Below are positions 1 through 64,000 of a DNA stretch of 64,000 bases, one piece after another. The first letter of the stretch is position 1. Every line of letters begins with the position of its first letter. Source of the stretch: Nemertoderma westbladi (taxonomy: Eukaryota > Animalia > Xenacoelomorpha). The DNA is taken from positions 119,706 through 183,705 of the forward strand of contig JAUCBJ010007945.1 of the NCBI GenBank assembly GCA_032718475.1. The letters are read 5' to 3'. A program made the translations under genes and the position numbers. The notes beneath the pieces were generated by a model, which saw only the letters and a list, made by a program, of their open reading frames with translations, had not been told where the DNA came from and made no database searches.

Positions 1-8
1 ACACCCAC

Positions 9-497
9 ATGGTCACTGAGGACGTCTTACGGACAGTACTTGCGAAGTGCGAGGGGATCATTAATAGCAGACCGCTATATCCGGAGAATGATGACCCTGA
101 GTCATTAGACGTGCTGACGCCTAGCCATTTCCTGATGGAAAGGCCAGCGACCATCGATATGCGGGGTGTAGACCCAGATGAAAGTTGGAAAGTCGCTAAA
201 GCAATAAGCGCAGAGTATTGGAGGAGGTGGGTCGAGGAATACCTACCCACACTCCATAAAAGGAGTAAGTGGAGGAAGCCAAATAGGGAGTTAAGAGAGG
301 GAGATCTCGTAATCGTTACGGATGATACTATCATCAACAACCAATGGCGGTTGGCGAGAGTTGTAGGCACTTACTCCGACGAGGATGGAAGAGTCCGATC
401 GGTAGAAGTGCGGATAGGTGGTAAGATAGGTGCGAAGGACAGAAAAACCTACAGGAGAGCTGTAGGGAAATTCTGTCTGCTAGAAGGAGCACCTTAG
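9..497 (+). CDS. pol: Pol C-terminus (end of integrase and BEL/Pao C-terminal domain), partial
   Basis: INSRPL...LTPSHFL...YWRRWVEEYLPTLHKRSKW...GDLVIV...WRLARVV...DGRVRSVEV is typical of BEL/Pao. There is a 15-nt in-frame deletion relative to A2. Confidence 0.93.
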   Translation: MVTEDVLRTVLAKCEGIINSRPLYPENDDPESLDVLTPSHFLMERPATIDMRGVDPDESWKVAKAISAEYWRRWVEEYLPTLHKRSKWRKPNRELREGDLVIVTDDTIINNQWRLARVVGTYSDEDGRVRSVEVRIGGKIGAKDRKTYRRAVGKFCLLEGAP

Positions 498-641
498 TGG
501 AATTAGAGAAGAGTTTAGTCGTCCAAGATTTGGACTGAGGGGGGTGGGATTGAGGGCGAGACGCCCTTCCCACGCAAGAAAAAATGGAAAATAATAATAA
601 AATAAATAAGTACATAGTAGGTACGCAGTTAGTAGGCAGAA

Positions 642-1354
642 GTTAGTTAAGAGGTACGTAGTACCTAGTTAGTTAGTTAGAGTTAGAGGGTACGTAAGTA
701 CCGCTAGTTAGTTAGAGTTAGAGGGTACGTAGTACCGCTAGTTAGTTAGAGAGTTAGAGGGTACGTAAGTACCGCTAGTTAGTTAGAGTTAGAGGGTACG
801 TAGTACCGCTAGTTAGTTAGAGAGTTAGAGGGTATGTAAGTACCGCTAGTTAGTTAGAGTTAGAGGGTACATAGTACCGCTAGTTAGTTAGAGAGTTAGA
901 GGGTACGTAAGTACCGCTAGTTAGTTAGAGTTAGAGGGTACGTAAGTACCACTAGTTAGTTAGAGTTAGAGGGTACGTAGTACCGCTAGTTAGTTAGAGA
1001 GTTAGAGGGTACGTAAGTACCGCTAGTTAGTTAGAGAGTTAGAGGGTACGTAAGTACCGCTAGTTAGTTAGAGTTAGAGGGTACGTAAGTACCGCTAGTT
1101 AGTTAGAGTTAGAGGGTACGTAGTACCGCTAGTTAGTTAGAGAGTTAGAGGGTACGTAAGTACCGTTAGTTAGTTAGAGAGTTAGAGGGTACGTAAGTAC
1201 CGCTGTTAGTTAGAGTTAGAGGGTACGTAGTACCGCTAGTTAGTTAGAGAGTTAGGGGGTACGTAGTACCGTTAGTTAGAGGAGAGTTAGAGGGTACGTA
1301 GTACCGTTAGTTAATTGGAATTAGAGTTAGAGGGTACGTAGTACCGTTAGTTAG
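642..1354 (+). repeat. Tandem repeat of ~32-35 bp (GTTAGTTAGAGTTAGAGGGTACGTA(A)GTACCGCTA), about 20 units
   Basis: Directly visible; each unit carries the hairpin GGTAC-GTA(A)-GTACC. Confidence 0.97.
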
Positions 1355-1843
1355 AAGAGAGAGAGTAAGAGGTAAAAGGGGTATATAAGATATAGATATT
1401 AGTTAGCAGTTAGTAGCGAGAGGGGGGCATGTGAGTACAGCTGGGTAAATCGTGTGGCCACACGACGCATACTGCTGTACTACATAGGCCCACAGAGTAG
1501 GCCAGAATGTGGATTAGAGAATAGAATAATCCATAGGCAGTAGTAAGTAGTAGGACAGTAGAATCAAAATTAAATAGATAAATAAATAGAATAGGGCTGA
1601 AAGTTACAAATAATGGCAACACAAGGAAAGTTATTCTAGAACATAATAAAAGTAACGGACAGAAATCGTAAATTACGCTCATTTACTAGCTTCAAAATTA
1701 ATTAGTAATAATTTAGGCTAAAAGGCGCAGTTAAGTAAGAAATAGGCCATTATCGGACCGTACAGAACATCCTAGATTCATCACTCATCTGTATTGCGCC
1801 TTGGTAAGGCACCACCTTGCAGGTGAGCGAGTGAGTGTTCGGA

Positions 1844-4390
1844 ATGGCGAGCAAGTTGATCAGAAAGAGAAAGGCGGAGTCAGGAGGAAAGGAGATACTG
1901 GTGGATTTCACCGAGAGGCATCCGGAAGAGAAGACGAGAGGATATTACGAGAGGTTGGAAAGGGGTCACGCGGCACGAGCGCTGCAGGATCACTTCCGGG
2001 AGATGAACGAACAGTGGCTGGTCGGGACCTATGGGACGCCGTCGCTGGACAACGCGATCTTCCAACACTTCCACTACGTGGTGAAAGGGGACGAGGCGAA
2101 GTTCGGGATTCCGAAGTACCCAAGGGAATCACCGAGGAAGGACTGGAAGAGATTCATAGAATCCGTCAACAGAGGAGGATATATGATCCTAGACGATGAG
2201 GGAACCGTGGAAGACGAGGCGGGTTCGAGACGAGGAACGGCGGGGTCGGCCAGGACCATACTCCTACATTTGGCCGCGCCAAATGGGGACATCTTCTTAT
2301 TCGATCTAGGAATGTATGGGAAGAAGGACGGGCCGAAATTAAACCGGTTACCGAAAGCGGTACAAGTCTTGGTAAGAGAGAAGTCGACGACGAAAGTGGG
2401 ATCGGCGATTCGCGAGGATGCGGAGAGAATCGTCGGTCCGGACGCCACCAACCTCCTGGATATGCTGAAGGTCTTTATGGCTATGACGGCACCGGATGGG
2501 TTGGGGGTAGTCGAAAACACAGGCCAATGCGGGGCGGTGGCAATGGGCCAATTATTGGGGCTCGTGTGCCACAAACCGATGGATTGGGGGAAGTTTAGGG
2601 AAGAATACGGAGCAGAACTAGCGAACTCGCTAAAGTGGGGAGCGAGACCGGGAAAGCAGGAGGTATATCAATTCCGCAGGGGAGCGATAAAGGTATATCA
2701 GAAGCGATATATCCTGCAGGAGGACTGGATGATGACAAGTTTGCTTAACTTATTCATGACCGTGGTTATCGAGAGGGAACCAGGGGCATTTCTGTTATCG
2801 GGATCACCCCTAAGCTACAGGAGAGCCTTTAAAGTGGCCTTCGACGGTCTGGTAGACCACCCGGGGCTGAAGGGCGAGTCGGTGTACTACAACAGCCGGC
2901 ATCTGGTAGACGGGGAGACAGATACACCGTATCAGAGATGGGAGCAGCTAGAAACGGATAGACGAGAAGCAAAGCGACTAGAGGAAGTCGCCAGACGGGA
3001 GAGGATAGAAGCAGAGGAGAGGGAAGAGGAGGCCAGGACACAGAGTTACGGCTTCGAGGAACAGGCAGGCCTAGACGAACTTCATTGGACTTCATCAGGG
3101 AGTTCGGGGGAGCTTCTAGGGCGAGAACTGGGATGGACGGTGGGATCACCGAAACAGTCGATGTCGGGGTTGCAAACGATGCCCATACCAGCGGGCGCCG
3201 AAGGCGACCAACCGCCAAGGAAGTTAAGGGAGTTAGAGGGATGGAGAGCTACGGGCGAGAGCCAAGGCGGGAAGGGACATAGTGGATCCATCGGGATACC
3301 GGGGTTGGAGTCACTGCCAGAGGAGGAGGACGACGACGACGAGTTTGGAGAGATGCCGCCCATCGAGAGGATAGGCCACTCGGACACGGACTGGGTTGGC
3401 GGGAGGGTGGTGACGACCAGTGGGGCGAGAGCCTTCTGGGACAAACCCGGCAAGCGGGCCTGGGTGCACAAGGAGCCGGCGATGGATTTCGCGGGGAGCA
3501 CTATCAGGTTGGGCAGGCAACCGGGGACGGCACCACGGGTAGTATTCGGGGAGACGATGCCCAAGAGGGGCGGAGAGATCGACGTAGACAGAGATGCTAA
3601 CGTGGAGAAATTCGCCTATCAGCGACTCCACAGACCGCGGAGATTGCTTGGGATGAAAGACGACGTGGGGCGGGAGACATTGGTACTCGGTTGCGGCTAC
3701 TGTGGGAGACAGACCCACCAGGAAAGGAGCTGCTTGTACCGGTTCCAGAAGGGAACCTTTTGTCTCTACTGCCGAGAGCCAAGCCACAGGATGGGGGCGT
3801 GTCCACGGTTGCATAACCGATGTCCAAAGTGCCACTTTCGGGGACACTACGGACGCGAGTGCGACTGGATGAACGACGAGGAGAAGTTCACAAGATTCGA
3901 GGAGTGGGCCGACGTCGGGGCCATGACGCGTCAGCACATGAAGGCCCAGGAGTTCAAGTGGGGTTTCTTCCTTATCAATCAGGAGACTCACATGGAAATC
4001 ATAAAGCGGAGGCTACTGTTTACCTACCAAGAGGTAGCAACGGCGGCGTCGTACGCCGGAGTGATGAACACGCAAAGATATTTGGACAGGTGGACGCCAC
4101 AGAACCGAAGGGAGTTTAGGGATTTCTTGGCGGAGCATGTACCGCAAGCAATGAAAATGATCCTATGGGACGCCACCAGAGGGAGACAACCGGGCCACTC
4201 TGAGGGGCCACCGGCGAAGCGATATCGGGCACTAATAACACCAGCGCCCAAGGAGCCAACGACCGGGATCAGCAGGGAGGTGGCGGCGAAGGTCCGAAAG
4301 CAGAAAGCGGATCCCAGAGGAACGGTGGTAACCAAGAAACGACCCAGGGAAGAGGACGCCAGGGGGAACTATCCCCAGAGGAACAGATAG
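1844..4390 (+). CDS. Accessory ORF of A1 (848 aa): DEDDy-like 3'-5' exonuclease domain, acidic linker, three CCHC zinc knuckles
   Basis: Exonuclease-like motifs: YMILDDEG, LLHLAAPNGDIFLFD, LPKAVQVLVREKSTTKVGSAIRED, LLDML, YQKRYILQED. Knuckles: CGYCGRQTHQERSC, CLYCREPSHRMGAC, CPKCHFRGHYGREC. The ORF is also intact in A2. Confidence 0.85.
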   Translation: MASKLIRKRKAESGGKEILVDFTERHPEEKTRGYYERLERGHAARALQDHFREMNEQWLVGTYGTPSLDNAIFQHFHYVVKGDEAKFGIPKYPRESPRKDWKRFIESVNRGGYMILDDEGTVEDEAGSRRGTAGSARTILLHLAAPNGDIFLFDLGMYGKKDGPKLNRLPKAVQVLVREKSTTKVGSAIREDAERIVGPDATNLLDMLKVFMAMTAPDGLGVVENTGQCGAVAMGQLLGLVCHKPMDWGKFREEYGAELANSLKWGARPGKQEVYQFRRGAIKVYQKRYILQEDWMMTSLLNLFMTVVIEREPGAFLLSGSPLSYRRAFKVAFDGLVDHPGLKGESVYYNSRHLVDGETDTPYQRWEQLETDRREAKRLEEVARRERIEAEEREEEARTQSYGFEEQAGLDELHWTSSGSSGELLGRELGWTVGSPKQSMSGLQTMPIPAGAEGDQPPRKLRELEGWRATGESQGGKGHSGSIGIPGLESLPEEEDDDDEFGEMPPIERIGHSDTDWVGGRVVTTSGARAFWDKPGKRAWVHKEPAMDFAGSTIRLGRQPGTAPRVVFGETMPKRGGEIDVDRDANVEKFAYQRLHRPRRLLGMKDDVGRETLVLGCGYCGRQTHQERSCLYRFQKGTFCLYCREPSHRMGACPRLHNRCPKCHFRGHYGRECDWMNDEEKFTRFEEWADVGAMTRQHMKAQEFKWGFFLINQETHMEIIKRRLLFTYQEVATAASYAGVMNTQRYLDRWTPQNRREFRDFLAEHVPQAMKMILWDATRGRQPGHSEGPPAKRYRALITPAPKEPTTGISREVAAKVRKQKADPRGTVVTKKRPREEDARGNYPQRNR

Positions 4391-5093
4391 GTTCCCAGAG
4401 TCGAGGGAGAGAGACTGGGACTTGGACGTGGTACGCCTGGAAGGCGCCGCGTGAGACGTACGAACTATTAAGTACAAATCTAATTAATGCAAATAATCAT
4501 ATAAGTGCAATTTGTATGTACGTACGTAGTAATTAGTAATCTACAAATATACGTTCGGAGTAAGTACTATAGTCATACAACCTTTCTCAATTAGCTACTG
4601 GGACTGGGGGATAACTGACTATGGCACTATGGACGAGACACCAGACAATTTCACACTTCTTGAGTGCGACGGCACAAGAGGGGGGGGGAGATTCGTCAGG
4701 AGGAATGAGGTAGTCAAAGTGGGGTTGAGGGACGGAGTAATAGAGCGAAGTGCAGAGAGAGTGCGGACGCAATTCTAGTGTGGGGGGGGGGGGAGAATAA
4801 GAGGCTGAGTGAGGGACGAGGAGGTCCGAGTGTATGAGAGAGTTAGGATGAGAGTGAAGAAGAGATAGGGCGGAAGTGTTGGGGAAACAAAAGTTGCGTG
4901 AGAGGTGAACGCGATCGGCCCGACATGAGACGCCAGGCACACAGGGTAGCGTTATCATACCCATAGGGAGCGGCCTGGAAAGCCGGCTCCGAGAGAAAAG
5001 AATTCCACCCCACACCCGATACTAGATCGGGATCCAGCGGGATTGTAGCGCACTTTTTTGGTTGATGCTATCTTCTTACCGGGAAGATAGCAT

Positions 5094-5102
5094 GGGGGGG
5101 AG
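5094..5102 (+). promoter_or_regulatory. Putative polypurine tract of A1
   Basis: GGGGGGGAG immediately before TGTTAG, also present in A2; other G-runs lie upstream, so the assignment is tentative. Confidence 0.5.
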
Positions 5103-5627
5103 TGTTAGCTTATTCAATCCCGCTAACACCCCATAAAGTTAAGCCGATAAGCAATATTGGGAGCCATGAGATTGGGTAATCATTCACTCGTGCCACCCCA
5201 ATAAGAATGGGAAGGAGAAGCACACAATGAGGGTCAGGGGCCAAACCCCTAACCCAGAGAGAACAGGTGGAGTGAACGGGAACACTCCAAAGGGCGCCAA
5301 CAAGGGTATCAACCAATCAGAGGGGGGAAAGGCATCAATTAGGTAGAGTAACAAGGCCAACCGTGCAATATAGCCACTTGGCAGTAATCATATCAGTTCA
5401 GTTATCTCAGTGCAATACTGGTGCTAGTTTAGGTTAGATAGTTTAGCTAGGGAAGGACCGGGACTTTAGTTACCGTATCCCGCCTTCCGTGTACAACAAT
5501 CTATATCTATATCTCTATACCGATCATTATATACAACGAACGACACGAACCCATTTACTCTTCACACACGGCGGGGACGCGTGAACTAACAACGGATAAA
5601 CCGGGATCCCTCCTGGATCCCGTCACA
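5103..5627 (+). repeat. Family A LTR (3' end firm, 5' boundary tentative)
   Basis: TG...CA ends after a PPT-like tract; homologous to 57809-58346; terminal hairpin CGGGATCC-N5-GGATCCCG. Confidence 0.65.
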
Positions 5628-6042
5628 ACCGGATTTAGATATTTTATTGAGAACATACTGGACATGTTGGCGAAATGTTAGTTTACTGTCTATGTGTAGG
5701 CCTAAGTACTTGGAAACTGAAACTTGTTTAATTTGTTTGCCATCAATATGAATTGGGTTTAACTGTCTGAAGTTGCCGTGGAGATTGGAAAAAATTGTAT
5801 ATTCTGTTTTTTTGAGGTTGATTGTTAATTTATTTATTTAAATTTATTTAAATGACTCAGGCGACCCTAACACAGAACACAGTATATCCTACCCAAGGAC
5901 ACTGGAAGAAGTAACAAACCCAAGAAATTACCACGTATGGCAACATGTTAGGACAGGCAACCCCCTGAACCAATCGTACCAGAACAGAAAAAACAACCGA
6001 ATAGCGCCAACTGAAACCTCAAATACCTACAACGAACTAGAC

Positions 6043-6843
6043 ATGGACAGCAAGATGGCCACCCTTCTAGAGAAACAAAATGACTTAATAGACGCAATCA
6101 GTACCAACAACAACTACAAAAGTACAAACCATCAGGCCATGATAAACACCAAACCCCTCAAGGTTGCCAACACCGACGTCAACAACACCAAACCCAAACC
6201 AAATAACACCAGATCACCCGCAATTCACACGCATGGGAACAAAGAAAGACGAAAAAACACTAGCGAAGCAATAAAGACGATTGTAGTACTAGGCCTACCA
6301 GCAAACAGCAGCTCAGTTACCCTGTCACTATTTTGCTACAAGCAGACAGGCATACAACCTATACACGTATGGGTAAAAGGGAAAAAATTCAACCCAAAAT
6401 CGGCAATAGTAACAATAAACGCTAGTAACTATCCAATTTTCATGGACAAAAGTATGTGGCCAGGTGAGAACCCCACAACCCACGATTACATCGAACCCAT
6501 CAGCAATAGAAACAATCACTACCCTAGGTCAGAAACATCCAACAGTCATCAACACAACAATCCCCACAACAACATAAACAGTAGCAGTGACTACGATGAC
6601 AGAAGAAGAACCGACCTTCCAAGACATACCAGCAACCGCCAACAAGACCGCTACTACTACAAATCCAACAACCATGACATTCCTAGACAAGACAAGTATG
6701 TGTCCATCAATCAAACTCAACCATTACACTGGGACAACCAGACGCGAAACTACCAACGACACACTGCTAACTATAACAAGAAGACCCACTACAACAACAA
6801 AAACCACAGTCGGTATAATAACGAAAAATACCGCTGCTTTTAA
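6043..6843 (+). CDS. LINE-alpha ORF1 (possibly 5'-incomplete)
   Basis: Lies upstream of the APE ORF; RRM-like segment TIVVLGLP...SAIVTI...MWP; N/H/R-rich tail. Confidence 0.65.
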   Translation: MDSKMATLLEKQNDLIDAISTNNNYKSTNHQAMINTKPLKVANTDVNNTKPKPNNTRSPAIHTHGNKERRKNTSEAIKTIVVLGLPANSSSVTLSLFCYKQTGIQPIHVWVKGKKFNPKSAIVTINASNYPIFMDKSMWPGENPTTHDYIEPISNRNNHYPRSETSNSHQHNNPHNNINSSSDYDDRRRTDLPRHTSNRQQDRYYYKSNNHDIPRQDKYVSINQTQPLHWDNQTRNYQRHTANYNKKTHYNNKNHSRYNNEKYRCF

Positions 6844-6943
6844 ATCGACTCCTTTTATTCCAAACCGCCCAAAAACCTTAAGTGAGTACATCGACCGTCT
6901 GGATCCCGCCCGAAAATCCCATAATGGCCATGACAAACCACAA

Positions 6944-8830
6944 ATGACGACAGGAACGACAGCGCGAGAAACAAAGAATATGGACAACTTACCTGTAAAA
7001 TCACTGAAAGTAATAACCTACAACTGCCAAGGCTACAGCAGAAACCGACACTACATTAACATGCTACTAAGCACGGAACACCCCGACATATTGATACACC
7101 AGGAGCACTGGCTTGGGCATAGAGAAACAACCTTTAATTTCGGTAAAACGCAAATGAACAAAAAATACTCATGTAAACCAGGTCAATATACCATTGCCAT
7201 CGGGATGGACAACGGCAAACCACGAGTTAGAGGTGAAGGTGGTGTTGCTTTTCTCACTAGGAACGACATCGCACCTTTCTGTACGTCTTTGGAAACCAAC
7301 TCTGATCGAATTGTAGCCATGACCTTAGACAACATGTATGACAGCAACATAACAGTAGTAGGACTGTACATGCCATACAACAGCGGAGAGACATATAGCG
7401 AAATGAACTACATACAGGAATGCGGCAAACTATCATCACTACTCGACGACGCTAAGCAAAATGGAAACGAGCTCCTGGTAGCAGGCGACATCAATGGAAT
7501 CCTCCCACACCACAATCAATCAAATAAGAAATCCTTCGGCAAGTTGTTCACCGACAATATCACAGAACCGTTTCAGTTACAAACCACAAACAACGCACCA
7601 ATAACCACAGGTGGACATGCAAGCTTTTTCTTTAGATCAAAGAACAAGACCATCCTGCGAGAGTCACTGATAGACTACATCACTAACACCACGGGCATAG
7701 GAAACGGGCTTTCTACAACCCATACCTACAAACCAACCTTCGACAACATATCAGATCATACACCAATTATGTCCACGTACAAACTACCAGCATACACCGA
7801 CAACCAACATCTACCACTACCCTCTAAACTCAGCAAATGCCGTGTTTTCCTATTTAACAAGGCAACAGATGAGGAAAAGAAACAATACAAGAAGCAAATT
7901 GAACGGGCCCTTCAAAATATCAACAACGCAAACAATATAGACAATTCCACAACAACAAACCAGATGGCGGATATCATCACAAACATAATACTAACTACAG
8001 GCCGCAAAATCCCACATTCCTTCAATAGTGCCAAAAAAACTAAACAAATGGAAAAGAAGATGGAAGGACACTTCAAAACCACCACAGGAAAACACAGCAG
8101 ACGCCAACGCAAATAGAAAATCCCTACAAAGCCTTCAGCAGAGACGAAGCTGCAAAAGACTGGCCCATGAGGCATACAAGCAACACATCCTAAGCTTAGC
8201 TGAAAACTGCAAATTGTCACCCGAAAAATTCTGGAACACCTTAACAGATGAGGAACAACAGTCATCTGACATAGCCAACACAAACTCCGACAACATATAT
8301 CGCCACTATAAAGCCTTCTTCGAATCAGAGCGAAACAACAGAGAGGAAATAGACACAAACACACAACTACGCACACAAAACGCTAGTGAGCCCATCCAAA
8401 AGATCACCCCCCACCAGGTCGACGAAGCAATAAAATCTCTCAACAAACGTAAATCGGCCGACATCAACAACCTATCTGCCGAACACCTCCTACACGGCAG
8501 AACAGTACCACTACTCACCCAATTCCTTGCAGACCTATACAACATGATGCAGTTAACCAATACTTTCCCTGACAACCTATGTACAAGTTTACTAATCCCA
8601 CACCTGAAGGGAAATAACCGCAGTAAACATCACTCCGATAGCTACAGAGCGATATCTATTCTCTCCATTCTGGTGAAACTATGGGAAACAATAGTCATGC
8701 CGCAATTCACAAAAGAAAAACCAAGTGACCTCCAGATGGCGTACAAAAAGGGTATCAGTAGTGAAATGACATATTCCATGTCAAACAGGCTCATTAAACG
8801 CTTCACCAATGGCGGATCTACCATTCACAT
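6944..8830 (+). pseudogene. LINE-alpha ORF2, 5' half (AP endonuclease and RT start), frameshift near 8030-8110
   Basis: VITYNCQG, ILIHQEHW, GGVAFL, VGLYMP, VAGDIN, LIDYI, SDHTPI; then YRAISILSILVKLWE and QMAYKKG. Confidence 0.9.
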
Positions 8831-9171
8831 CATCATCAATAGGCACACCGGTCAAGCCGGTTTATAATAAATAAAATTAAGACATTATAAAAATAAGTAT
8901 ACATTTCACATATAACACCAAACCATCCAGCCTATAAAATTAAGACATCAAAAAATAAGTATACATTTCACATATAACACCAAAATGGACGTCGGTCAAT
9001 ATATATATTTTCCTATTACTCAGGGTTAATTGTATACGATCGAGATTCCGTCGGGTGGTGCAACATGCAACCCGTTAATAAGTGGGCCATAAGTCAACAT
9101 TCGTACGTACTTTTACAGCTATTAATGAGTGTCATACGGGACGAGTATTCTAGAGGTACGTTGGATCGGTA

Positions 9172-11154
9172 TCAGTTAATTCCAAAAAACTGTAGGATCC
9201 TTCGTTTTTTAGCAGCAAATGAGGTGTTTTTCAATGCGTAGCAGTCACGGAGAAATTGCGCCGTGAGTATATCAGCTCGTGGGGGTGGTCCTATGTCAAT
9301 CCTCGTTAAGATGTTGGGTGTGGAATATTTGTATGTAAGCAGGGAGTATAGTTTTGGGAGTTGAAATTCGTGTTTAGCCTTATTGTATCCACTGGAAACC
9401 CCACAAAATTGTTTCTTATGATTCAGGTTCGACAAGGCACGGAAGGATCCTTGCAGAGTAACACTGGGACATGTGGCGTATCGGAGAGCCATTGCAGTGC
9501 ATTCCTTAAAAGCCATGACTGAGATTGGTTTGCATCCAGTAAGTGTATAGAGGACGCAGTTAGAAACGTAGGAGCCTGTGTGAATGAGCCCTCTTAGTGA
9601 TTTGCGGTAGTAGGAGTCAAGGCTATCAATTTCAGATGAGGATAATGCACCGATATTGAATCGCGTGCTATATATTATAGAAGGTAACGCTACAGACTTC
9701 CATAGTTTAAAGGTTGTCTCCACGTTCAACCATCTAGTGGTCCAGCCGTTGTTATGAAAAAAGTGGGACATGGATGCGATGGATTTCACGCAGTCTGTGT
9801 ACGCAGTTTTACGGTTAGATATTTTGAACCCAAGGAAGGTTAGAGTGTTTGATTCGGTTATCGTGTTCCCAGCATTGACAAGGGGGTATCTCTCAGTCTT
9901 AGTTAAGTGTGTTCTTCCCCAACACATCCATTTAGATTTACTGTGTTCAATCTCTAGGTTAAGTTGTGCACACTGGTCGGTCACGATAGCCGCCATTCGT
10001 TGTATGTCCTTAAACGAAGTGCTCAAAATTAGGAAGTCGTCGGCGTATGCTAGAGCTCCCAACCAAACATCATTTATCTTACAGCCTAAATTAGCAGCTT
10101 GAAGCGATCCGACAATGGAGGATGTGTAAAAGTTGAAGAACCAACCAGATAGTAGTGACCCCTGTTTAACCCCCCTGAGTACTCTGATACATTCGCTATC
10201 TGAGTCAATAAAGGTGCCGAACTTCAGATAGACTTCGCTGATGGAGTAATAGTGCATGAGCGTCATCAGTATGTGAGGGTTCAGGATTTTTTCAAGTTTA
10301 TTAAAAAGAAGTGAGTGATTGACATTGTCGAATGCTGATGCTAGATCGAGTTGTAGCACATACACAGGTGAGCCGCTACTCTTGTAGTGTTGCAGACATT
10401 CTAGGACTGTTCCAATCACCAGGTCCGTCCCGATTTTCTGCTGGTAGGCGACCTGATTGAGATGTTGTTTACAGTCTGTGTCGATGAGTTCAGAAATTAC
10501 AATTTGTTCGAACACTTTTGCTAAAAGACAAATTATGGACACAGGCCGATACGAGTTTGGATCGGCGTGGCTACGCCGTTTTCCCTTGTACACACTTGCG
10601 ACGATCGTCTTACCGAAGTCAGTGGGGACCTTGTGTAATCGAAAGCACGAGTTGATGATAATGGTAATGAGAGGGCAGATGGCGTCAGGGTTGACATGCA
10701 GAATATGTTCTACTTGTATAGATGCTTAATCAGGTGATTTGCTTGTAGAGAGTGATGCAATCGCTCGTCTCACTGTAAGGGGTGAGATTGACGGTGATAC
10801 AGACCCACTGGACTGGTTGTATAAGCGCGATGACAATTGTTCCATATTCTGTTCATAGTTGCAGGGAGTGGTGAACTTCTTTGTGTAATGTTGTCGGAGC
10901 TTGGTTTGCATGGACAGTGGGATTGTGTTCTTGCTGCTGGGTTTGAACCGTTTCCAAAATGTGCGTTGGTTGTTACGGGAATACGCCCAGCTGTTTGCTT
11001 TATTGGCAACAACATTCTTGGACAACCAGTTTTTCAGACGCCGTGTGTTACGTTTCGATTCCTTGAACTCATTATGAATAGGATCATCTTGTGTTTTACC
11101 TCGCTGCTGCCACATAGTGTATAGGTCCTTTGTCAGTCTGATACGCTGTGTAAG
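9172..11154 (-). pseudogene. LINE-beta ORF2 RT region (in-frame stop at 10726-10728)
   Basis: YRPVSIICLLAKVFE, LDLASAFDNV, GVKQGSLLS, LAYADD, FLG. Confidence 0.92.
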
Positions 11155-11213
11155 AAAACTGTCAGACTGTACTGCTGTACGACTGTACCGCGGATAATAC
11201 AGCTATACCGAAG

Positions 11214-12068
11214 ATGGAGCAAAATATTAATCCTAACCTAACAGGTATTGACGATATATGTGTATTATCCAGCAGCCAAGTTGGAAAAATGAACAAGGAA
11301 CAGCTGAGAAACCTCGTCGCGGTATACCGCGCCGCGGACCAGAAACGCCGTGACTCAACCGGTAATGGTACAGATCTCAATCTTACCAACTCAGGATTGA
11401 GTACCGGAACAGGTGCAGGTATAGAAAACAACTTAGCGGTCCGAATATTGCAAGAGATGCAGGAACTGAGGAAAGAAGTACAAATATCGAATCAGTTACA
11501 GGGGAAAGTCGAGGAATTGTCCGAGAAACAGGACTCTGCCTTAGGGATTATTCGTAACCAACAGAGTTTTATAGAAACGGTGGACAGTGAGCGACGCGAG
11601 AGAAATCTGATTATTACTGGGATTAAAGAAACATCTACCGACTCGGGAGGAGAAGGAGACAAGGAAAAGATCTTTGATGTAATTCAAGCTATGGGTTTAG
11701 GTGAAAGAATAACACAGGCAACTATCGCTAGAGAATGGACGATTCAGCGTCTCGGAAAAGAGAACTCCGGATCAAGGGATAGACCCAGGCCCATTCTGGC
11801 TGTTGTCCGCAACAGAGAGGATCGCAACGTTATTTTGAGTAACGCTAAGAAGTTGAAGGAGGCAGAGGCTCCATTCAAAACCACGTATCTAAAGAAGGAT
11901 GTTCATCCAAGTATTAGGAAGGAGATGGGTCGCCTGCGTGCGCGAGAATATACGGAGAAGAAAAAGCCACAGAACGAGGGGTGCGAAATATACTTGGATT
12001 ATCGTGAGCGAGTGCTGAAGCGGGACGGTGTAATTATCGACAGATTCAACGCGGTCCTGAGCGCCTAG
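11214..12068 (+). CDS. LINE-gamma ORF1 (coiled coil and RRM-like domain)
   Basis: Coiled coil followed by RRERNLIITGIKE, RLGK...RPRPIL and TYLKKD. Confidence 0.88.
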   Translation: MEQNINPNLTGIDDICVLSSSQVGKMNKEQLRNLVAVYRAADQKRRDSTGNGTDLNLTNSGLSTGTGAGIENNLAVRILQEMQELRKEVQISNQLQGKVEELSEKQDSALGIIRNQQSFIETVDSERRERNLIITGIKETSTDSGGEGDKEKIFDVIQAMGLGERITQATIAREWTIQRLGKENSGSRDRPRPILAVVRNREDRNVILSNAKKLKEAEAPFKTTYLKKDVHPSIRKEMGRLRAREYTEKKKPQNEGCEIYLDYRERVLKRDGVIIDRFNAVLSA

Positions 12069-15000
12069 CGGCGCGTAGGGCATGATAGACGTCTACGGAT
12101 ATGTTCGTGGAATGCTAGAGGAGTTTGTGACAAACTATTAGAATGTGACCGACTGGAATTTTTTAGTCAATTTGATTTAGTTTGGGTTCTTGAAACTAAG
12201 ACAGCTGCAAAGATTTACTTACCGGGATTCGAGGGTGTCCAGAACACTTCCAAGAAGAACTCTAACCGCGGAGGAGTTGCTCTATTTATTAAAGACTACC
12301 TACTACCACAGATTAAACGATTAGACTGCGAGACAGAAGGCTACATTGCTATAGAATTACTATGTCTTTCAGATTGCTTGTTAAGCGGCTGCTATATTCC
12401 GCCCTTAGACTCGCCGTACTACGATCCGTTCCAACTCGCCCAGCATCAGGCGCAACTACAGACAGGCGGCCAATCTGTTGTAGTTCTAGGGGATCTTAAC
12501 GCTCGAGTTGGCGACGCTTCGCCTCACCTAGATGTGCCTTACAGAAACATAGTCGACCGAGATGTAAACCGCCACGGGAAGGACGTGATCGCTATCTGTA
12601 AATCTACGAATTCTCTTATTTTAAACCATCTCGAATACAAAGGTAAACAGTTGGGAGGAAATCTTTCATACAGGATGGGAAATAAATGGGTTTCAGAAAT
12701 CGATATAGGTGTAGCGAAGGGGCCTATTCTAAACTGTATCTCTCGCTGGGAAGTCGACCAGTCCGTAACCGGATCAGACCACGCCGCACTACTGCTCGAC
12801 GTAGATTGCGGTTTGCAGGTCCCAGTTAGTGACCTAAAGAACCGCTCAGCACTCCTGGGCGTTTCAGGTAACCAAACAAAATCTGGTCTTGGGAACAGTA
12901 CACACCACTCGAACGTCGATTGCGTCAAGTTCCACAATGTAATGGAGGAAGTCGAACCTCCGCTCCTGGTCGGTCTATCGCCGGAGGATGTAGATACCAC
13001 GCTGAAGGATTTAAATAACCTTATCGCCTCCAGTTCTAGAATAGCTCGCAATCCGGGCTGCAACACTAGATTCGATAAACGCAACAAATATACTAGGTGG
13101 GAAACCATTCTCGAAGGTAATGATCCTAAACAGATATGGCGGGCAATAAACTGGAAGGGCCAGCTGTACGACGGTAACGATAATCTCGCTCAGGACCAAC
13201 CGCCCCCTAGCCAGTTTAAAGCTCACTTTGAATCTCTACTAAATCCCACAAGCGCCGTTCCGCTAAGCGCTGGAATCGATCCTGAGTTTGAATCGGCGCC
13301 GTATATACCGGAACTAGACGATAAGTTTACTCCACGCGAGCTTGCTGATACTCTAGCTGATATTAAGGTTAATAAAGCGTATTGGGGCAGTAGTTTAGGG
13401 TTAATATGCAAACTTCCAGGATCTTGGTTGATTTTTATGTTATCAATATTCAATGTAATATTTGAGTATGTACGATTCCCCCCAGCATGGTGTTACAGTA
13501 AACTGTTTGTGCTTTATAAGAATAGTGGGTCACGTATGGACTGCGGTAATTACCGTGGTATTAGTATTGCTGACTCATTCGCTAAGATTTATGATATGCT
13601 TATAAACTATAGGCTGCTTAGATGGGTCAATATTGACAGCTCTCAAGCGGGTGGTAGAAAGAACCGTGGGTGTACTGAACAAGTTGTTGCATTACGATTA
13701 TTAATTAATTATGCTATTTCTAAGAAGTGTAAATTATTTGTTATGTTTGTCGATTTTCGTAAAGCCTACGATCTGGTCCCCCGTAACAAACTGTTGAATA
13801 TAGTAAGGGAAGCAGGCTGTGGGAAACAATTACTCTACGCCATTAGGGCTATATATAGTTGTACAAAAATTGTGTTGAAAGATGCAGTAATTATATCTAT
13901 TCTCGGTGTAAAACAAGGTGCATCAACCAGCGTAACTTTATTTTGTATGTATTTAAATCAGTTTGTTGTAAGGTTACGTGCAGCGTACAGTACAGATGGT
14001 TTTTTGGGAGTTATACAGTATTGCTACTTATGGATGACTCAGTTATTCTGTCTACTACACGTAGCGCATGTGAAATAAAATTTCGTGTTCTAGCTGATTA
14101 TTGTGCAGATTACGGAATGACTATAAACCCCAAAAAGACAAACTTTATGGTTATTAATGGATCGGTGTCTGACCGGGTCCCCATAGAATATGGAGGAATT
14201 AAAGTTTCTGACTGTGCTACATACATTTATCTAGGCTCACCATTCTGTGAGAATGGTAAAATGTCCTCAGTGCTCAATGTACACGCAAGTCGGTGTACCG
14301 ATGCTGTTAATAAGTTTATTATTTTCTGTACGGTCAACGATTCAATGCCCTTCCACTTGAAACTGAAAGTTTTCCAAGCTTGCCTATCAGCAGTACTGAC
14401 ATATGGGTGTGAGTCTTGGTTAACTAGAGATTTCAAGTCTATAGAGGTACTGTATATGAAAGCGATTAAGTCGTTGCTTGGGGTACGTAAAACTACTCCG
14501 AATGACATCTGTTTGGTAGAACTCGGTATTAAACCGCTACGAGCCATTGTTGTCGAAGCTCAAAAGAAATTGTTCACAAAATACTCAAAATTAGCCGACA
14601 GAGCTCTACCAATCACGCAAACTCTTGATTTATGTGCAAATGTGGTAGGAATACACGGATATACTATACTATCTGGTGCGTGCAATGAAGATATTTCTAA
14701 CTACAATTTAGATTCTATTAGGCGTAGGATTCGTAGTAAGCCACCCACTGCGACTAAGTTTTGGTCATACTGTCATGATATTAACCCGGAGCTAACAGTA
14801 CATACAATTTATCGTGATAATGTTAACTACATACCAGACTACCAGCGTAAAGCATTTACTCGTTTTAGGGTGTTTTCGCATGAGTTACGCAGTGAAAAGG
14901 GTAGATGGAGTCGTACTCCGCCTGCCGAGCGTGTGTGTTCATGCGACCACATCTCAGTTCAGAACGAGGAACATGCAGCTATGATATGTTCTCGTACTAG

Positions 15001-15121
15001 GGAACTACGTGGTCAATTTCGTTACGTTGGATATTCGTCTTTAGTAGATCTGTTTCGTTGCCAGGATACAAAACAACTGTGTTGCTTCATTGAAAAAGTA
15101 TTAGACAAATTTAAATGTTAA
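12069..15121 (+). pseudogene. LINE-gamma ORF2 (APE and RT), one frameshift near 14010
   Basis: Open from 12069: ICSWNARG, VLETK, RGGVALFI, LGDLNAR, SDHAAL, YRGISI, FVDFRKAYD, GVKQG; then LLMDD, YIYLGS and a C-terminal CSC...EEH...C. Confidence 0.9.
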
Positions 15122-15355
15122 TCAGTAAATTAGTTGGACAAATATTGTGCTCTACCGTGTTATAATGTGAGTTAATTAATTAAGTTTGTTTTCAGTGTAT
15201 TGTGTAATAATTATTGCTTTGTTTATCGAAAGTATTTGTCAATAAAATAATAATAATAATAAGCAGCATTGACCTAATCCGTAGGTTGTGGGATCGCTTG
15301 CGGATCTTTATTTTGGGGAGATGTAGATCAGCTGCGGAAGTAATGTAACTTGTAA

Positions 15356-16886
15356 TGTTCGCGGTATTTCAACTTTTTATAAAGCGAGTTGAATATTTTT
15401 TGTATTAATTTAAAATGATTATTCCGATATTACTACTGGGTGCGGGACCATGGGTTTTGGGCACATTCTATAAACTGGGGGCGATTTATGGGCGAACTTT
15501 GGGGCGACTTACAGGGTACGGGACTAATTTCATGTTTATAAGGGCCAAGGGGGGATGGAAAATTCAAGCAGTATTCAGGTTAGCCTGATTACTATTAGGC
15601 CCTGGCCAACTTCCTGCTGCCTGTAGAGGTGGATTTGGTAACGTGCCAGGCCTAAAGGACAAGGACTGCCCTTAGCGGTCCCTGGCCAACAGCAGTTATT
15701 ACGAGCCTGAAAAGGACATCGGAACGCCAGCTGCTTGTGTCAGGGACTTGTGATGGGAAACGACACGACAGACCCCTAGCCAAGCCGTACTGGTTCTCGA
15801 TGATCGTTCCCTTCGGGGTTCGTGAGGGGTGGGACGGACACGCGAAAGGGTCTACCGACTAACAGAGGAAGGGTTTGACGAGGACTGCCCTTAGCGGTCT
15901 CTGGTCAACAGCAGTTATTACGAGCCTGAAAAGGACATCGGAACGCCGGCTGCTTGTACCAGGGATTTGCGACGGGACCGACGACAGACCCCTTAGCCAA
16001 GCCGTACTGGTTCTCGATGATCGTTCCCTTCGGGGTTCGTGAGGGGTGGGACGGACACGCGACGGGGTCGAAAGACAAAGGACTGGACTCTACCGGCCTA
16101 CCGACTGTTCGGAGCAGTTTCTCGGCTGCCGAAGCGACTACAAGCCTGAAAGGGACTCGGAAAGCCTAGGTGGTTGGGTTTCTGCGATGAACCGACGGAC
16201 CCCTAGCCAAGCCGTACTGGTTTTCGATGATCGTCCCCTTCGGGGTTCGTGAGGGGTGGGACGGACACTCGAACGGGTCCACCGACACGACAGACTCCTA
16301 GCCAAGCCGTACTGGTTCTCGATGACCGATCCCTTCGGGGTTCGAGAGGGGTGGTACGGATACGCAACAGAGTCTACCGACTGGACCGACCCTTAGCCAA
16401 GCCGTGCTGGTTCTCGATGATCGATCCCTTCGGGGTTCGGGAGGGGTGGAACGGACACGCGACAGGGTCGACCGACACCGACACTACGGCATCAAGACTA
16501 GGACCGAGGGAAAATCTGGGGAACATTAGTTAGGCTAAAATCTGAGCGAACAGTGGGTAATTAAATAATATACTGTAGGGATTTATATTGTCGTGTATAA
16601 TTATTGTGAATATTTGGTGCATAATTGATTTGGGGAAGCCCAAAATTATTCTCAATCAGGATTGTACATTGTTACAGGATTGTAACAGGGTTCAGGGTTC
16701 AGTGAGATTAACTACATTAAAGAATATATCCAACCAATGCAGCTTTTTCTCAACCGCAATCCTGCATCTAAGAAATTCCTCCTTCTCCACAATCAATATC
16801 CGGTGACTGGCCGGGACTCCGTGGTCTGTAAAGCCCCGCCTCCAGCATCGGCGTTTTTCCCCCCTGGTGTCGGGATAACGGCAACA
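15356..16886 (+). repeat. B1 5' LTR (1531 bp)
   Basis: About 99% identical by eye to 28931-30460. Confidence 0.97.
15660..16470 (+). repeat. Array of hairpin repeats in the B LTR (five UUCG-capped units and three GAAA-capped units)
   Basis: Core TAGCCAAGCCGTACTGGTTCTCGATGA...CCCTTCGGGGTTCG...GAGGGGTGG.ACGGA.AC.C repeated five times, interleaved with GAGCCTGAAA.GGAC units. Confidence 0.92.
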
Positions 16887-16888
16887 AA

Positions 16889-16901
16889 ATTGAGAATAAT
16901 T
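16889..16901 (+). promoter_or_regulatory. Non-tRNA primer-binding site of B1, complementary to LTR 16644-16656
   Basis: ATTGAGAATAATT starts 2 nt after the LTR end; its reverse complement AATTATTCTCAAT lies in the LTR; no TGG start. Confidence 0.75.
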
Positions 16902-17133
16902 CGGTCAATTTTGACAGGGTGTCAAAATTGAGAATAAAACGCGGCCAACTTCAACTGGTGGATGTTAAGAATCCTACAATACTCTTCAAAACTCTCTACG
17001 TGCTTGCCAGCACCCACTACGAGGAAACTCTGGTATTTGAGTTAAGACTAAGTCGTGGTTTAATTAATCAACAAATTCGATCTAACCAACTCGTAGTCGG
17101 CAGATCACATATTTGGAGAGTTGTTAACAGGGA

Positions 17134-17325
17134 ATGGAAGTATCGATCACACCCATTGATATAATCCAAGTTGAGCCAGGAATCTGGCACGTCGAGGTTG
17201 AAGTACAAGGAACGAACGTCGGACGATTCAGGATAACCGTTCGGGTGGTCCAAGCTGAGTACAATACCTACGAGGAACTGTTTTACGACATCGCCTATCT
17301 AGCTATCGACGAGGCGCTACAATGA
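17134..17325 (+). CDS. ORF0, 63-aa protein upstream of gag (B1)
   Basis: Identical protein in B2 with five synonymous changes; its stop overlaps the gag ATG (ATGA). Confidence 0.72.
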   Translation: MEVSITPIDIIQVEPGIWHVEVEVQGTNVGRFRITVRVVQAEYNTYEELFYDIAYLAIDEALQ

Positions 17326-20300
17326 CGACAAATAACGTATCCGATACTGATGAGATGGATCACCACACAGACTCCGAAACCGACGAGGTACCGAACATCA
17401 AGAACATGGCTCGTCGACTAGGTGCTCTCAAAGGCGGAGTCACTCGAGCGTACCAACGTATAGAGAAACAACTCAAGGGAGTCGAAACCCCCCTCAACGA
17501 GATACAAACTCAGCTTCAGAGTATCCGAAATATCTTACAAAGATATGAGAGAATGATACAGGCGTACCAAGAACTCATCCCCGCCACCGACCAGGTATAT
17601 TATCCCAAATTGGAAGAACACGTTGCACGCCTAGACGAATTCCGCAAACAACACCGGAGGACCCTTAGCCTCGTGAGAGGCTACGAAGAACAGTACTACA
17701 AGAGAGCTGAAAGAACAGACGCAGAATCGGTGCGAACCTCCAATACCAGGACCACAATTCATCGAAAGAAAGCGGGATCCTCAAGACACCAGCGCTCCAG
17801 CGCTAGGAGCGAGATATCCGGCTCAGCGCGCAGTTCTCAAGGGGGGCCGCCACTCCGAGATCAGCTACGAGAACAGAAGGCATTTGCCCTCAAAGCTCGG
17901 ATGGAAGATGAGTACGTTCAACTGCAAACTGAGCAAGACATATTAGCCGCCGAAATGCAAAAGCGGGAGGCCGAACAAGAGGTCGAACGGCGGGCCGAAC
18001 AACATAGACAGGAGGCTGAACAACGTGAACGAGAGGCCAAAAGGGAGGCTGAACATCGTGAACGAGAGGCCAAAAGGGAGGCTGAACAACGTGAACGAGA
18101 GGCCAAACAGGAAGCTGAACAACGTGAACGAGAGGCCAAACAAGAGATCGAACAACGTAAATGGGAAGCAGAAATGCGTAAACAACACGCCGAGGCCCAA
18201 GCGATTCTCATCCACAAAAAGAATGCGGATATTGCGAAACTCGCGGAATATGAAGCCGCACTTATAGAACGAGATATCCAACTATACGAGGACTGGGAAA
18301 GGGAAATAGATCAGGAATATGAACCAATCCCGGTACCGGAGTTAGAGAAGTCATTTACACCAACAGCGGCAAAACTTCCGAAACCCGAGATCCCGCCTAT
18401 CATACAGTCTACGTTATCGGCACAAGCACCGGTGTTCCATCCCCCACCGGTTACGCTGAAAAATGAGGAACCGTGTTTCCCATCCAACCCCACGACAACG
18501 AGTGTACCCAAGTACGAGCCTGAAAGGGACTCGGAACGGGACGCCACTCCCCGATCCAACAACCCATTTACATCCACACCACAAACCCGTAGTCGCGTCA
18601 TCATTAAAACTCCATCTATCATTGATCCATCGAGTATGGGAGTGAGTGCCAATAACTATCCAGAAGTCGAGGAAATCCTGCCAAGTACCTAACTGATCTA
18701 GACTTTGCTGATGACTTAGGAGTACTCTCAGAATCATTAGAGGGAGCCCAACGGCTCCTCAGCTCATTAGAACATGCTGCTTCTAGTGTTGGTCTTTTTA
18801 TTAACTCCAGAAAGACCAAAATTCTGACAGTTAACTTTGAAAGTCCTCAGCAAGTCTCTGATCGGATGAGCATAAGCTCAAAGGATGGTATGCTTGAGCA
18901 TGTGGACGACTTCTGTTACCTGGGATCATGGATCCGGAAGTCAGGTGAGGACCTTCGAATACGTAAGGGAAAGGCATGGGCATCCTTGAATAGGCTTTCC
19001 AGGATTTGGAAGTCACCGAGAATTAATCGGAAACTTAAGGTCCGATTATTTAGAGCAGCAGTAGTTCCAGTACTCCTCTACGGGAGTCCATGCTGGGCTC
19101 TAACTGCTGAGGACACCAAATCTCTGGATGGCACATTCACAAGAATGCTACGCCGGGTTCATTGTGTCAAGTACAATGCACACATCTCCAACCAGACACT
19201 ATATAACATTGGAGGTGTCTCATTGGTTCCCCCAAGCTTGACACTAGAACAAAATCGCCTCCGCTTTGCAGGACATTGCTTTCGCCGTGAGGACCAGCCA
19301 GTGCATAATCTTGTACTTTGGCAGCCTCATGGAGTGAATAAGCATGGTGGACAGCCCATGACTTTCTTGAGACGCATCTTAAAGGACACTGGCCTTAAAG
19401 ATGCGGATGATCTAGGAAATGTCATGGGTGATAGGGAGTTGTGGCGGTGCAATTTTGTTGACAAGCCGGCACAGCATTCTTAAAAATGCAGCTGCAATGC
19501 AGCATGCCGATCCTAGTAGCCAATAACTATAACCCTCCGAGTCACTCCAGTTCAGACGATGTCGGTATTATCCGGGCGTTGGAAAACCGCCTTGCCATGC
19601 CTAAGATGGAGATCCGCACCTTCGAAGGAGATCCCGTCGATTACCTCAGATTCAAGAAACGGTTCTTTGCGCAGATTGGATCAACGGACATAGCCGACGC
19701 ACAGAAATTGGTATATTTATCGCAATACCTGGGTGACAAACCACGCCGAATTATTGCGTGTTTTGAGGGAGGTTCTCATGAGGCATACTATGACGCATGG
19801 AAAACTCTAGATAAAAGATACGGAAATACCGGAACTATAATTAATAAAACTCTAGAGAGACTGATACAGGACGCGGGATCACTAGGGGACCCACAGAACA
19901 TCCAGGAATTCTCCGACTCTATGAAGGATGCCTACTATACTCTGAAACCCTTGAATAAGGAGGACCAGGTGAACAACATTCTAAACCTCCGACAGATCGC
20001 CCGGAAGTTCCCCGGATGGCTACAAAGTAAGTGGGCTTATAAATGCGTAGATCTCCGGCGCAGACATCCAGATCGAGATCCTAGCTTCCTTGAAATGTCG
20101 GCATTCCTGGACATTATCTCCGAAGCCATGAATGACTCGATGTTTTCAAAACAGAGTCTCGCCAACTTGGATGGAATAGAGAGCAACTCCAGGAGTAAGA
20201 TACCCCCTCAGAAACCGAGATTCCGCCCCCCACCGGTGAGTACGATGGCCATCACCATGGCCGAGGATTCCGACGACGAAGACTACGAGGAACCGACATC

Positions 20301-23300
20301 CGCCGAGGAATGGGCGTGTTACCTTGCGAATTGGGCACCCGAGAGGGAAGGCATCACAAACTCCCTCCTCTGTCTCTTCTGTGGAGAGAAACATAAAGTG
20401 GAATTCTGCAGGAAGTTTCAGTTCGCCGAACTCGTCCCACGCTTCGAGGCGATAATGAAACACCGAGGATGCTTCCGGTGTCTTGGAACAGGTCACTATG
20501 TTCGGGATTGCGACCAAAGATCGTGCTGTGCCGTCTGTAATGACCAACGTCATCACACGCTCCTCCACATCCCCGCGAACTTCGATTTCACTACCCTCCC
20601 CTTTCGGATCGAAGCCAAGCGAAGAGGAGAAACGAACCACGTTTTCAAAGGAACCCGGACAACCCAACGGAGAGAAACCAACCCGTTTAAAATCTCCACC
20701 GATACACCACAAGTAACAAATATTTCAGCCACGATTAATCTTATAAATCGCCGCTACAGGGTATTCGCAAAGGTAATCCCAGTAAGGATTCAAGGAGTCG
20801 GCAAATCCCTGACGACGCTCGCGTTCCTTGATAACGGGTCTGACGGAACCATCATCGACCGGGATTTCCTCGAGCAACTCGGCCTAGAATGTGAACCTTG
20901 TAAACGGCCCATACAAACCATCACCGATAACAGAGAGGTAGAGTCCGGGGAGGTGCAACTCCAGATGGAAGGAGTGATGAAGGGCTACGAAACGGTTAAG
21001 TTAACCATCAAGAACGCCTTGGTACACACAGACCTCCGAGTGCGGTTCCGACAATCGGCCGAGTATGCCCCCCTCATACAATTGGACCGAGACGATGTAG
21101 ATCTGAGGTGTCCGCAGTTGGACGTAAGCTGCATCACCCTACTGATCGGACTTGATACACCGGAACTACACATCCCCACCGGAGATATCGCCCGATCTAT
21201 AAAACAGGATGACGGATTTTATGCTGAACGAACAATAATGGGATGGACACTCTGCGGCATTAAGGAAGAAACTACTGACACCTATACCTACCTTCCCAAA
21301 TGTCAGATTAAAGAGAATGCAACCTCCGTGGGTTATTGCTCAGCTACTGACCTTGACGAGGATTTGTTTCTGGAGACCGAGAAAACCCAACAAAAGATGA
21401 CGAAATATTTTAATCTAGAGACCCAGGAGTTCGCTGAAAAGGACGAAAACCCGTCCAAAGAGGATCAATATTGTATGGACGTTCTCGACCAGGCCACGTT
21501 CAAAGACGGACACTGGTGTTCACCTATGTTATGGAAGGACCCAAACAAACCAATGGCAAACAACGCCAGCATGGCACTTAGGCGACTTAAGGGGATTCTA
21601 CGCCGGCTGAATGACCAACCCGAGATAAAGGAGAAATATAATACCGTAATCCAAGGATATCTCGACGATGGATTAGCAGAAATGGTACCACGGAATGAAC
21701 TGCAAGGTGGTAAAAGAACATATTATCTCCCAACCCACTATGTGGTAGAAGCCCGGAAGGGTGGGAAAATCCGAATGGTAAATGATGCCGCCGCTATGTA
21801 CCAGGGCGAATCCCTAAACAGTCAGCTTTACACGGGACCCAACATATATAGTACACTCATCGGCGTATTGATCAGGTTCAGGGAAAACCGGGTAGCATTC
21901 ACCTGCGACATCAAGGCCATGTTTCATCAAGTTCGTACGCTACCAAGAGACTCCGACTGTCTACATATCCTATGGACGGATAAAACACTAACTCAACAGG
22001 AGATTAGTCAACTTACGATAAAGGACGTAGACATAATGCGTATGGTCGTCAGGATCTTCGGCGCTAAGGACTCGCCGGTAGCATGCAGTGACATGCTGAA
22101 GAGGACGGCAACTATGTGCGAAAACGAGTTCCCTCCAACCGTCATAGAAACCATCCGACGATGCTTTTACGTGGACGATGGATGCGCCGGCGCAGATAAT
22201 GTGGACGAGGCATATCGGCTAGCAATGGGGATGGTAGAATGTCTAAAGAAAGGAGGTTTTCCGCTCGTGAAGTTCAGATCCCACGACAAAACACTTATGG
22301 AAAAGTTTCCGGAGGACATCCGACTGGAAAATAACAAAATGTATTCGGAGGATGTGGAACACCGTGTACTCGGGATTGAATGGGACATAGAATCAGACGA
22401 ATTCATTTTCAAATATAAACCCCTACCCAAGCCTATGACAAAAAGGGGATGTTTGTCGATAAAAAGCGCCATCTTCGACCCAATAAATTTCATATCTCCA
22501 GTAACCTTGGCCGGAATGAACCTGATTAAGGAAATGTGGATAGAAGGACTGGGATGGGACGAAGAACTCCCCCCACACCTCAGCGTCAAATGGAGAAAAT
22601 GGACGGAGCAGCTCGAACACCTACATCTTATGCGGATACCTCGACCGTTCTTCCTCGATAAACTACCCACCGATATCTTCCAGCTCCATACCTTCTCGGA
22701 TGCTTCGAATACCGGAATTGGCGTAGTCACCTTCTTACGAAGACTCAGCAATGATGGAAACGGCGATACGAGCTTCTTATTTTCTAAAGCCAAGACAGTA
22801 TCCGGGGAATTCGTAGCAACGATTCCAAGACTCGAGCTACAGGCTGCAGTTTGGGCAGTAAGACAGAATCGCATGGTCATGCGGAACCTACGAATCCCCA
22901 TCGAGTCTCAACACTTCTGGGTCGATTCGAGTATAGTTCTCTATTATCTCCACTCTCCATCACGGCGTCACACTACATTTGTTGCGAACCGAGCCACGGA
23001 GATTAAACAGTGTACCGGCCGAGAACAGTGGCACCATGTGAACGGGAAAGAAAATCCAGCGGACTTATCAAGCCGAGGTGCCACCCCAAAACAACTCGGT
23101 AAAAGTAAACTCTGGCTTACAGGCCCGGAATTCCTACAGCAACCACAATTAACATGGAGTACCCGATTCGACCCCGAACTCGATAGCGGAAAATACTCCG
23201 AGGACGATAAAGAGATCCGTAAAGTCCATAGAAGCAACGCAGTGGAAATTTATAGCTGTCTGACTGAGCCTGCAAAGGACTCGGGCAGGCACTATAACGT

Positions 23301-24873
23301 TGCGACGATCATGCAACCAGCGGCGTCTTTACATCTGTTGATCGAGCGAACCTCTTCAATGAGACGGCTCATCCACCACATTATAACCCTTCGCAACTTC
23401 CTACGGTGGAAAAACAACAAGCCGATAGTTCAACGGAGTATACAAGAACTCATTATCGCGGAGAAGTGTATCGTTGGATATGTCCAGAGAGAAAGTTTCC
23501 CCGATGAGTGGGAACAACTCAGTGCGGGCAAGACCTTGAAACCGGATAGCCCAGTCTACCAACTGAGACCAATGATGGGAGAGGACGGACTGATCCGACT
23601 GAATACCCGGATGGCAAACGCCCCGGTCGAATATGAGGTTAAATACCCGGCGCTTCTGCCCGGAACTTCAACACTAGCCAAGCTATTAATTCAACAATGT
23701 CACGAGGAGAACCATCACGCAGGACAAAACTGGATTATAGCTAATATAAGACAAAGATATTGGATCACACACATCCAGCCACTGATCCGGAAAGTGTTGA
23801 AACGTTGCTTTGTCTGCAGAAGATATCTAGCGCCACCACTCACACAAAAGATGGCCGACTTACCAGCCACCCGTCTACAAGCAGATTCCCCACCGTTCTA
23901 CATCACCGGAGTGGACTGCTTCGGACCGTTTACGGTCATCGAACGGCGATCCAACATCAAATGCTGGGGAGCCATCTTCACCTGCCTTAGGTCTAGGGCA
24001 ATCTACCTAGACATTGTGGTAAACCTGACGCAACACGCATTCATCAACGCTCTGCGTCGGTTCGTGGCGAGCAATGGGACATGTCGTCACATGTATTCCG
24101 ATAACGGCACAAACTTTGTGGGAGGAGAAAGAGAACTTAGAGAGGCGATCGAGGGATGGTTTACCGATAACACCGCATCCCAAGTCTGGAAGGAACACCA
24201 GATACAGTGGCACTTCCAGACCCCCTTAGCACCCCATACGAGCGGGGTATGGGAGAAACTGATCGACCTAGTGAAACGATCCATGCGCGTCGCTCTAGGA
24301 GACACCCGGGTAACCCATGACACCCTCCGCACAACATTCTGCGAGATCACGGCTACCCTGAACAACCGACCCATTGTCCCTATCCGCGACGACCCCACAG
24401 ACCTGGAGCCCCTTACTCCTAATCACCTACTGGGGAGACCTAAAACTCATGTTCTCCCGGAGACAATGTTTCCGGATCCCAACGATATTACGAGACATAC
24501 AAACTGGAAGAAGGCCCAAGCGTTGGCAGCGCATTGGTGGAGAATCTGGGCCCAGGAGTACCTCATAACCCTCCGGACCAGGAGGAAGTGGAACAACACC
24601 TACAGGAATGTCGAAGTTGGCGACATGGTACTAGTAAAAGAAGACCTTAAAGACCGCGTCCACTGGCCTGTGGCGCGAGTCGTGGCAATACAACCGAGTA
24701 AAGACGGACTTGCGAGGACTGTGACGATACGAACGGCAAAGGGCCACTACCAACGCCCTATCCAGAGGCTGTGCCTTCTCGAAGGCAATGACAGCGGTGA
24801 CTCTACGAGAGGTGATAAGTTCCCTACTCAAGATCCTGCTGCAGACATTGGTGACAATTACAAATGCGTATAA
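17322..24873 (+). pseudogene. gag-pol: B1 gag-pol polyprotein, interrupted by the RTE insertion at 18660-19518
   Basis: Coiled-coil N-terminus; TFEGDPVDYLRF; CLFC/CFRC/CAVC knuckles; PR FLDNGS; RT FYVDD; RNase H FSDAS; IN GVDCFGP...YSDNGTNF...WEKLI. Confidence 0.95.
18660..19518 (+). mobile_element. 5'-truncated RTE-like LINE inserted in B1 gag
   Basis: 12-bp TSD GCCAATAACTAT (18648-18659 and 19519-19530); absent from B2; DFADDL, FCYLGS, KVRLFRAAVVPVLLYG; (TAG)n tail. Confidence 0.95.
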
Positions 24874-25168
24874 ACCCTTCTCATCCTGTTGACAAACTCT
24901 TTTAAACTGTGATTTATCGACATTGAAAATGGACCCCCCTTAAACCAACTGTAACCACGCAAATGGTATTTGTGTTTCCTCGTGTGTTATGTGGAGTCCA
25001 GCGTCACCCTGCAGATGTTTCGGCTGACGCAGGGTCGTTTATGTATTGTTTACCCTGATTTTGGTCATCGGGACCAACGCCATTGGATTATTGGAGATGG
25101 TAAAGATTTGAAGTGGAATTCATTGTATTCATCGCAGTATGTTATGTTGTCCGTTGCGTGCGCAGTTC

Positions 25169-25568
25169 GGGGCGTAGGCGGTGTAACTAGTCCAGCTGTA
25201 GATCCCGGATTGCCGCGCAACACCCCCTCTATCCCGTTATTCTGGTGGGTCCATGGTGCATCCACATGACTTCGACGATAGAGGGTTTTATGTTTCTCAG
25301 TCGCGTTATTCTGGTGGGACCATTGCGTGGATTTTGGGGCGTAGGCGGTGTAACTAGTCCAGCTGTAGATCCCAGAATGTTGCGTAACCCCATCCCACAT
25401 GACTTCGTCGACTGAGCTTTATGTTGTTGGAAGTGTTATTCTGGTGGGTCCCTGGTGCATCCACGTGACTTCACTCCCAGCGTCTTCATTGTCCGTTACG
25501 TGAGCAGTTTGGGGCGTAGGCGGTGTAACTAGCCCAGCTGTAGATCCCAGATTGCCGCGTAACACCCC
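25169..25568 (+). repeat. Three interleaved repeats between B1 pol and the accessory ORF
   Basis: GGGGCGTAGGCGGTGTAACTAG.CCAGCTGTAGATCCC x3 and GTTATTCTGGTGGG x3. Confidence 0.9.
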
Positions 25569-26160
25569 TTCCACAACAAAGATTTCCCAAAGAAGATGAT
25601 TGAATGTAGTTGGAAATGATGAAAAGGATCAGACAACTCTACTATAAACCGAATGGTGACGCGTATGATGATGAAAATGTAATGATGCGCACCCTGGTGC
25701 TGCGCTTATAACAAATGATGATAGCCGGGGGCTATAACCCCAATGATGATGTGGAAATAAACAAAATTGAGAATAAATGGTGGAACTAAATGATGTGGAA
25801 ATGTGGAAATAAATGAAATGTGAAATAAACGGTGGAAATAAATGTGTTGAAATATGTTGAAATAAATGAAATGAGATGAAATAATAAAGAGAAATGAAAA
25901 AAGACAAAAAAAAGGTATAAAAAAGTCTGAAGAAAAGAATTGGAAAAAAGAAATGACATAAAAAGTCAAAAAAACTGGTTGGATATTAATGTATAGTTAT
26001 AGTAACTGTAAATGCTGAATGTATTAGCAATAAGATGATAGATGCCTATATAGCAATGTTATTTAATAAACTGAACTGAATTATTCTGCAATCACTATAG
26101 TTTCAGACTTTCTGGACTTATAATTAACTGATCTAATTTGTAACGAATATAATCGTAAAT

Positions 26161-28756
26161 ATGGACCCAAATCGCCAAATTATCGGCGAATTACGTAACA
26201 CGATAGATCTACTGGAATATTCGCAACCCGGATCCCCTGACTTTGATACAAATTGGAGCACCCTGCTAAATGAGAACGTGCGAGTCGTTAAATTCACCGG
26301 GCGAGAGGGACCGGATTCCAAGAATCTACGAGCCCTCCGGTTAGCCGATGCTAGTACGAGACTGAAAAGAACTCGGAACGCAAAGGCAACCGTAGGGGAC
26401 GATTCGTCGTTTTGGGAAACGTTCCGGCAGAGCGTCTACAGATCCCGATGTTTGATCTACGACAACGAGGGAAACGCGACGCCCACCTCGAAAGCGATTA
26501 CGTTGGTGAGATGTCAAAGTTTCGTCGACGACAAGAGTACGTACCTCGCCCACTGGGGAAACCTGTCGGAGTGTACGGCGACGCTTCGAGAGGAACGTAT
26601 ATCGACCATCCAGAATCGACTACCAGGAAAAGTACGGGGCGAAAGAATACGGTCGATCCTTGGTCGTCGTCCTCGGAACCCTGGACGGTTTGGTATTGGT
26701 GTGTCGAATATTTCCGACACCCAGACAGGAAGTGCAGGCAGCCGGAGCGATCTGGTTGCTACCTCCGGAAATCCAAAAGATCCTCTTCGACTTCGACGTC
26801 ATTAAAATTGGGTCGGATATAAAGGCGGACGTCCGGAACGACTACGCGAACGCTCCTTCAGGAAGAAACCGACGAGACGACCTCAATGCCCTTAGCCATT
26901 GCGTCGACACTCAAACGCTACTAGCCTGGTTACGATTCGCCGAGTTCATGCGAGGATTCCAAGAGGTGAGACCGACGAAATCCGGGATCGGCTACCTTGC
27001 TGTGCTAAACGGCGGCATCGACTTCAAACCCCAGAAATTCCGGGACTATAATAAAATATATGGTGGATACCCGGGATTAGAAATAAAGAGCGAGCGAGAG
27101 GGTCGATGGAAGGACGTTGATCGGAAGTGGACGATACACCAAAGGTGGGAGAATCCCGATCGACGGAACTACGTCTATGTCGTTATGGAGTGCTACACCG
27201 TCGCTAAGTTTATCTGTAAAACTCTCGATAACCTTATTACGGCGGTTCCTCTTTCCTTCGTCGACTACGACTGGAACGAGGTTATAAACCACGCATTCAA
27301 AGCGGTCGAGAACATCACACCGGGAGAGACTAAAACACTCGCTGTTATCGATTCCTGGGACGAGAGCGGACCTTACGACATCCCTACGATTACCGAACTT
27401 CTCGGTGCGGAGGAGCCTCTGATTTCTTCGGAAGGGGAAGAAATATGGCTAAATGGGGGTGTTATACTCTCCACCCCGAAGCGACAACTCGAGCCGGAGG
27501 CCGCTTACCAACCGGCCGCCAAACGGGTTGCCTCCTCCGAACCAACGACGGAAGCGGGCGTTTCCTCACCACTCGGCTTCGGTAGCCCTGCGAGGGAGTT
27601 GGTTACTACCTTCGCGTTAAATGACTTCGGTGATACGTGCCAAAGGTTATCCCCATATCCTTTCCCGGGTGGCGAAGACTGGTCGTCGGAGATTCCGAGT
27701 ACCAGCAATCAACGGACCCGCTCAGCGATATTGGTCGAGAAGGGCCCCAGCGCTGCGCCGACTCATGACGATCTCCTCGGAATCCCTCCGTCGAAAACCC
27801 CGGCACCTCTTCTCCGACCAGCGGTGGCTACTACACCCTCCGTTCCTCAGGATCCTATGTGACTAACCCGTTGGTACGCCGAGCAAACCGAATGGATCCA
27901 CCGCCAGAAACGGTCGTCCGAGTTGAGACCGACGGGACACAAAGAAGGTTATCGTAGCGAGGACCTACTATGCAAAAGCCCAGCCTTCCGCGGGCTACCG
28001 ACCACCGCGAATATTCAGAAGAGCGACCGACGACTCGAGTATCACGTCGGCGTCCCGATTCCGATATTCCCCAGTCTAGAGATGCAGTTGGAGGTGTGCG
28101 GCGACTGTGGTTCGGAGCAGTGCCCACACGGTAGAAGGAATCGGGTTACCGATTCATGCCTCCAGCTCCTCGGGATACTCTATTGCCCATACTGCGCGAC
28201 ATCGGGCCACGACGTTTCCGTCTGTCCGATCCTATATAACCTCTGCACCACGTGCGGTTTCCGTGGACATTCCTCTAGCCCCCGCTGCTATATCAAATGT
28301 CCTACCAAAGACGTTACCGCTATGGGAAATATGGTCATGTTTGAAACATATGCAAACAGCCACATAAAGACCAAGGTTCGGAGAAACGCTCGGAATATCG
28401 CGCAGGAGATGGCGTGCGGGTACTTCTCCTTCCCGGAACGCCTCCACACGTCGGCCACGCTGCCTTTCCATTACGTGGATTTGTTGCTGAGCGCTGGATT
28501 ATTCGGCCCATTCGAAGTCATTAGACGCTTATACTCGTATAAAGAGGAGTTCGGTGACGGAGAGTGGTTCCTCGAGGCTCGCAACTCCGAGTTGGAACGA
28601 CGAACCGATATGATCCCAATGCCATCGAAAGGAAGAGCCGCCAGGAGACAAGCCGAAGCGTTGCTCACGATGGATGTTGACGCTCCTCTACCAGCTATAG
28701 CGATCGACGAGAGCCGATGGGCGAAGAGGCGAAAGGCGTATCAGAGAAAGAAATAG
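26161..28756 (+). pseudogene. B1 accessory ORF: DEDDy-like exonuclease and CCHC knuckles (5-nt deletion near 26616, stop at 27860-27862)
   Basis: LIYDNEG, LLPPEIQKILFDFDVIKIGSDIKAD, CVDTQ, SGIGYLA, YVYVVMEC; CPYCATSGHDVSVC and CTTCGFRGHSSSPRC. The B1/B2 consensus gives one ORF of about 866 aa. Confidence 0.85.
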
Positions 28757-28921
28757 TGGATCGGGATATTCCAGGAACATTTATCGAACATTTATTTTTA
28801 TACATATATATATAAACTCTAGGCCAAATTAATTAAAACTATGCAATATTAAATTTGGGTTTTTTATATTGGGAATGACCTACGCAAACTCAATCTACCG
28901 ATAGACCTCACGAAGGTCATT

Positions 28922-28930
28922 GGGGGGGAC
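28922..28930 (+). promoter_or_regulatory. B1 polypurine tract
   Basis: GGGGGGGAC immediately before the 3' LTR. Confidence 0.85.
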
Positions 28931-30460
28931 TGTTCGCGGTATTTCAACTTTTTATAACGCGAGTTGAATATTTTTTGTATTAATTTAAAATGATTATTCC
29001 GATATTACTACTGGGTGCGGGACCATGGGTTTTGGGCACATTCTATAAACTGGGGGCGATTTATGGGCGAACTTTGGGGCGACTTACAGGGTACGGGACT
29101 AATTTCATGTTTATAAGGGCCAAGGGGGGATGGAAAATTCAAGCAGTATTCAGGTTAGCCTGATTACTATTAGGCCCTGGCCAACTTCCTGCTGCCTGTA
29201 GAGGTGGATTTGGTAACGCTCCAGGCCTAAAGGACAAGGACTGCCCTTAGCGGTCCCTGGCCAACAGCAGTTATTACGAGCCTGAAAAGGACATCGGAAC
29301 GCCAGCTGCTTGTGTCAGGGACTTGCGACGGGAAACGACACGACAGACCCCTAGCCAAGCCGTACTGGTTCTCGATGATCGTTCCCTTCGGGGTTCGTGA
29401 GGGGTGGGACGGACACGCGAAAGGGTCTACCGACTAACAGAGGAAGGGTTTGACGAGGACTGCCCTTAGGGGTCTCTGGTCAACAGCAGTTATTACGAGC
29501 CTGAAAAGGACATCGGAACGCCGGCTGCTTGTACCAGGGATTTGCGACGGGACCGACGACAGACCCCTTAGCCAAGCCGTACTGGTTCTCGATGATCGTT
29601 CCCTTCGGGGTTCGTGAGGGGTGGGACGGACACGCGACGGGGTCGAAAGACAAAGGACTGGACTCTACCGGCCTACCGACTGTTCGGAGCAGTTTCTCGG
29701 CTGCCGAAGTGACTACGAGCCTGAAAGGGACTCGGAAAGCCTAGGTGGTTGGGTTTCTGCGATGAACCGACGGACCCCTAGCCAAGCCGTACTGGTTCTC
29801 GATGATCGTCCCCTTCGGGGTTCGTGAGGGGTGGGACGGACACGCGAACGGGTCCACCGACACGACAGACTCCTAGCCAAGCCGTACTGGTTCTCGATGA
29901 CCGATCCCTTCGGGGTTCGAGAGGGGTGGTACGGATACGCGACAGAGTCTACCGACTGGACCAACCCTTAGCCAAGCCGTGCTGGTTCTCGATGATCGAT
30001 CCCTTCGGGGTTCGGGAGGGGTGGAACGGACACGCGACAGGGTCGACCGACACCGACACTACGGCATCAAGACTAGGACCGAGGGAAAATCTGGGGAACA
30101 TTAGTTAGGCTAAAATCTGAGCGAACAGTGGGTAATTAAATAATATACTGTAGGGATTTATATTGTCGTGTATAATTATTGTGAATATTTGGTGTATATT
30201 GATTTGGGGAAGCCCAAAATTATTCTCAATCAGGATTGTACATTGTTACAGGATTGTAACAGGATTCAGGGTTCAGTGAGATTAACTACATTAAAGAATA
30301 TATCCAACCAATGCAGCTTTTTCTCAACCGCAATCCTGCATCTAAGAAATTCCTCCTTCTCCACAATCAATATCCGGTGACTGGCCGGGACTCCGTGGTC
30401 TGTAAAGCCCCGCCTCCAGCATCGGCGTTTTTCCCCCCTGGTGTCGGGATAACGGCAACA
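28931..30460 (+). repeat. B1 3' LTR (1530 bp)
   Basis: Direct repeat of 15356-16886. Confidence 0.97.
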
Positions 30461-30825
30461 TGTAACTTACTCGTGATGTCGTTGAGTTGGTCTAACGTTA
30501 ACAGATTTGGATTGTTAACACTGCATAGGAGGTTGTTAGTGTTGAGTTCCACGTCTTCCTTGTATCTATTCAGGTCGCTCTCAGTTGCTCGTTCCCAGCA
30601 TATCCTAGGTTTCATTTTCCTTTGGTGTCCTGGGCAATTGTCTTTTTTCGGGCTACCGAGAGGACAGATGAAACTGCACACAACCAGTACATGATCAGAT
30701 AAATTGGTTGGGGGATCACGTTCATAGACAGCACCATTGATGGGGGAGAGTGAGCTGTTTGTAACGATATGATCAATGTAGGACTCTCCATTACCGTGGA
30801 AAGTTACGCATGGTCCACTGATGCG

Positions 30826-32010
30826 CACATGCTAGCAATCGATCTGACTGCTGCCTTTGACAGCATCGATCACAGAACACTTTTCGAAAAGCTACAAAAA
30901 ACAGACATTAACAAACGACTAATTAATCTACTGGAAGCATATTACCACAACTCAACCGCCCAAATGAGAACAGGCAGAAGGGTGTACACTGAACCTATCA
31001 AACTCGACAAAGGAATACGGCAAGGAGGCATACTATCTGCCTGGTTCTTCAATTTCTACTTACAAGACCTCTTCGAGACCCTAGGAGAATCTGGGCTAGG
31101 ACTACATCTCGGCACAGAATCATACCCGGCCCTTGGTTACGCCGACGACCTATTGTTGCTAGCAAACCTTAAGGATGATCTCCAACAACAAATCGATATA
31201 TGCACCACGTTCTTTGCCAGAAATGGCCTCACCATAAACACAAAAAAATCGCATTACGTAAGATGTTCCGGTACACAACCAAAAACAACACCAATTGAAG
31301 GTACGCAACCAAAAACAACACCAATAGAAGGCTACACCATACAAGTAGGACCAGTATTCCTACACGAGGAGGCCAGCTGTAAATACCTAGGTTTACCACT
31401 TCCAGGTACACCGCAAACGATCAGAGACCACATAACCAAGCGCTGCTTTTGGAATGTATCAAGGATGCGATCACGGGGCCTAACAGCCCACAACATACCT
31501 CTACAAATCACCAAAAAAATCTGGAACACAATCTGCCTCCCGTCTATCGCATATGGTATTGCAAATGTGGATGACGCCTCTGTGACCCAACTATCAATAG
31601 TAATACGAAAGGCGATGAGATCGATCATTGGCGTGGGGAACTACGTCTCAAACACCACCTTACACAAACTGTTGCGATGCGACGACCTGGAATCAATCGT
31701 CGCACACAGCAGATGTAGACTCCTGTACAGCGCCATCAACTCAGGAAACATAAAAATTGCACACCTCTACACAACACTGTTTAGCCAACACCTATGCGAT
31801 ACCTACACAGAACCAACTTTTGTCGAGTACTCCATTGCGAGTTGGAGGAGTAACCTACCCACCCTACACAGCATCGTAACAGCCTCCTACAACATAAAAC
31901 TGGTGATCAAGGGCTCACGAAAACACTGCAAGCCCGTCCTGAGCACCAAGGACTGTGCATTATTAATACCCCACTTACAGGGACCGCACGACAGACCCAA
32001 AACTGGTGTG
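30826..32010 (+). pseudogene. LINE-alpha ORF2, 3' half (RT core and C-terminus)
   Basis: AIDLTAAFDSI, GIRQGGILS, LGYADD, KYLG; contains a 30-bp tandem duplication (GTQPKTTPIE x2). The 3' boundary is approximate. Confidence 0.9.
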
Positions 32011-32034
32011 ACCGTACGGGCGGGGGGGGGGGGG

Positions 32035-35000
32035 GGTAATAATGATAATGGTACAGTAGACGTGGTTAATATTAATAGTACCGTATGGGATAATTCTAAT
32101 CAAACCTTTATTGCAGGAAATACTTTGCCTAGTGGTAGTAATTTAAATTTAAATCAGGACAATCTTAATATTAATGTAGCTACGCAAAATAATCCAAATA
32201 ATCAAAATAATAATAATTCAAATAATTTAATTAATGAGCCAAGCTCGAATTTACAAGATAATTCAAATGATTTTATTTCGAACGAACAAGTTAATTCCGT
32301 TCCCAATACGGGTGCTATTAATGTAAACACGTCGGGCGAGTATGGCCAGACAGATGGGGCCCAGGTAGGCCACCTAGTTGGTAGGCAGGGAGTGGCTGGG
32401 TTAGGTAGACCCGGCGAGGGCCTGGTAGGCCACGTAGTTGGTAGGCAGGGAGTGGCTGGGTTGGATGGACCCAGCGAGGGCCTGGTAGGCCACGTAGTTG
32501 GTAGGCAGGGAGTGGCAGGGTTGAATGGACCCAGCGAGGGCCTGGTAGGCCACATAATTGGTAGGCAGGGTGCAGAGGGCCTGGTAGGCCACGCAATAGC
32601 AGAGGGAGAGGCGGGGGTGAATAGACCCGACCGCAGTAGGGTTGATGTGTCGACTAGAGAGGGATATAGTAGCGGGAAGAGAGATAGCGAAGTTAGATGT
32701 GGCGAGTGGGGGGGGGCTACGAGAGCCCCACAACAGCGAGTTAGCGGCGAAAGGGGGGGGGGGCAGAGAGTGTCCCACAGCCGTCAGCGGATAATGCGAG
32801 GGCCGAAATAGGTAAACCGCAACAACCGGCGACGGAAAGTAATAGGGGGATTGCGAGTATCCCCAGCGGCGTGCGACCGAGCAGAGAGAGACAGGTTGAC
32901 ATCGTAAGAGGGCGGATGAAGCGTCGAGCCCGATCAGAAGAGGGAAGAAGAACAGTGGGGTTTAACCGGGAGGTCGACGAGAGATCTCACGGGCGGGAAT
33001 ACTCCACTGAAAGGAGAAGAAGAGAAGACAGTAGTAGAAGTATCGCCGCGAACGATAGAAGAGCGAGGACGGATAGCGAGCCGTCGGTAGTCGAGATGAG
33101 AACAGAGGGTCAGTGGGGTCGGACTCCGGGAGATTGCCATCGCCCCGGAGAGATGCGACCCGGCGAGGCGCGCTACGCGCCGAGAGAGGGGTACGCGATG
33201 TACCGGTACGAAGATGAGAACAGTAGAGAGGGGGGTCGAAGAGAAACTTTCCGAAGGAATATACCTACCGATCGAGAATACGGTAGCCGTGGGGAGGACT
33301 ACTCGAGAAGGATAAACTTCGATCCCGAGCGACACATGCAGACTGTAGGACATACTGTAGGGCTTACTGCACATACCATAGGCCATACTGAGAGAGGCAA
33401 TGCAGGCGATAGGATAGCGTGGACAACGGGATTAAACCCGGAAGTCGCGGAATACATACCGGCGGGTAGGCCAGAAGCTGATAGGCCTATACCGGTACCA
33501 GTACAACAGTATGACTACAGCATGCAGGGACATAACATATACCCAGGGGAGGGGGGAATTATTGCGGATAGGTGCATGGGCCCCAACATATTAACATCAA
33601 CCCCAGTACCAAACATACCGGTGGGGGGGGACAGGGTGACATTCCCCCATCACAATATCAACAATATACCCCGATAGGAGCAAGAACAACGAGACCCTTG
33701 GATGAGAATAGGTCGTGTGATACAGACATATGGAGGGGGCCGCTACCCCCGATGACATACCCAAGTCAGAGAAAGTCAAGAAATAGGACAGACGGAACGC
33801 ACCAGACAGGAGAAACTATACAGCATCCGTCGAACCCATTGGAAGCACAGGCGATGGGGATGGCCACGTTGATCGACGCGTTGAAAACGAGGATCGAGCT
33901 ACCACCCGTGGAACCATTCAAATTCGATGGGAGCAGGCCGGAAGAATATCTACAGTTTCGGCGCATGTATAGTAACGAAATACTAACAAAAAACTTGACG
34001 CAGGCGGAGTGCCTAAAGTATCTGCAAGTGTACACGGGAGGCCCAGCATACGATATCGTGAGGCAATATCAAGGAATAGAGGGCGGCTTCACGACAGCAT
34101 GGCGGGCACTGGATAGGGAATACGGGCACCCGGCCAAGATCATCAGACAGACATTGAGAGGCATAACATCGGGTGGCCTACAGGATAATCCCGTTAGCAT
34201 TAAGACGTTCGCTAACAAAGTCGAAAAGGCGCTAATCATGCTGAAGACGCTAGACGCGCCGTACGAGCTCAATGCGTCCAACAACATCACCACGATAGCG
34301 CAGGCACTACCAAACTGGCTGCGCAACAAGTGGAGAAAAATCGCCTTCTCCACTCGAGATAAGAAGGGTGCGGAACCGGGTTTAGAAGAAATGTCAAACT
34401 TCTTAAACTACGAGGCTGAGCTAATAACTGACCCAGTCTATAGCGAAGACAGCCTGGGAAAGGGACCGAAGACAGACTACCATAGACCGAAACCAGAGCA
34501 CAGCACATCAAACGCATTACCGAGACTCAGGCAATCATTGCCATATGCAGCGACGCAGGGGACCGCAAGTCCACAGCTAGCCGAGGATAAGACAACACCA
34601 TGGAACGGACAGGGAAACAATAACAACACGAATAAACATAACCCCAGTACGTCCAGTAGGCTAAATCCAAACAATAAGAATAGTAGGGACTTTGGTACAA
34701 ACGCAACTGCGATACGCAATGCACTGTATAAAGAGGGCTACGACCCAAAGAGCAAATGCCAGCTACACGCAAATGCGCTTCATCAAACCATGAACTGCAG
34801 GTACTGGCAGGCGCTATCTAGGCAGGATCAGATAGATTATGCGTTCAGCAATAAAATCTGCTCGCGATGTGTAATGAGTGGACATAGAGCAAGGGAGTGC
34901 AAGGAGAAGCCAATAAAATTTGGTCAAAGGAGAGGCCAAACGATGGCGACCAGCACAGTAGGGGCGAAGAAGAGGGGAACGGTGCTACTTGGAGTAGTAC

Positions 35001-35062
35001 CAGTGCGAGTGATCGGGGAAGGCAATTGATCAGTAACAACACTAATGCTGGTTGATAGTGGA
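32035..35062 (+). pseudogene. gag: A2 gag and protease start (frameshifts, in-frame TGA at 35027-35029)
   Basis: KFDGSRPEEYLQF...AWRALDREYG; CQLHANALHQTMNC and CSRCVMSGHRAREC; LLGVVPVRV...MLVDSG. The 5' boundary is uncertain. Confidence 0.8.
32359..32592 (+). repeat. 60-bp coding tandem repeat (GHVVGRQGVAGLDGPSEGLV, about four copies)
   Basis: Directly visible. Confidence 0.9.
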
Positions 35063-36671
35063 TGTTCGCGGTATTTCAACTTTCCATAACGCGAGTTGAA
35101 TATTTTTGTATTTATTTAAAATTGATTATTCCGATATTACTACTGGGTGCGGGACCATGGGTTTTGGGCACATTCAATAAACTGGGGGCGATTTATGGGC
35201 GAACTTTGGGGCAACTTACAGGGTACGGGAATAATTTCATAGTTATAAGGGCCAGGGGGGGATGGAAAATGCAAGCAGTATTCAGGTTAGCCTGAGTACT
35301 ATTAGGCCCTGGCCAACTTCCTGCTGCCTGTAGGGGTGGATTTGGTAATGCGCCAGGCCTAAAGGACAAGGACTGCCCTTAGCGGTCCCTGGCCAACAGC
35401 AGCCATTACGAGACTGAAAAGAACTCGGACCGCTGACTGCTTGTGTCAGGGATTTGCGACGGGAAACGACAGCCCCTTAGTAGCCAAGCCGTTCTGGTTC
35501 TCGATGATCGAACCCTTCGGGGTTCGTGAGGGGTGGAGCGGACACGCGAACGGGTGGCCGACTAACGACTGCCCCCTGAGCTAAGCCGTACTGGTTCTCG
35601 ATGACCGATCCCTTCGGGGATCGCGAGGGGTGGGACGGACATGCGAAAGGGCTGGCCACAGGATGGGTTTGACGAGGACTGCCCTTAGCGGTCTCTGGTC
35701 AACGGCAGCTATTACGAGACTGAAAAGAACTCGGAACGCTGACTGCTTGTACCGGGGATCTGCGACGGGAACCGACGACAGACCCCTTAGCCAAGCCGTA
35801 CTGGTTCTCGATGATCGTTCCCTTCGGGGTTCGTGAGGGGTGGAACGGACACGCGACGGGGTCGAAAGACAAAGGACTAGACTCTACTGGCCTACCGACT
35901 GTTCGGAGCAGTTTCTCGGCTGCTGAAGCGACTACGAGCCTGAAAGGGACTCAGAAAGCCTAGGTGGTTGGGTTTCTGCGATGAACCGACGGACCCCTAG
36001 CCAAGCCGTTCTGGTTCTCGATGATCGAACCCTTCGGGGTTCGTGAGGGGTGGAACGGACACGCGAACGGGTCCACCGACACGACAGACTCCTAGCCAAG
36101 CCGTACTGGTTCTCGATGACCGATCCCTTCGGGGTTCGAGAGGGGCGGTACGGATACGCGACAGAGTCTACCGACTGGACCGACCCTTAGCCAAGCCGGG
36201 CTGGTTCTCGATGATCGTTACCTTCGGGGTTCGTGAGGGGTGGAACGGACACGCGACAGGGTCGACCGACACCGACACTACGGCACTAATACTAGGACCG
36301 AGGGAAAATCTGGGGAACATTAGGTAGGCTAAAATCTGAGCGAACAGTGGGTAATTAAATAATATACCGTAGGGATTTATATTATCGTGTATAATTATTG
36401 TGAATATTTGGTGTATATTGATTTGGGGAAGCCCAAAATTATTCTTAATCAGGTTTCAGGTTTCAATGATGTTGAACAGGTTTCAACTATAGGAAGTTAC
36501 ATTAAAGAGTATATCCAACTAATGCAGCTTTTTATCAACCGCAAACTTGCATCTCAGAAAACATTCCTTCTCCACAATCAATATCCGGTGACTGGCCGGG
36601 GCTCGGTGGTCTGTAAAGTCACGTCCCCAGCATCGGCGTTTTTCCCCCCTGGTGTTGGGATAACGGCAACA
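35063..36671 (+). repeat. B2 5' LTR (1609 bp, six UUCG units)
   Basis: About 7 differences counted by eye against 47786-49394. Confidence 0.97.
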
Positions 36672-36673
36672 AA

Positions 36674-36686
36674 ATTAAGAATAATT
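36674..36686 (+). promoter_or_regulatory. Non-tRNA primer-binding site of B2, complementary to LTR 36437-36449
   Basis: ATTAAGAATAATT versus AATTATTCTTAAT; compensatory change relative to B1. Confidence 0.75.
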
Positions 36687-36922
36687 AATGCGGTTAATTT
36701 TGACAAGGTGTCAAAATTAAGAATAATTACGGTCAACTTCAACTGGTGGAAGTTGAGAATCCTTCAATACTCTTCAAAAACTCTCTACGTGCTTGCCAGC
36801 ACCCACTACGAGGAAACTCTGGTATTTGAGTTGAGACGAAGTCGTGGTTTAATTAATCAACAAACTCGATCTAACCAACTCGTAGTCGGCAGATCACATA
36901 TTTGGAGAGTTGTTAACAGGGA

Positions 36923-37114
36923 ATGGAAGTATCGATCACACCCATTGATATAATCCAAGTTGAGCCAGGAATCTGGCACGTCGAAGTTGAAGTACAAGGA
37001 ACGAACGTCGGACGATTCAGGATTACCGTTCGGGTGGTCCAAGCTGAGTACAATACCTACGAGGAACTGTTTTATGACATCGCGTATCTAGCTATCGACG
37101 AGGCGTTACAATGA
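36923..37114 (+). CDS. ORF0, 63-aa protein upstream of gag (B2)
   Basis: Protein identical to B1 ORF0; ATGA overlap with gag. Confidence 0.72.
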   Translation: MEVSITPIDIIQVEPGIWHVEVEVQGTNVGRFRITVRVVQAEYNTYEELFYDIAYLAIDEALQ

Positions 37115-40100
37115 CGACAAATAACGTATCCGATACCGACGAGATGGATCACCACACAGACTCGGAAGCCGACGAGGTACCAAACGTCAAGAACATGACC
37201 CGTCGGCTAGGGGCTCTCAAAGGCGGAGTAACCCGAGCGTATCAACGGATGGAGAAACAACTCAAGGGAGTCAAAACCCCCCTCAATGAGGTACAAACTC
37301 AGCTTCAAAGTATCCGAAATATCCTACAGCGGTACGAAAGAATGATACAGGCGTACCAAGAGCTCGTTCCCTCCACCGATCAGGAAAACTACCCCAAGTT
37401 GGAAGAACACGTTGTACATCTAGATGGGTTCCGCAAACAACACCGGATGACCCTCAGCCTTGTGAGAGGCTATGAAGAACAGTATTACAAGAGGGCTGAA
37501 AGAACAGACGCGGAATCAGTACGATCCTCCAGCATCAGGACAGCAGTACATCGCAAGAGAACGGGGTCCGCTAGAAATCAGCACTCCAGCGCTAGGAGCG
37601 AGATATCCGGCTCAGCGCGCAGTTCTCAAGGGGCGCCGCCACTCCGAGACCAACTGCGAGAACGGAAGGCATTAGCCCTCAAAGCTCGGATGGAAGATGA
37701 GTATATTCAACTGCAAGCCGAGCAAGATGTATTAGCCGCCGAAACACAAAAGCGAGAGGCCGAACAAGCGGCCGAACGGCAGGCCGAACAACGCGAACAG
37801 GAGGCCGAACAACATAGACGAGAGGACGAACGGCAGGCCGAACAACGTAAACGAGAGGACGAACGGCAGGCCGAACAACGCAAACAGGAGGCCGAACAAC
37901 GCGGACGAGAGGCCGAACGAGAGATCGAACAACGTAAATGGGAAGCAGAAATGCGTAAACAACACGCCGAGGCCCAAGCAATTCTCATCCACAAAAAGAA
38001 TGCGGATATTGCAAAACTCGTGGAATACGAAGCCGCACTTATAGAACGAGATATTCAACTCTAAGAGGACTGGGAAAGGGATATAGATCAGGAATATGAA
38101 CCAGTCCCGGTACCGGAGTTAGAAAAGTCATTTACACCAACAGCGGCGAGACTTCCGAAACCCGAGATCCCGCCTACCAAACAGTCTACTCTATCGGCAC
38201 AAGCACCGGTGTTCCATCCCCCACCGGCTACGCTAAAGAATGAGGAACCTTATTTCCCATCCAACACTACCACAGCGAGTGTACCCAAGTACGAGCCTGA
38301 AAAGGACTCGGAACGGGACGCCACTCCCCGATCTAACAACCCATTTACGTCCACACCACAAACTCGTAGCCGCGTCATTATTAAAACTCCACCTATTATT
38401 GATCCATCAAGTATGGGAGTGAGTGCCAATAACTATAACCCTCCGAGTCACTCCGGTTCAGACGACGTCAGCATCATCCGGGCGTTGGAGAACCGCCTTG
38501 CCATGCCTAAGATGGAGATTCGCACCTTCGAAGGAGATCCCGTCGATTACCTCAGATTCAAGAAACGGTTCTTTGCGCAGATCGGATCAACGGACATAGC
38601 CGACGCACAGAAATTGGTATATTTATCGCAATACCTGGGTGACAAACCACGCAGAATTATTGCATGTTTTGAAGGAGGTTCTCATGAGGCATACTATGAC
38701 GCATGGAAAACTCTAGATAAAAGATACGGAAATACCGGAACTATAATTAATAAAACTCTAGAGAGACTGATACAGGACGCGGGATCACTAGGGGACCCAC
38801 AGAACATCCAGGAATTCTCCGACTCTATGAAGGATGCCTACTATACTCTGAAGCCCTTAAATAAGGAGGACCAGGTGAACAACATTCTAAACCTCCGACA
38901 GATCGCCCGGAAGTTTCCCGGATGGTTACAAAGTAAGTGGGCTTATAAATGTGTAGATCTCCGGTGCAGACATCCAGATCGAGATCCTAGCTTCCTTGAA
39001 ATGTCGGCATTCCTGGACGATATCTCCGAAGCCATGAATGACTCGACGTTTTCAAAACAGAGTCTCGCAAAGTTGGACGGAATAGAGAGCAACTCCAGGA
39101 GTAAGATAACCCCTCCGAAACCGAGATTCCGCCCCCCACCGGTGAGTACGATGGCCATTACCATGGCCGAGGATTCCGACGACGAAGACTACGAGGAACC
39201 GACATCCGCCGAGGAATGGGCATGTTATCTCGCGAGTTGGGCACCCGAAAGGGAAGGCATCACAAATTTCCTGCTCTGTCTCTTCTGTGGGGAGAAACAT
39301 AAAGTGGAATTCTGCAGAAAGTTTCAGTTCGCCGAACTCGTCCCACGCTTCGAGGCGATAATGAAACACCGAGGATGCTTCCGGTGTCTTGGAACAGGTC
39401 ACTATGTTCGGGAGTGCGACCAAAGATCATGCTGTGCTGTCTGTAACGACCAACGCCATCACACGCTCCTCCACATCCCCGCGAACTTCGATTTTACTAC
39501 CCTCCCCTTTCGGATCGAAGCCAGGCGAAGAGGAGAAACAAACCACGTCTTCAAAGGAACCCGGACAACCCAACGGAGAGAAACCAACCCGTTTAAAATC
39601 TCCACCGATACACCACAAGTAACAAATGTTTCGGCCACGATTAATCTTATAAATCGCCGCTACATGGTCTTCGCAAAGGTAATCCCAGTAAGGATCCAAG
39701 GAGTCGGCAAATCTTTGACGACACTCGCGTTCCTCGATAACGGGTCCGACGGAACCATCATCGACCGGGATTTCCTCGAGCAACTCGGCCTAGAATATGA
39801 ACCTTGTAAACGGCCCATACAAACCATCACCGATAACAGAGAGGTAGAGTCCGGGGAGGTGCAACTCCAGATGGAAGGAGTGATGAAGGGCTACGAAACG
39901 GTTAAGTTAACCATCAAGAACGCCTTGGTACACACAGACCTCCGGGTGCGGTTCCGACAATCAGCCGAGTACGCCCCCCTCATACAATTGGACCGAGACG
40001 ATGTAGACCTGAGGTGTCCGCAGTTGGACGTAAACTGCATCACCCTACTGATCGGACTTGATACACCGGAACTACACATCCCCACCGGAGATATCGCCCG

Positions 40101-43100
40101 ATCTATAAACCAGGATGACGGATTTTATGCTGAACGAACAATAATGGGATGGACACTCTGCGGCATTAAGGAGGAAACTACGGACACCTATACCTACCTT
40201 CCCAAATGCCAGATTAAAGAGAATGCAACCTCCGTGGGTTATTGCTCAGCTTCGGATTTTGACGAGGATTTGTTTCTGGAAACCGAGAAAACCCAACGAG
40301 AGATGACGAAATATTTTAATTTGGAGACCCAGGAGTTCGCGGAAAAGGACGAAAACCCATCCGAAGAGGACCAATATTGTATGGACGTTCTCGACCAGGC
40401 CACGTTTAAAGACGGACACTGGTGTTCACCTATGTTATGGAAGGACCCAAACAAACCAATGGCAAACAACGCCAGCATGGCACTTAGGCGACTTAAAGGG
40501 ATTTTACGCCGGCTGAATGACCAACCCGAGATAAAGGAGAAATATAATACCGTAATCCAAGGATATCTCGATGATGGATTAGCAGAAATGGTACCACGGA
40601 ACGAACTGCAAGGTGGTAAAAGAACATATTATCTCCCAACCCACTATGTAGTAGAAGCCCACAAAGGTGGGAAAATCCGAGTGGTAAATGATGCTGCCGC
40701 TATGTACCAGGGCGAATCCCTAAACAGTCAACTTTACACGGGACCCAACATATATAGCACACTCATCGGCGTATTGATCAGGTTCAGGGAAAACCGGGTA
40801 GCATTCACCTGTGACATCAAGGCCATGTTTCATCAAGTTCGTACGTTACCAGGAGACTCGGACTGTCTACGTATCCTATGGACGGATAAAACGCTTACTC
40901 AACAGGAGATTAGCCAACTCACGATAAAGGACGTAGACGTAATGCGTATGGTCGTCAGGATCTTCGGCGCTAAGGACTCGCCGGTAGCATGCAGTGACAT
41001 GCTAAAGAGGACGGCAACTATGTGCGAAAACGAGTTCCCTCCAACCGTCATAGAAACCATTCGACGATGCTTCTATGTGGACGACGGATGCGCCGGCGCG
41101 GATAATGTGGATGAGGCATATCGGCTAGCAATGGGGATGGTAGAATGTCTAAAGAAAGGAGGGTTTCCGCTCGTGAAGTTCAGATCCCACGACAAAACAC
41201 TTATGGAAAAGTTTCCGGAGGACATCCGGCTGGAAAATAACAAAATGTATTCGGAGGATGTGGAACATCGTGTACTCGGGATTGAATGGGACATAGAATC
41301 AGACGAATTCATCTTCAAATATAAACCCCTACCCAAGCCTATGACAAAAAGGGGATGTTTGTCGATAAAAAGCGCCATCTTCGACCCACTAAATTTCATA
41401 TCTCCAGTAACCTTGGCCGGAATGAACCTGATTAAGGAAATGTGGATAGAAGGACTGGGATGGGACGAAGAGCTCCCCCCATACCTCAGCGTCAAATGGA
41501 GAAAATGGACGGAGCAGCTCGAACACCTACATCTTATGCGGATACCTAGACCGTTCTTCCTCGATAAATTGCCCACCGATATCTTCCAGCTCCACACCTT
41601 TTCGGATGCTTCGAATACCGGAATCGGCGTAGTCACCTTCTTACGGAGACTAAGTAACGATGGAAACGGCGATACAAGCTTCTTATTCTCCAAAGCAAAG
41701 ACAGTATCCGGGGAATTCGTAGCAACGATTCCGAGACTCGAGCTACAAGCTGCAGTTTGGGCAGTAAGACAGAATCGCATGGTCATGCGGAATCTACAGA
41801 TCCCCATAGAATCTCAACACTTCTGGGTCGATTCGAGTATAGTTCTCTATTATCTCCACTCTCCATCACGGCGTCACACCACGTTTGTTGCAAACCGAGC
41901 CACGGAGATTAAACAGTGTACCGGCCGAGAACAGTGGCATCACGTGAACGGGAAGGAAAACCCAGCGGACTTATCAAGCCGAGGCGCCACCCCAAAACAA
42001 CTCGGTAAAAGTAAACTCTGGCTTACAGGCCCGGAATTCCTACGGCAGCCACAATTAACATGGAGTACCCGATTCGACCCCGAGCTCGATAGCGGAAAAT
42101 ACTCCGAGGACGATAAAGAGATCCGTAAAATCCATCGAAGCAACGCGGTGGAAATTTATAGTTGTCTGACTGAGCCTGCAAAGGACTCGGGCAGGCACTA
42201 TAACGTCGCGACGATCACTCAACTGGCGGCGTCTTTACATCGGTTGATCGAGCGAACTTCATCCATGAGACAGCTCGTCCACCACATTATAACCCTTCGC
42301 AACTTCCTACGGTGGAAAAACAACAAACCGATAGTTCAACGGAATATACAAGAACTCATTATCGCGGAGAAGTGTATTGTTAGATATGTCCAGAAAGAAA
42401 GTTTCCCTGATGAATGGGAACAACTTAGTGCGGGCAAAACGTTGAAACCGGACAGCCCAGTCTACCAACTGAGACCAATGATGGGAGAGGACGGACTGAT
42501 CCGACTGAATACCCGGATGGCAAACGCCCCGGTCGAATATGAGGTTAAATACCCGGCGCTTCTGCCCGGAACGTCGACACTAGCTAAGCTATTAATTCTA
42601 CAATGTCACGAGGACAACCACCACGCAGGACAGAATTGGATTATAGCTAATATAAGACAAAGATATTGGATCACCCACATCCAGCCACTGATCCGGAAAG
42701 TGTTGAAACGTTGCTTCACCTGCAGACGTTACCTAGCGCCACCAATCACCCAAAAGATGGCCGACTTACCAGCCACCCGTCTACAAGCGGATTCCCCACC
42801 ATTCTACGTCACCGGAGTGGACTGTTTCGGACCGTTCACGGTTATTGAACGACGATCCAACATCAAATGCTGGGGAGCCATCTTCACCTGCCTGAGGTCT
42901 TGGGCAATTTACCTAGATATCGTGGTAAATCTGACACAACACGCATTCATCAACGCTCTGCGTCGGTTCGTGGCGAACAACGGGACATGCCGCCACATGT
43001 ATTCCGATAATGGTACAAACTTTGTGGGAGGAGAAAGAGAACTTAGAGAGGCGATCGAGGGATGGTTTACCGATAACACCGCATCCCAAGTCTGGAAGGA

Positions 43101-43779
43101 ACACCAGATACAGTGGCACTTCCAGACCCCCTTAGCACCCCATACGAGCGGGGTATGGGAGAAACTGATCGACCTAGTGAAACGATCCATGCGCGTCGCT
43201 CTAGGCGATACCCGGGTAACCCATGACACCCTCCGCACAACATTCTGCGAGATCACGGCTACCCTGAACAACCGACCCATTGTCCCTATCCGCGACGACC
43301 CCACAGACCTGGAGCCCCTCACTCCTAACCACCTACTGGGGAGACCCAAAACCCACGTTCTCCCGGAAACCATGTTTCCGGATCCCAACGAGATCGCGAA
43401 ACATACAAACTGGAAAAAGGCCCAAGCGTTGGCAGCGCATTGGTGGAGAATTTGGGCCCAGGAGTACCTCATAACCCTCCGGACCAGGAGGAAATGGAAC
43501 AACACCTACCGGAACGTCGCAGTTGGCGACATGGTACTAGTTAAAGAAGATCTCAAAGACCGCGTTCACTGGCCTGTGGCGCGGGTCGTGACCATACACC
43601 CAAGCAAAGACGGACTTGCGAGGACTGTGACGATACGAACGGCAAAGGGCCACTACCAATGCCCTATCCAGAGGCTGTGCCTTCTCGAAGGCAATGATAG
43701 CGGTGACTCTACGAGAGGTGATAAGATCCCTACTCAAGATCCTGCTGTGGACATTGGTGACAATTACAAACCCGTTTAA
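37111..43779 (+). pseudogene. gag-pol: B2 gag-pol polyprotein with one premature stop (TAA 38062-38064, TAC in B1)
   Basis: Same motifs as B1 and otherwise one open frame. Confidence 0.95.
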
Positions 43780-44074
43780 ACCTTCTTATCATGTTGACAA
43801 ACTCTTATAAAACTGTGATTTATCGACAACGAGTTGTGGACCCCCCTTAAACCAACTGTAACCACGCAATGGTATTTGTGTTTCCTCGTGTGTTATGTGG
43901 AGTCCAGCATCACCCTGCAGATGTTTCGACTGACGCAGGGTCGTTTATGTATTGTTTACCCTGATTTTGGTCATCGGGACTAACGGTATTGGATTATTGG
44001 AAATGGAAAAGATTTGAAGTGGAATTCATTGTATTCATCGCAGTATGTTATGTTGTCCATTGCGTGCGCAGTTC

Positions 44075-44474
44075 GGGGCGTAGGTGGTGTAACGAGTCCA
44101 GCTGTAGATCCTGGATTGCCGCGCAACACCCCCTCTATCCCGTTATTCTGGTGGGTCCATGGTGCATCCACATGACTTCGACGATAGAGGGTTTTATGTT
44201 TCTCAGTCGCGTTATTCTGGTGGGACTGTTGGGTGGATTTTGGGGCGTAGGCGGTGTAACGAGTCCAGCTGTAGATCCCAGAATGTTGCGTAACCCCATC
44301 CCACATGACTTCGTCGACTGAGCTTTATGTTGTTGGGAGTGTTATTCTGGTGGGTCCCTAGTGCATCCACGTGACTTCACTCCCAGCGTCTTCATTGTCC
44401 GTTACGTGCGCAGTTTGGGGCGTAGGCGGTGTAACGAGTCCAGCTGTAGATCCCAGATTGCCGCGTAACACCCC
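44075..44474 (+). repeat. Three interleaved repeats between B2 pol and the accessory ORF
   Basis: Homologous to 25169-25568. Confidence 0.9.
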
Positions 44475-45028
44475 TTCCACGACAAAGATTAACCAAAGAA
44501 AATGATTGAATATAGTTGGAAACGATGAAAAGGATCAGACAACTCTACTATAAACCTGAATGATGACGCGTATGCTGATGAAAATGTAATGATGCGCACC
44601 CTGGTACTGCGCTTATAACCAATGATGATAGCCGGGGGGCTATAAACCCAATGATGATGTGGAAATAAATAAATGTGAAATAAATGGTGGAACTAAATGA
44701 TGAAATATATGTGGAAATAAATGAAATGAGATGGAATAATAATGAAATGAAAAAAGACAAAAAAAAAAGGTATAAAAAAGTCTAAAGAAAAGAATTAGAA
44801 AAAAGAAAAGGACAAAAAAGTCATAAAAAACTGGTTGGATATTAATGTATAGTTATAGTAACTGTAAATGCTGAATGTATTAGCAATAAGATGATAGATG
44901 TCTATATAGCAATATTATTTAATAAACTGAATTAAATAAAAAACTGAATTATTCTGCTATCGCTATAGTTTCAGACTTTCTGGACTTATAATTAACTGAT
45001 CTAATTTGTAACGGATATAATCGTAAAT

Positions 45029-47620
45029 ATGGACCCAAATCGCCAAATTATCGGCGAATTACGTAACACGATAGATCTACTGGAATATTCGCAACCTGGA
45101 TCCCCTGACTTTGATACAAATTGGAGCACCCTGCTAAATGAGAACGTGCGAGTCATTAAATTCACCGGGCGAGAGGGACCGGATTCTAAGAATCTACCAG
45201 CCCTCCGGTTAGCCGATGCTAGTACGAGACTGAAAAGAACTCGGAACGCAAAGGCAACCGGAGGGGACGATTCGTCGTTTTGGGAAACGTTCCGGCAGAG
45301 CGTCTACAGATCCCGATGTTTGATCTACGACAACGAGGGAAACGCGACGCCCACCTCGAAAGCGATTACGTTGACGAGATGTCAAAGTTTCGTCAACGAC
45401 AAGAGTACGTACCTCGCCCACTGGGGAAACCTGTCGGAGTGTACGGCGACGCTTCGAGAGGAACGCGTATCGATTATCCAGAACCGAGACGACTACCAGG
45501 AAAAGTACGGGGCGAAAGAATACGGTCGATCCTTAGTCGTCGTCCTCGGAACCCTGGACGGTTTGGTACTGGTGTGCCGAATATTCCCGACACCCAGACA
45601 GGAAGTGCAGGCAGCCGGAGCGATCTGGTTGCTACCTCCGGAAATCCAAAAGATCCTCTTCGACTTCGACGTCATTAAAATCGGGTCGGATATCAAGGCG
45701 GACGTCCGGAACGACTACGCGAACGCTCCTGCAGGAAGAAACCGACGAGACGACCACAACGCCCTTAGCCATTGCATCGACACTCAAACGCTACTAGCCT
45801 GGTTACGATTCGCCGAGTTCATGCGAGGATTCCAAGAGGTGAGACCAACGAAATCAGGGATCGGCTACCTTGCTGTGCTAAACGGCGGTATCGACTTCAA
45901 ACCCCAGAAATTCCGGGACTATAATAAAATATACGGTGGATACCCGGGAATAGAAATAAAGAGTGAGCGAGAGGGTCGATGGAAGGACGTTGATCGGAAG
46001 TGGACGATACACCAAAGGTGGGAGAACGGAACTACGTTTACGTCGTTATGGAGTGCTACACCGTCGCTAAGTTTATCTGTAAAACTCTCGATAACCTTAT
46101 TACGGCGGTCCCCCTTTCCTTCGTCGACTACGACTGGAACGAGGTCATACACCACGCGTTCAAAGCGGTCGAGAACATCGCACCGGGAGAGACTAAAACG
46201 CTCGCCGTTATCGATTCCTGGGATGAAAGCGGACCCTACGACATCCCTACGATTACCGAACTTCTCGGTGCGGAGGAGCCTCTGATCTCTTCGGAAGGGG
46301 AAGAGATATGGCTAAACGAGGGTGTTCTACTCTCCACCCCGAAGCGACAACTCGAGCCGGAGGCCGCGTATGGACCGGCCGCCAAACGGGTTGCCTCGGC
46401 CGAACCGATGAAGAGAGCAGGCGTTTACACCCCACGCGGCTCCGGTAGCCCCGCGAGGGAGGTAGCCACTACAGCTGCATTGAGCGACTTCGGCGACATA
46501 TGCCAACGGTTATCCCCGTATCCTTTCCCGGGTGGCGAAGATTGGTCGTCGGAGATTCCGAGTACCAGCCACCAACGGACCCGCTCAGCGATACTGGTCG
46601 AGGAGGGCCCCAGCGATGCGCCGACCCCCGACGATCTCCTCGGTATCCCTCCGTCTAAAACCCCGGCACCTCTTCGCCGACCAGTGGTGGCTACTACACC
46701 CGCCGTTCCTCAGGACCCTATGCGACTAACCCGTTGGTACACCGAGCAAACTGAATGGATCCACCGCCAGAAACGGTCGTCCGAGTTGAGACCAGCGGGA
46801 CATAAAGAAGGTTATCGGAGCGAGAACCTACTACGCAAAAGCCTAGCATTCCGCGGGCTACCGACCACCGCGAATATTCCAAAGAGCGACCGACGACTCG
46901 AGTATCACGTCGGCGTCCCGATTCCGATATTTCCTGGTCGAGAGATGCAGTTGGAGGTATGCGGCGACTGTGGTTCGGAGCAGTGCCCCCGCGGTAGAAG
47001 GAATCGGGTTACCGATTCATGCCTCCAGCTCCTCGGGATACTCTATTGCCCATACTGCGCGACTTCGGGCCACGACGTTTCCGTCTGTCCGATCCTATAT
47101 AACCTCTGCACCACGTGCGGTTTCCGTGGACATTCCTCTAGCCCCCGCTGCTATATCAAATGTCCAACCAAAGACGTTACCGCTATGGGAAATATGGTCA
47201 TGTTTGGAAACATACGCAAACAGCCACTTAAAGACCAAGGTTCGGAGAAATGCTCGGAATATTGCGCAGGAGATGGCGTGCGGGTATTTCTCCTTCCCGG
47301 AACGCCTCCACATGTCGGCCACGCTACCTTTCCATTACGTGGATCTGCTACTGAGCGCCGGATTATTCGGTCCATTTGAAGTCATTAGACGATTATACTC
47401 GTATAAAGAGGAGTTCGGTGACGGAGAGTGGTTCCTAGAGGCACGCAAATCTGAGTTGGAAAGACGAACCGACATGATCCCTATGCCTTCGAAAGGAAGA
47501 GCCGCCAGGAGACAAGCCGAAGCGTTACTCACGATGGATGTTGACGCTCCTCTACCAGCCATAGCGATCGATGAGAGTCGACGGGCGAAGAGACGAAAGG
47601 CGTATCAGAGAAAGAAATAG
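45029..47620 (+). pseudogene. B2 accessory ORF (DEDDy-like exonuclease and CCHC knuckles), frameshifts near 46026 and 47206
   Basis: Colinear with 26161-28756; its lesions are at different sites from those in B1. Confidence 0.85.
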
Positions 47621-47785
47621 TGGATCGGGATATTCCAGGAACATTTATCGAACATTTATTTTTATACAAACTCTAGGCCAAATTAATTAAAAACTATGCA
47701 ATATTAAATTTGGGTTTTTTATATTGGGAATGACCTACGCAAACTCAATCGACCGACAGACTTCACGAAGGTCATTGGGGGGGAC

Positions 47786-49394
47786 TGTTCGCGGTATTTC
47801 AACTTTCCATAACGCGAGTTGAATATTTTTGTATTTATTTAAAATTGATTATTCCGATATTACTACTGGGTGCGGGACCATGGGTTTTGGGCACATTCAA
47901 TAAACTGGGGGCGATTTATGGGCGAACTTTGGGGCAACTTACAGGGTACGGGAATAATTTCATAGTTATAAGGGCCAGGGGGGGATGGAAAATGCAAGCA
48001 GTATTCAGGTTAGCCTGAGTACTATTAGGCCCTGGCCAACTTCCTGCTGCCTGTAGGGGTGGATTTGGTAATGCGCCAGGCCTAAAGGACAAGGACTGCC
48101 CTTAGCGGTCCCTGGCCAACAGCAGCCATTACGAGACTGAAAAGAACTCGGACCGCTGACTGCTTGTGTCAGGGATTTGCGACGGGAAACGACAGCCCCT
48201 TAGTAGCCAAGCCGTTCTGGTTCTCGATGATCGAACCCTTCGGGGTTCGTGAGGGGTGGAGCGGACACGCGAACGGGTGGCCAACTAACGACTGCCCCCT
48301 GAGCTAAGCCGTACTGGTTCTCGATGACCGATCCCTTCGGGGTTCGCGAGGGGTGGGACGGACATGCGAAAGGGCTGGCCACAGGACGGGTTTGACGAGG
48401 ACTGCCCTTAGCGGTCTCTGGTCAACGGCAGCTATTACGAGACTGAAAAGAACTCGGAACGCTGACTGCTTGTACCGGGGATCTGCGATGGGAACCGACG
48501 ACAGACCCCTTAGCCAAGCCGTACTGGTTCTCGATGATCGTTCCCTTCGGGGTTCGTGAGGGGTGGAACGGACACGCGACGGGGTCGAAAGACAAAGGAC
48601 TAGACTCTACTGGCCTACCGACTGTTCGGAGCAGTTTCTCGGCTGCCGAAGCGACTACGAGCCTGAAAGGGACTCGGAAAGCCTAGGTGGTTGGGTTTCT
48701 GCGATGAACCGACGGACCCCTAGCCAAGCCGTTCTGGTTCTCGATGATCGAACCCTTCGGGGTTCGTGAGGGGTGGAACGGACACGCGAACGGGTCCACC
48801 GACACGACAGACTCCTAGCCAAGCCGTACTGGTTCTCGATGACCGATCCCTTCGGGGTTCGAGAGGGGCGGTACGGATACGCGACAGAGTCTACCGACTG
48901 GACCGACCCTTAGCCAAGCCGGGCTGGTTCTCGATGATCGTTCCCTTCGGGGTTCGTGAGGGGTGGAACGGACACGCGACAGGGTCGACCGACACCGACA
49001 CTACGGCACTAATACTAGGACCGAGGGAAAATCTGGGGAACATTAGGTAGGCTAAAATCTGAGCGAACAGTGGGTAATTAAATAATATACCGTAGGGATT
49101 TATATTATCGTGTATAATTATTGTGAATATTTGGTGTATATTGATTTGGGGAAGCCCAAAATTATTCTTAATCAGGTTTCAGGTTTCAATGATGTTGAAC
49201 AGGTTTCAACTATAGGAAGTTACATTAAAGAGTATATCCAACTAATGCAGCTTTTTATCAACCGCAAACTTGCATCTCAGAAAACATTCCTTCTCCACAA
49301 TCAATATCCGGTGACTGGCCGGGGCTCGGTGGTCTGTAAAGTCACGTCCCCAGCATCGGCGTTTTTCCCCCCTGGTGTTGGGATAACGGCAACA
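47786..49394 (+). repeat. B2 3' LTR
   Basis: Follows the PPT GGGGGGGAC; direct repeat of 35063-36671. Confidence 0.97.
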
Positions 49395-49399
49395 GTGGA

Positions 49400-52300
49400 G
49401 CTGCCTTCACATTAGTCGAGGAATGGGTGGCCGAAGAGATAGGATTGAGAACGAGGCCAAGCAGGATGGCGGTAACAACCATCTCTAGCAAAGATAAGAT
49501 CCTAGAGATGAGAACAGGACGGTGCGCAATTGCAGCAGTGGCACCAGGATGCGTCTATGGGGCAACCATCGACCCCATCCAGGTGATAGAGTCAATTAAT
49601 ATTAATGCCAGGCGACCAACCAACATCGAGGTCGAGCAGTATAAATTCCTGGACGACATTGACTTCTCAATCCCAGACGTGGACGTTAGGAAGGTGTCCA
49701 TCATAGTAGGCATGGACTGCCCAACGGCCCACGAAAGAATGCAAACGGTCTTCGGCGAAGACAAGCAGAGTGACCCGGTGGCCATATTAACACCATTCGG
49801 GTGGACGCTGAGTGGTCCAATTAAGAGCAAGATACCATTTAGGATGTCGGAGACATCAGGATGCATGTTCGCGGGAACAATGCAGGAAATGGGTGACGAG
49901 GGAGCAGAGGAGCAGCTTAAAAGACTGCTCAGACAGGATTTCGAGGGACTGAAAGAAACCGGAGTCGGGACCTCAGTAGAAGACAAGCAGGCTTTACAAA
50001 GCGTGGAGGAATCAATGACATGCGATGAGGGACGGTATACAATAGGAATGGTATGGAAACTACCGAAGATACCGCTGCCCGACAATAGGGGGATGGTACT
50101 TACGAGACTCCGCAAACTGAAACAAACACTAAAACGGAGCCCCGAGAAGAATGAGTACATCCACAGAACAATTAAGAAGTACGTCGAGAAAGGATGGGCC
50201 GTGGAGTTACCGGTCGACGAGCCGAACACGGATAGGACATATTACCTGCCACTGCACGTGGCTTTAGATCCAAAGAAAGGTAAACTAAGGATGGTAGTCG
50301 ACGCATCGGCAAAGACCGACGGAAAGTGCTTAAACGACTACCTGTTAGAAGGCCCAAACATATACAATTCGGGCATAGAGGTGTTACTTAGATTTAGAAA
50401 TGGGAAACACGCCTTCACGTGTGACATAGAAGGCATGTTCAACCAAGTCCGTGTAACGGAAGAAGATAGCGACAGTCAGCGCTTCTTATGGTATAACGGC
50501 GAGGAAGAACCGTCGATAATACCGGCATATAAGATGGTAGTACAGAACATGGGGGCCAAGTCATCTTCATTTACGACGACTATGGCAGTGAGAGACACAG
50601 TAAAGGGGAAGGAAGATAGATACAGCAGTAGGGCCGTCGATATGATTCGACGCGGCTTCTACGTAGACGACGGAATGGAGTCTGGAAATACGGTTAAGGA
50701 GATACTGGATACAGGGCGCGAGGTTCGCGACATCCTAAAGGGATCCGGCTTTAACCTGACCAAATTCCAATCCAGTTCGGAAGAATTTATCAAAGCCATA
50801 GAGGACAGGAAACCAGAATCGACCATGGATAATCCCACAACAGCCAAAGGGCAGGACATGGCGATTAAGAGAACGGAATCCCAGCAGAAGGCATTGGGAA
50901 TCGTGTGGGATAGAGAGACAGACGAACTGAAGTATCAGCTGAGCCAGGAGGGCGCAGACATCCACACGAAGAGGGGCTATGTATCGTATATAGCAAGGAT
51001 ATACGATCCCCTAGGCCTAGCATCCCCATTATTAGTCACGGGGAAACAGATACTCAAGAGAGTATACAAATTGAAAGATGAGTGGGACGTAGAGGTACCA
51101 GAGGAAATCAAGAAACAGTGGAGCAAGTGGACAGGAGACTTGGAGAAGATGGGAACATACAACATGCCAAGGGTGTATTTCCTGGATGGGAACATGACGA
51201 ATCTGGACCTACACATGTTCTCCGACGCGTCGTTGGAAGTGTACGGAGCGGCACTCTACTTAGTACAACGAGAGGGGGCTTATAAGCCAAGACTAGCCTT
51301 TAGCAAAGCAAAGTCAACGCCACCAGATTCAGCATCAGTTCCTAAGTTAGAATTGACAGCCGCGAGACTAGGAGTAAGAGCCACAGCCTACCTAGTGGAT
51401 ACTATTCCCAACATAGTGGAGACACACTACTGGACGGACTCCATGGTAGTGCTTGGTTGGCTACACAACGAAAGGACGAGATACCCGATATTCGTCGCGA
51501 ATAGAGTGGACGAAATAAGGGCGAGTACAGAACTGGAAAGGTGGCACTACTGCCCAACAGACGACAACCCAGCGGACTTGTTGTCGAGGGGCGTGGTACG
51601 CCACATTTTCTTGAAAAGGGAAGTATTGTGGCAACATGGGCCACAATTTCTGAGCGATAAGGAGGCCTGGCCGCCGATGAGAAAGGTGGACCCGGGTTCA
51701 GAAGTAGTGTCAGAGGGAGAAGAGGGAGATTCAGAGGGAGAAGAGATATACTCCCAGATGGTGAGGGAGATTAGGGACGTGCAACCAGGACGGGAACTGT
51801 GCGATAACCCGACGGATAAACTCCTCAGCTACAGTTCTAGTTGGTATAAGACCAAGAAACTAGTGGCGTACTGGAGAGCCTTCGGAAATTTCCTTGCGGG
51901 AGTTGGCAAGGACAAGAAGATCAGGACTACCATAGATCAGGAAGGAGCGGCCAAGGCAGTGATCCGCTATGAACAATGGAAGAACTACGGCGACGAGGTG
52001 GAACGCGTCGGTAACCAACAGCACCTCCGACGGGACAGCGAGCTGATTACGCTGTCGCCACAACTCAATGACGACGGGATTCTAGTAATGAATTCTAGGG
52101 TGGGATACAACAACAGCATAGTCGTACCACCGAAACCCATCATCATTCCTACAGGATCGCCAATAGTCCACCAGATTATATGGGACTCCCACAAATCGAT
52201 ATTGCATGGGGGCACCAACCGAACCCTCACAGAGATAAGGAGGACCTATTGGGTCAAACAACTGAGAAAAAAGGTAAAAGCGGTAGTGGGGCAGTGCCAG

Positions 52301-53299
52301 ACCTGCCGACGAGCGAAGAAGGAGCGAGCCGTACAGGAGATGGCGCCACTACCGGCGAGTAGGGTAAGACAGCACGACCCGCCATTTACGCATTGCGGTG
52401 TGGACATGTTCAGGCCGATAAAGATCAAAGTGATGCGACACACGGAGAAACGCTACGGCATTATCTTCGTATGCAACAATACGCGGGCGGTAGGGATAGA
52501 ACTCGCCCAAGATGCAACCGCATCAGCGTTCATTAACGCCTTAGAAAGGTTTAGGGACCGCAAAGGTGGGACGATCGCAGTGATATACAGCGACAACGGC
52601 ACCAACTTTGTGGGCGCAGAGAGTGAGATGGCAGAGGCCTTGGACATCTTGGAGGGGGAAGAAGTCAGGGCAGCCATGAGACGACGACAAGTAAAGTGGG
52701 AGAGAAGGACGCCGTATGCACCACATACACTAGGATGCGTCGAGAGACTGGTGGGCAGTTCAAAGCGTCTAATGACGAAGCTGATGAACACCCACATGGT
52801 CACTGAGGACGTCTTACGGACAGTACTTGCGAAGTGCGAGGGGATCATTAATAGCAGACCGCTATATCCGGAGAATGATGACCCTGAGTCATTAGACGTG
52901 CTGACACCTAGCCATTTCCTGATGGAAAGGCCAGCGACCATCGATATGCGGGGTGTAGACCCAGATGACATACACTCCCGCCAAAGTTGGAAAGTCGCAA
53001 AGGCAATAAGCGCAGAGTATTGGAGGAGGTGGGTCGAGGAATACCTACCCACACTCCATAAACGAAGCAAGTGGAGGAAGTCAAACAGGGAGTTAAGAGA
53101 GGGAGATCTCGTAATCGTTACGGATGATACTATCATCAACAACCAATGGCGGTTGGCGAGAGTTGTAGGCACCTACTCCGACAAGGACGGAAGAGTCCGA
53201 TCGGTAGAAGTGCGGATAGGTGGAAAGATAGGTGCGAAGGACAGAAAAACCTACAGGAGAGCTGTAGGCAAATGCTGTCTGTTAGAAGGGGCACCTTAG
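49400..53299 (+). CDS. pol: A2 pol (rest of protease, RT, RNase H, integrase)
   Basis: FTCDIEGMF, FYVDDG, FSDAS, CQTC, GVDMF...YSDNGTNF...VERLV; in frame with LVDSG located before B2. Confidence 0.93.
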   Translation, partial: AAFTLVEEWVAEEIGLRTRPSRMAVTTISSKDKILEMRTGRCAIAAVAPGCVYGATIDPIQVIESININARRPTNIEVEQYKFLDDIDFSIPDVDVRKVSIIVGMDCPTAHERMQTVFGEDKQSDPVAILTPFGWTLSGPIKSKIPFRMSETSGCMFAGTMQEMGDEGAEEQLKRLLRQDFEGLKETGVGTSVEDKQALQSVEESMTCDEGRYTIGMVWKLPKIPLPDNRGMVLTRLRKLKQTLKRSPEKNEYIHRTIKKYVEKGWAVELPVDEPNTDRTYYLPLHVALDPKKGKLRMVVDASAKTDGKCLNDYLLEGPNIYNSGIEVLLRFRNGKHAFTCDIEGMFNQVRVTEEDSDSQRFLWYNGEEEPSIIPAYKMVVQNMGAKSSSFTTTMAVRDTVKGKEDRYSSRAVDMIRRGFYVDDGMESGNTVKEILDTGREVRDILKGSGFNLTKFQSSSEEFIKAIEDRKPESTMDNPTTAKGQDMAIKRTESQQKALGIVWDRETDELKYQLSQEGADIHTKRGYVSYIARIYDPLGLASPLLVTGKQILKRVYKLKDEWDVEVPEEIKKQWSKWTGDLEKMGTYNMPRVYFLDGNMTNLDLHMFSDASLEVYGAALYLVQREGAYKPRLAFSKAKSTPPDSASVPKLELTAARLGVRATAYLVDTIPNIVETHYWTDSMVVLGWLHNERTRYPIFVANRVDEIRASTELERWHYCPTDDNPADLLSRGVVRHIFLKREVLWQHGPQFLSDKEAWPPMRKVDPGSEVVSEGEEGDSEGEEIYSQMVREIRDVQPGRELCDNPTDKLLSYSSSWYKTKKLVAYWRAFGNFLAGVGKDKKIRTTIDQEGAAKAVIRYEQWKNYGDEVERVGNQQHLRRDSELITLSPQLNDDGILVMNSRVGYNNSIVVPPKPIIIPTGSPIVHQIIWDSHKSILHGGTNRTLTEIRRTYWVKQLRKKVKAVVGQCQTCRRAKKERAVQEMAPLPASRVRQHDPPFTHCGVDMFRPIKIKVMRHTEKRYGIIFVCNNTRAVGIELAQDATASAFINALERFRDRKGGTIAVIYSDNGTNFVGAESEMAEALDILEGEEVRAAMRRRQVKWERRTPYAPHTLGCVERLVGSSKRLMTKLMNTHMVTEDVLRTVLAKCEGIINSRPLYPENDDPESLDVLTPSHFLMERPATIDMRGVDPDDIHSRQSWKVAKAISAEYWRRWVEEYLPTLHKRSKWRKSNRELREGDLVIVTDDTIINNQWRLARVVGTYSDKDGRVRSVEVRIGGKIGAKDRKTYRRAVGKCCLLEGAP

Positions 53300-53441
53300 T
53301 AGAGTTAAAGAAAAGTTTAGTCGTCCAAGTTTTGGACTGAGGGGGGTGGGATTGAGGGTGAGACGCCCTTCCCACAAACAAAATAGAAAATAAAATAAAA
53401 TAAATAATAGTACATGCTAGGTACGCAGTTAGTAGGCAGAA

Positions 53442-54053
53442 GTTAGTTAAGAGGTACGTAGTACCTGGTCAGTTAGTTAGTTAGAAGGTACGTAGTACCT
53501 AGTTAGGTAGAGAGTTAGAAGGTACGTAGTACATAGTTAGTTAGTTAGTTAGAAGGTACGTAGTACCTAGTTAGTTAGTTAGTTAGAAGGTACGTAGTAC
53601 CGATAGTTAGTTAGAGAGTTAGAGGGTACGTAAGTACCGCTAGTTAGTCAGAGAGTTAGAAGGTACGTAGTACCGATAGTCAGTTAGAGAGTTAGAGGGT
53701 ACGTAGTACCGATAGTTAGTTAGAGAGTTAGAAGGTACGTAGTACCGATAGTCAGTTAGAGAGTTAGAGGGTACGTAGTACCGATAGTTAGTTAGAGAGT
53801 TAGAAGGTACGTAGTACCGATAGTCAGTTAGAGAGTTAGAGGGTACGTAAGTACCGCTAGTTAGTTAGAGAGTTAGAGGGTACGTAAGTACCGCTAGTTA
53901 GTTAGAGAGTTAGAGGGTACGTAAGTACCGCTAGTTAGTTAGAGAGTTAGAGGGTACGTAAGTACCGCTAGTTAGTTAGAGAGTTAGAGGGTATGTAGTA
54001 CCGTTAGTTAGAGAGAAAGTAAGAGTTAGAGGGTACGTAGTACCGTTAGTTAG
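53442..54053 (+). repeat. TTAG-rich tandem repeat of A2
   Basis: Same unit as 642-1354, with a different copy number and variants. Confidence 0.96.
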
Positions 54054-54544
54054 AAGAGAGAGAGTAAGAGGTAAAAGGGGATATAGATATAGATATTAGT
54101 TAGCAGTTAGTAGAGAGAGGGGGGCATATGAGTACAGCTGGGTAAGTTGTGTGGCCACACGACGCGTACTGCTGTACTGCATAGGCCAGAATACAGAGTA
54201 GGCCAGAATGTGGATTAGAGAATAGAATAATCCATAGGCAGTAGTAAGTAGTAGGACAGTAGAATCAAATAAAATAGATAGATAGATAGAATAGGGCTGA
54301 AAGTTGTAAAATAGTGGCAACACAAGGGAAGTTATTCTAGAACATAATAAAAGTAACGGACAGAAATTGTAAATTACGCTCATTTACTAGCTTCAAAATT
54401 AATTAGGAATAATTTAGGTTAAAGGGCGCAGCTAAGTAGGAAATAGGCCATTATCGAACCGTACAGAACATCTTAGATACATCACTCATCTGTATTGCGC
54501 CTTGGTAAGGCACCAACTTGCAGGTGAGCGAGTGAACGTTCGGA

Positions 54545-57097
54545 ATGGCGAGTAAGTTGATCAGAAAGAGAAAGGCGGAGTCAGGAGGAAAGGAGATACT
54601 GGTGGATTTCACCGAGAGGCATCCGGAAGAGAAGACGAGAGGATACTACGAGAGGTTGGAAAGGGGTCACGCGGCGCGAGCGCTGCAGGATCACTTCAGG
54701 GAGGTGCACGAACAGCGGCTGGTCGGGACCTACGGGACGCCGTCGCTGGACAACGCGATCTTCCAACACTTCCACTACGTGGTGAAAGGGGACGAGGCGA
54801 AGTTCGGGATTCCGAAGTACCCGAGGGAATCACCGAGGAAGGACTGGAAGAGATTCATAGAGTCCGTCAACAGAGGAGGATATATGATCCTAGATGATGA
54901 GGGAACCGTGGAAGACGAGGCGGGTTCGAGACGAGGAACTGCGGGGTCGGCCAGGACCATACTCCTACATTTGGCCGCGCCAAATGGGGACATCTTCTTA
55001 TTCGACCTAGGGACGTATGGGAAGAAGGACGGGCCGAAATTAGACCGGTTACCGAAAGCGGTACAAGTCTTAGTGAGAGAGAAGTCGACGACGAAAGTGG
55101 GATCGGCGATTCGCGAGGACGCGGAGAGGATCATCGGTCCGGACGCCACCAACCTCCTGGATATGCAGAAAGTCTTTATGGCTATGACGGCACCGGATGG
55201 GTTGGGGGTAGTCGAAAACACAGGCCAATGCGGGGCGGTGGCGATGGGCCAATTATTGGGGCTCGTATGCCACAAACCGATGGATTGGGGGAAGTTTAGG
55301 GAAGAATACGGAGCAGAACTAGCGAACTCGCTAAAGTGGGGAGCGAGACCGGGAAAGCAGGAGGTATATCAGTTCCGCAGGGGAGCGATAAAGGTATATC
55401 AGAAGCGATATATCCTGCAGGAGGACTGGATGATGATAAGTTTGCTTAACTTATTCATGACCGTGGTTATCGAGAGGGAACCAGGGGCATTTCTGTTATC
55501 GGGATCACCCCTAAGCTACAGGAGAGCCTTTAAAGTGGCCTTTGACGGTCTGGTAGACCACCCGGGGCTGAAGGGCGAGTCGGTGTACTACAACAGCCGA
55601 CATCTGGTAGACGGGGAGACAGATACACCGTATCAGAGATGGGAGCAGCTAGAGACGGATAGACGAGAAGCAAAGCGACTGGAAGAAGTCGCTAGACGGG
55701 AGAGGATAGAAGCAGAGGAGAGGGAAGAGGAGGCCAGGACACAGAGTTACGGCTTCGAGGAACAGGCAGGCCTAGACGAACTTCATTGGACTTCATCAGG
55801 GAGTTCGGGGGAGTCTCTAGGGCGAGAATTGGGATGGACGGTGGGATCGCCGAAACAGTCGACGTCGGGGTTGCAAACGATGCCCATACCAGCGGGCGCC
55901 GAGGGCGACCAACCGCCAAGGAAGTTAAGGGAGCTAGAGGGATGGAGAGCTACGGGCGAGAGCCAAGGCGGGAAGGGACATAGTGGATCCATCGGGATAC
56001 CGGGGTTGGAGACACTGCCAGAAGAAGAGGAGGACGACGACGACGAGTTCGGAGAGATGCCGCCCATCGAGAGGATAGGCCACTCGGACACGGACTGGGT
56101 TGGCGGAAGGGTGGTGACGGCCAGTGGGGCGAGGGCCTTCTGGAACAGATCCGGCAAGCGGACCTGGGTGCACGAGGAGCCGGCGATGGATTTCGCGGGG
56201 AGCACCATCAGGTTGGGCGAACAACCGGGGACGGCACCACGGGTAGTATTCGGGGAGACGATGCCCGAGAGGGGCGGAGAGATCGACGTAGATAGAGAGA
56301 CCAACGTAGAGAAGTTCGCCTACCAGCGACTCCACAGACCGCGGAGATCGCTTGGGACGAAAGACGAGGTGGGACGGGAGACATTGGTACTCGGCTGCGA
56401 CTACTGTGGGAGACAGACCCATCGGGAAAGCAGCTGCCTATACCGGTTCCAAAAGGGAACCTTTTGTCTCTACTGCAGAGAACCAAGCCACAGGATGGGG
56501 GCGTGTCCACGGTTGCATAACCGATGTCCAAAGTGCCACTTTCGGGGACACTACGGACGCGAGTGCGACTGGATGAACGACGAGGAGAAGTTCACAAGAT
56601 TCGAGGAGTGGGCCGACGTCGGGGCCATGACGCGCCAGCGCATGAAGGCCCAGGAGTTCAAGTGGGGTTTCTTCCTTATCAATCAGGAGACTCACATGGA
56701 AATCATAAAGCGGAGGCTACCGTTTACCTACCAAGAGGTAGCAACGGCGGCGTCGTACGCTGGAGTGATGAACACGCAAAGGTATTTGGACAGGTGGACG
56801 CCAGAGAACCGAAGGGAGTTTAGGGATTTCTTGGCGGAGCACGTACCAAAGGCAATGAAAATGATCCTATGGGACGCCACCAGAGGGAGACAACCGGGCC
56901 ACTCTGAGGGGCCACCGGCGAAGCGATATCGGGCACTAATAACACCAGCGCCCAAGGAGCCAACGACCGGGATCAGCAAGGAAGTGGCGGCGAAGGTCCG
57001 AAAGCAGAAAGCGGATGATGCCAGAGGAACGGTGATAACCAAGAAACGACCCAGGGAAGAGGACGCCAGGGGGAACTATCCCCAGAGGAACAGATAG
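54545..57097 (+). CDS. Accessory ORF of A2 (850 aa): DEDDy-like exonuclease and three CCHC knuckles, intact
   Basis: Near-identical to 1844-4390; indels are in frame. Confidence 0.85.
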   Translation: MASKLIRKRKAESGGKEILVDFTERHPEEKTRGYYERLERGHAARALQDHFREVHEQRLVGTYGTPSLDNAIFQHFHYVVKGDEAKFGIPKYPRESPRKDWKRFIESVNRGGYMILDDEGTVEDEAGSRRGTAGSARTILLHLAAPNGDIFLFDLGTYGKKDGPKLDRLPKAVQVLVREKSTTKVGSAIREDAERIIGPDATNLLDMQKVFMAMTAPDGLGVVENTGQCGAVAMGQLLGLVCHKPMDWGKFREEYGAELANSLKWGARPGKQEVYQFRRGAIKVYQKRYILQEDWMMISLLNLFMTVVIEREPGAFLLSGSPLSYRRAFKVAFDGLVDHPGLKGESVYYNSRHLVDGETDTPYQRWEQLETDRREAKRLEEVARRERIEAEEREEEARTQSYGFEEQAGLDELHWTSSGSSGESLGRELGWTVGSPKQSTSGLQTMPIPAGAEGDQPPRKLRELEGWRATGESQGGKGHSGSIGIPGLETLPEEEEDDDDEFGEMPPIERIGHSDTDWVGGRVVTASGARAFWNRSGKRTWVHEEPAMDFAGSTIRLGEQPGTAPRVVFGETMPERGGEIDVDRETNVEKFAYQRLHRPRRSLGTKDEVGRETLVLGCDYCGRQTHRESSCLYRFQKGTFCLYCREPSHRMGACPRLHNRCPKCHFRGHYGRECDWMNDEEKFTRFEEWADVGAMTRQRMKAQEFKWGFFLINQETHMEIIKRRLPFTYQEVATAASYAGVMNTQRYLDRWTPENRREFRDFLAEHVPKAMKMILWDATRGRQPGHSEGPPAKRYRALITPAPKEPTTGISKEVAAKVRKQKADDARGTVITKKRPREEDARGNYPQRNR

Positions 57098-57808
57098 GTT
57101 CCCAGAGTCGAGGGATAGAGACTGAGACTGGGACGTGGTGCGCCTGGAAGGCGCCGCGTGGGACGTACGAACTATTAAGTACAAATTTAATTAATGCAAA
57201 TAATCATATAAGTGCAATTTGTATGTACGTATGTAGTAATTAGTAATCTACGAATATACGCTGGGAGTAAGTACTATAGTCATACAACCTTTCTCAATTA
57301 GCTACTGGGACTGGGGGATAACTGACTATGGCACTATGGACGAGACACCAGACAATTTCACACTTCTTGAGTGCGACGGCACAAGAGGGGGGGGGGGAGA
57401 TTCGTCAGAAGGGATGAGGTAGTCAGAAGTAGGGTTGAGGGACAGAGTAGTAGTGCGAAGTGCGGAGAGAGTGCGGACGCAATTCTAGTGTGGGGGGGGG
57501 AGAATAAGAGACTGAGTAAGGGACGAGGAGGTCCGAGTGTATGAGAGAGTTAGGATGAGAGTGAAGAAGAGATAGGGCGGAAGTGTTGGGGAAACAAAAG
57601 TTGCGTGAGAGGTGAGCGCGATCGGCCCGACATGAGACGCCAGGCACACAGGGTAGCGTTATCATACCCATAGGGGGCGGCCTGGAAAGCCGGCTCCGAG
57701 AGAAAAGAATTCCACCCCACACCCGATACTAGATCGGGATCCAGCGGGATTGTAGCGCACTTTTTGGTTGATGCTATCTTCTTACCGGGAAGATAGCATG
57801 GGGGGGAG

Positions 57809-58346
57809 TGTTAGCTTATTCAATCCCGCTAACACCCCATAAAGTTATAAGCCGATAAGCAATATTGGGAGCCACGAGATTGGGTAATTAACCAACTCGT
57901 GCCATCCCAATGAGAATGGGAAGGAGAAGCACACAATGAGGGTCAGGGGCCAAACCCCTAACCCAGAGAGAATAGGTGGAGTGAACGGGAACACTCCAAA
58001 GGGCGCCAACAAGGGTATCAACCAATCAGAGGGGGGAAAGGCATCGATTAGGTAGAGTAACAAGGCCAACCGTGCAATATAGCCACTTGGCAGTAATAAT
58101 ACCAATTCAGTTATCTCAGTGCAATACCGGTGCTAGATTAGGTTACATAGTTTTAGATAGGGAAGGACCGGGACTTTAGTTACCGTATCCCGCCTTCCGT
58201 ATACGACAATATTATCTATATCTATATCTATATCTGCATATCATATTATATACGACAAACAGCACAAACTCATTTACTCTTTATACACGGCGGGGACGCG
58301 TGAACTAAAACCGGATAAACCGGGATCCCTCTTGGATCCCGTCACA
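57809..58346 (+). repeat. A2 3' LTR (5' boundary tentative)
   Basis: Homologous to 5103-5627. Confidence 0.65.
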
Positions 58347-58623
58347 GTCAAGCCATATAACCCTGCAGCCAAGTATATGGGTCCTTGATCCAGGACCAAG
58401 GGCGTCCTTATCCCAGAACGAAGGGGGTCCTAGTTACAGGACCAGATTTGCCCTAGTAAGAGGGTTTATGCAGCTACAGGTGGCACCTCCTTTATGCTGC
58501 ATGGAGGTGGCAAGTTTTCTTGATCAATGACCTAGAATACCTGACCTGACCTCAAAAATGTAACGCTGCGAGTAGGGTCTATGCTGTGATCATGCAAGGT
58601 CTTGTTTCGAGAACTGCTGCAGT

Positions 58624-59410
58624 CATTAGAGGGAGCCCAACGGCTCCTCAGCTCATTAGAACATGCTGCTTCTAGTGTTGGTCTTTTTATTAACTCCAGA
58701 AAGACCACAATTCTGACAGTTAACTTTGAAAGTCCTCAGCAAGTCTCTGATCGGATGAGCATAAGCTCAAAGGATGGTATGCTTGAGCATGTAGACGACT
58801 TCTGTTACCTGGGATCATGGATCCGGAAGTCAGGTGAGGACCTTCGAATACGTAAGGGAAAGGCATGGGCAGCCTTAAATAGGCTTTCCAGGATTTGGAA
58901 GTCACCGAGAATTAATCGAAAACTTAAGGTCCGATTATTTAGAGCAGCAGTAGTTCCAGTACTCCTCTACGGGAGTCCATGCTGGGCTCTAACTGCTGAG
59001 GACACCAAATCTCTGGATGGCACATTCACAAGAATGCTACGCCGGGTTCATTGTGTCAAGTACAATGCGCACATCTCCAACCAGACACTATATAACATTG
59101 GAGGTGTCTCATTGGTTCCTCCAAGCTTGACACTAGAACAAAATCGCCTCCGCTTTGCAGGACATTACTTTCGCCGTGAGGACCAGCCAGTGCATAATCT
59201 TGTACTTTGGCAGCCTCATGGAGTGAATAAGCATGGTGGACAGCCCATGACTTTCTTGAGACGCATCTTAAAGGACACTGGCCTTAAAGATGCGGATGAT
59301 CTAGCAAATGTCATGGGTGATAGGGAGTTGTGGTGGTGCAATTTTGTTGACAAGCCGGCACAGCATTCTTAAAAATGCAGCTGCAATGCAGCATGCCGAT
59401 CCTAGTAGTA
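58624..59410 (+). mobile_element. Second 5'-truncated RTE-like LINE copy
   Basis: Near-identical to 18735-19518; (TAG)n tail; possible TSD GCAGT (58619-58623 and 59411-59415). Confidence 0.92.
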
Positions 59411-60538
59411 GCAGTGACTAGCGAATTCTGTTTGTCCAGCTTTGTGTCCTAGGAAGTCTTCGCTGCTAAACAGTGTTTATTTGAGAAATACGGGGACCGT
59501 GTTATTAACAGACAAGATACCGGTGAGCGTACTGACAGTGCGGCGAATTTTAAAGATATATGGGACAAACTGAAGGAACTAGATAGTTCTGGGTTTCTCC
59601 CAGTTATTGCGGTCAAGGTGATAGATGCCCTGTCACTGCCAACGTTCCCTTCGGCACTAGGTTCGAAAGGTTCAGGCGGTAATGCGGGCATAAGAAATGT
59701 TACGGAAATAGATAGTGTTACATGGTTAGCATTGATGGACGCGAAGCTAGACACAATTCATAACTCGATTATGGAGAAGATTGATTCGTCGTCGCTCTCC
59801 TTTCCTAGATTACTTTCGACTTCCGTATCAACCCACGGGGAACCTCCCAAACATGTTACTACCGGTACTCAACGAAGTCAGTCTCTGGCAAGTTGGTGGA
59901 AAGATTTGTACAGTGCGGCCACCCTTCAAGGTGGATCTTCCTCAGCCCATAGACCGCCACAGGTTGCTAGGTCCACGGACCCACCCTACCTTAACCCTGG
60001 TTCTATTGGGGGAGGTATTCGAGGTCCATGGGTAGGTTCGGAGACGGTTGTGGCGAACAGGTTCTCCGTCCTCGGAGGAACCCCGGGCAGTAAGAAGAGA
60101 CCGCGACCAAATACCCCGCAGAAGATGCCACGACCAGAAGAGTTGGAAGTATCAGAGATTCCCTACACGGAAGTCCAACCGCGTAAAGAACGTCGTCGTC
60201 GAGAGTGCGTCGTCGGTATGGGGAAGAATACGGGAACCACCAGGAATAGGAAGTCAAGAGCGGCACCAAAGGATATCTTTGTATTCCATGTGGATGTAGG
60301 GACTCTTACAGAGCAACTCGTCGACGATTTAGCAGCAGCTGGTATCAATATCTCTGCGAGCGCTGTCCGCAAGATTTCGCACGTAGATGCCCGTACAGCT
60401 AGCTTTCGGATCGCAATCCCCGCTCATCAAATTGACGCTGCTATGGAACCTTCAGTCTGTGACCACGGGGTCTGCGTTCGGCCTTGGTTCTACACGCCAA
60501 GGGATATGGTGAGAGGTGGTGAGAGTCAGGGTCATTAA
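59411..60538 (+). pseudogene. LINE-delta ORF1 (3' part)
   Basis: C-terminal RRM-like segment immediately upstream of the APE ORF. Confidence 0.72.
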
Positions 60539-60591
60539 AACTCAGTTGGTTTGGCTGTTGGTATTCTTAACTTTTTATATATTTATTTATA

Positions 60592-62350
60592 ATGGCTTCC
60601 TCGATTTCTAACCTTTCTGTGGTGTCTTTCAATAGCACCGGGTTTGGGCCAGATAAGATAGATTTAATAAAATGTTTGTCCTTCGGATCTGATATACTGT
60701 GCTTGCAAGAACACTTTGTTTTAAAGGATAACCTAAATTATATCCGCAAGGAATTTGAACCAATGTTTAAATGTTTTAACGAACCTGCGATTTTTAATAA
60801 CCCTTCGCAGTCTGGCCGACCCTCGGGTGGTTTGTCGATTTTAGTAAAAAATTTGTTATGTAAATATGTAAATTATTTTAAGTCTCAGAACCACCGTATA
60901 CATGCGATTAAGTTAACGTTGCCGAGCTCTACTCTAGCCATTGTTAATATTTACTTTCCAACCGACAGTAGATCTTTAACTGCTGTGTCAGATGAGTTTT
61001 TAACTATTCTTAATGATATACGAGGGATAATTACGAGACTTAATTGCTGTAATGTTATGTTGGTAGGAGACTTTAATGCCGATTTTACTCGTAATACAGC
61101 ACATGTCGAATTATTACAGACTTTTATTAACTCCCTTGGTCTTGTAGATATGTGGTCTACATATCCGGTCGATTTTACATACCTACACACTGTTAATAAC
61201 AATTCATTTGCATCTACACTTGACCGTTTTTTAGTTTCGGGTGCATTGGCTGATAATTGTACAGATGGTGGGGTAACACACATTGTTGCAAATTTTTCAA
61301 ATCATAGTCCGGTATTTGTTAAATGTAATATAGATAGTTTAGATAACGGTGGTGATACGGATCTGGCTTCACAAAATTTTATTGGTAAGCCAAGTTTTAG
61401 ACGAGCCACCAATGTTCAGAAATTTGAATTCGTCAATGTTTTAAGATCTAATGTAGATGGTATCGCTGGTATAAATTGTGCTTGTCAATGATTTGTTTTG
61501 TGTCGATGTCTCTCATGTGAGTAATATCGAATCGTTTGCGTATAATCTGACAGAGGCGTTGAATGACGCATCGCAGTGTCTCCCTCGTCCCTCCCCTCCC
61601 AATAGTAGGACAGGTACGCCGGTAATGCCTGGCTGGAATGAGCATGTCCGCCCTTATAAGGAGGAATGTTTATTTTGGCATAGCGTCTTGATCTCGGTCG
61701 GGAGGCCTAATGAGTCACGGAGCAATTTATTTCATTTAAGAAGAGTATCAAGAGCGCAATACAAATACGCAGTGTGGCGTTTGAAACGCAATGTAGATTC
61801 CATTCGTAGAGATAAATTCATGCAAGCCTGTCTAGAAAGTGGTTCCGATATTTTTGCTGAAATTTAGAGGCAAAGAGGGAACCTGTCCATGTCCAACCTT
61901 AGTATGTCCGTGGATGGGGTCAATGACCCCAATGGGATTTCGGATAAATTTGCCTCCATTTATTCCCAGCTTTACAATCAGAATTATAATGATGACATGT
62001 CTCATTTAGAATCTCTCATTAAAGACGGTATAGATAACTTAAATCATGAGGATATGGAATGGATAACCCCCCAGTTAGTTTCTGCCGCAATAAATAAACT
62101 CCAGTCTGGTAAGTCCGATGTTGTGGGTGATTTTAATTCGGATTGTTTCTTGAATGCATCTGAGGTTTTATCGCATCCACTAGCGCAGGTTTGTTTAATG
62201 CTTGCCTGGTGCACGGTTTTGTTCCAAAGTTTCTTCTTATGTCATCGATAATTCCATTAATTAAGGATAAACTTGGTAATGCGGCGAGTTTGTCGAACTA
62301 CCGCGCGATTGCTATATCGTCACTGATCCTGAAGACGTTTGAGTGGGTTG
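60592..62350 (+). pseudogene. LINE-delta ORF2 (APE and start of RT), disrupted
   Basis: ORF fragments 60592-61491, 61478-61867, 61889-62251 and 62191-62382 form one colinear ORF2. Confidence 0.87.
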
Positions 62351-62618
62351 ATGAATTTGAAATGAATTTTCTAAATCCGTAAGCGGATATTCCCCATCAG
62401 TATATTCTGTGTCCATATATTCTGTGTCAGTATTCTGTATCGATATATTCTATGTTCATATTCAATCCAGATTTTCATCACTCTCCAGGGAAATTCGGCG
62501 CAAATAATAACTGATTTCTCCCAAAAAAAAGTTGTTAATATGACTTTAGTTTATTGTTTTGGTTAGAATAACGCGCCATTGTAACCTGCTCCTTTCCCTG
62601 AATTGAGAATTTAACAGT

Positions 62619-62852
<234 letters not shown>

Positions 62853-64000
62853 TATCCAACTGGCAGTTGTGCTAACATTTGGCTATCAAAAATGGCAGTT
62901 GTGGTGACAAAAAAATAGTGGTAACAAGTTGAGCTGACATTTGATCAGGGACATGTGTCCGACGTTTTGATCGGGTCCCCATGTACTCTTTGTAATGTTA
63001 GCACAAGTGCCACTTTGCAATACCTGAAATGTGAGGGAAAAAAATCGTGTAACCCTTTAGCGTCCTCTTCTTGAACATTCAAAAATCATTGACTAGAGTT
63101 CTGCTAACATGTAATAGTTGTGCTAACATCAAACAAATGACACCATCAATATTGATTAAAATTATCTCATGGAATTTATAACACGAGTTGTAGGAACATT
63201 AATTGTTTATATGGAGTGAACGGCGATGCCATTGTTAGAGAAGGCAATATATCGAGCTTGAGGCGAATATATGTCTGCTGGCCAGACAGTAGTGTAGCTA
63301 ATGCAATCGATGGGGCAGCCGGACTACGGCGATATTGATTTGTGATGTAAATAGGAAGGCCCTTTGCCCCACAAATTCGGGTTCATAATAATTCGGGGTA
63401 ATGTAAATTTATTTGTGAATATGAAACACTACTGGGGGCAATATTAAGGGTACTCTTTCACTTGCTTCCTTCTCTTGTTTTTACGTACAAGGCAAGGGGG
63501 GGACTGGACTCCACACTAACTCCCACGGATGAACACAGTGGATGATCTCATATACATATTAGGCCTATATATTGTGCTGTGCGATGGCCGTATTTCGATT
63601 TTGAATCAATTTTTTGCATTACAAACAAGATTTATTAATCCTTAATAAAACCAAATAATTTGATGACTATATAGGTTTTATGGGATGCTGATCACGAACA
63701 TGACACTCAAAAATATCGTTATTATCAAACCAAAATTTCGAAGAAATCCAATTTTGGCGTTTGAAATTTTACGCTAACTTGTATTTTTCGTCCCACCAGA
63801 CAAGCACCAAAAATGATTGTTGCGTTACCACAAATTATTTTTAACGAGTTGTATCGTGATCAGCGACCTTGAAAATCGGTACAGCTTCAGAATTACCAAA
63901 CCCAAGGCAAAATTTAACAGTTTATAATTTTGTGCTATTTGTATTTTTCGTTCTGGGGCACCAGAATGGCACGAAAAATGGGTTTGCTTTACCAGAAATA

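Follow-up and report, generated by a model that had tools for sequence, protein, structure and literature searches.

A conserved third gene predicted to encode a WRN/EXD-type exonuclease with CCHC zinc knuckles in two BEL/Pao retrotransposon lineages of Nemertoderma westbladi

DEDDy exonuclease genes have been described, in the available part of the report, as the third open reading frame (ORF3) of Juno and Vesta, LTR retrotransposons of bdelloid rotifers, and are shared with Athena/Terminon (Rodriguez et al. 2017, PMC5408684). This nuclease cargo has so far been an unexplained curiosity, seemingly recent and neutrally evolving. The RNase D of Trypanosoma brucei (TbRND) consists of a DEDD exonuclease and CCHC fingers, and is described in the accessible text as binding and trimming guide RNA (Gao et al. 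2021, PMC7797062). The ICTV profile gives Belpaoviridae an 18-nt primer-binding site (PBS) complementary to tRNA-Arg or tRNA-Gly, and their elements are 4.2-10 kb long (PMC8742986). Self-priming has been recognized by a stretch of at least 10 nt, located 0-5 nt past the 5' LTR, that is complementary to the element's own LTR (PMC6317226, accessible part).

We analyzed 64,000 nt of Nemertoderma westbladi DNA (the window), corresponding to positions 119,706-183,705 on the forward strand of contig JAUCBJ010007945.1 in assembly GCA_032718475.1. All four BEL/Pao copies in the window, A1 and A2 of family A and B1 and B2 of family B, carried a third gene (ORF3) between pol and the 3' LTR. The pol proteins of the two families are 36% identical. 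ORF3 is a third gene conserved in both BEL/Pao lineages, and its predicted product is a WRN/EXD-type 3'-5' exonuclease with CCHC zinc knuckles. The DEDDy ORF3s of rotifers are a precedent for such cargo, and the present version differs in being WRN/EXD-like, fused to knuckles and hosted by a BEL/Pao element. Our literature searches found no paper describing an exonuclease ORF or self-priming in BEL/Pao, in line with the initial annotation, to which this architecture was not known from the group. The word "exonuclease" occurs neither in PMC13524379 nor in the text of PMC3118150, whose supplementary element sequences could bear on novelty. The family A features are as follows.

1-497, forward strand: 3' end of A1 pol (integrase C-terminus), near-identical to the A2 pol end; the element is cut by the window start
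645-1361, forward strand: A1 tandem array of 35-36-nt units between pol and ORF3
1844-4390, forward strand: A1 ORF3, intact, 848 aa, ATG start
2132-2770, forward strand: A1 predicted DEDDy 3'-5' exonuclease domain, residues 97-309
2192, 2198, 2417, 2708 and 2720, forward strand: A1 catalytic-motif codons D117, E119, D192, Y289 and E293
3692-3862, forward strand: three A1 CX2CX4HX4C zinc knuckles, residues 617-673
3872-4153, forward strand: A1 post-knuckle segment, weakly similar to B (14 of 500 shuffles scoring as well), no family matched
4416-5627, forward strand: A1 probable 3' LTR, ending GTCACA; start inferred from the purine tract at 4403-4414
32007-35062, forward strand: A2 gag region, in pieces, ending at the protease active-site codons, which are the B2 insertion point; 5' boundary uncertain
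49395-53299, forward strand: A2 pol (remainder of protease, RT, RNase H, integrase)
53445-54060, forward strand: A2 tandem array of 36-nt units between pol and ORF3
54545-57097, forward strand: A2 ORF3, intact, 850 aa
57123-58346, forward strand: A2 probable 3' LTR, start inferred

In A1 and A2, ORF3 started 1.2-1.3 kb past the BEL/Pao pol stop and ended close to the 3' end of the element. The A2 pol end gave Pfam matches to DUF5641 and integrase. A1 is a 3' end only, at the window edge; family A shows 3' ends alone in the window, and no A2 5' LTR was found within it. The possibility that the A1 LTR doubles as the A2 5' LTR was unsupported, the best complement after the A1 LTR being 8 nt at +19. 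The family B features are as follows.

15356-16886, forward strand: B1 5' LTR, with 5-bp target duplication; LTR pair identical at 1516 of 1530 aligned bases
16644-16656, forward strand: B1 candidate self-primer, 13 nt, within the LTR, about 25-30 nt past a TATA-like stretch
16889-16901, forward strand: B1 PBS position, exact reverse complement of 16644-16656, without a TGG tRNA-type start
17322-24873, forward strand: B1 gag-pol, split at 18734-19519 by a non-LTR fragment of 786 bp
26161-28756, forward strand: B1 ORF3, disrupted twice (frame shift near 26617; in-frame stop, 27860-27862), with two knuckles
28931-30460, forward strand: B1 3' LTR
35063-36671, forward strand: B2 5' LTR, with 5-bp target duplication and candidate self-primer at 36437-36449; LTR pair identical at 1602 of 1609 bases
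36674-36686, forward strand: B2 PBS position, exact reverse complement of 36437-36449, with a compensatory change relative to B1
37111-43779, forward strand: B2 gag-pol, with a stop within gag at 38062-38064
45029-47620, forward strand: B2 ORF3, disrupted by shifts of frame near 46030 and near 47205; the D codons of ExoI and ExoII lie at 45329 and 45701
47786-49394, forward strand: B2 3' LTR

Only B1 and B2 have two LTRs (TG...CA) and 5-bp target duplications, so the initial annotation of four LTR elements stood for these two, while A1 proved to be a 3' end and A2 lacked a 5' LTR in the window. Likewise, its ORF of about 850-870 aa in all four copies was borne out by the intact frames of family A and not by B1 and B2, which are disrupted at different places. 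The family B elements are 14.3-15.1 kb long with LTRs of 1.5-1.6 kb, and these LTRs contain repeated 95-nt hairpin units.

The gag-pol regions of B1 and A2 matched the Pfam families Peptidase_A17 (E=5e-38 and 2e-39), DUF5641, DUF1759 and Integrase_H2C2, with the domains in the order PR-RT-RH-IN. Judged by TGG, no start of which was seen past the 5' LTRs, family B has no tRNA primer site, and a 13-nt self-complement occupies this place instead. Family B thus appears to depart from the BEL/Pao PBS profile, but its BEL/Pao membership by pol sequence stands. At gathering scores, Rfam matched nothing in the window, nor did it match the B1 LTR region at E<=5; no tRNA gene was found in the window. 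A pol-based search of viral contigs yielded no relatives with flanks; the pol relatives in metagenomes were two short contigs, both ending ahead of the ORF3 position. ORF3 itself showed no env-like features: the N-termini are charged and there was no Pfam env match. By hydropathy alone, the best 19-residue Kyte-Doolittle window in A reached 1.24-1.30, and the single B window at 2.08 aligned to core β-strands of the nuclease fold, in agreement with the earlier view that an env-type signal peptide or transmembrane helix is missing.

The A and B ORF3 proteins are homologous. The knuckle region and its downstream part were 27% identical over 149 aa (E=7e-10), while the exonuclease part alone gave a BLASTP E of 0.055, with 5 of 500 shuffles scoring as well; the N-termini and the linkers were not similar, 156 and 465 of 500 shuffles, respectively, scoring as well. 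With nuclease domains about 23% identical, the divergence of ORF3 between the families (23-27% identity) exceeds that of pol (36%). The shared layout with little shared sequence that the initial annotation described was found again: ILDDEG or IYDNEG at ExoI, LP..Q.....K(V/I)GS.I..D at ExoII, a low-complexity linker and the knuckles, three in A1 and two in B1, separated from the nuclease by about 270 residues. The basic tail past the post-knuckle segment carries NLS-like motifs. The ExoI D-x-E and ExoII D occupy the same columns in A (D117, E119, D192) and B, in register with members of the DEDDy family. The reported Y-x3-E motif could be placed securely at ExoIII in A but not in B. In A, Y289-x3-E293 gave the best ungapped register (18.0, against 3.0 for the next), keeping the acid in the absence of the canonical Asp. 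In B, YVVME ranked second (2.7 against 6.8) and MAFFT placed another segment at ExoIII; for A, the MAFFT register was rejected by the register against reference exonucleases. B also has a 46-residue insertion immediately past ExoI.

Several lines of evidence indicated that the N-terminal half of ORF3 very probably adopts a DEDDy fold with a D-E-D-(Y)-E active site. In the ESM Atlas, A (residues 90-350) and B (75-334) separately adjoined PF01612/WRN-like clusters at 0.93, with 25 of 30 matches each, the family being assigned on 34% (A) and 38% (B) of cluster members. In hhalign, the A+B alignment matched seven bacterial WRN-like exonucleases with a probability of 91 (E 1e-6), and a corrected set of 13 WRN-like sequences with a probability of 84 and a score of 41.3. 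The controls remained far lower: the best of 80 column shuffles scored 19.2, and none of nine pol slices exceeded 15.3. Against the RNase D and PolA sets the scores were just 15.8 and 18.9. When a WRN-like HMM was run over 767 six-frame segments, all four ORF3 copies fell in the top six, each non-significantly and with one wrong-frame row among the 13 of the set. Family A aligned end to end with the WRN-like references, with D117, E119, D192 and Y289 on the catalytic columns, and scored 63 against a eukaryotic PF01612 protein (P0001), a score reached in none of 500 shuffles. The Atlas and profile results support the DEDDy (RNase D/WRN/EXD) assignment of the initial annotation.

No ORF3 piece matched PF01612 or another nuclease family in Pfam at E<=1 or E<=10, and PDB sequence searches returned no nuclease match. 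The unguided AlphaFold2 model, from a 4-row alignment, had a pLDDT of 30.7 and no Foldseek match at E<=0.001; the Foldseek rows of that model (gelsolin and others) are meaningless. A WRN-guided model reached a pLDDT of 65.9 and a pTM of 0.68, with VIA Z of about 10 to Nibbler, WRN, EXD1 and TbRND, values that are circular as 13 of its 17 rows are WRN-like. A word-indexed protein search retained none of 2771 candidates for A residues 60-370 and none of 59 for residues 600-790, and phmmer gave no ORF3 match at E<=0.001 among 1.84 billion representatives. Scans of viral, metagenome and prokaryote contigs contained no ORF3, and phages gave one chance match (E=3). Of 7999 candidates, the mixed ORF3 and WRN-like profile picked a single one, a eukaryote-like member of PF01612 lacking both a knuckle array and an element context. 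Relatives separated from ORF3 by a distance like that between A and B could escape these blank searches.

The codon comparisons indicate that ORF3 is under purifying selection in both families. Between A1 and A2, dN/dS was 0.19 over 848 codons (P=1e-14), with 0.11 in the nuclease domain, 0.14 in the knuckles and C-domain, and 0.09 in the pol end. Between B1 and B2 it was 0.17 over 854 codons compared piecewise (P=7e-25), with 0.09 for gag-pol. Neither value is near 1. In a public run (X1), 16 of 20 changed ORF3 codons were synonymous, among the 40 of 116 differences listed (21 in ORF3); its contigs are short, 85-99% alike, and include diverged copies of both families, with the molecule type guessed to be RNA. 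The low ratio in the A nuclease domain and the persistence of the gene across 36% pol identity agree with its earlier description as an old, retained accessory module.

A candidate substrate was seen in family B. In both B1 and B2, a 13-nt perfect complement of the element's own LTR begins 3 nt past the 5' LTR, which agrees with the published definition of a self-primer as given in the available text (PMC6317226). A G:C pair in one copy is replaced by A:T at both sites in the other, and cross-pairing between B1 and B2 drops to 9 nt; this compensatory change is one event in two copies. No such complement occurred among 3000 random or 1232 AT-rich 18-mers. We read the pairing as a putative self-priming signature, legible in family B only because the 5' LTR of family A lies outside the window.

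ORF3 is probably an active nuclease whose knuckles select RNA as in TbRND and may let it ride on genomic RNA into Gag particles. As for its task, we tentatively favor a knuckle-guided trimmer of the element's own RNA ends, most plausibly of the B self-primer. The knuckles would grip single-stranded RNA while the nuclease trims the 3' ends of element RNAs. An R-derived segment would pair with the PBS; an imprecise cut, or a short or 3'-terminal R-containing RNA, would leave an unpaired 3' tail, and ORF3 would chew it back to the duplex to provide a 3'-OH for reverse transcriptase. Several observations count against this reading: the fourth acid is Glu rather than Asp in A and the ExoIII position is ambiguous in B; Pfam, PDB and the unguided model gave no nuclease; the NLS-like tails would suit action in the nucleus no less than in particles; a single compensatory event separates the two B copies; and the Tf1 self-primer is made by RNase H alone (PMC7175516, accessible part). 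The wider proposal, that a deep BEL/Pao branch has replaced both tRNA primer and env slot, self-primes, and matures its primer with a dedicated D-E-D-E knuckle-guided exonuclease, is unlikely; if true, ORF3 would be a retroelement-encoded primer-trimming enzyme without a described counterpart.

Another possible, though doubtful, explanation is that ORF3 is a counter-defense nuclease, probably in the nucleus or perinuclear granules, which binds and shortens or destroys the host small RNAs that target the element (piRNA/siRNA precursors, slicer fragments). Overexpressed TbRND depletes guide RNAs (PMC7797062, accessible part), and the ORF3 of rotifer elements is repeatedly a DEDD gene (PMC5408684, accessible part). 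The accessory position, the NLS-like motifs and the faster divergence than pol between families would also suit such a role, as would the small-RNA enzymes Nibbler, EXD1, RICE1 and TbRND among the neighbors of the circular guided model. However, the purifying selection seen within each family gives no hint of an arms race, and mature piRNAs carry a 3' 2'-O-methyl group that would resist 3'-5' exonucleases of this kind.

It is rather unlikely that the nuclease fold is weak or dead and that ORF3, like Egalitarian or EXD1, serves with its knuckles as an RNA-binding adaptor that localizes, exports or packages element RNA. The Glu of A, the ambiguous ExoIII and the insertion of B would fit, the hairpin units of the B LTRs could be binding sites, and Egalitarian appeared, with I-factor and other localization RNAs, among the Foldseek rows of the guided model. 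Yet neither family has lost ExoI D-x-E or ExoII D, although their domains are about 23% identical, A retains Tyr and an acid at ExoIII, and the rotifer ORF3s with a D-to-E variant (DEED) were interpreted as possibly active (PMC5408684, accessible part).

An action on DNA, by proofreading reverse transcription or trimming cDNA ends of these 14-15 kb elements, is improbable. The closest profile is WRN-like, and WRN and EXD2 act on DNA. The elements exceed the family range of 4.2-10 kb (PMC8742986), and the DEDDy domains of Dada transposons were proposed to process DNA ends (PMC3706591). Nonetheless, ORF3 is separate from pol, its Gag-type CCHC knuckles suggest single-stranded RNA, and matches to PolA-type proofreading domains stayed within the range of shuffles; of the functions proposed initially (counter-silencing, RNA or primer processing, proofreading), proofreading is the least favored, and RNA or primer processing is indirectly favored by the self-priming signature of B. 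A neutral passenger, or a protein of some fold other than DEDD, would fit the lack of Pfam, PDB or database homologues, the unguided pLDDT and the two broken B copies, but either is very improbable given that the Atlas, profile and motif results agree, with controls, and that dN/dS lies far below 1 in both families.

The two intact A copies provide a protein open to direct testing. The self-priming signature of B adds a concrete candidate substrate, which makes it a matter for bench work whether a retrotransposon needs a 3'-5' exonuclease to make primers, to counter silencing or to transport RNA.

Among cellular enzymes, the PF01612 proteins WRN, EXD2, Nibbler (Mut-7) and EXD1 share with ORF3 the ExoI D-x-E, the ExoII LP..(l)..l......KvG..i..D and the ExoIII Q..Y...(D/E).W. 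ORF3 differs in its 14-26% identity to bacterial references, the missing Pfam match, the Glu at ExoIII, the insertions past ExoI (B) and ahead of ExoIII, and its coding by a retrotransposon. TbRND has the same DEDDy exonuclease with a C-terminal CCHC array, a combination its authors called "very unusual" (PMC7797062, accessible part), and matched the guided model with VIA Z 9.9 and an rmsd of 3.6 over 160 aligned residues, the model being circular. However, it is cellular and mitochondrial, with a canonical DEDD and four fingers after a 28-residue linker, against two or three knuckles after about 270 residues here. Its sequence similarity to ORF3 was non-significant and confined to the knuckles (E=0.1), which suggests an analogue and does not imply orthology.

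Belpaoviridae with env-like third ORFs, such as roo and the mosquito elements with a chuvirus-like glycoprotein (PMC8742986; PMC13524379, accessible part), have the same Gag-PR-RT-RH-IN order, the Pao peptidase, DUF1759 and DUF5641, and a third gene before the 3' LTR. Their third gene encodes a glycoprotein, in contrast to the predicted nuclease-knuckle protein here; both length and LTRs are larger in the present elements than in the Belpaoviridae ranges, and family B lacks a tRNA-type PBS. The self-primed Tf1, Tj1 and sushi have, as in B, a PBS complementary to a segment of their own LTR near the probable transcript start (PMC4600332, PMC6317226, PMC7175516, accessible parts). Such self-primers belong to Ty3/gypsy and some plant copia lineages, whereas B is BEL/Pao, with transcript starts predicted at about 16644 and 36437 and with putative priming. 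The 11-nt Tf1 primer is cut by RNase H and the accessible text describes no nuclease ORF3 (PMC7175516), whereas B has one.

In Juno and Vesta, likewise, a separate third ORF past pol, in the env position, is of DEDDy type without transmembrane or coiled-coil segments, and one catalytic Asp is replaced by Glu as in A, giving DEED there and D-E-D-E here (PMC5408684, accessible part). These rotifer-specific lineages, compared by description only, are not described there as BEL/Pao, and the accessible text notes only a Cys-His-Cys and reports no knuckle array, as opposed to the 2-3 CCHC knuckles in about 850 aa here. The strong purifying selection on the BEL/Pao ORF3 also sets it apart from the rotifer ORF3 as described in that text and, acting in lineages with 36% pol identity, suggests that genes of this kind are of real use in the retrotransposon cycle.

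The window consisted of nested retroelements. Pfam identified Pao peptidase, DUF5641 and integrase domains in the pols of both families, A and B, and DUF1759 in their gags; on this basis both were assigned to BEL/Pao. The two pols shared 36% identity across ~1090 residues. The initial annotation had proposed four LTR elements, and this held for the two copies of family B:

B1, 15356-30460: full-length LTR element (15.1 kb), LTR pair identical at 1516 of 1530 aligned bases, 5-bp target duplication
B2, 35063-49394: full-length LTR element (14.3 kb), LTR pair identical at 1602 of 1609 bases, 5-bp target duplication

Both are longer than the 4.2-10 kb given for BEL/Pao in the ICTV profile (PMC8742986). 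The count was loose for family A, as A1 was a 3' end only, at the start of the window, and no family A 5' LTR was found within the window. B2 (35058-49399 with its 5-bp target duplication) was inserted in the protease active-site codons of A2, leaving gag pieces before it and the pol, ORF3 and 3' end after it. Other nested sequences included a 786-bp non-LTR fragment (DUF6451/RT C-terminus) present twice at 98.7% identity (18734-19519, inside the B1 gag, and 58623-59408), and LINE-type fragments (APE endonuclease, RT, ORF1-like) on either strand at 6043-15121, 30769-32006 and 59735-61491. All four B LTRs each carried five to six copies of a GC-rich 95-100-nt unit (e.g. 15761-16483) that had no match in Rfam; a long hairpin was predicted for one unit (z -2.2) but not for another (z 0.2).

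The third gene, ORF3, lay between pol and the 3' LTR in all four copies (A1, 1844-4390; A2, 54545-57097; B1, from 26161; B2, from 45029) and started 1245-1346 bases downstream of the pol stop. An open frame of ~850-870 aa had been described for each, but only A1 (848 aa) and A2 (850 aa) were open. The B1 frame changed near 26617 and stopped at 27860-27862, while that of B2 changed near 46030 and 47205; the breaks differ in place and are therefore private to each copy. The reported common layout with little shared sequence was confirmed for the ExoI and ExoII motifs, the low-complexity linker and the knuckles. The knuckle region and downstream segment were homologous between A and B (E=7e-10), the latter segment being marginal on its own (14/500 shuffles as good), and the N-terminal domain was collinear at ~23% identity, marginal in pairwise comparison (E=0.055; 5/500 shuffles as good). 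The N-termini and linkers were unrelated. A carried three CX2CX4HX4C zinc knuckles and B two. Hydropathy revealed no env-like features, in line with the earlier statement that no signal peptide or TM helix was seen: the best 19-residue window reached 1.24-1.30 in A, and the single B window of 2.08 fell on core strands of the nuclease fold. The 1.2-1.3-kb gap between pol and ORF3 held tandem or low-complexity arrays unrelated between the families (645-1361, 53445-54060, 25749-25884 and 44667-44830), and acceptor-like AG sites lay 25-55 nt upstream of the ORF3 ATG in both. In a public sequencing run with diverged copies of both families, one contig skipped 582 bases of the linker (3147-3730), with 11 different letters at the junction; it probably represents a copy with a deletion.

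Nei-Gojobori counts, taken piece by piece around the frame breaks for B1/B2, gave an ORF3 dN/dS of 0.19 for A1/A2 (848 codons, P=1e-14) and 0.17 for B1/B2 (854 codons, P=7e-25), compared with 0.09 for both the A pol end and the B gag-pol. Within A, values were 0.11 for the nuclease domain, 0.14 for the knuckles and C-domain, 0.25 for the linker, and 1.06, on four changes only, for the last 68 codons. The first B piece alone gave 0.51, which was not significant. In the sequencing run, 16 of 20 changed ORF3 codons were synonymous among the 40 of 116 differences listed. Judged from these sequence comparisons, ORF3 is a gene that was functional in both lineages until recently, and the proposal of an old, retained accessory module stands.

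ORF3 had no nuclease match in Pfam or among PDB sequences, and no homologue among 5.8 billion proteins in a word-indexed search, 1.84 billion representative proteins, or viral, metagenome and prokaryote contigs. In the ESM Atlas, A and B queried separately were both placed beside PF01612/WRN-like clusters at 0.93 (25 of 30 matches each), the top three for A being unnamed fungal clusters. Against bacterial PF01612 references, the A+B profile matched seven WRN-like proteins with probability 91 (E 1e-6) and 13 with probability 84 and score 41.3 (A alone 28.5, B alone 33.3); the maxima were 19.2 for 80 column shuffles and 15.3 for nine pol slices. RNase D-like (15.8) and PolA (18.9) sets scored no better than shuffles. 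With a WRN-like HMM (13 rows, one wrong-frame), the four ORF3 copies were all among the six best of 767 six-frame segments, each non-significant. Aligned end to end with the WRN-like references, A placed D117, E119, D192 and Y289 on catalytic columns. These results support the suggested assignment to the RNase D/WRN/EXD/Mut-7 (DEDDy) family. The claimed Y-x3-E motif was sustained in A, where the Y289 register was best by ungapped ExoIII profile (18.0 vs 3.0) and the fourth acid is therefore E293. In B its place was ambiguous: the YVVME register ranked second, and MAFFT favored a stretch further upstream that has neither Tyr nor an acidic residue. Of the proposed profile and structure comparison with DnaQ-like exonucleases, the profile part gave a match, but an unguided model reached a pLDDT of only 30.7. 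A guided model (13 of 17 alignment rows WRN-like; pLDDT 65.9, pTM 0.68) matched EXD2, RICE1, TbRND, Nibbler, WRN and EXD1. Foldseek gave 12 matches to this model at E<=0.001, and VIA gave Z 9.6-10.4 at rmsd 3.5-4.3 over 140-160 aligned residues; this indicates compatibility with a DEDDy fold only. Overall, the N-terminal domain very probably adopts this fold, and the predicted nuclease is somewhat more likely active than inactive. A mixed-profile search also returned a eukaryote-like PF01612 protein, P0001 (926 aa), which has a tandem pair of WRN/EXD-like domains followed by C2H2-like fingers at the C-terminus; in the second domain the catalytic motifs are altered.

No TGG directly followed the B 5' LTRs. 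Instead, the 13 bases from +3 formed a perfect reverse complement to part of the same LTR, ~240 bases upstream and 25-30 bases past a TATA-like stretch:

B1, 16644-16656 (LTR) and 16889-16901 (PBS position): candidate self-primer pair, 13-nt complement
B2, 36437-36449 (LTR) and 36674-36686 (PBS position): candidate self-primer pair, 13-nt complement

The pairs differed at one position, compensated on both sides, and cross-pairing fell to nine bases. Such a match occurred in 0/3000 random and 0/1232 AT-rich 18-mers, and the complement agrees with the self-primer definition in the consulted part of PMC6317226. Replication that copies the primer into the PBS would by itself transfer the compensatory change. 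We regard this as a candidate signature of self-priming. In the leader, the PBS sequence recurred past a hairpin of 11-12 bp (16927 in B1, 36716 in B2), again with the B1/B2 change.

The fingers of trypanosome RNase D are reported to bind RNA and to enhance guide RNA cleavage (PMC7797062). By analogy, the knuckles would guide ORF3 to RNA, and ORF3 would likely be an RNA trimmer. We tentatively propose that its substrate may be the element's own RNA ends, foremost the unpaired 3' tail of the candidate self-primer. This substrate is favored because retention across such distant lineages is in keeping with a core role in the cycle, and because self-priming in B would need a precise 3'-OH. Against primer trimming, Tf1 is described as needing RNase H only (PMC7175516, in the part consulted). 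Counter-silencing of small RNAs, with Nibbler among the structural matches of the guided model, is a possible, somewhat less likely role. Less likely still is a weak or dead nuclease fold that binds RNA as an adaptor, in the manner of Egalitarian or EXD1; the Glu at ExoIII in A and the ExoIII region of B would suit this, the ExoI and ExoII acids kept in both families would not. DNA proofreading or DNA end trimming appears improbable, given Gag-type CCHC knuckles, which suggest single-stranded RNA, and PolA sets that scored no better than shuffles. That ORF3 is not a nuclease fold, as the unguided model might suggest, is highly improbable beside the controlled profile match.

Among characterized proteins, TbRND (PMC7797062) was the only DEDDy and CCHC-knuckle analogue found in the texts consulted, and ORF3 resembles it in architecture. 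The B complement resembles Tf1 and Tj1 self-priming as outlined in PMC4600332 and PMC7175516. Elsewhere, DEDDy third ORFs have been described in Terminons and in the rotifer elements Juno and Vesta (PMC5408684, PMC6431247), DEDDy is cited as a known accessory domain (PMC6338049), and it is reported in Dada DNA transposons (PMC3706591). The likeness to the rotifer ORF3 class, compared by description only, is one of position (PMC5408684). Described BEL/Pao third genes are env-like in the portions consulted (PMC8742986; PMC3118150, PMC13524379, PMC2774666), whereas ORF3 showed no env-like features by hydropathy. Neither an exonuclease-knuckle ORF nor self-priming was found described for BEL/Pao in searches of the open literature, and PMC3601003 and PMC7968707 contributed no specific information. 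Taken together, ORF3 is a real, selected and apparently undescribed accessory gene. Apparently new are a DEDDy-type ORF in a BEL/Pao host, a WRN/EXD-like predicted domain with D-E-D-E fused to knuckles, strong purifying selection on ORF3 in two deep BEL/Pao lineages, and its co-occurrence with the self-priming signature in family B.

Follow-up and report, generated by a model that had tools for sequence, protein, structure and literature searches.

Probable priming of reverse transcription by the element's own RNA in two BEL/Pao retroelements of Nemertoderma westbladi

Two young retroelements, B and B2, lie in a 64,000-nt stretch of Nemertoderma westbladi DNA (the window), and they raise the question of what primes their reverse transcription. 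For the Belpaoviridae (Semotivirus), the ICTV description gives an 18-nt site for tRNA-Arg or tRNA-Gly, and replication that is tRNA-primed and poorly understood (PMC8742986). In both B and B2, TGG is absent within 5 nt of the LTR end, and ARAGORN detected no tRNA in the 64-kb window. Instead, the site that follows the 5' LTR is perfectly complementary to a segment of the LTR some 240 nt further upstream (Table 1). Comparison of the two elements with each other and with distant relatives makes it probable that this 13-nt LTR segment of the element's own RNA primes minus-strand DNA synthesis in place of a tRNA.

Table 1. Coordinates of elements B and B2 and of their candidate priming features in the window
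Feature	Position	Strand	Remarks
Element B	15356-30460	+	BEL/Pao, 15.1 kb
5' LTR of B	15356-16886	+	1531 nt, TG...CA ends; 5' part with tandem GC-rich repeats
Context motif	16632-16643	+	directly 5' of candidate primer; G-rich, then CCCAA
Candidate self-primer of B	16644-16656	+	13 nt, complementary to 16889-16901
ATTAAA, candidate poly(A) signal	16716-16721	+	3' of primer in B
Primer-binding site 1 of B	16889-16901	+	non-tRNA type; 2 nt past LTR end
Hairpin of B	16905-16931	+	12 bp, 3-nt loop; C-G in B, T-A in B2
Second primer-binding site of B	16927-16937	+	11 of 13 nt match
gag-pol of B	17259-24873	+	DUF1759, Asp protease, Peptidase_A17, integrase Zn finger, DUF5641
Polypurine tract (G7) of B	28922-28928	+	followed by 2-nt spacer before 3' LTR
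3' LTR of B	28931-30460	+	99.0% identical to 5' LTR
Primer segment, second copy in 3' LTR of B	30218-30230	+	position computed from LTR alignment
Element B2	35063-49394	+	BEL/Pao, 14.3 kb
5' LTR of B2	35063-36671	+	1609 nt; insertion into another BEL/Pao element
Candidate self-primer of B2	36437-36449	+	complementary to 36674-36686
Primer-binding site 1 of B2	36674-36686	+	2 nt past 5' LTR end
Hairpin of B2	36694-36720	+	12 bp
Second primer-binding site of B2	36716-36728	+	perfect, 13 nt match
gag-pol of B2	37078-43779	+	two frames in register; stop codon 38062-38064 between
3' LTR of B2	47786-49394	+	99.6% identical to 5' LTR

The window is eukaryotic repeat DNA in which retroelements are nested in one another. 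The polyproteins of B and B2 carry Pao-type domains in order (DUF1759, Asp_protease_2, Peptidase_A17 with E 5e-38, Integrase_H2C2 and DUF5641), and both elements are therefore classed as BEL/Pao by pol, as the initial annotation had proposed. PF05380 is present in all of the 120 homologues listed. RVT_1 gave no scoring match in the two polyproteins, and a YVDD motif is present in the sequence. The other hallmarks of the superfamily are likewise found, namely TG...CA LTRs, a polypurine tract and a target duplication, here of 5 bp (TGTAA around B, GTGGA around B2). The LTR pair of B differs at 15 of 1531 columns (99.0% identical) and that of B2 at 7 of 1609 (99.6%). The 2-nt spacer between the polypurine tract and the 3' LTR mirrors the 2-nt spacer between the 5' LTR and the primer site.

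Several further structures accompany these elements. The gag-pol of B is broken, in gag, by a non-LTR retrotransposon fragment (about 18660-19518) that is 98.7% identical to a second copy at 58623-59408. B2 is nested in a BEL/Pao element, A (33572-35062 and 49395-58346), the 3' half of which is found again at the window start (1-5627); the 3' LTR of A apparently occupies about 57809-58346 and its 5' LTR lies outside the window. The U3 of B (15658-16483) and the other three LTRs contain 5-6 copies of a GC-rich repeat of roughly 95-100 nt, one unit of which folds no better than shuffles. Rfam returned no match on the LTR at E up to 1 and none at gathering score on the whole window. Between pol and an extra ORF stand three copies of an 83-nt repeat (25147-25571 in B, 44053-44477 in B2); two copies folded into long stems (z -3.3 and -4.2), and Rfam gave one weak match on the 3' repeats, none of note.

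The extra ORF region 3' of pol spans 26137-28756 in B and 45005-47620 in B2 and is spread over several frames in both, while element A holds a single 853-aa frame in the same place (54536-57097) with a weak pairwise match to B/B2. Pfam and homologue searches gave the extra ORF no match of note, and the A frame, compared with the PDB, matched zinc knuckles only, weakly. The first part of the B2 region resembles 3'-5' exonuclease (DNA_pol_A_exo1) clusters, a lead only (language-model feature score 0.92, family on 11-31% of members), and Cys/His knuckles lie further along. DEDDy ORF3s are described for bdelloid LTR elements in sections of PMC5408684 that do not mention BEL.

The candidate priming site itself withstood scrutiny. 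Its coordinates and letters had been given exactly in the initial annotation, as had the lack of a TGG tRNA site after the 5' LTR of B, the perfect reverse complementarity of site and LTR segment, and the joint alteration of both in B2. The 13-nt match, beginning at 16644 in B and 36437 in B2, is the longest reverse-complement match between the first 40 post-LTR bases and the whole LTR. When the whole B LTR was dinucleotide-shuffled 3000 times, one shuffle reached that length; with only its last 350 nt shuffled, likewise 3000 times, no match was longer than 11 nt. The flanks beyond the 3' LTRs of B and B2 contain no LTR match of at least 8 nt. A single pair differs between the elements and the change is compensatory, C16653:G16892 in B corresponding to T36446:A36677 in B2. 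The 3' end of the candidate primer faces the LTR end, the polarity that priming needs. The complementary site and its LTR segment are thereby confirmed as a real feature. The segment is directly followed by CAG and then by more acceptor-like AG sites (16657-16710 and 36450-36490), in the stretch that diverges most between B and B2 and that varies by 7-nt units in contigs.

The same arrangement recurs among relatives. An alignment of 43 polyproteins served as the query; of the 595 metagenome stretches confirmed in the part of the collection covered, 80 were taken up, together with 17 loci from genome contigs, and their identity to B2 is only about 27-39%. The main count was confined to 13 loci in which two copies fix the LTR end. 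All 11 non-TGG loci, which represent about 8-9 families rather than 11 independent cases, match their own LTR over 10-12 nt at an offset of 0-4, four of them contiguously and seven only across a predicted GTRAG...YAG intron. Neither of the two TGG loci is self-matching (4 and 5 nt), and among control offsets 1 of 650 reached 10 nt. The strict donor rule was fixed after a count under a looser rule, which gave similar lengths.

A flanking repeat was present at 22 loci, of which nine were excluded from the count: seven with a 3' copy cut before the LTR end (L006, L013, L016, L031, L036, L067 and L086) and two with ends that disagree (L057 and L097, of the families of L060 and L021, respectively). 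L060 was retained though its 3' copy ends at the contig end. LTR ends taken from inverted termini alone proved unreliable and were dropped. An exploratory scan of 63 loci yielded more contiguous and spliced cases, with the LTR end picked by the pairing itself, which is circular; it also yielded clear false matches, and about half of the loci had no match, often since the contig lacks the LTR part. Scans with single-protein loci (viral and metagenome) found nothing, and the alignment scan of viral contigs gave no confirmed relative.

Individual loci add detail. In L075 an intron acceptor is present in one LTR piece where the other has the joined primer (pieces 1-326 and 6700-7103), an apparent intron loss within a family; the pair supports a real intron, on the comparison of two pieces that are only 88% alike in a contig that may mix subfamilies. 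At L062 (113-135) the site pairs over 16 nt, reaching 5 nt into the context motif described below, which suggests an RNA reaching further 5' than the usual 11-nt primer. The match of L016 is 14 nt long, at an LTR end that is not fixed. Seventeen BEL/Pao loci (L081-L097) occur in records titled bacterial genomes or MAGs; the likeliest explanation is that host-animal DNA was included in the assemblies. In most of the self-type relatives, pol and the 3' LTR are separated by no more than a few hundred bases.

The bases 5' of the 11-nt primer were compared in 24 relatives (10 with fixed ends, 14 exploratory), and these bases had played no part in picking the matches. The context is conserved, with A at -2 in 21 of 24, C at -3 in 14 (a pyrimidine in 18) and G at -9 in 14. 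B shares all three, having A, C and G at these positions, and is nearly identical here to L083. The motif could represent an initiator of the TATA-less kind, placed two bases ahead of the primer, or it could mark a boundary for cutting or for plus-strand copying. A transcription start exactly at 16644 (the initial annotation predicted one at about this position) is unsupported: TATA-like motifs are missing from the 45 nt that precede the primer in all 24 relatives, such motifs being found in 9 of 25 at 50-241 nt upstream, and the first primer base of the relatives shows no purine bias. The TATA-like stretch that had been placed just upstream of the LTR site is weak: TATAAT and TATATT lie 48 and 60 nt upstream of 16644 rather than at the usual 25-35. 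A poly(A) hexamer is present in seven of nine full LTRs, always downstream of the primer, an arrangement that would leave an overlap for strand transfer; in B, another ATTAAA precedes the primer, at 16560.

A duplicated primer site behind a hairpin, with a base change at four positions together, is new here and was absent from the initial annotation. The second site starts 38 nt after site 1 in B and 42 nt in B2, and the right arm of the hairpin overlaps its 5' part, so that the B/B2 change falls in the LTR segment, site 1, the hairpin arm and site 2. When B was folded from 16642 the primer paired with site 1 (probability 0.93-0.96). Folds of B2 that include the duplication favoured site 2 (0.68-0.80) over site 1 (0.08-0.14), and with a fold begun at 36437 the primer paired with neither. 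The primer duplex is weak (-12.1 and -9.8 kcal/mol). A conserved three-duplex structure of the Tf1 type was not found in the folds of B and B2; the best flanking duplexes, scored without a control run, are 7-11 nt with G-U pairs and are differently placed in the two elements.

Contigs of other samples document variation around the site. The unit number varies: some copies lack the duplication, units number one, two or more, and one joint goes back 39 nt. Immediately 3' of the site the sequence is unstable, with seven different short letter runs. The B2 type is commoner than the B type in these contigs, with B-type letters as minority changes at 36446, 36695 and 36719; the minor change expected at 36677, the site 1 partner, is not among the changes listed. 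An LTR variant with C at the primer 5' end appears as loose ends in runs X1, X2, X3 and X5 (four runs from three samples), and in one run, X1, there is a variant of the site in which the pairing position is G, at a depth of 52.7. The two variants are matched but unlinked, lying on separate contigs. Run X6, presumed to be RNA, yielded three contig pieces, in which no start site is visible.

In light of these observations, the following pathway is proposed. The R region of the RNA would fold onto the site after the 5' LTR, and a nuclease, probably the RNase H of the element by analogy with Tf1, would cut where the duplex ends on its 3' side, freeing a 3'-OH from which the element RNA primes strong-stop DNA. 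Perhaps the primer lies within R instead of at the very start of the RNA. The stretch from the cut to the poly(A) site would provide the overlap needed in the first strand transfer. During plus-strand synthesis the primer would be copied, such that the site is rewritten from the LTR in each cycle, a step that would explain both covariation without two separate mutations and the ragged bases 3' of the site. In many relatives the primer would form only after splicing of an LTR intron, B being an intron-less form; a spliced R copy would act as primer and an unspliced copy as template, which would account for intron retention. A fuller version of the model may hold, although the chances are somewhat against it: a large and so far unrecognised BEL/Pao clade of animals would prime with an internal 10-13 nt piece of R, with a conserved upstream motif and, in many families, a spliced LTR intron, and in the intron-less B and B2 the duplicated site and co-varying hairpin would form a switch between priming and decoy.

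How the primer reaches the site admits of a variant within the broad claim. Element RNA could be supplied as primer by the 3' copy of R or by another transcript, be it a second or a shorter one, and be trimmed to the duplex, a task for which the exonuclease-like extra ORF of B is a possible candidate. This would differ from Tf1, whose primer is the RNA 5' end. The segment does occur in both LTRs, the spliced relatives retain the intron, such that primer and template would be differently spliced R copies, and the resemblance to DNA_pol_A_exo1 noted above offers a candidate trimming activity. The variant accounts for a minor share of the probability given to self-priming, as most self-type relatives have no room for an extra ORF between pol and the 3' LTR, and cis priming from the 5' copy explains intron retention without extra assumptions. 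A different reading, which is unlikely, is that the pairing has been selected for another job, for instance in a leader structure that serves packaging, dimer formation or translation or that suppresses the 5' poly(A) signal, while another molecule primes. Long-range leader pairings are common in retroviral RNAs, and the duplicated site and hairpin fold two ways, like a switch. Against such a role, in 11 of 11 loci the paired segment starts within 0-5 nt of the LTR end, measures 10-13 nt and has the polarity for priming; moreover, the segment replaces the TGG site rather than standing beside it, and no other primer site is evident there.

Priming by a host tRNA fragment or a mitochondrial tRNA, with the LTR match incidental or a by-product, would suit the AT-rich site, and half-tRNA priming is described for copia lineages in the pertinent part of PMC6317226. 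It is nevertheless very improbable, because the differing site of each relative matches its own LTR, often across an intron, and a fixed host RNA would not track such differences; the chance of the B match alone is about 1 in 3000. Least credible is a match that arose by chance or by a one-off template-switch duplication without function. The instability of the region 3' of the site, with its varying units, might be taken to point that way, but the compensation between B and B2 and the recurrence in distant families against a background of 1 in 650 speak against it, and the 13-locus comparison largely refutes it.

Self-priming by element RNA remains the preferred reading, and its origin can be considered in two quick trees (76 and 24 rows). 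The self-type loci form one clade (SH-aLRT 96 and 97, respectively), and the TGG-type loci fall outside it in a supported clade of their own (SH-aLRT 99 in the 24-row tree). B belongs to neither group and has a long branch, of about 2 changes per column, and its nearest neighbour in one tree, L026, is a contig without an LTR end. Constraining B2 to group with the self-type loci gives a tree that is not rejected (p-AU 0.114), which is no proof of grouping. The shared context motif favours common descent of B and its self-type relatives. Of the initial proposal that self-priming arose independently here, separation from Tf1 is plausible, as the two pol genes are of different superfamilies; an origin in this very lineage is not clearly supported, given that the trait marks a large BEL/Pao clade, and given the shared context and the p-AU value. 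The proposal's core, a primer drawn from the element's own RNA and not from a tRNA, has strong comparative support (11/11 non-TGG loci, 0/2 TGG loci, 1/650 controls), and it is in the details of start site and of origin here that it falls short.

Comparison with known systems places B and B2 apart from each. The Tf1 primer is 11 nt long and is freed by an RNase H cut; one Tf1 study reportedly describes primer retention. Self-priming is established in Tf1 and has been extended to the Tf1/sushi and Tcn1 groups, and in the relevant parts of bioRxiv 2022.12.06.519325 and PMC4600332 the elements Tf1/Tf2, Tj1, Tosmo and the Tf1/sushi and Tcn1 chromoviruses (Ty3/gypsy) are described as having no tRNA site and a short LTR segment complementary to the post-LTR site. 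B and B2 resemble them in both respects and differ in having pol of the BEL/Pao superfamily and no chromodomain match, so that by the criterion of Ty3/gypsy chromovirus pol they are not members of the Tf1/sushi group. Whereas the Tf1 primer is the RNA 5' end held in a three-duplex 'pretzel', in B and B2 no conserved pretzel was found and the promoter motifs do not point to 16644. Further differences from Tf1 are the second copy of the site, lying behind a hairpin, and, in relatives, a primer predicted to form across an intron. Self-priming is also predicted for the copia TAR lineage (Houba, Osr-1), in the portion of PMC6317226 devoted to it, from at least 10 bp of complementarity starting 0-5 bp after the 5' LTR. 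TAR is a plant Ty1/copia lineage separate from B and B2, which follow the same complementarity rule with 13 nt at offset 2.

Like the Belpaoviridae of the ICTV, B and B2 have LTRs, a gag-pol of Pao-type domains and a polypurine tract (PMC8742986). They differ in their self-complementary site and in size, with LTRs of 1.5-1.6 kb and elements of 14-15 kb against LTRs of 0.2-1.2 kb and genomes of 4.2-10 kb (PMC8742986). A site complementary to a tRNA 3' end, which is a trait of the known members, is lacking in B and B2, and their placement rests on pol. No report of self-priming in BEL/Pao elements was found in the literature covered; subscription papers, Repbase reports and supplements lay outside that scope, so a prior remark is possible. 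Term look-up found no discussion of priming in three BEL/Pao papers (PMC554778, PMC3118150 and PMC6238403), and the parts consulted of PMC6934838, PMC5443660 and PMC3601003 report no BEL/Pao self-priming.

Most likely, then, self-priming is a wider BEL/Pao trait that works in a Tf1-like manner without membership of the Tf1 group. If this is true, self-priming would occur in a third LTR superfamily, across many elements of marine animals, and would explain why no tRNA site can be found in these BEL/Pao elements. The replication of the intron-bearing families would be tied to host splicing. The 10-13 nt rule would provide exact predictions of primers and cut sites in dozens of families, and would aid in fixing LTR ends during annotation.
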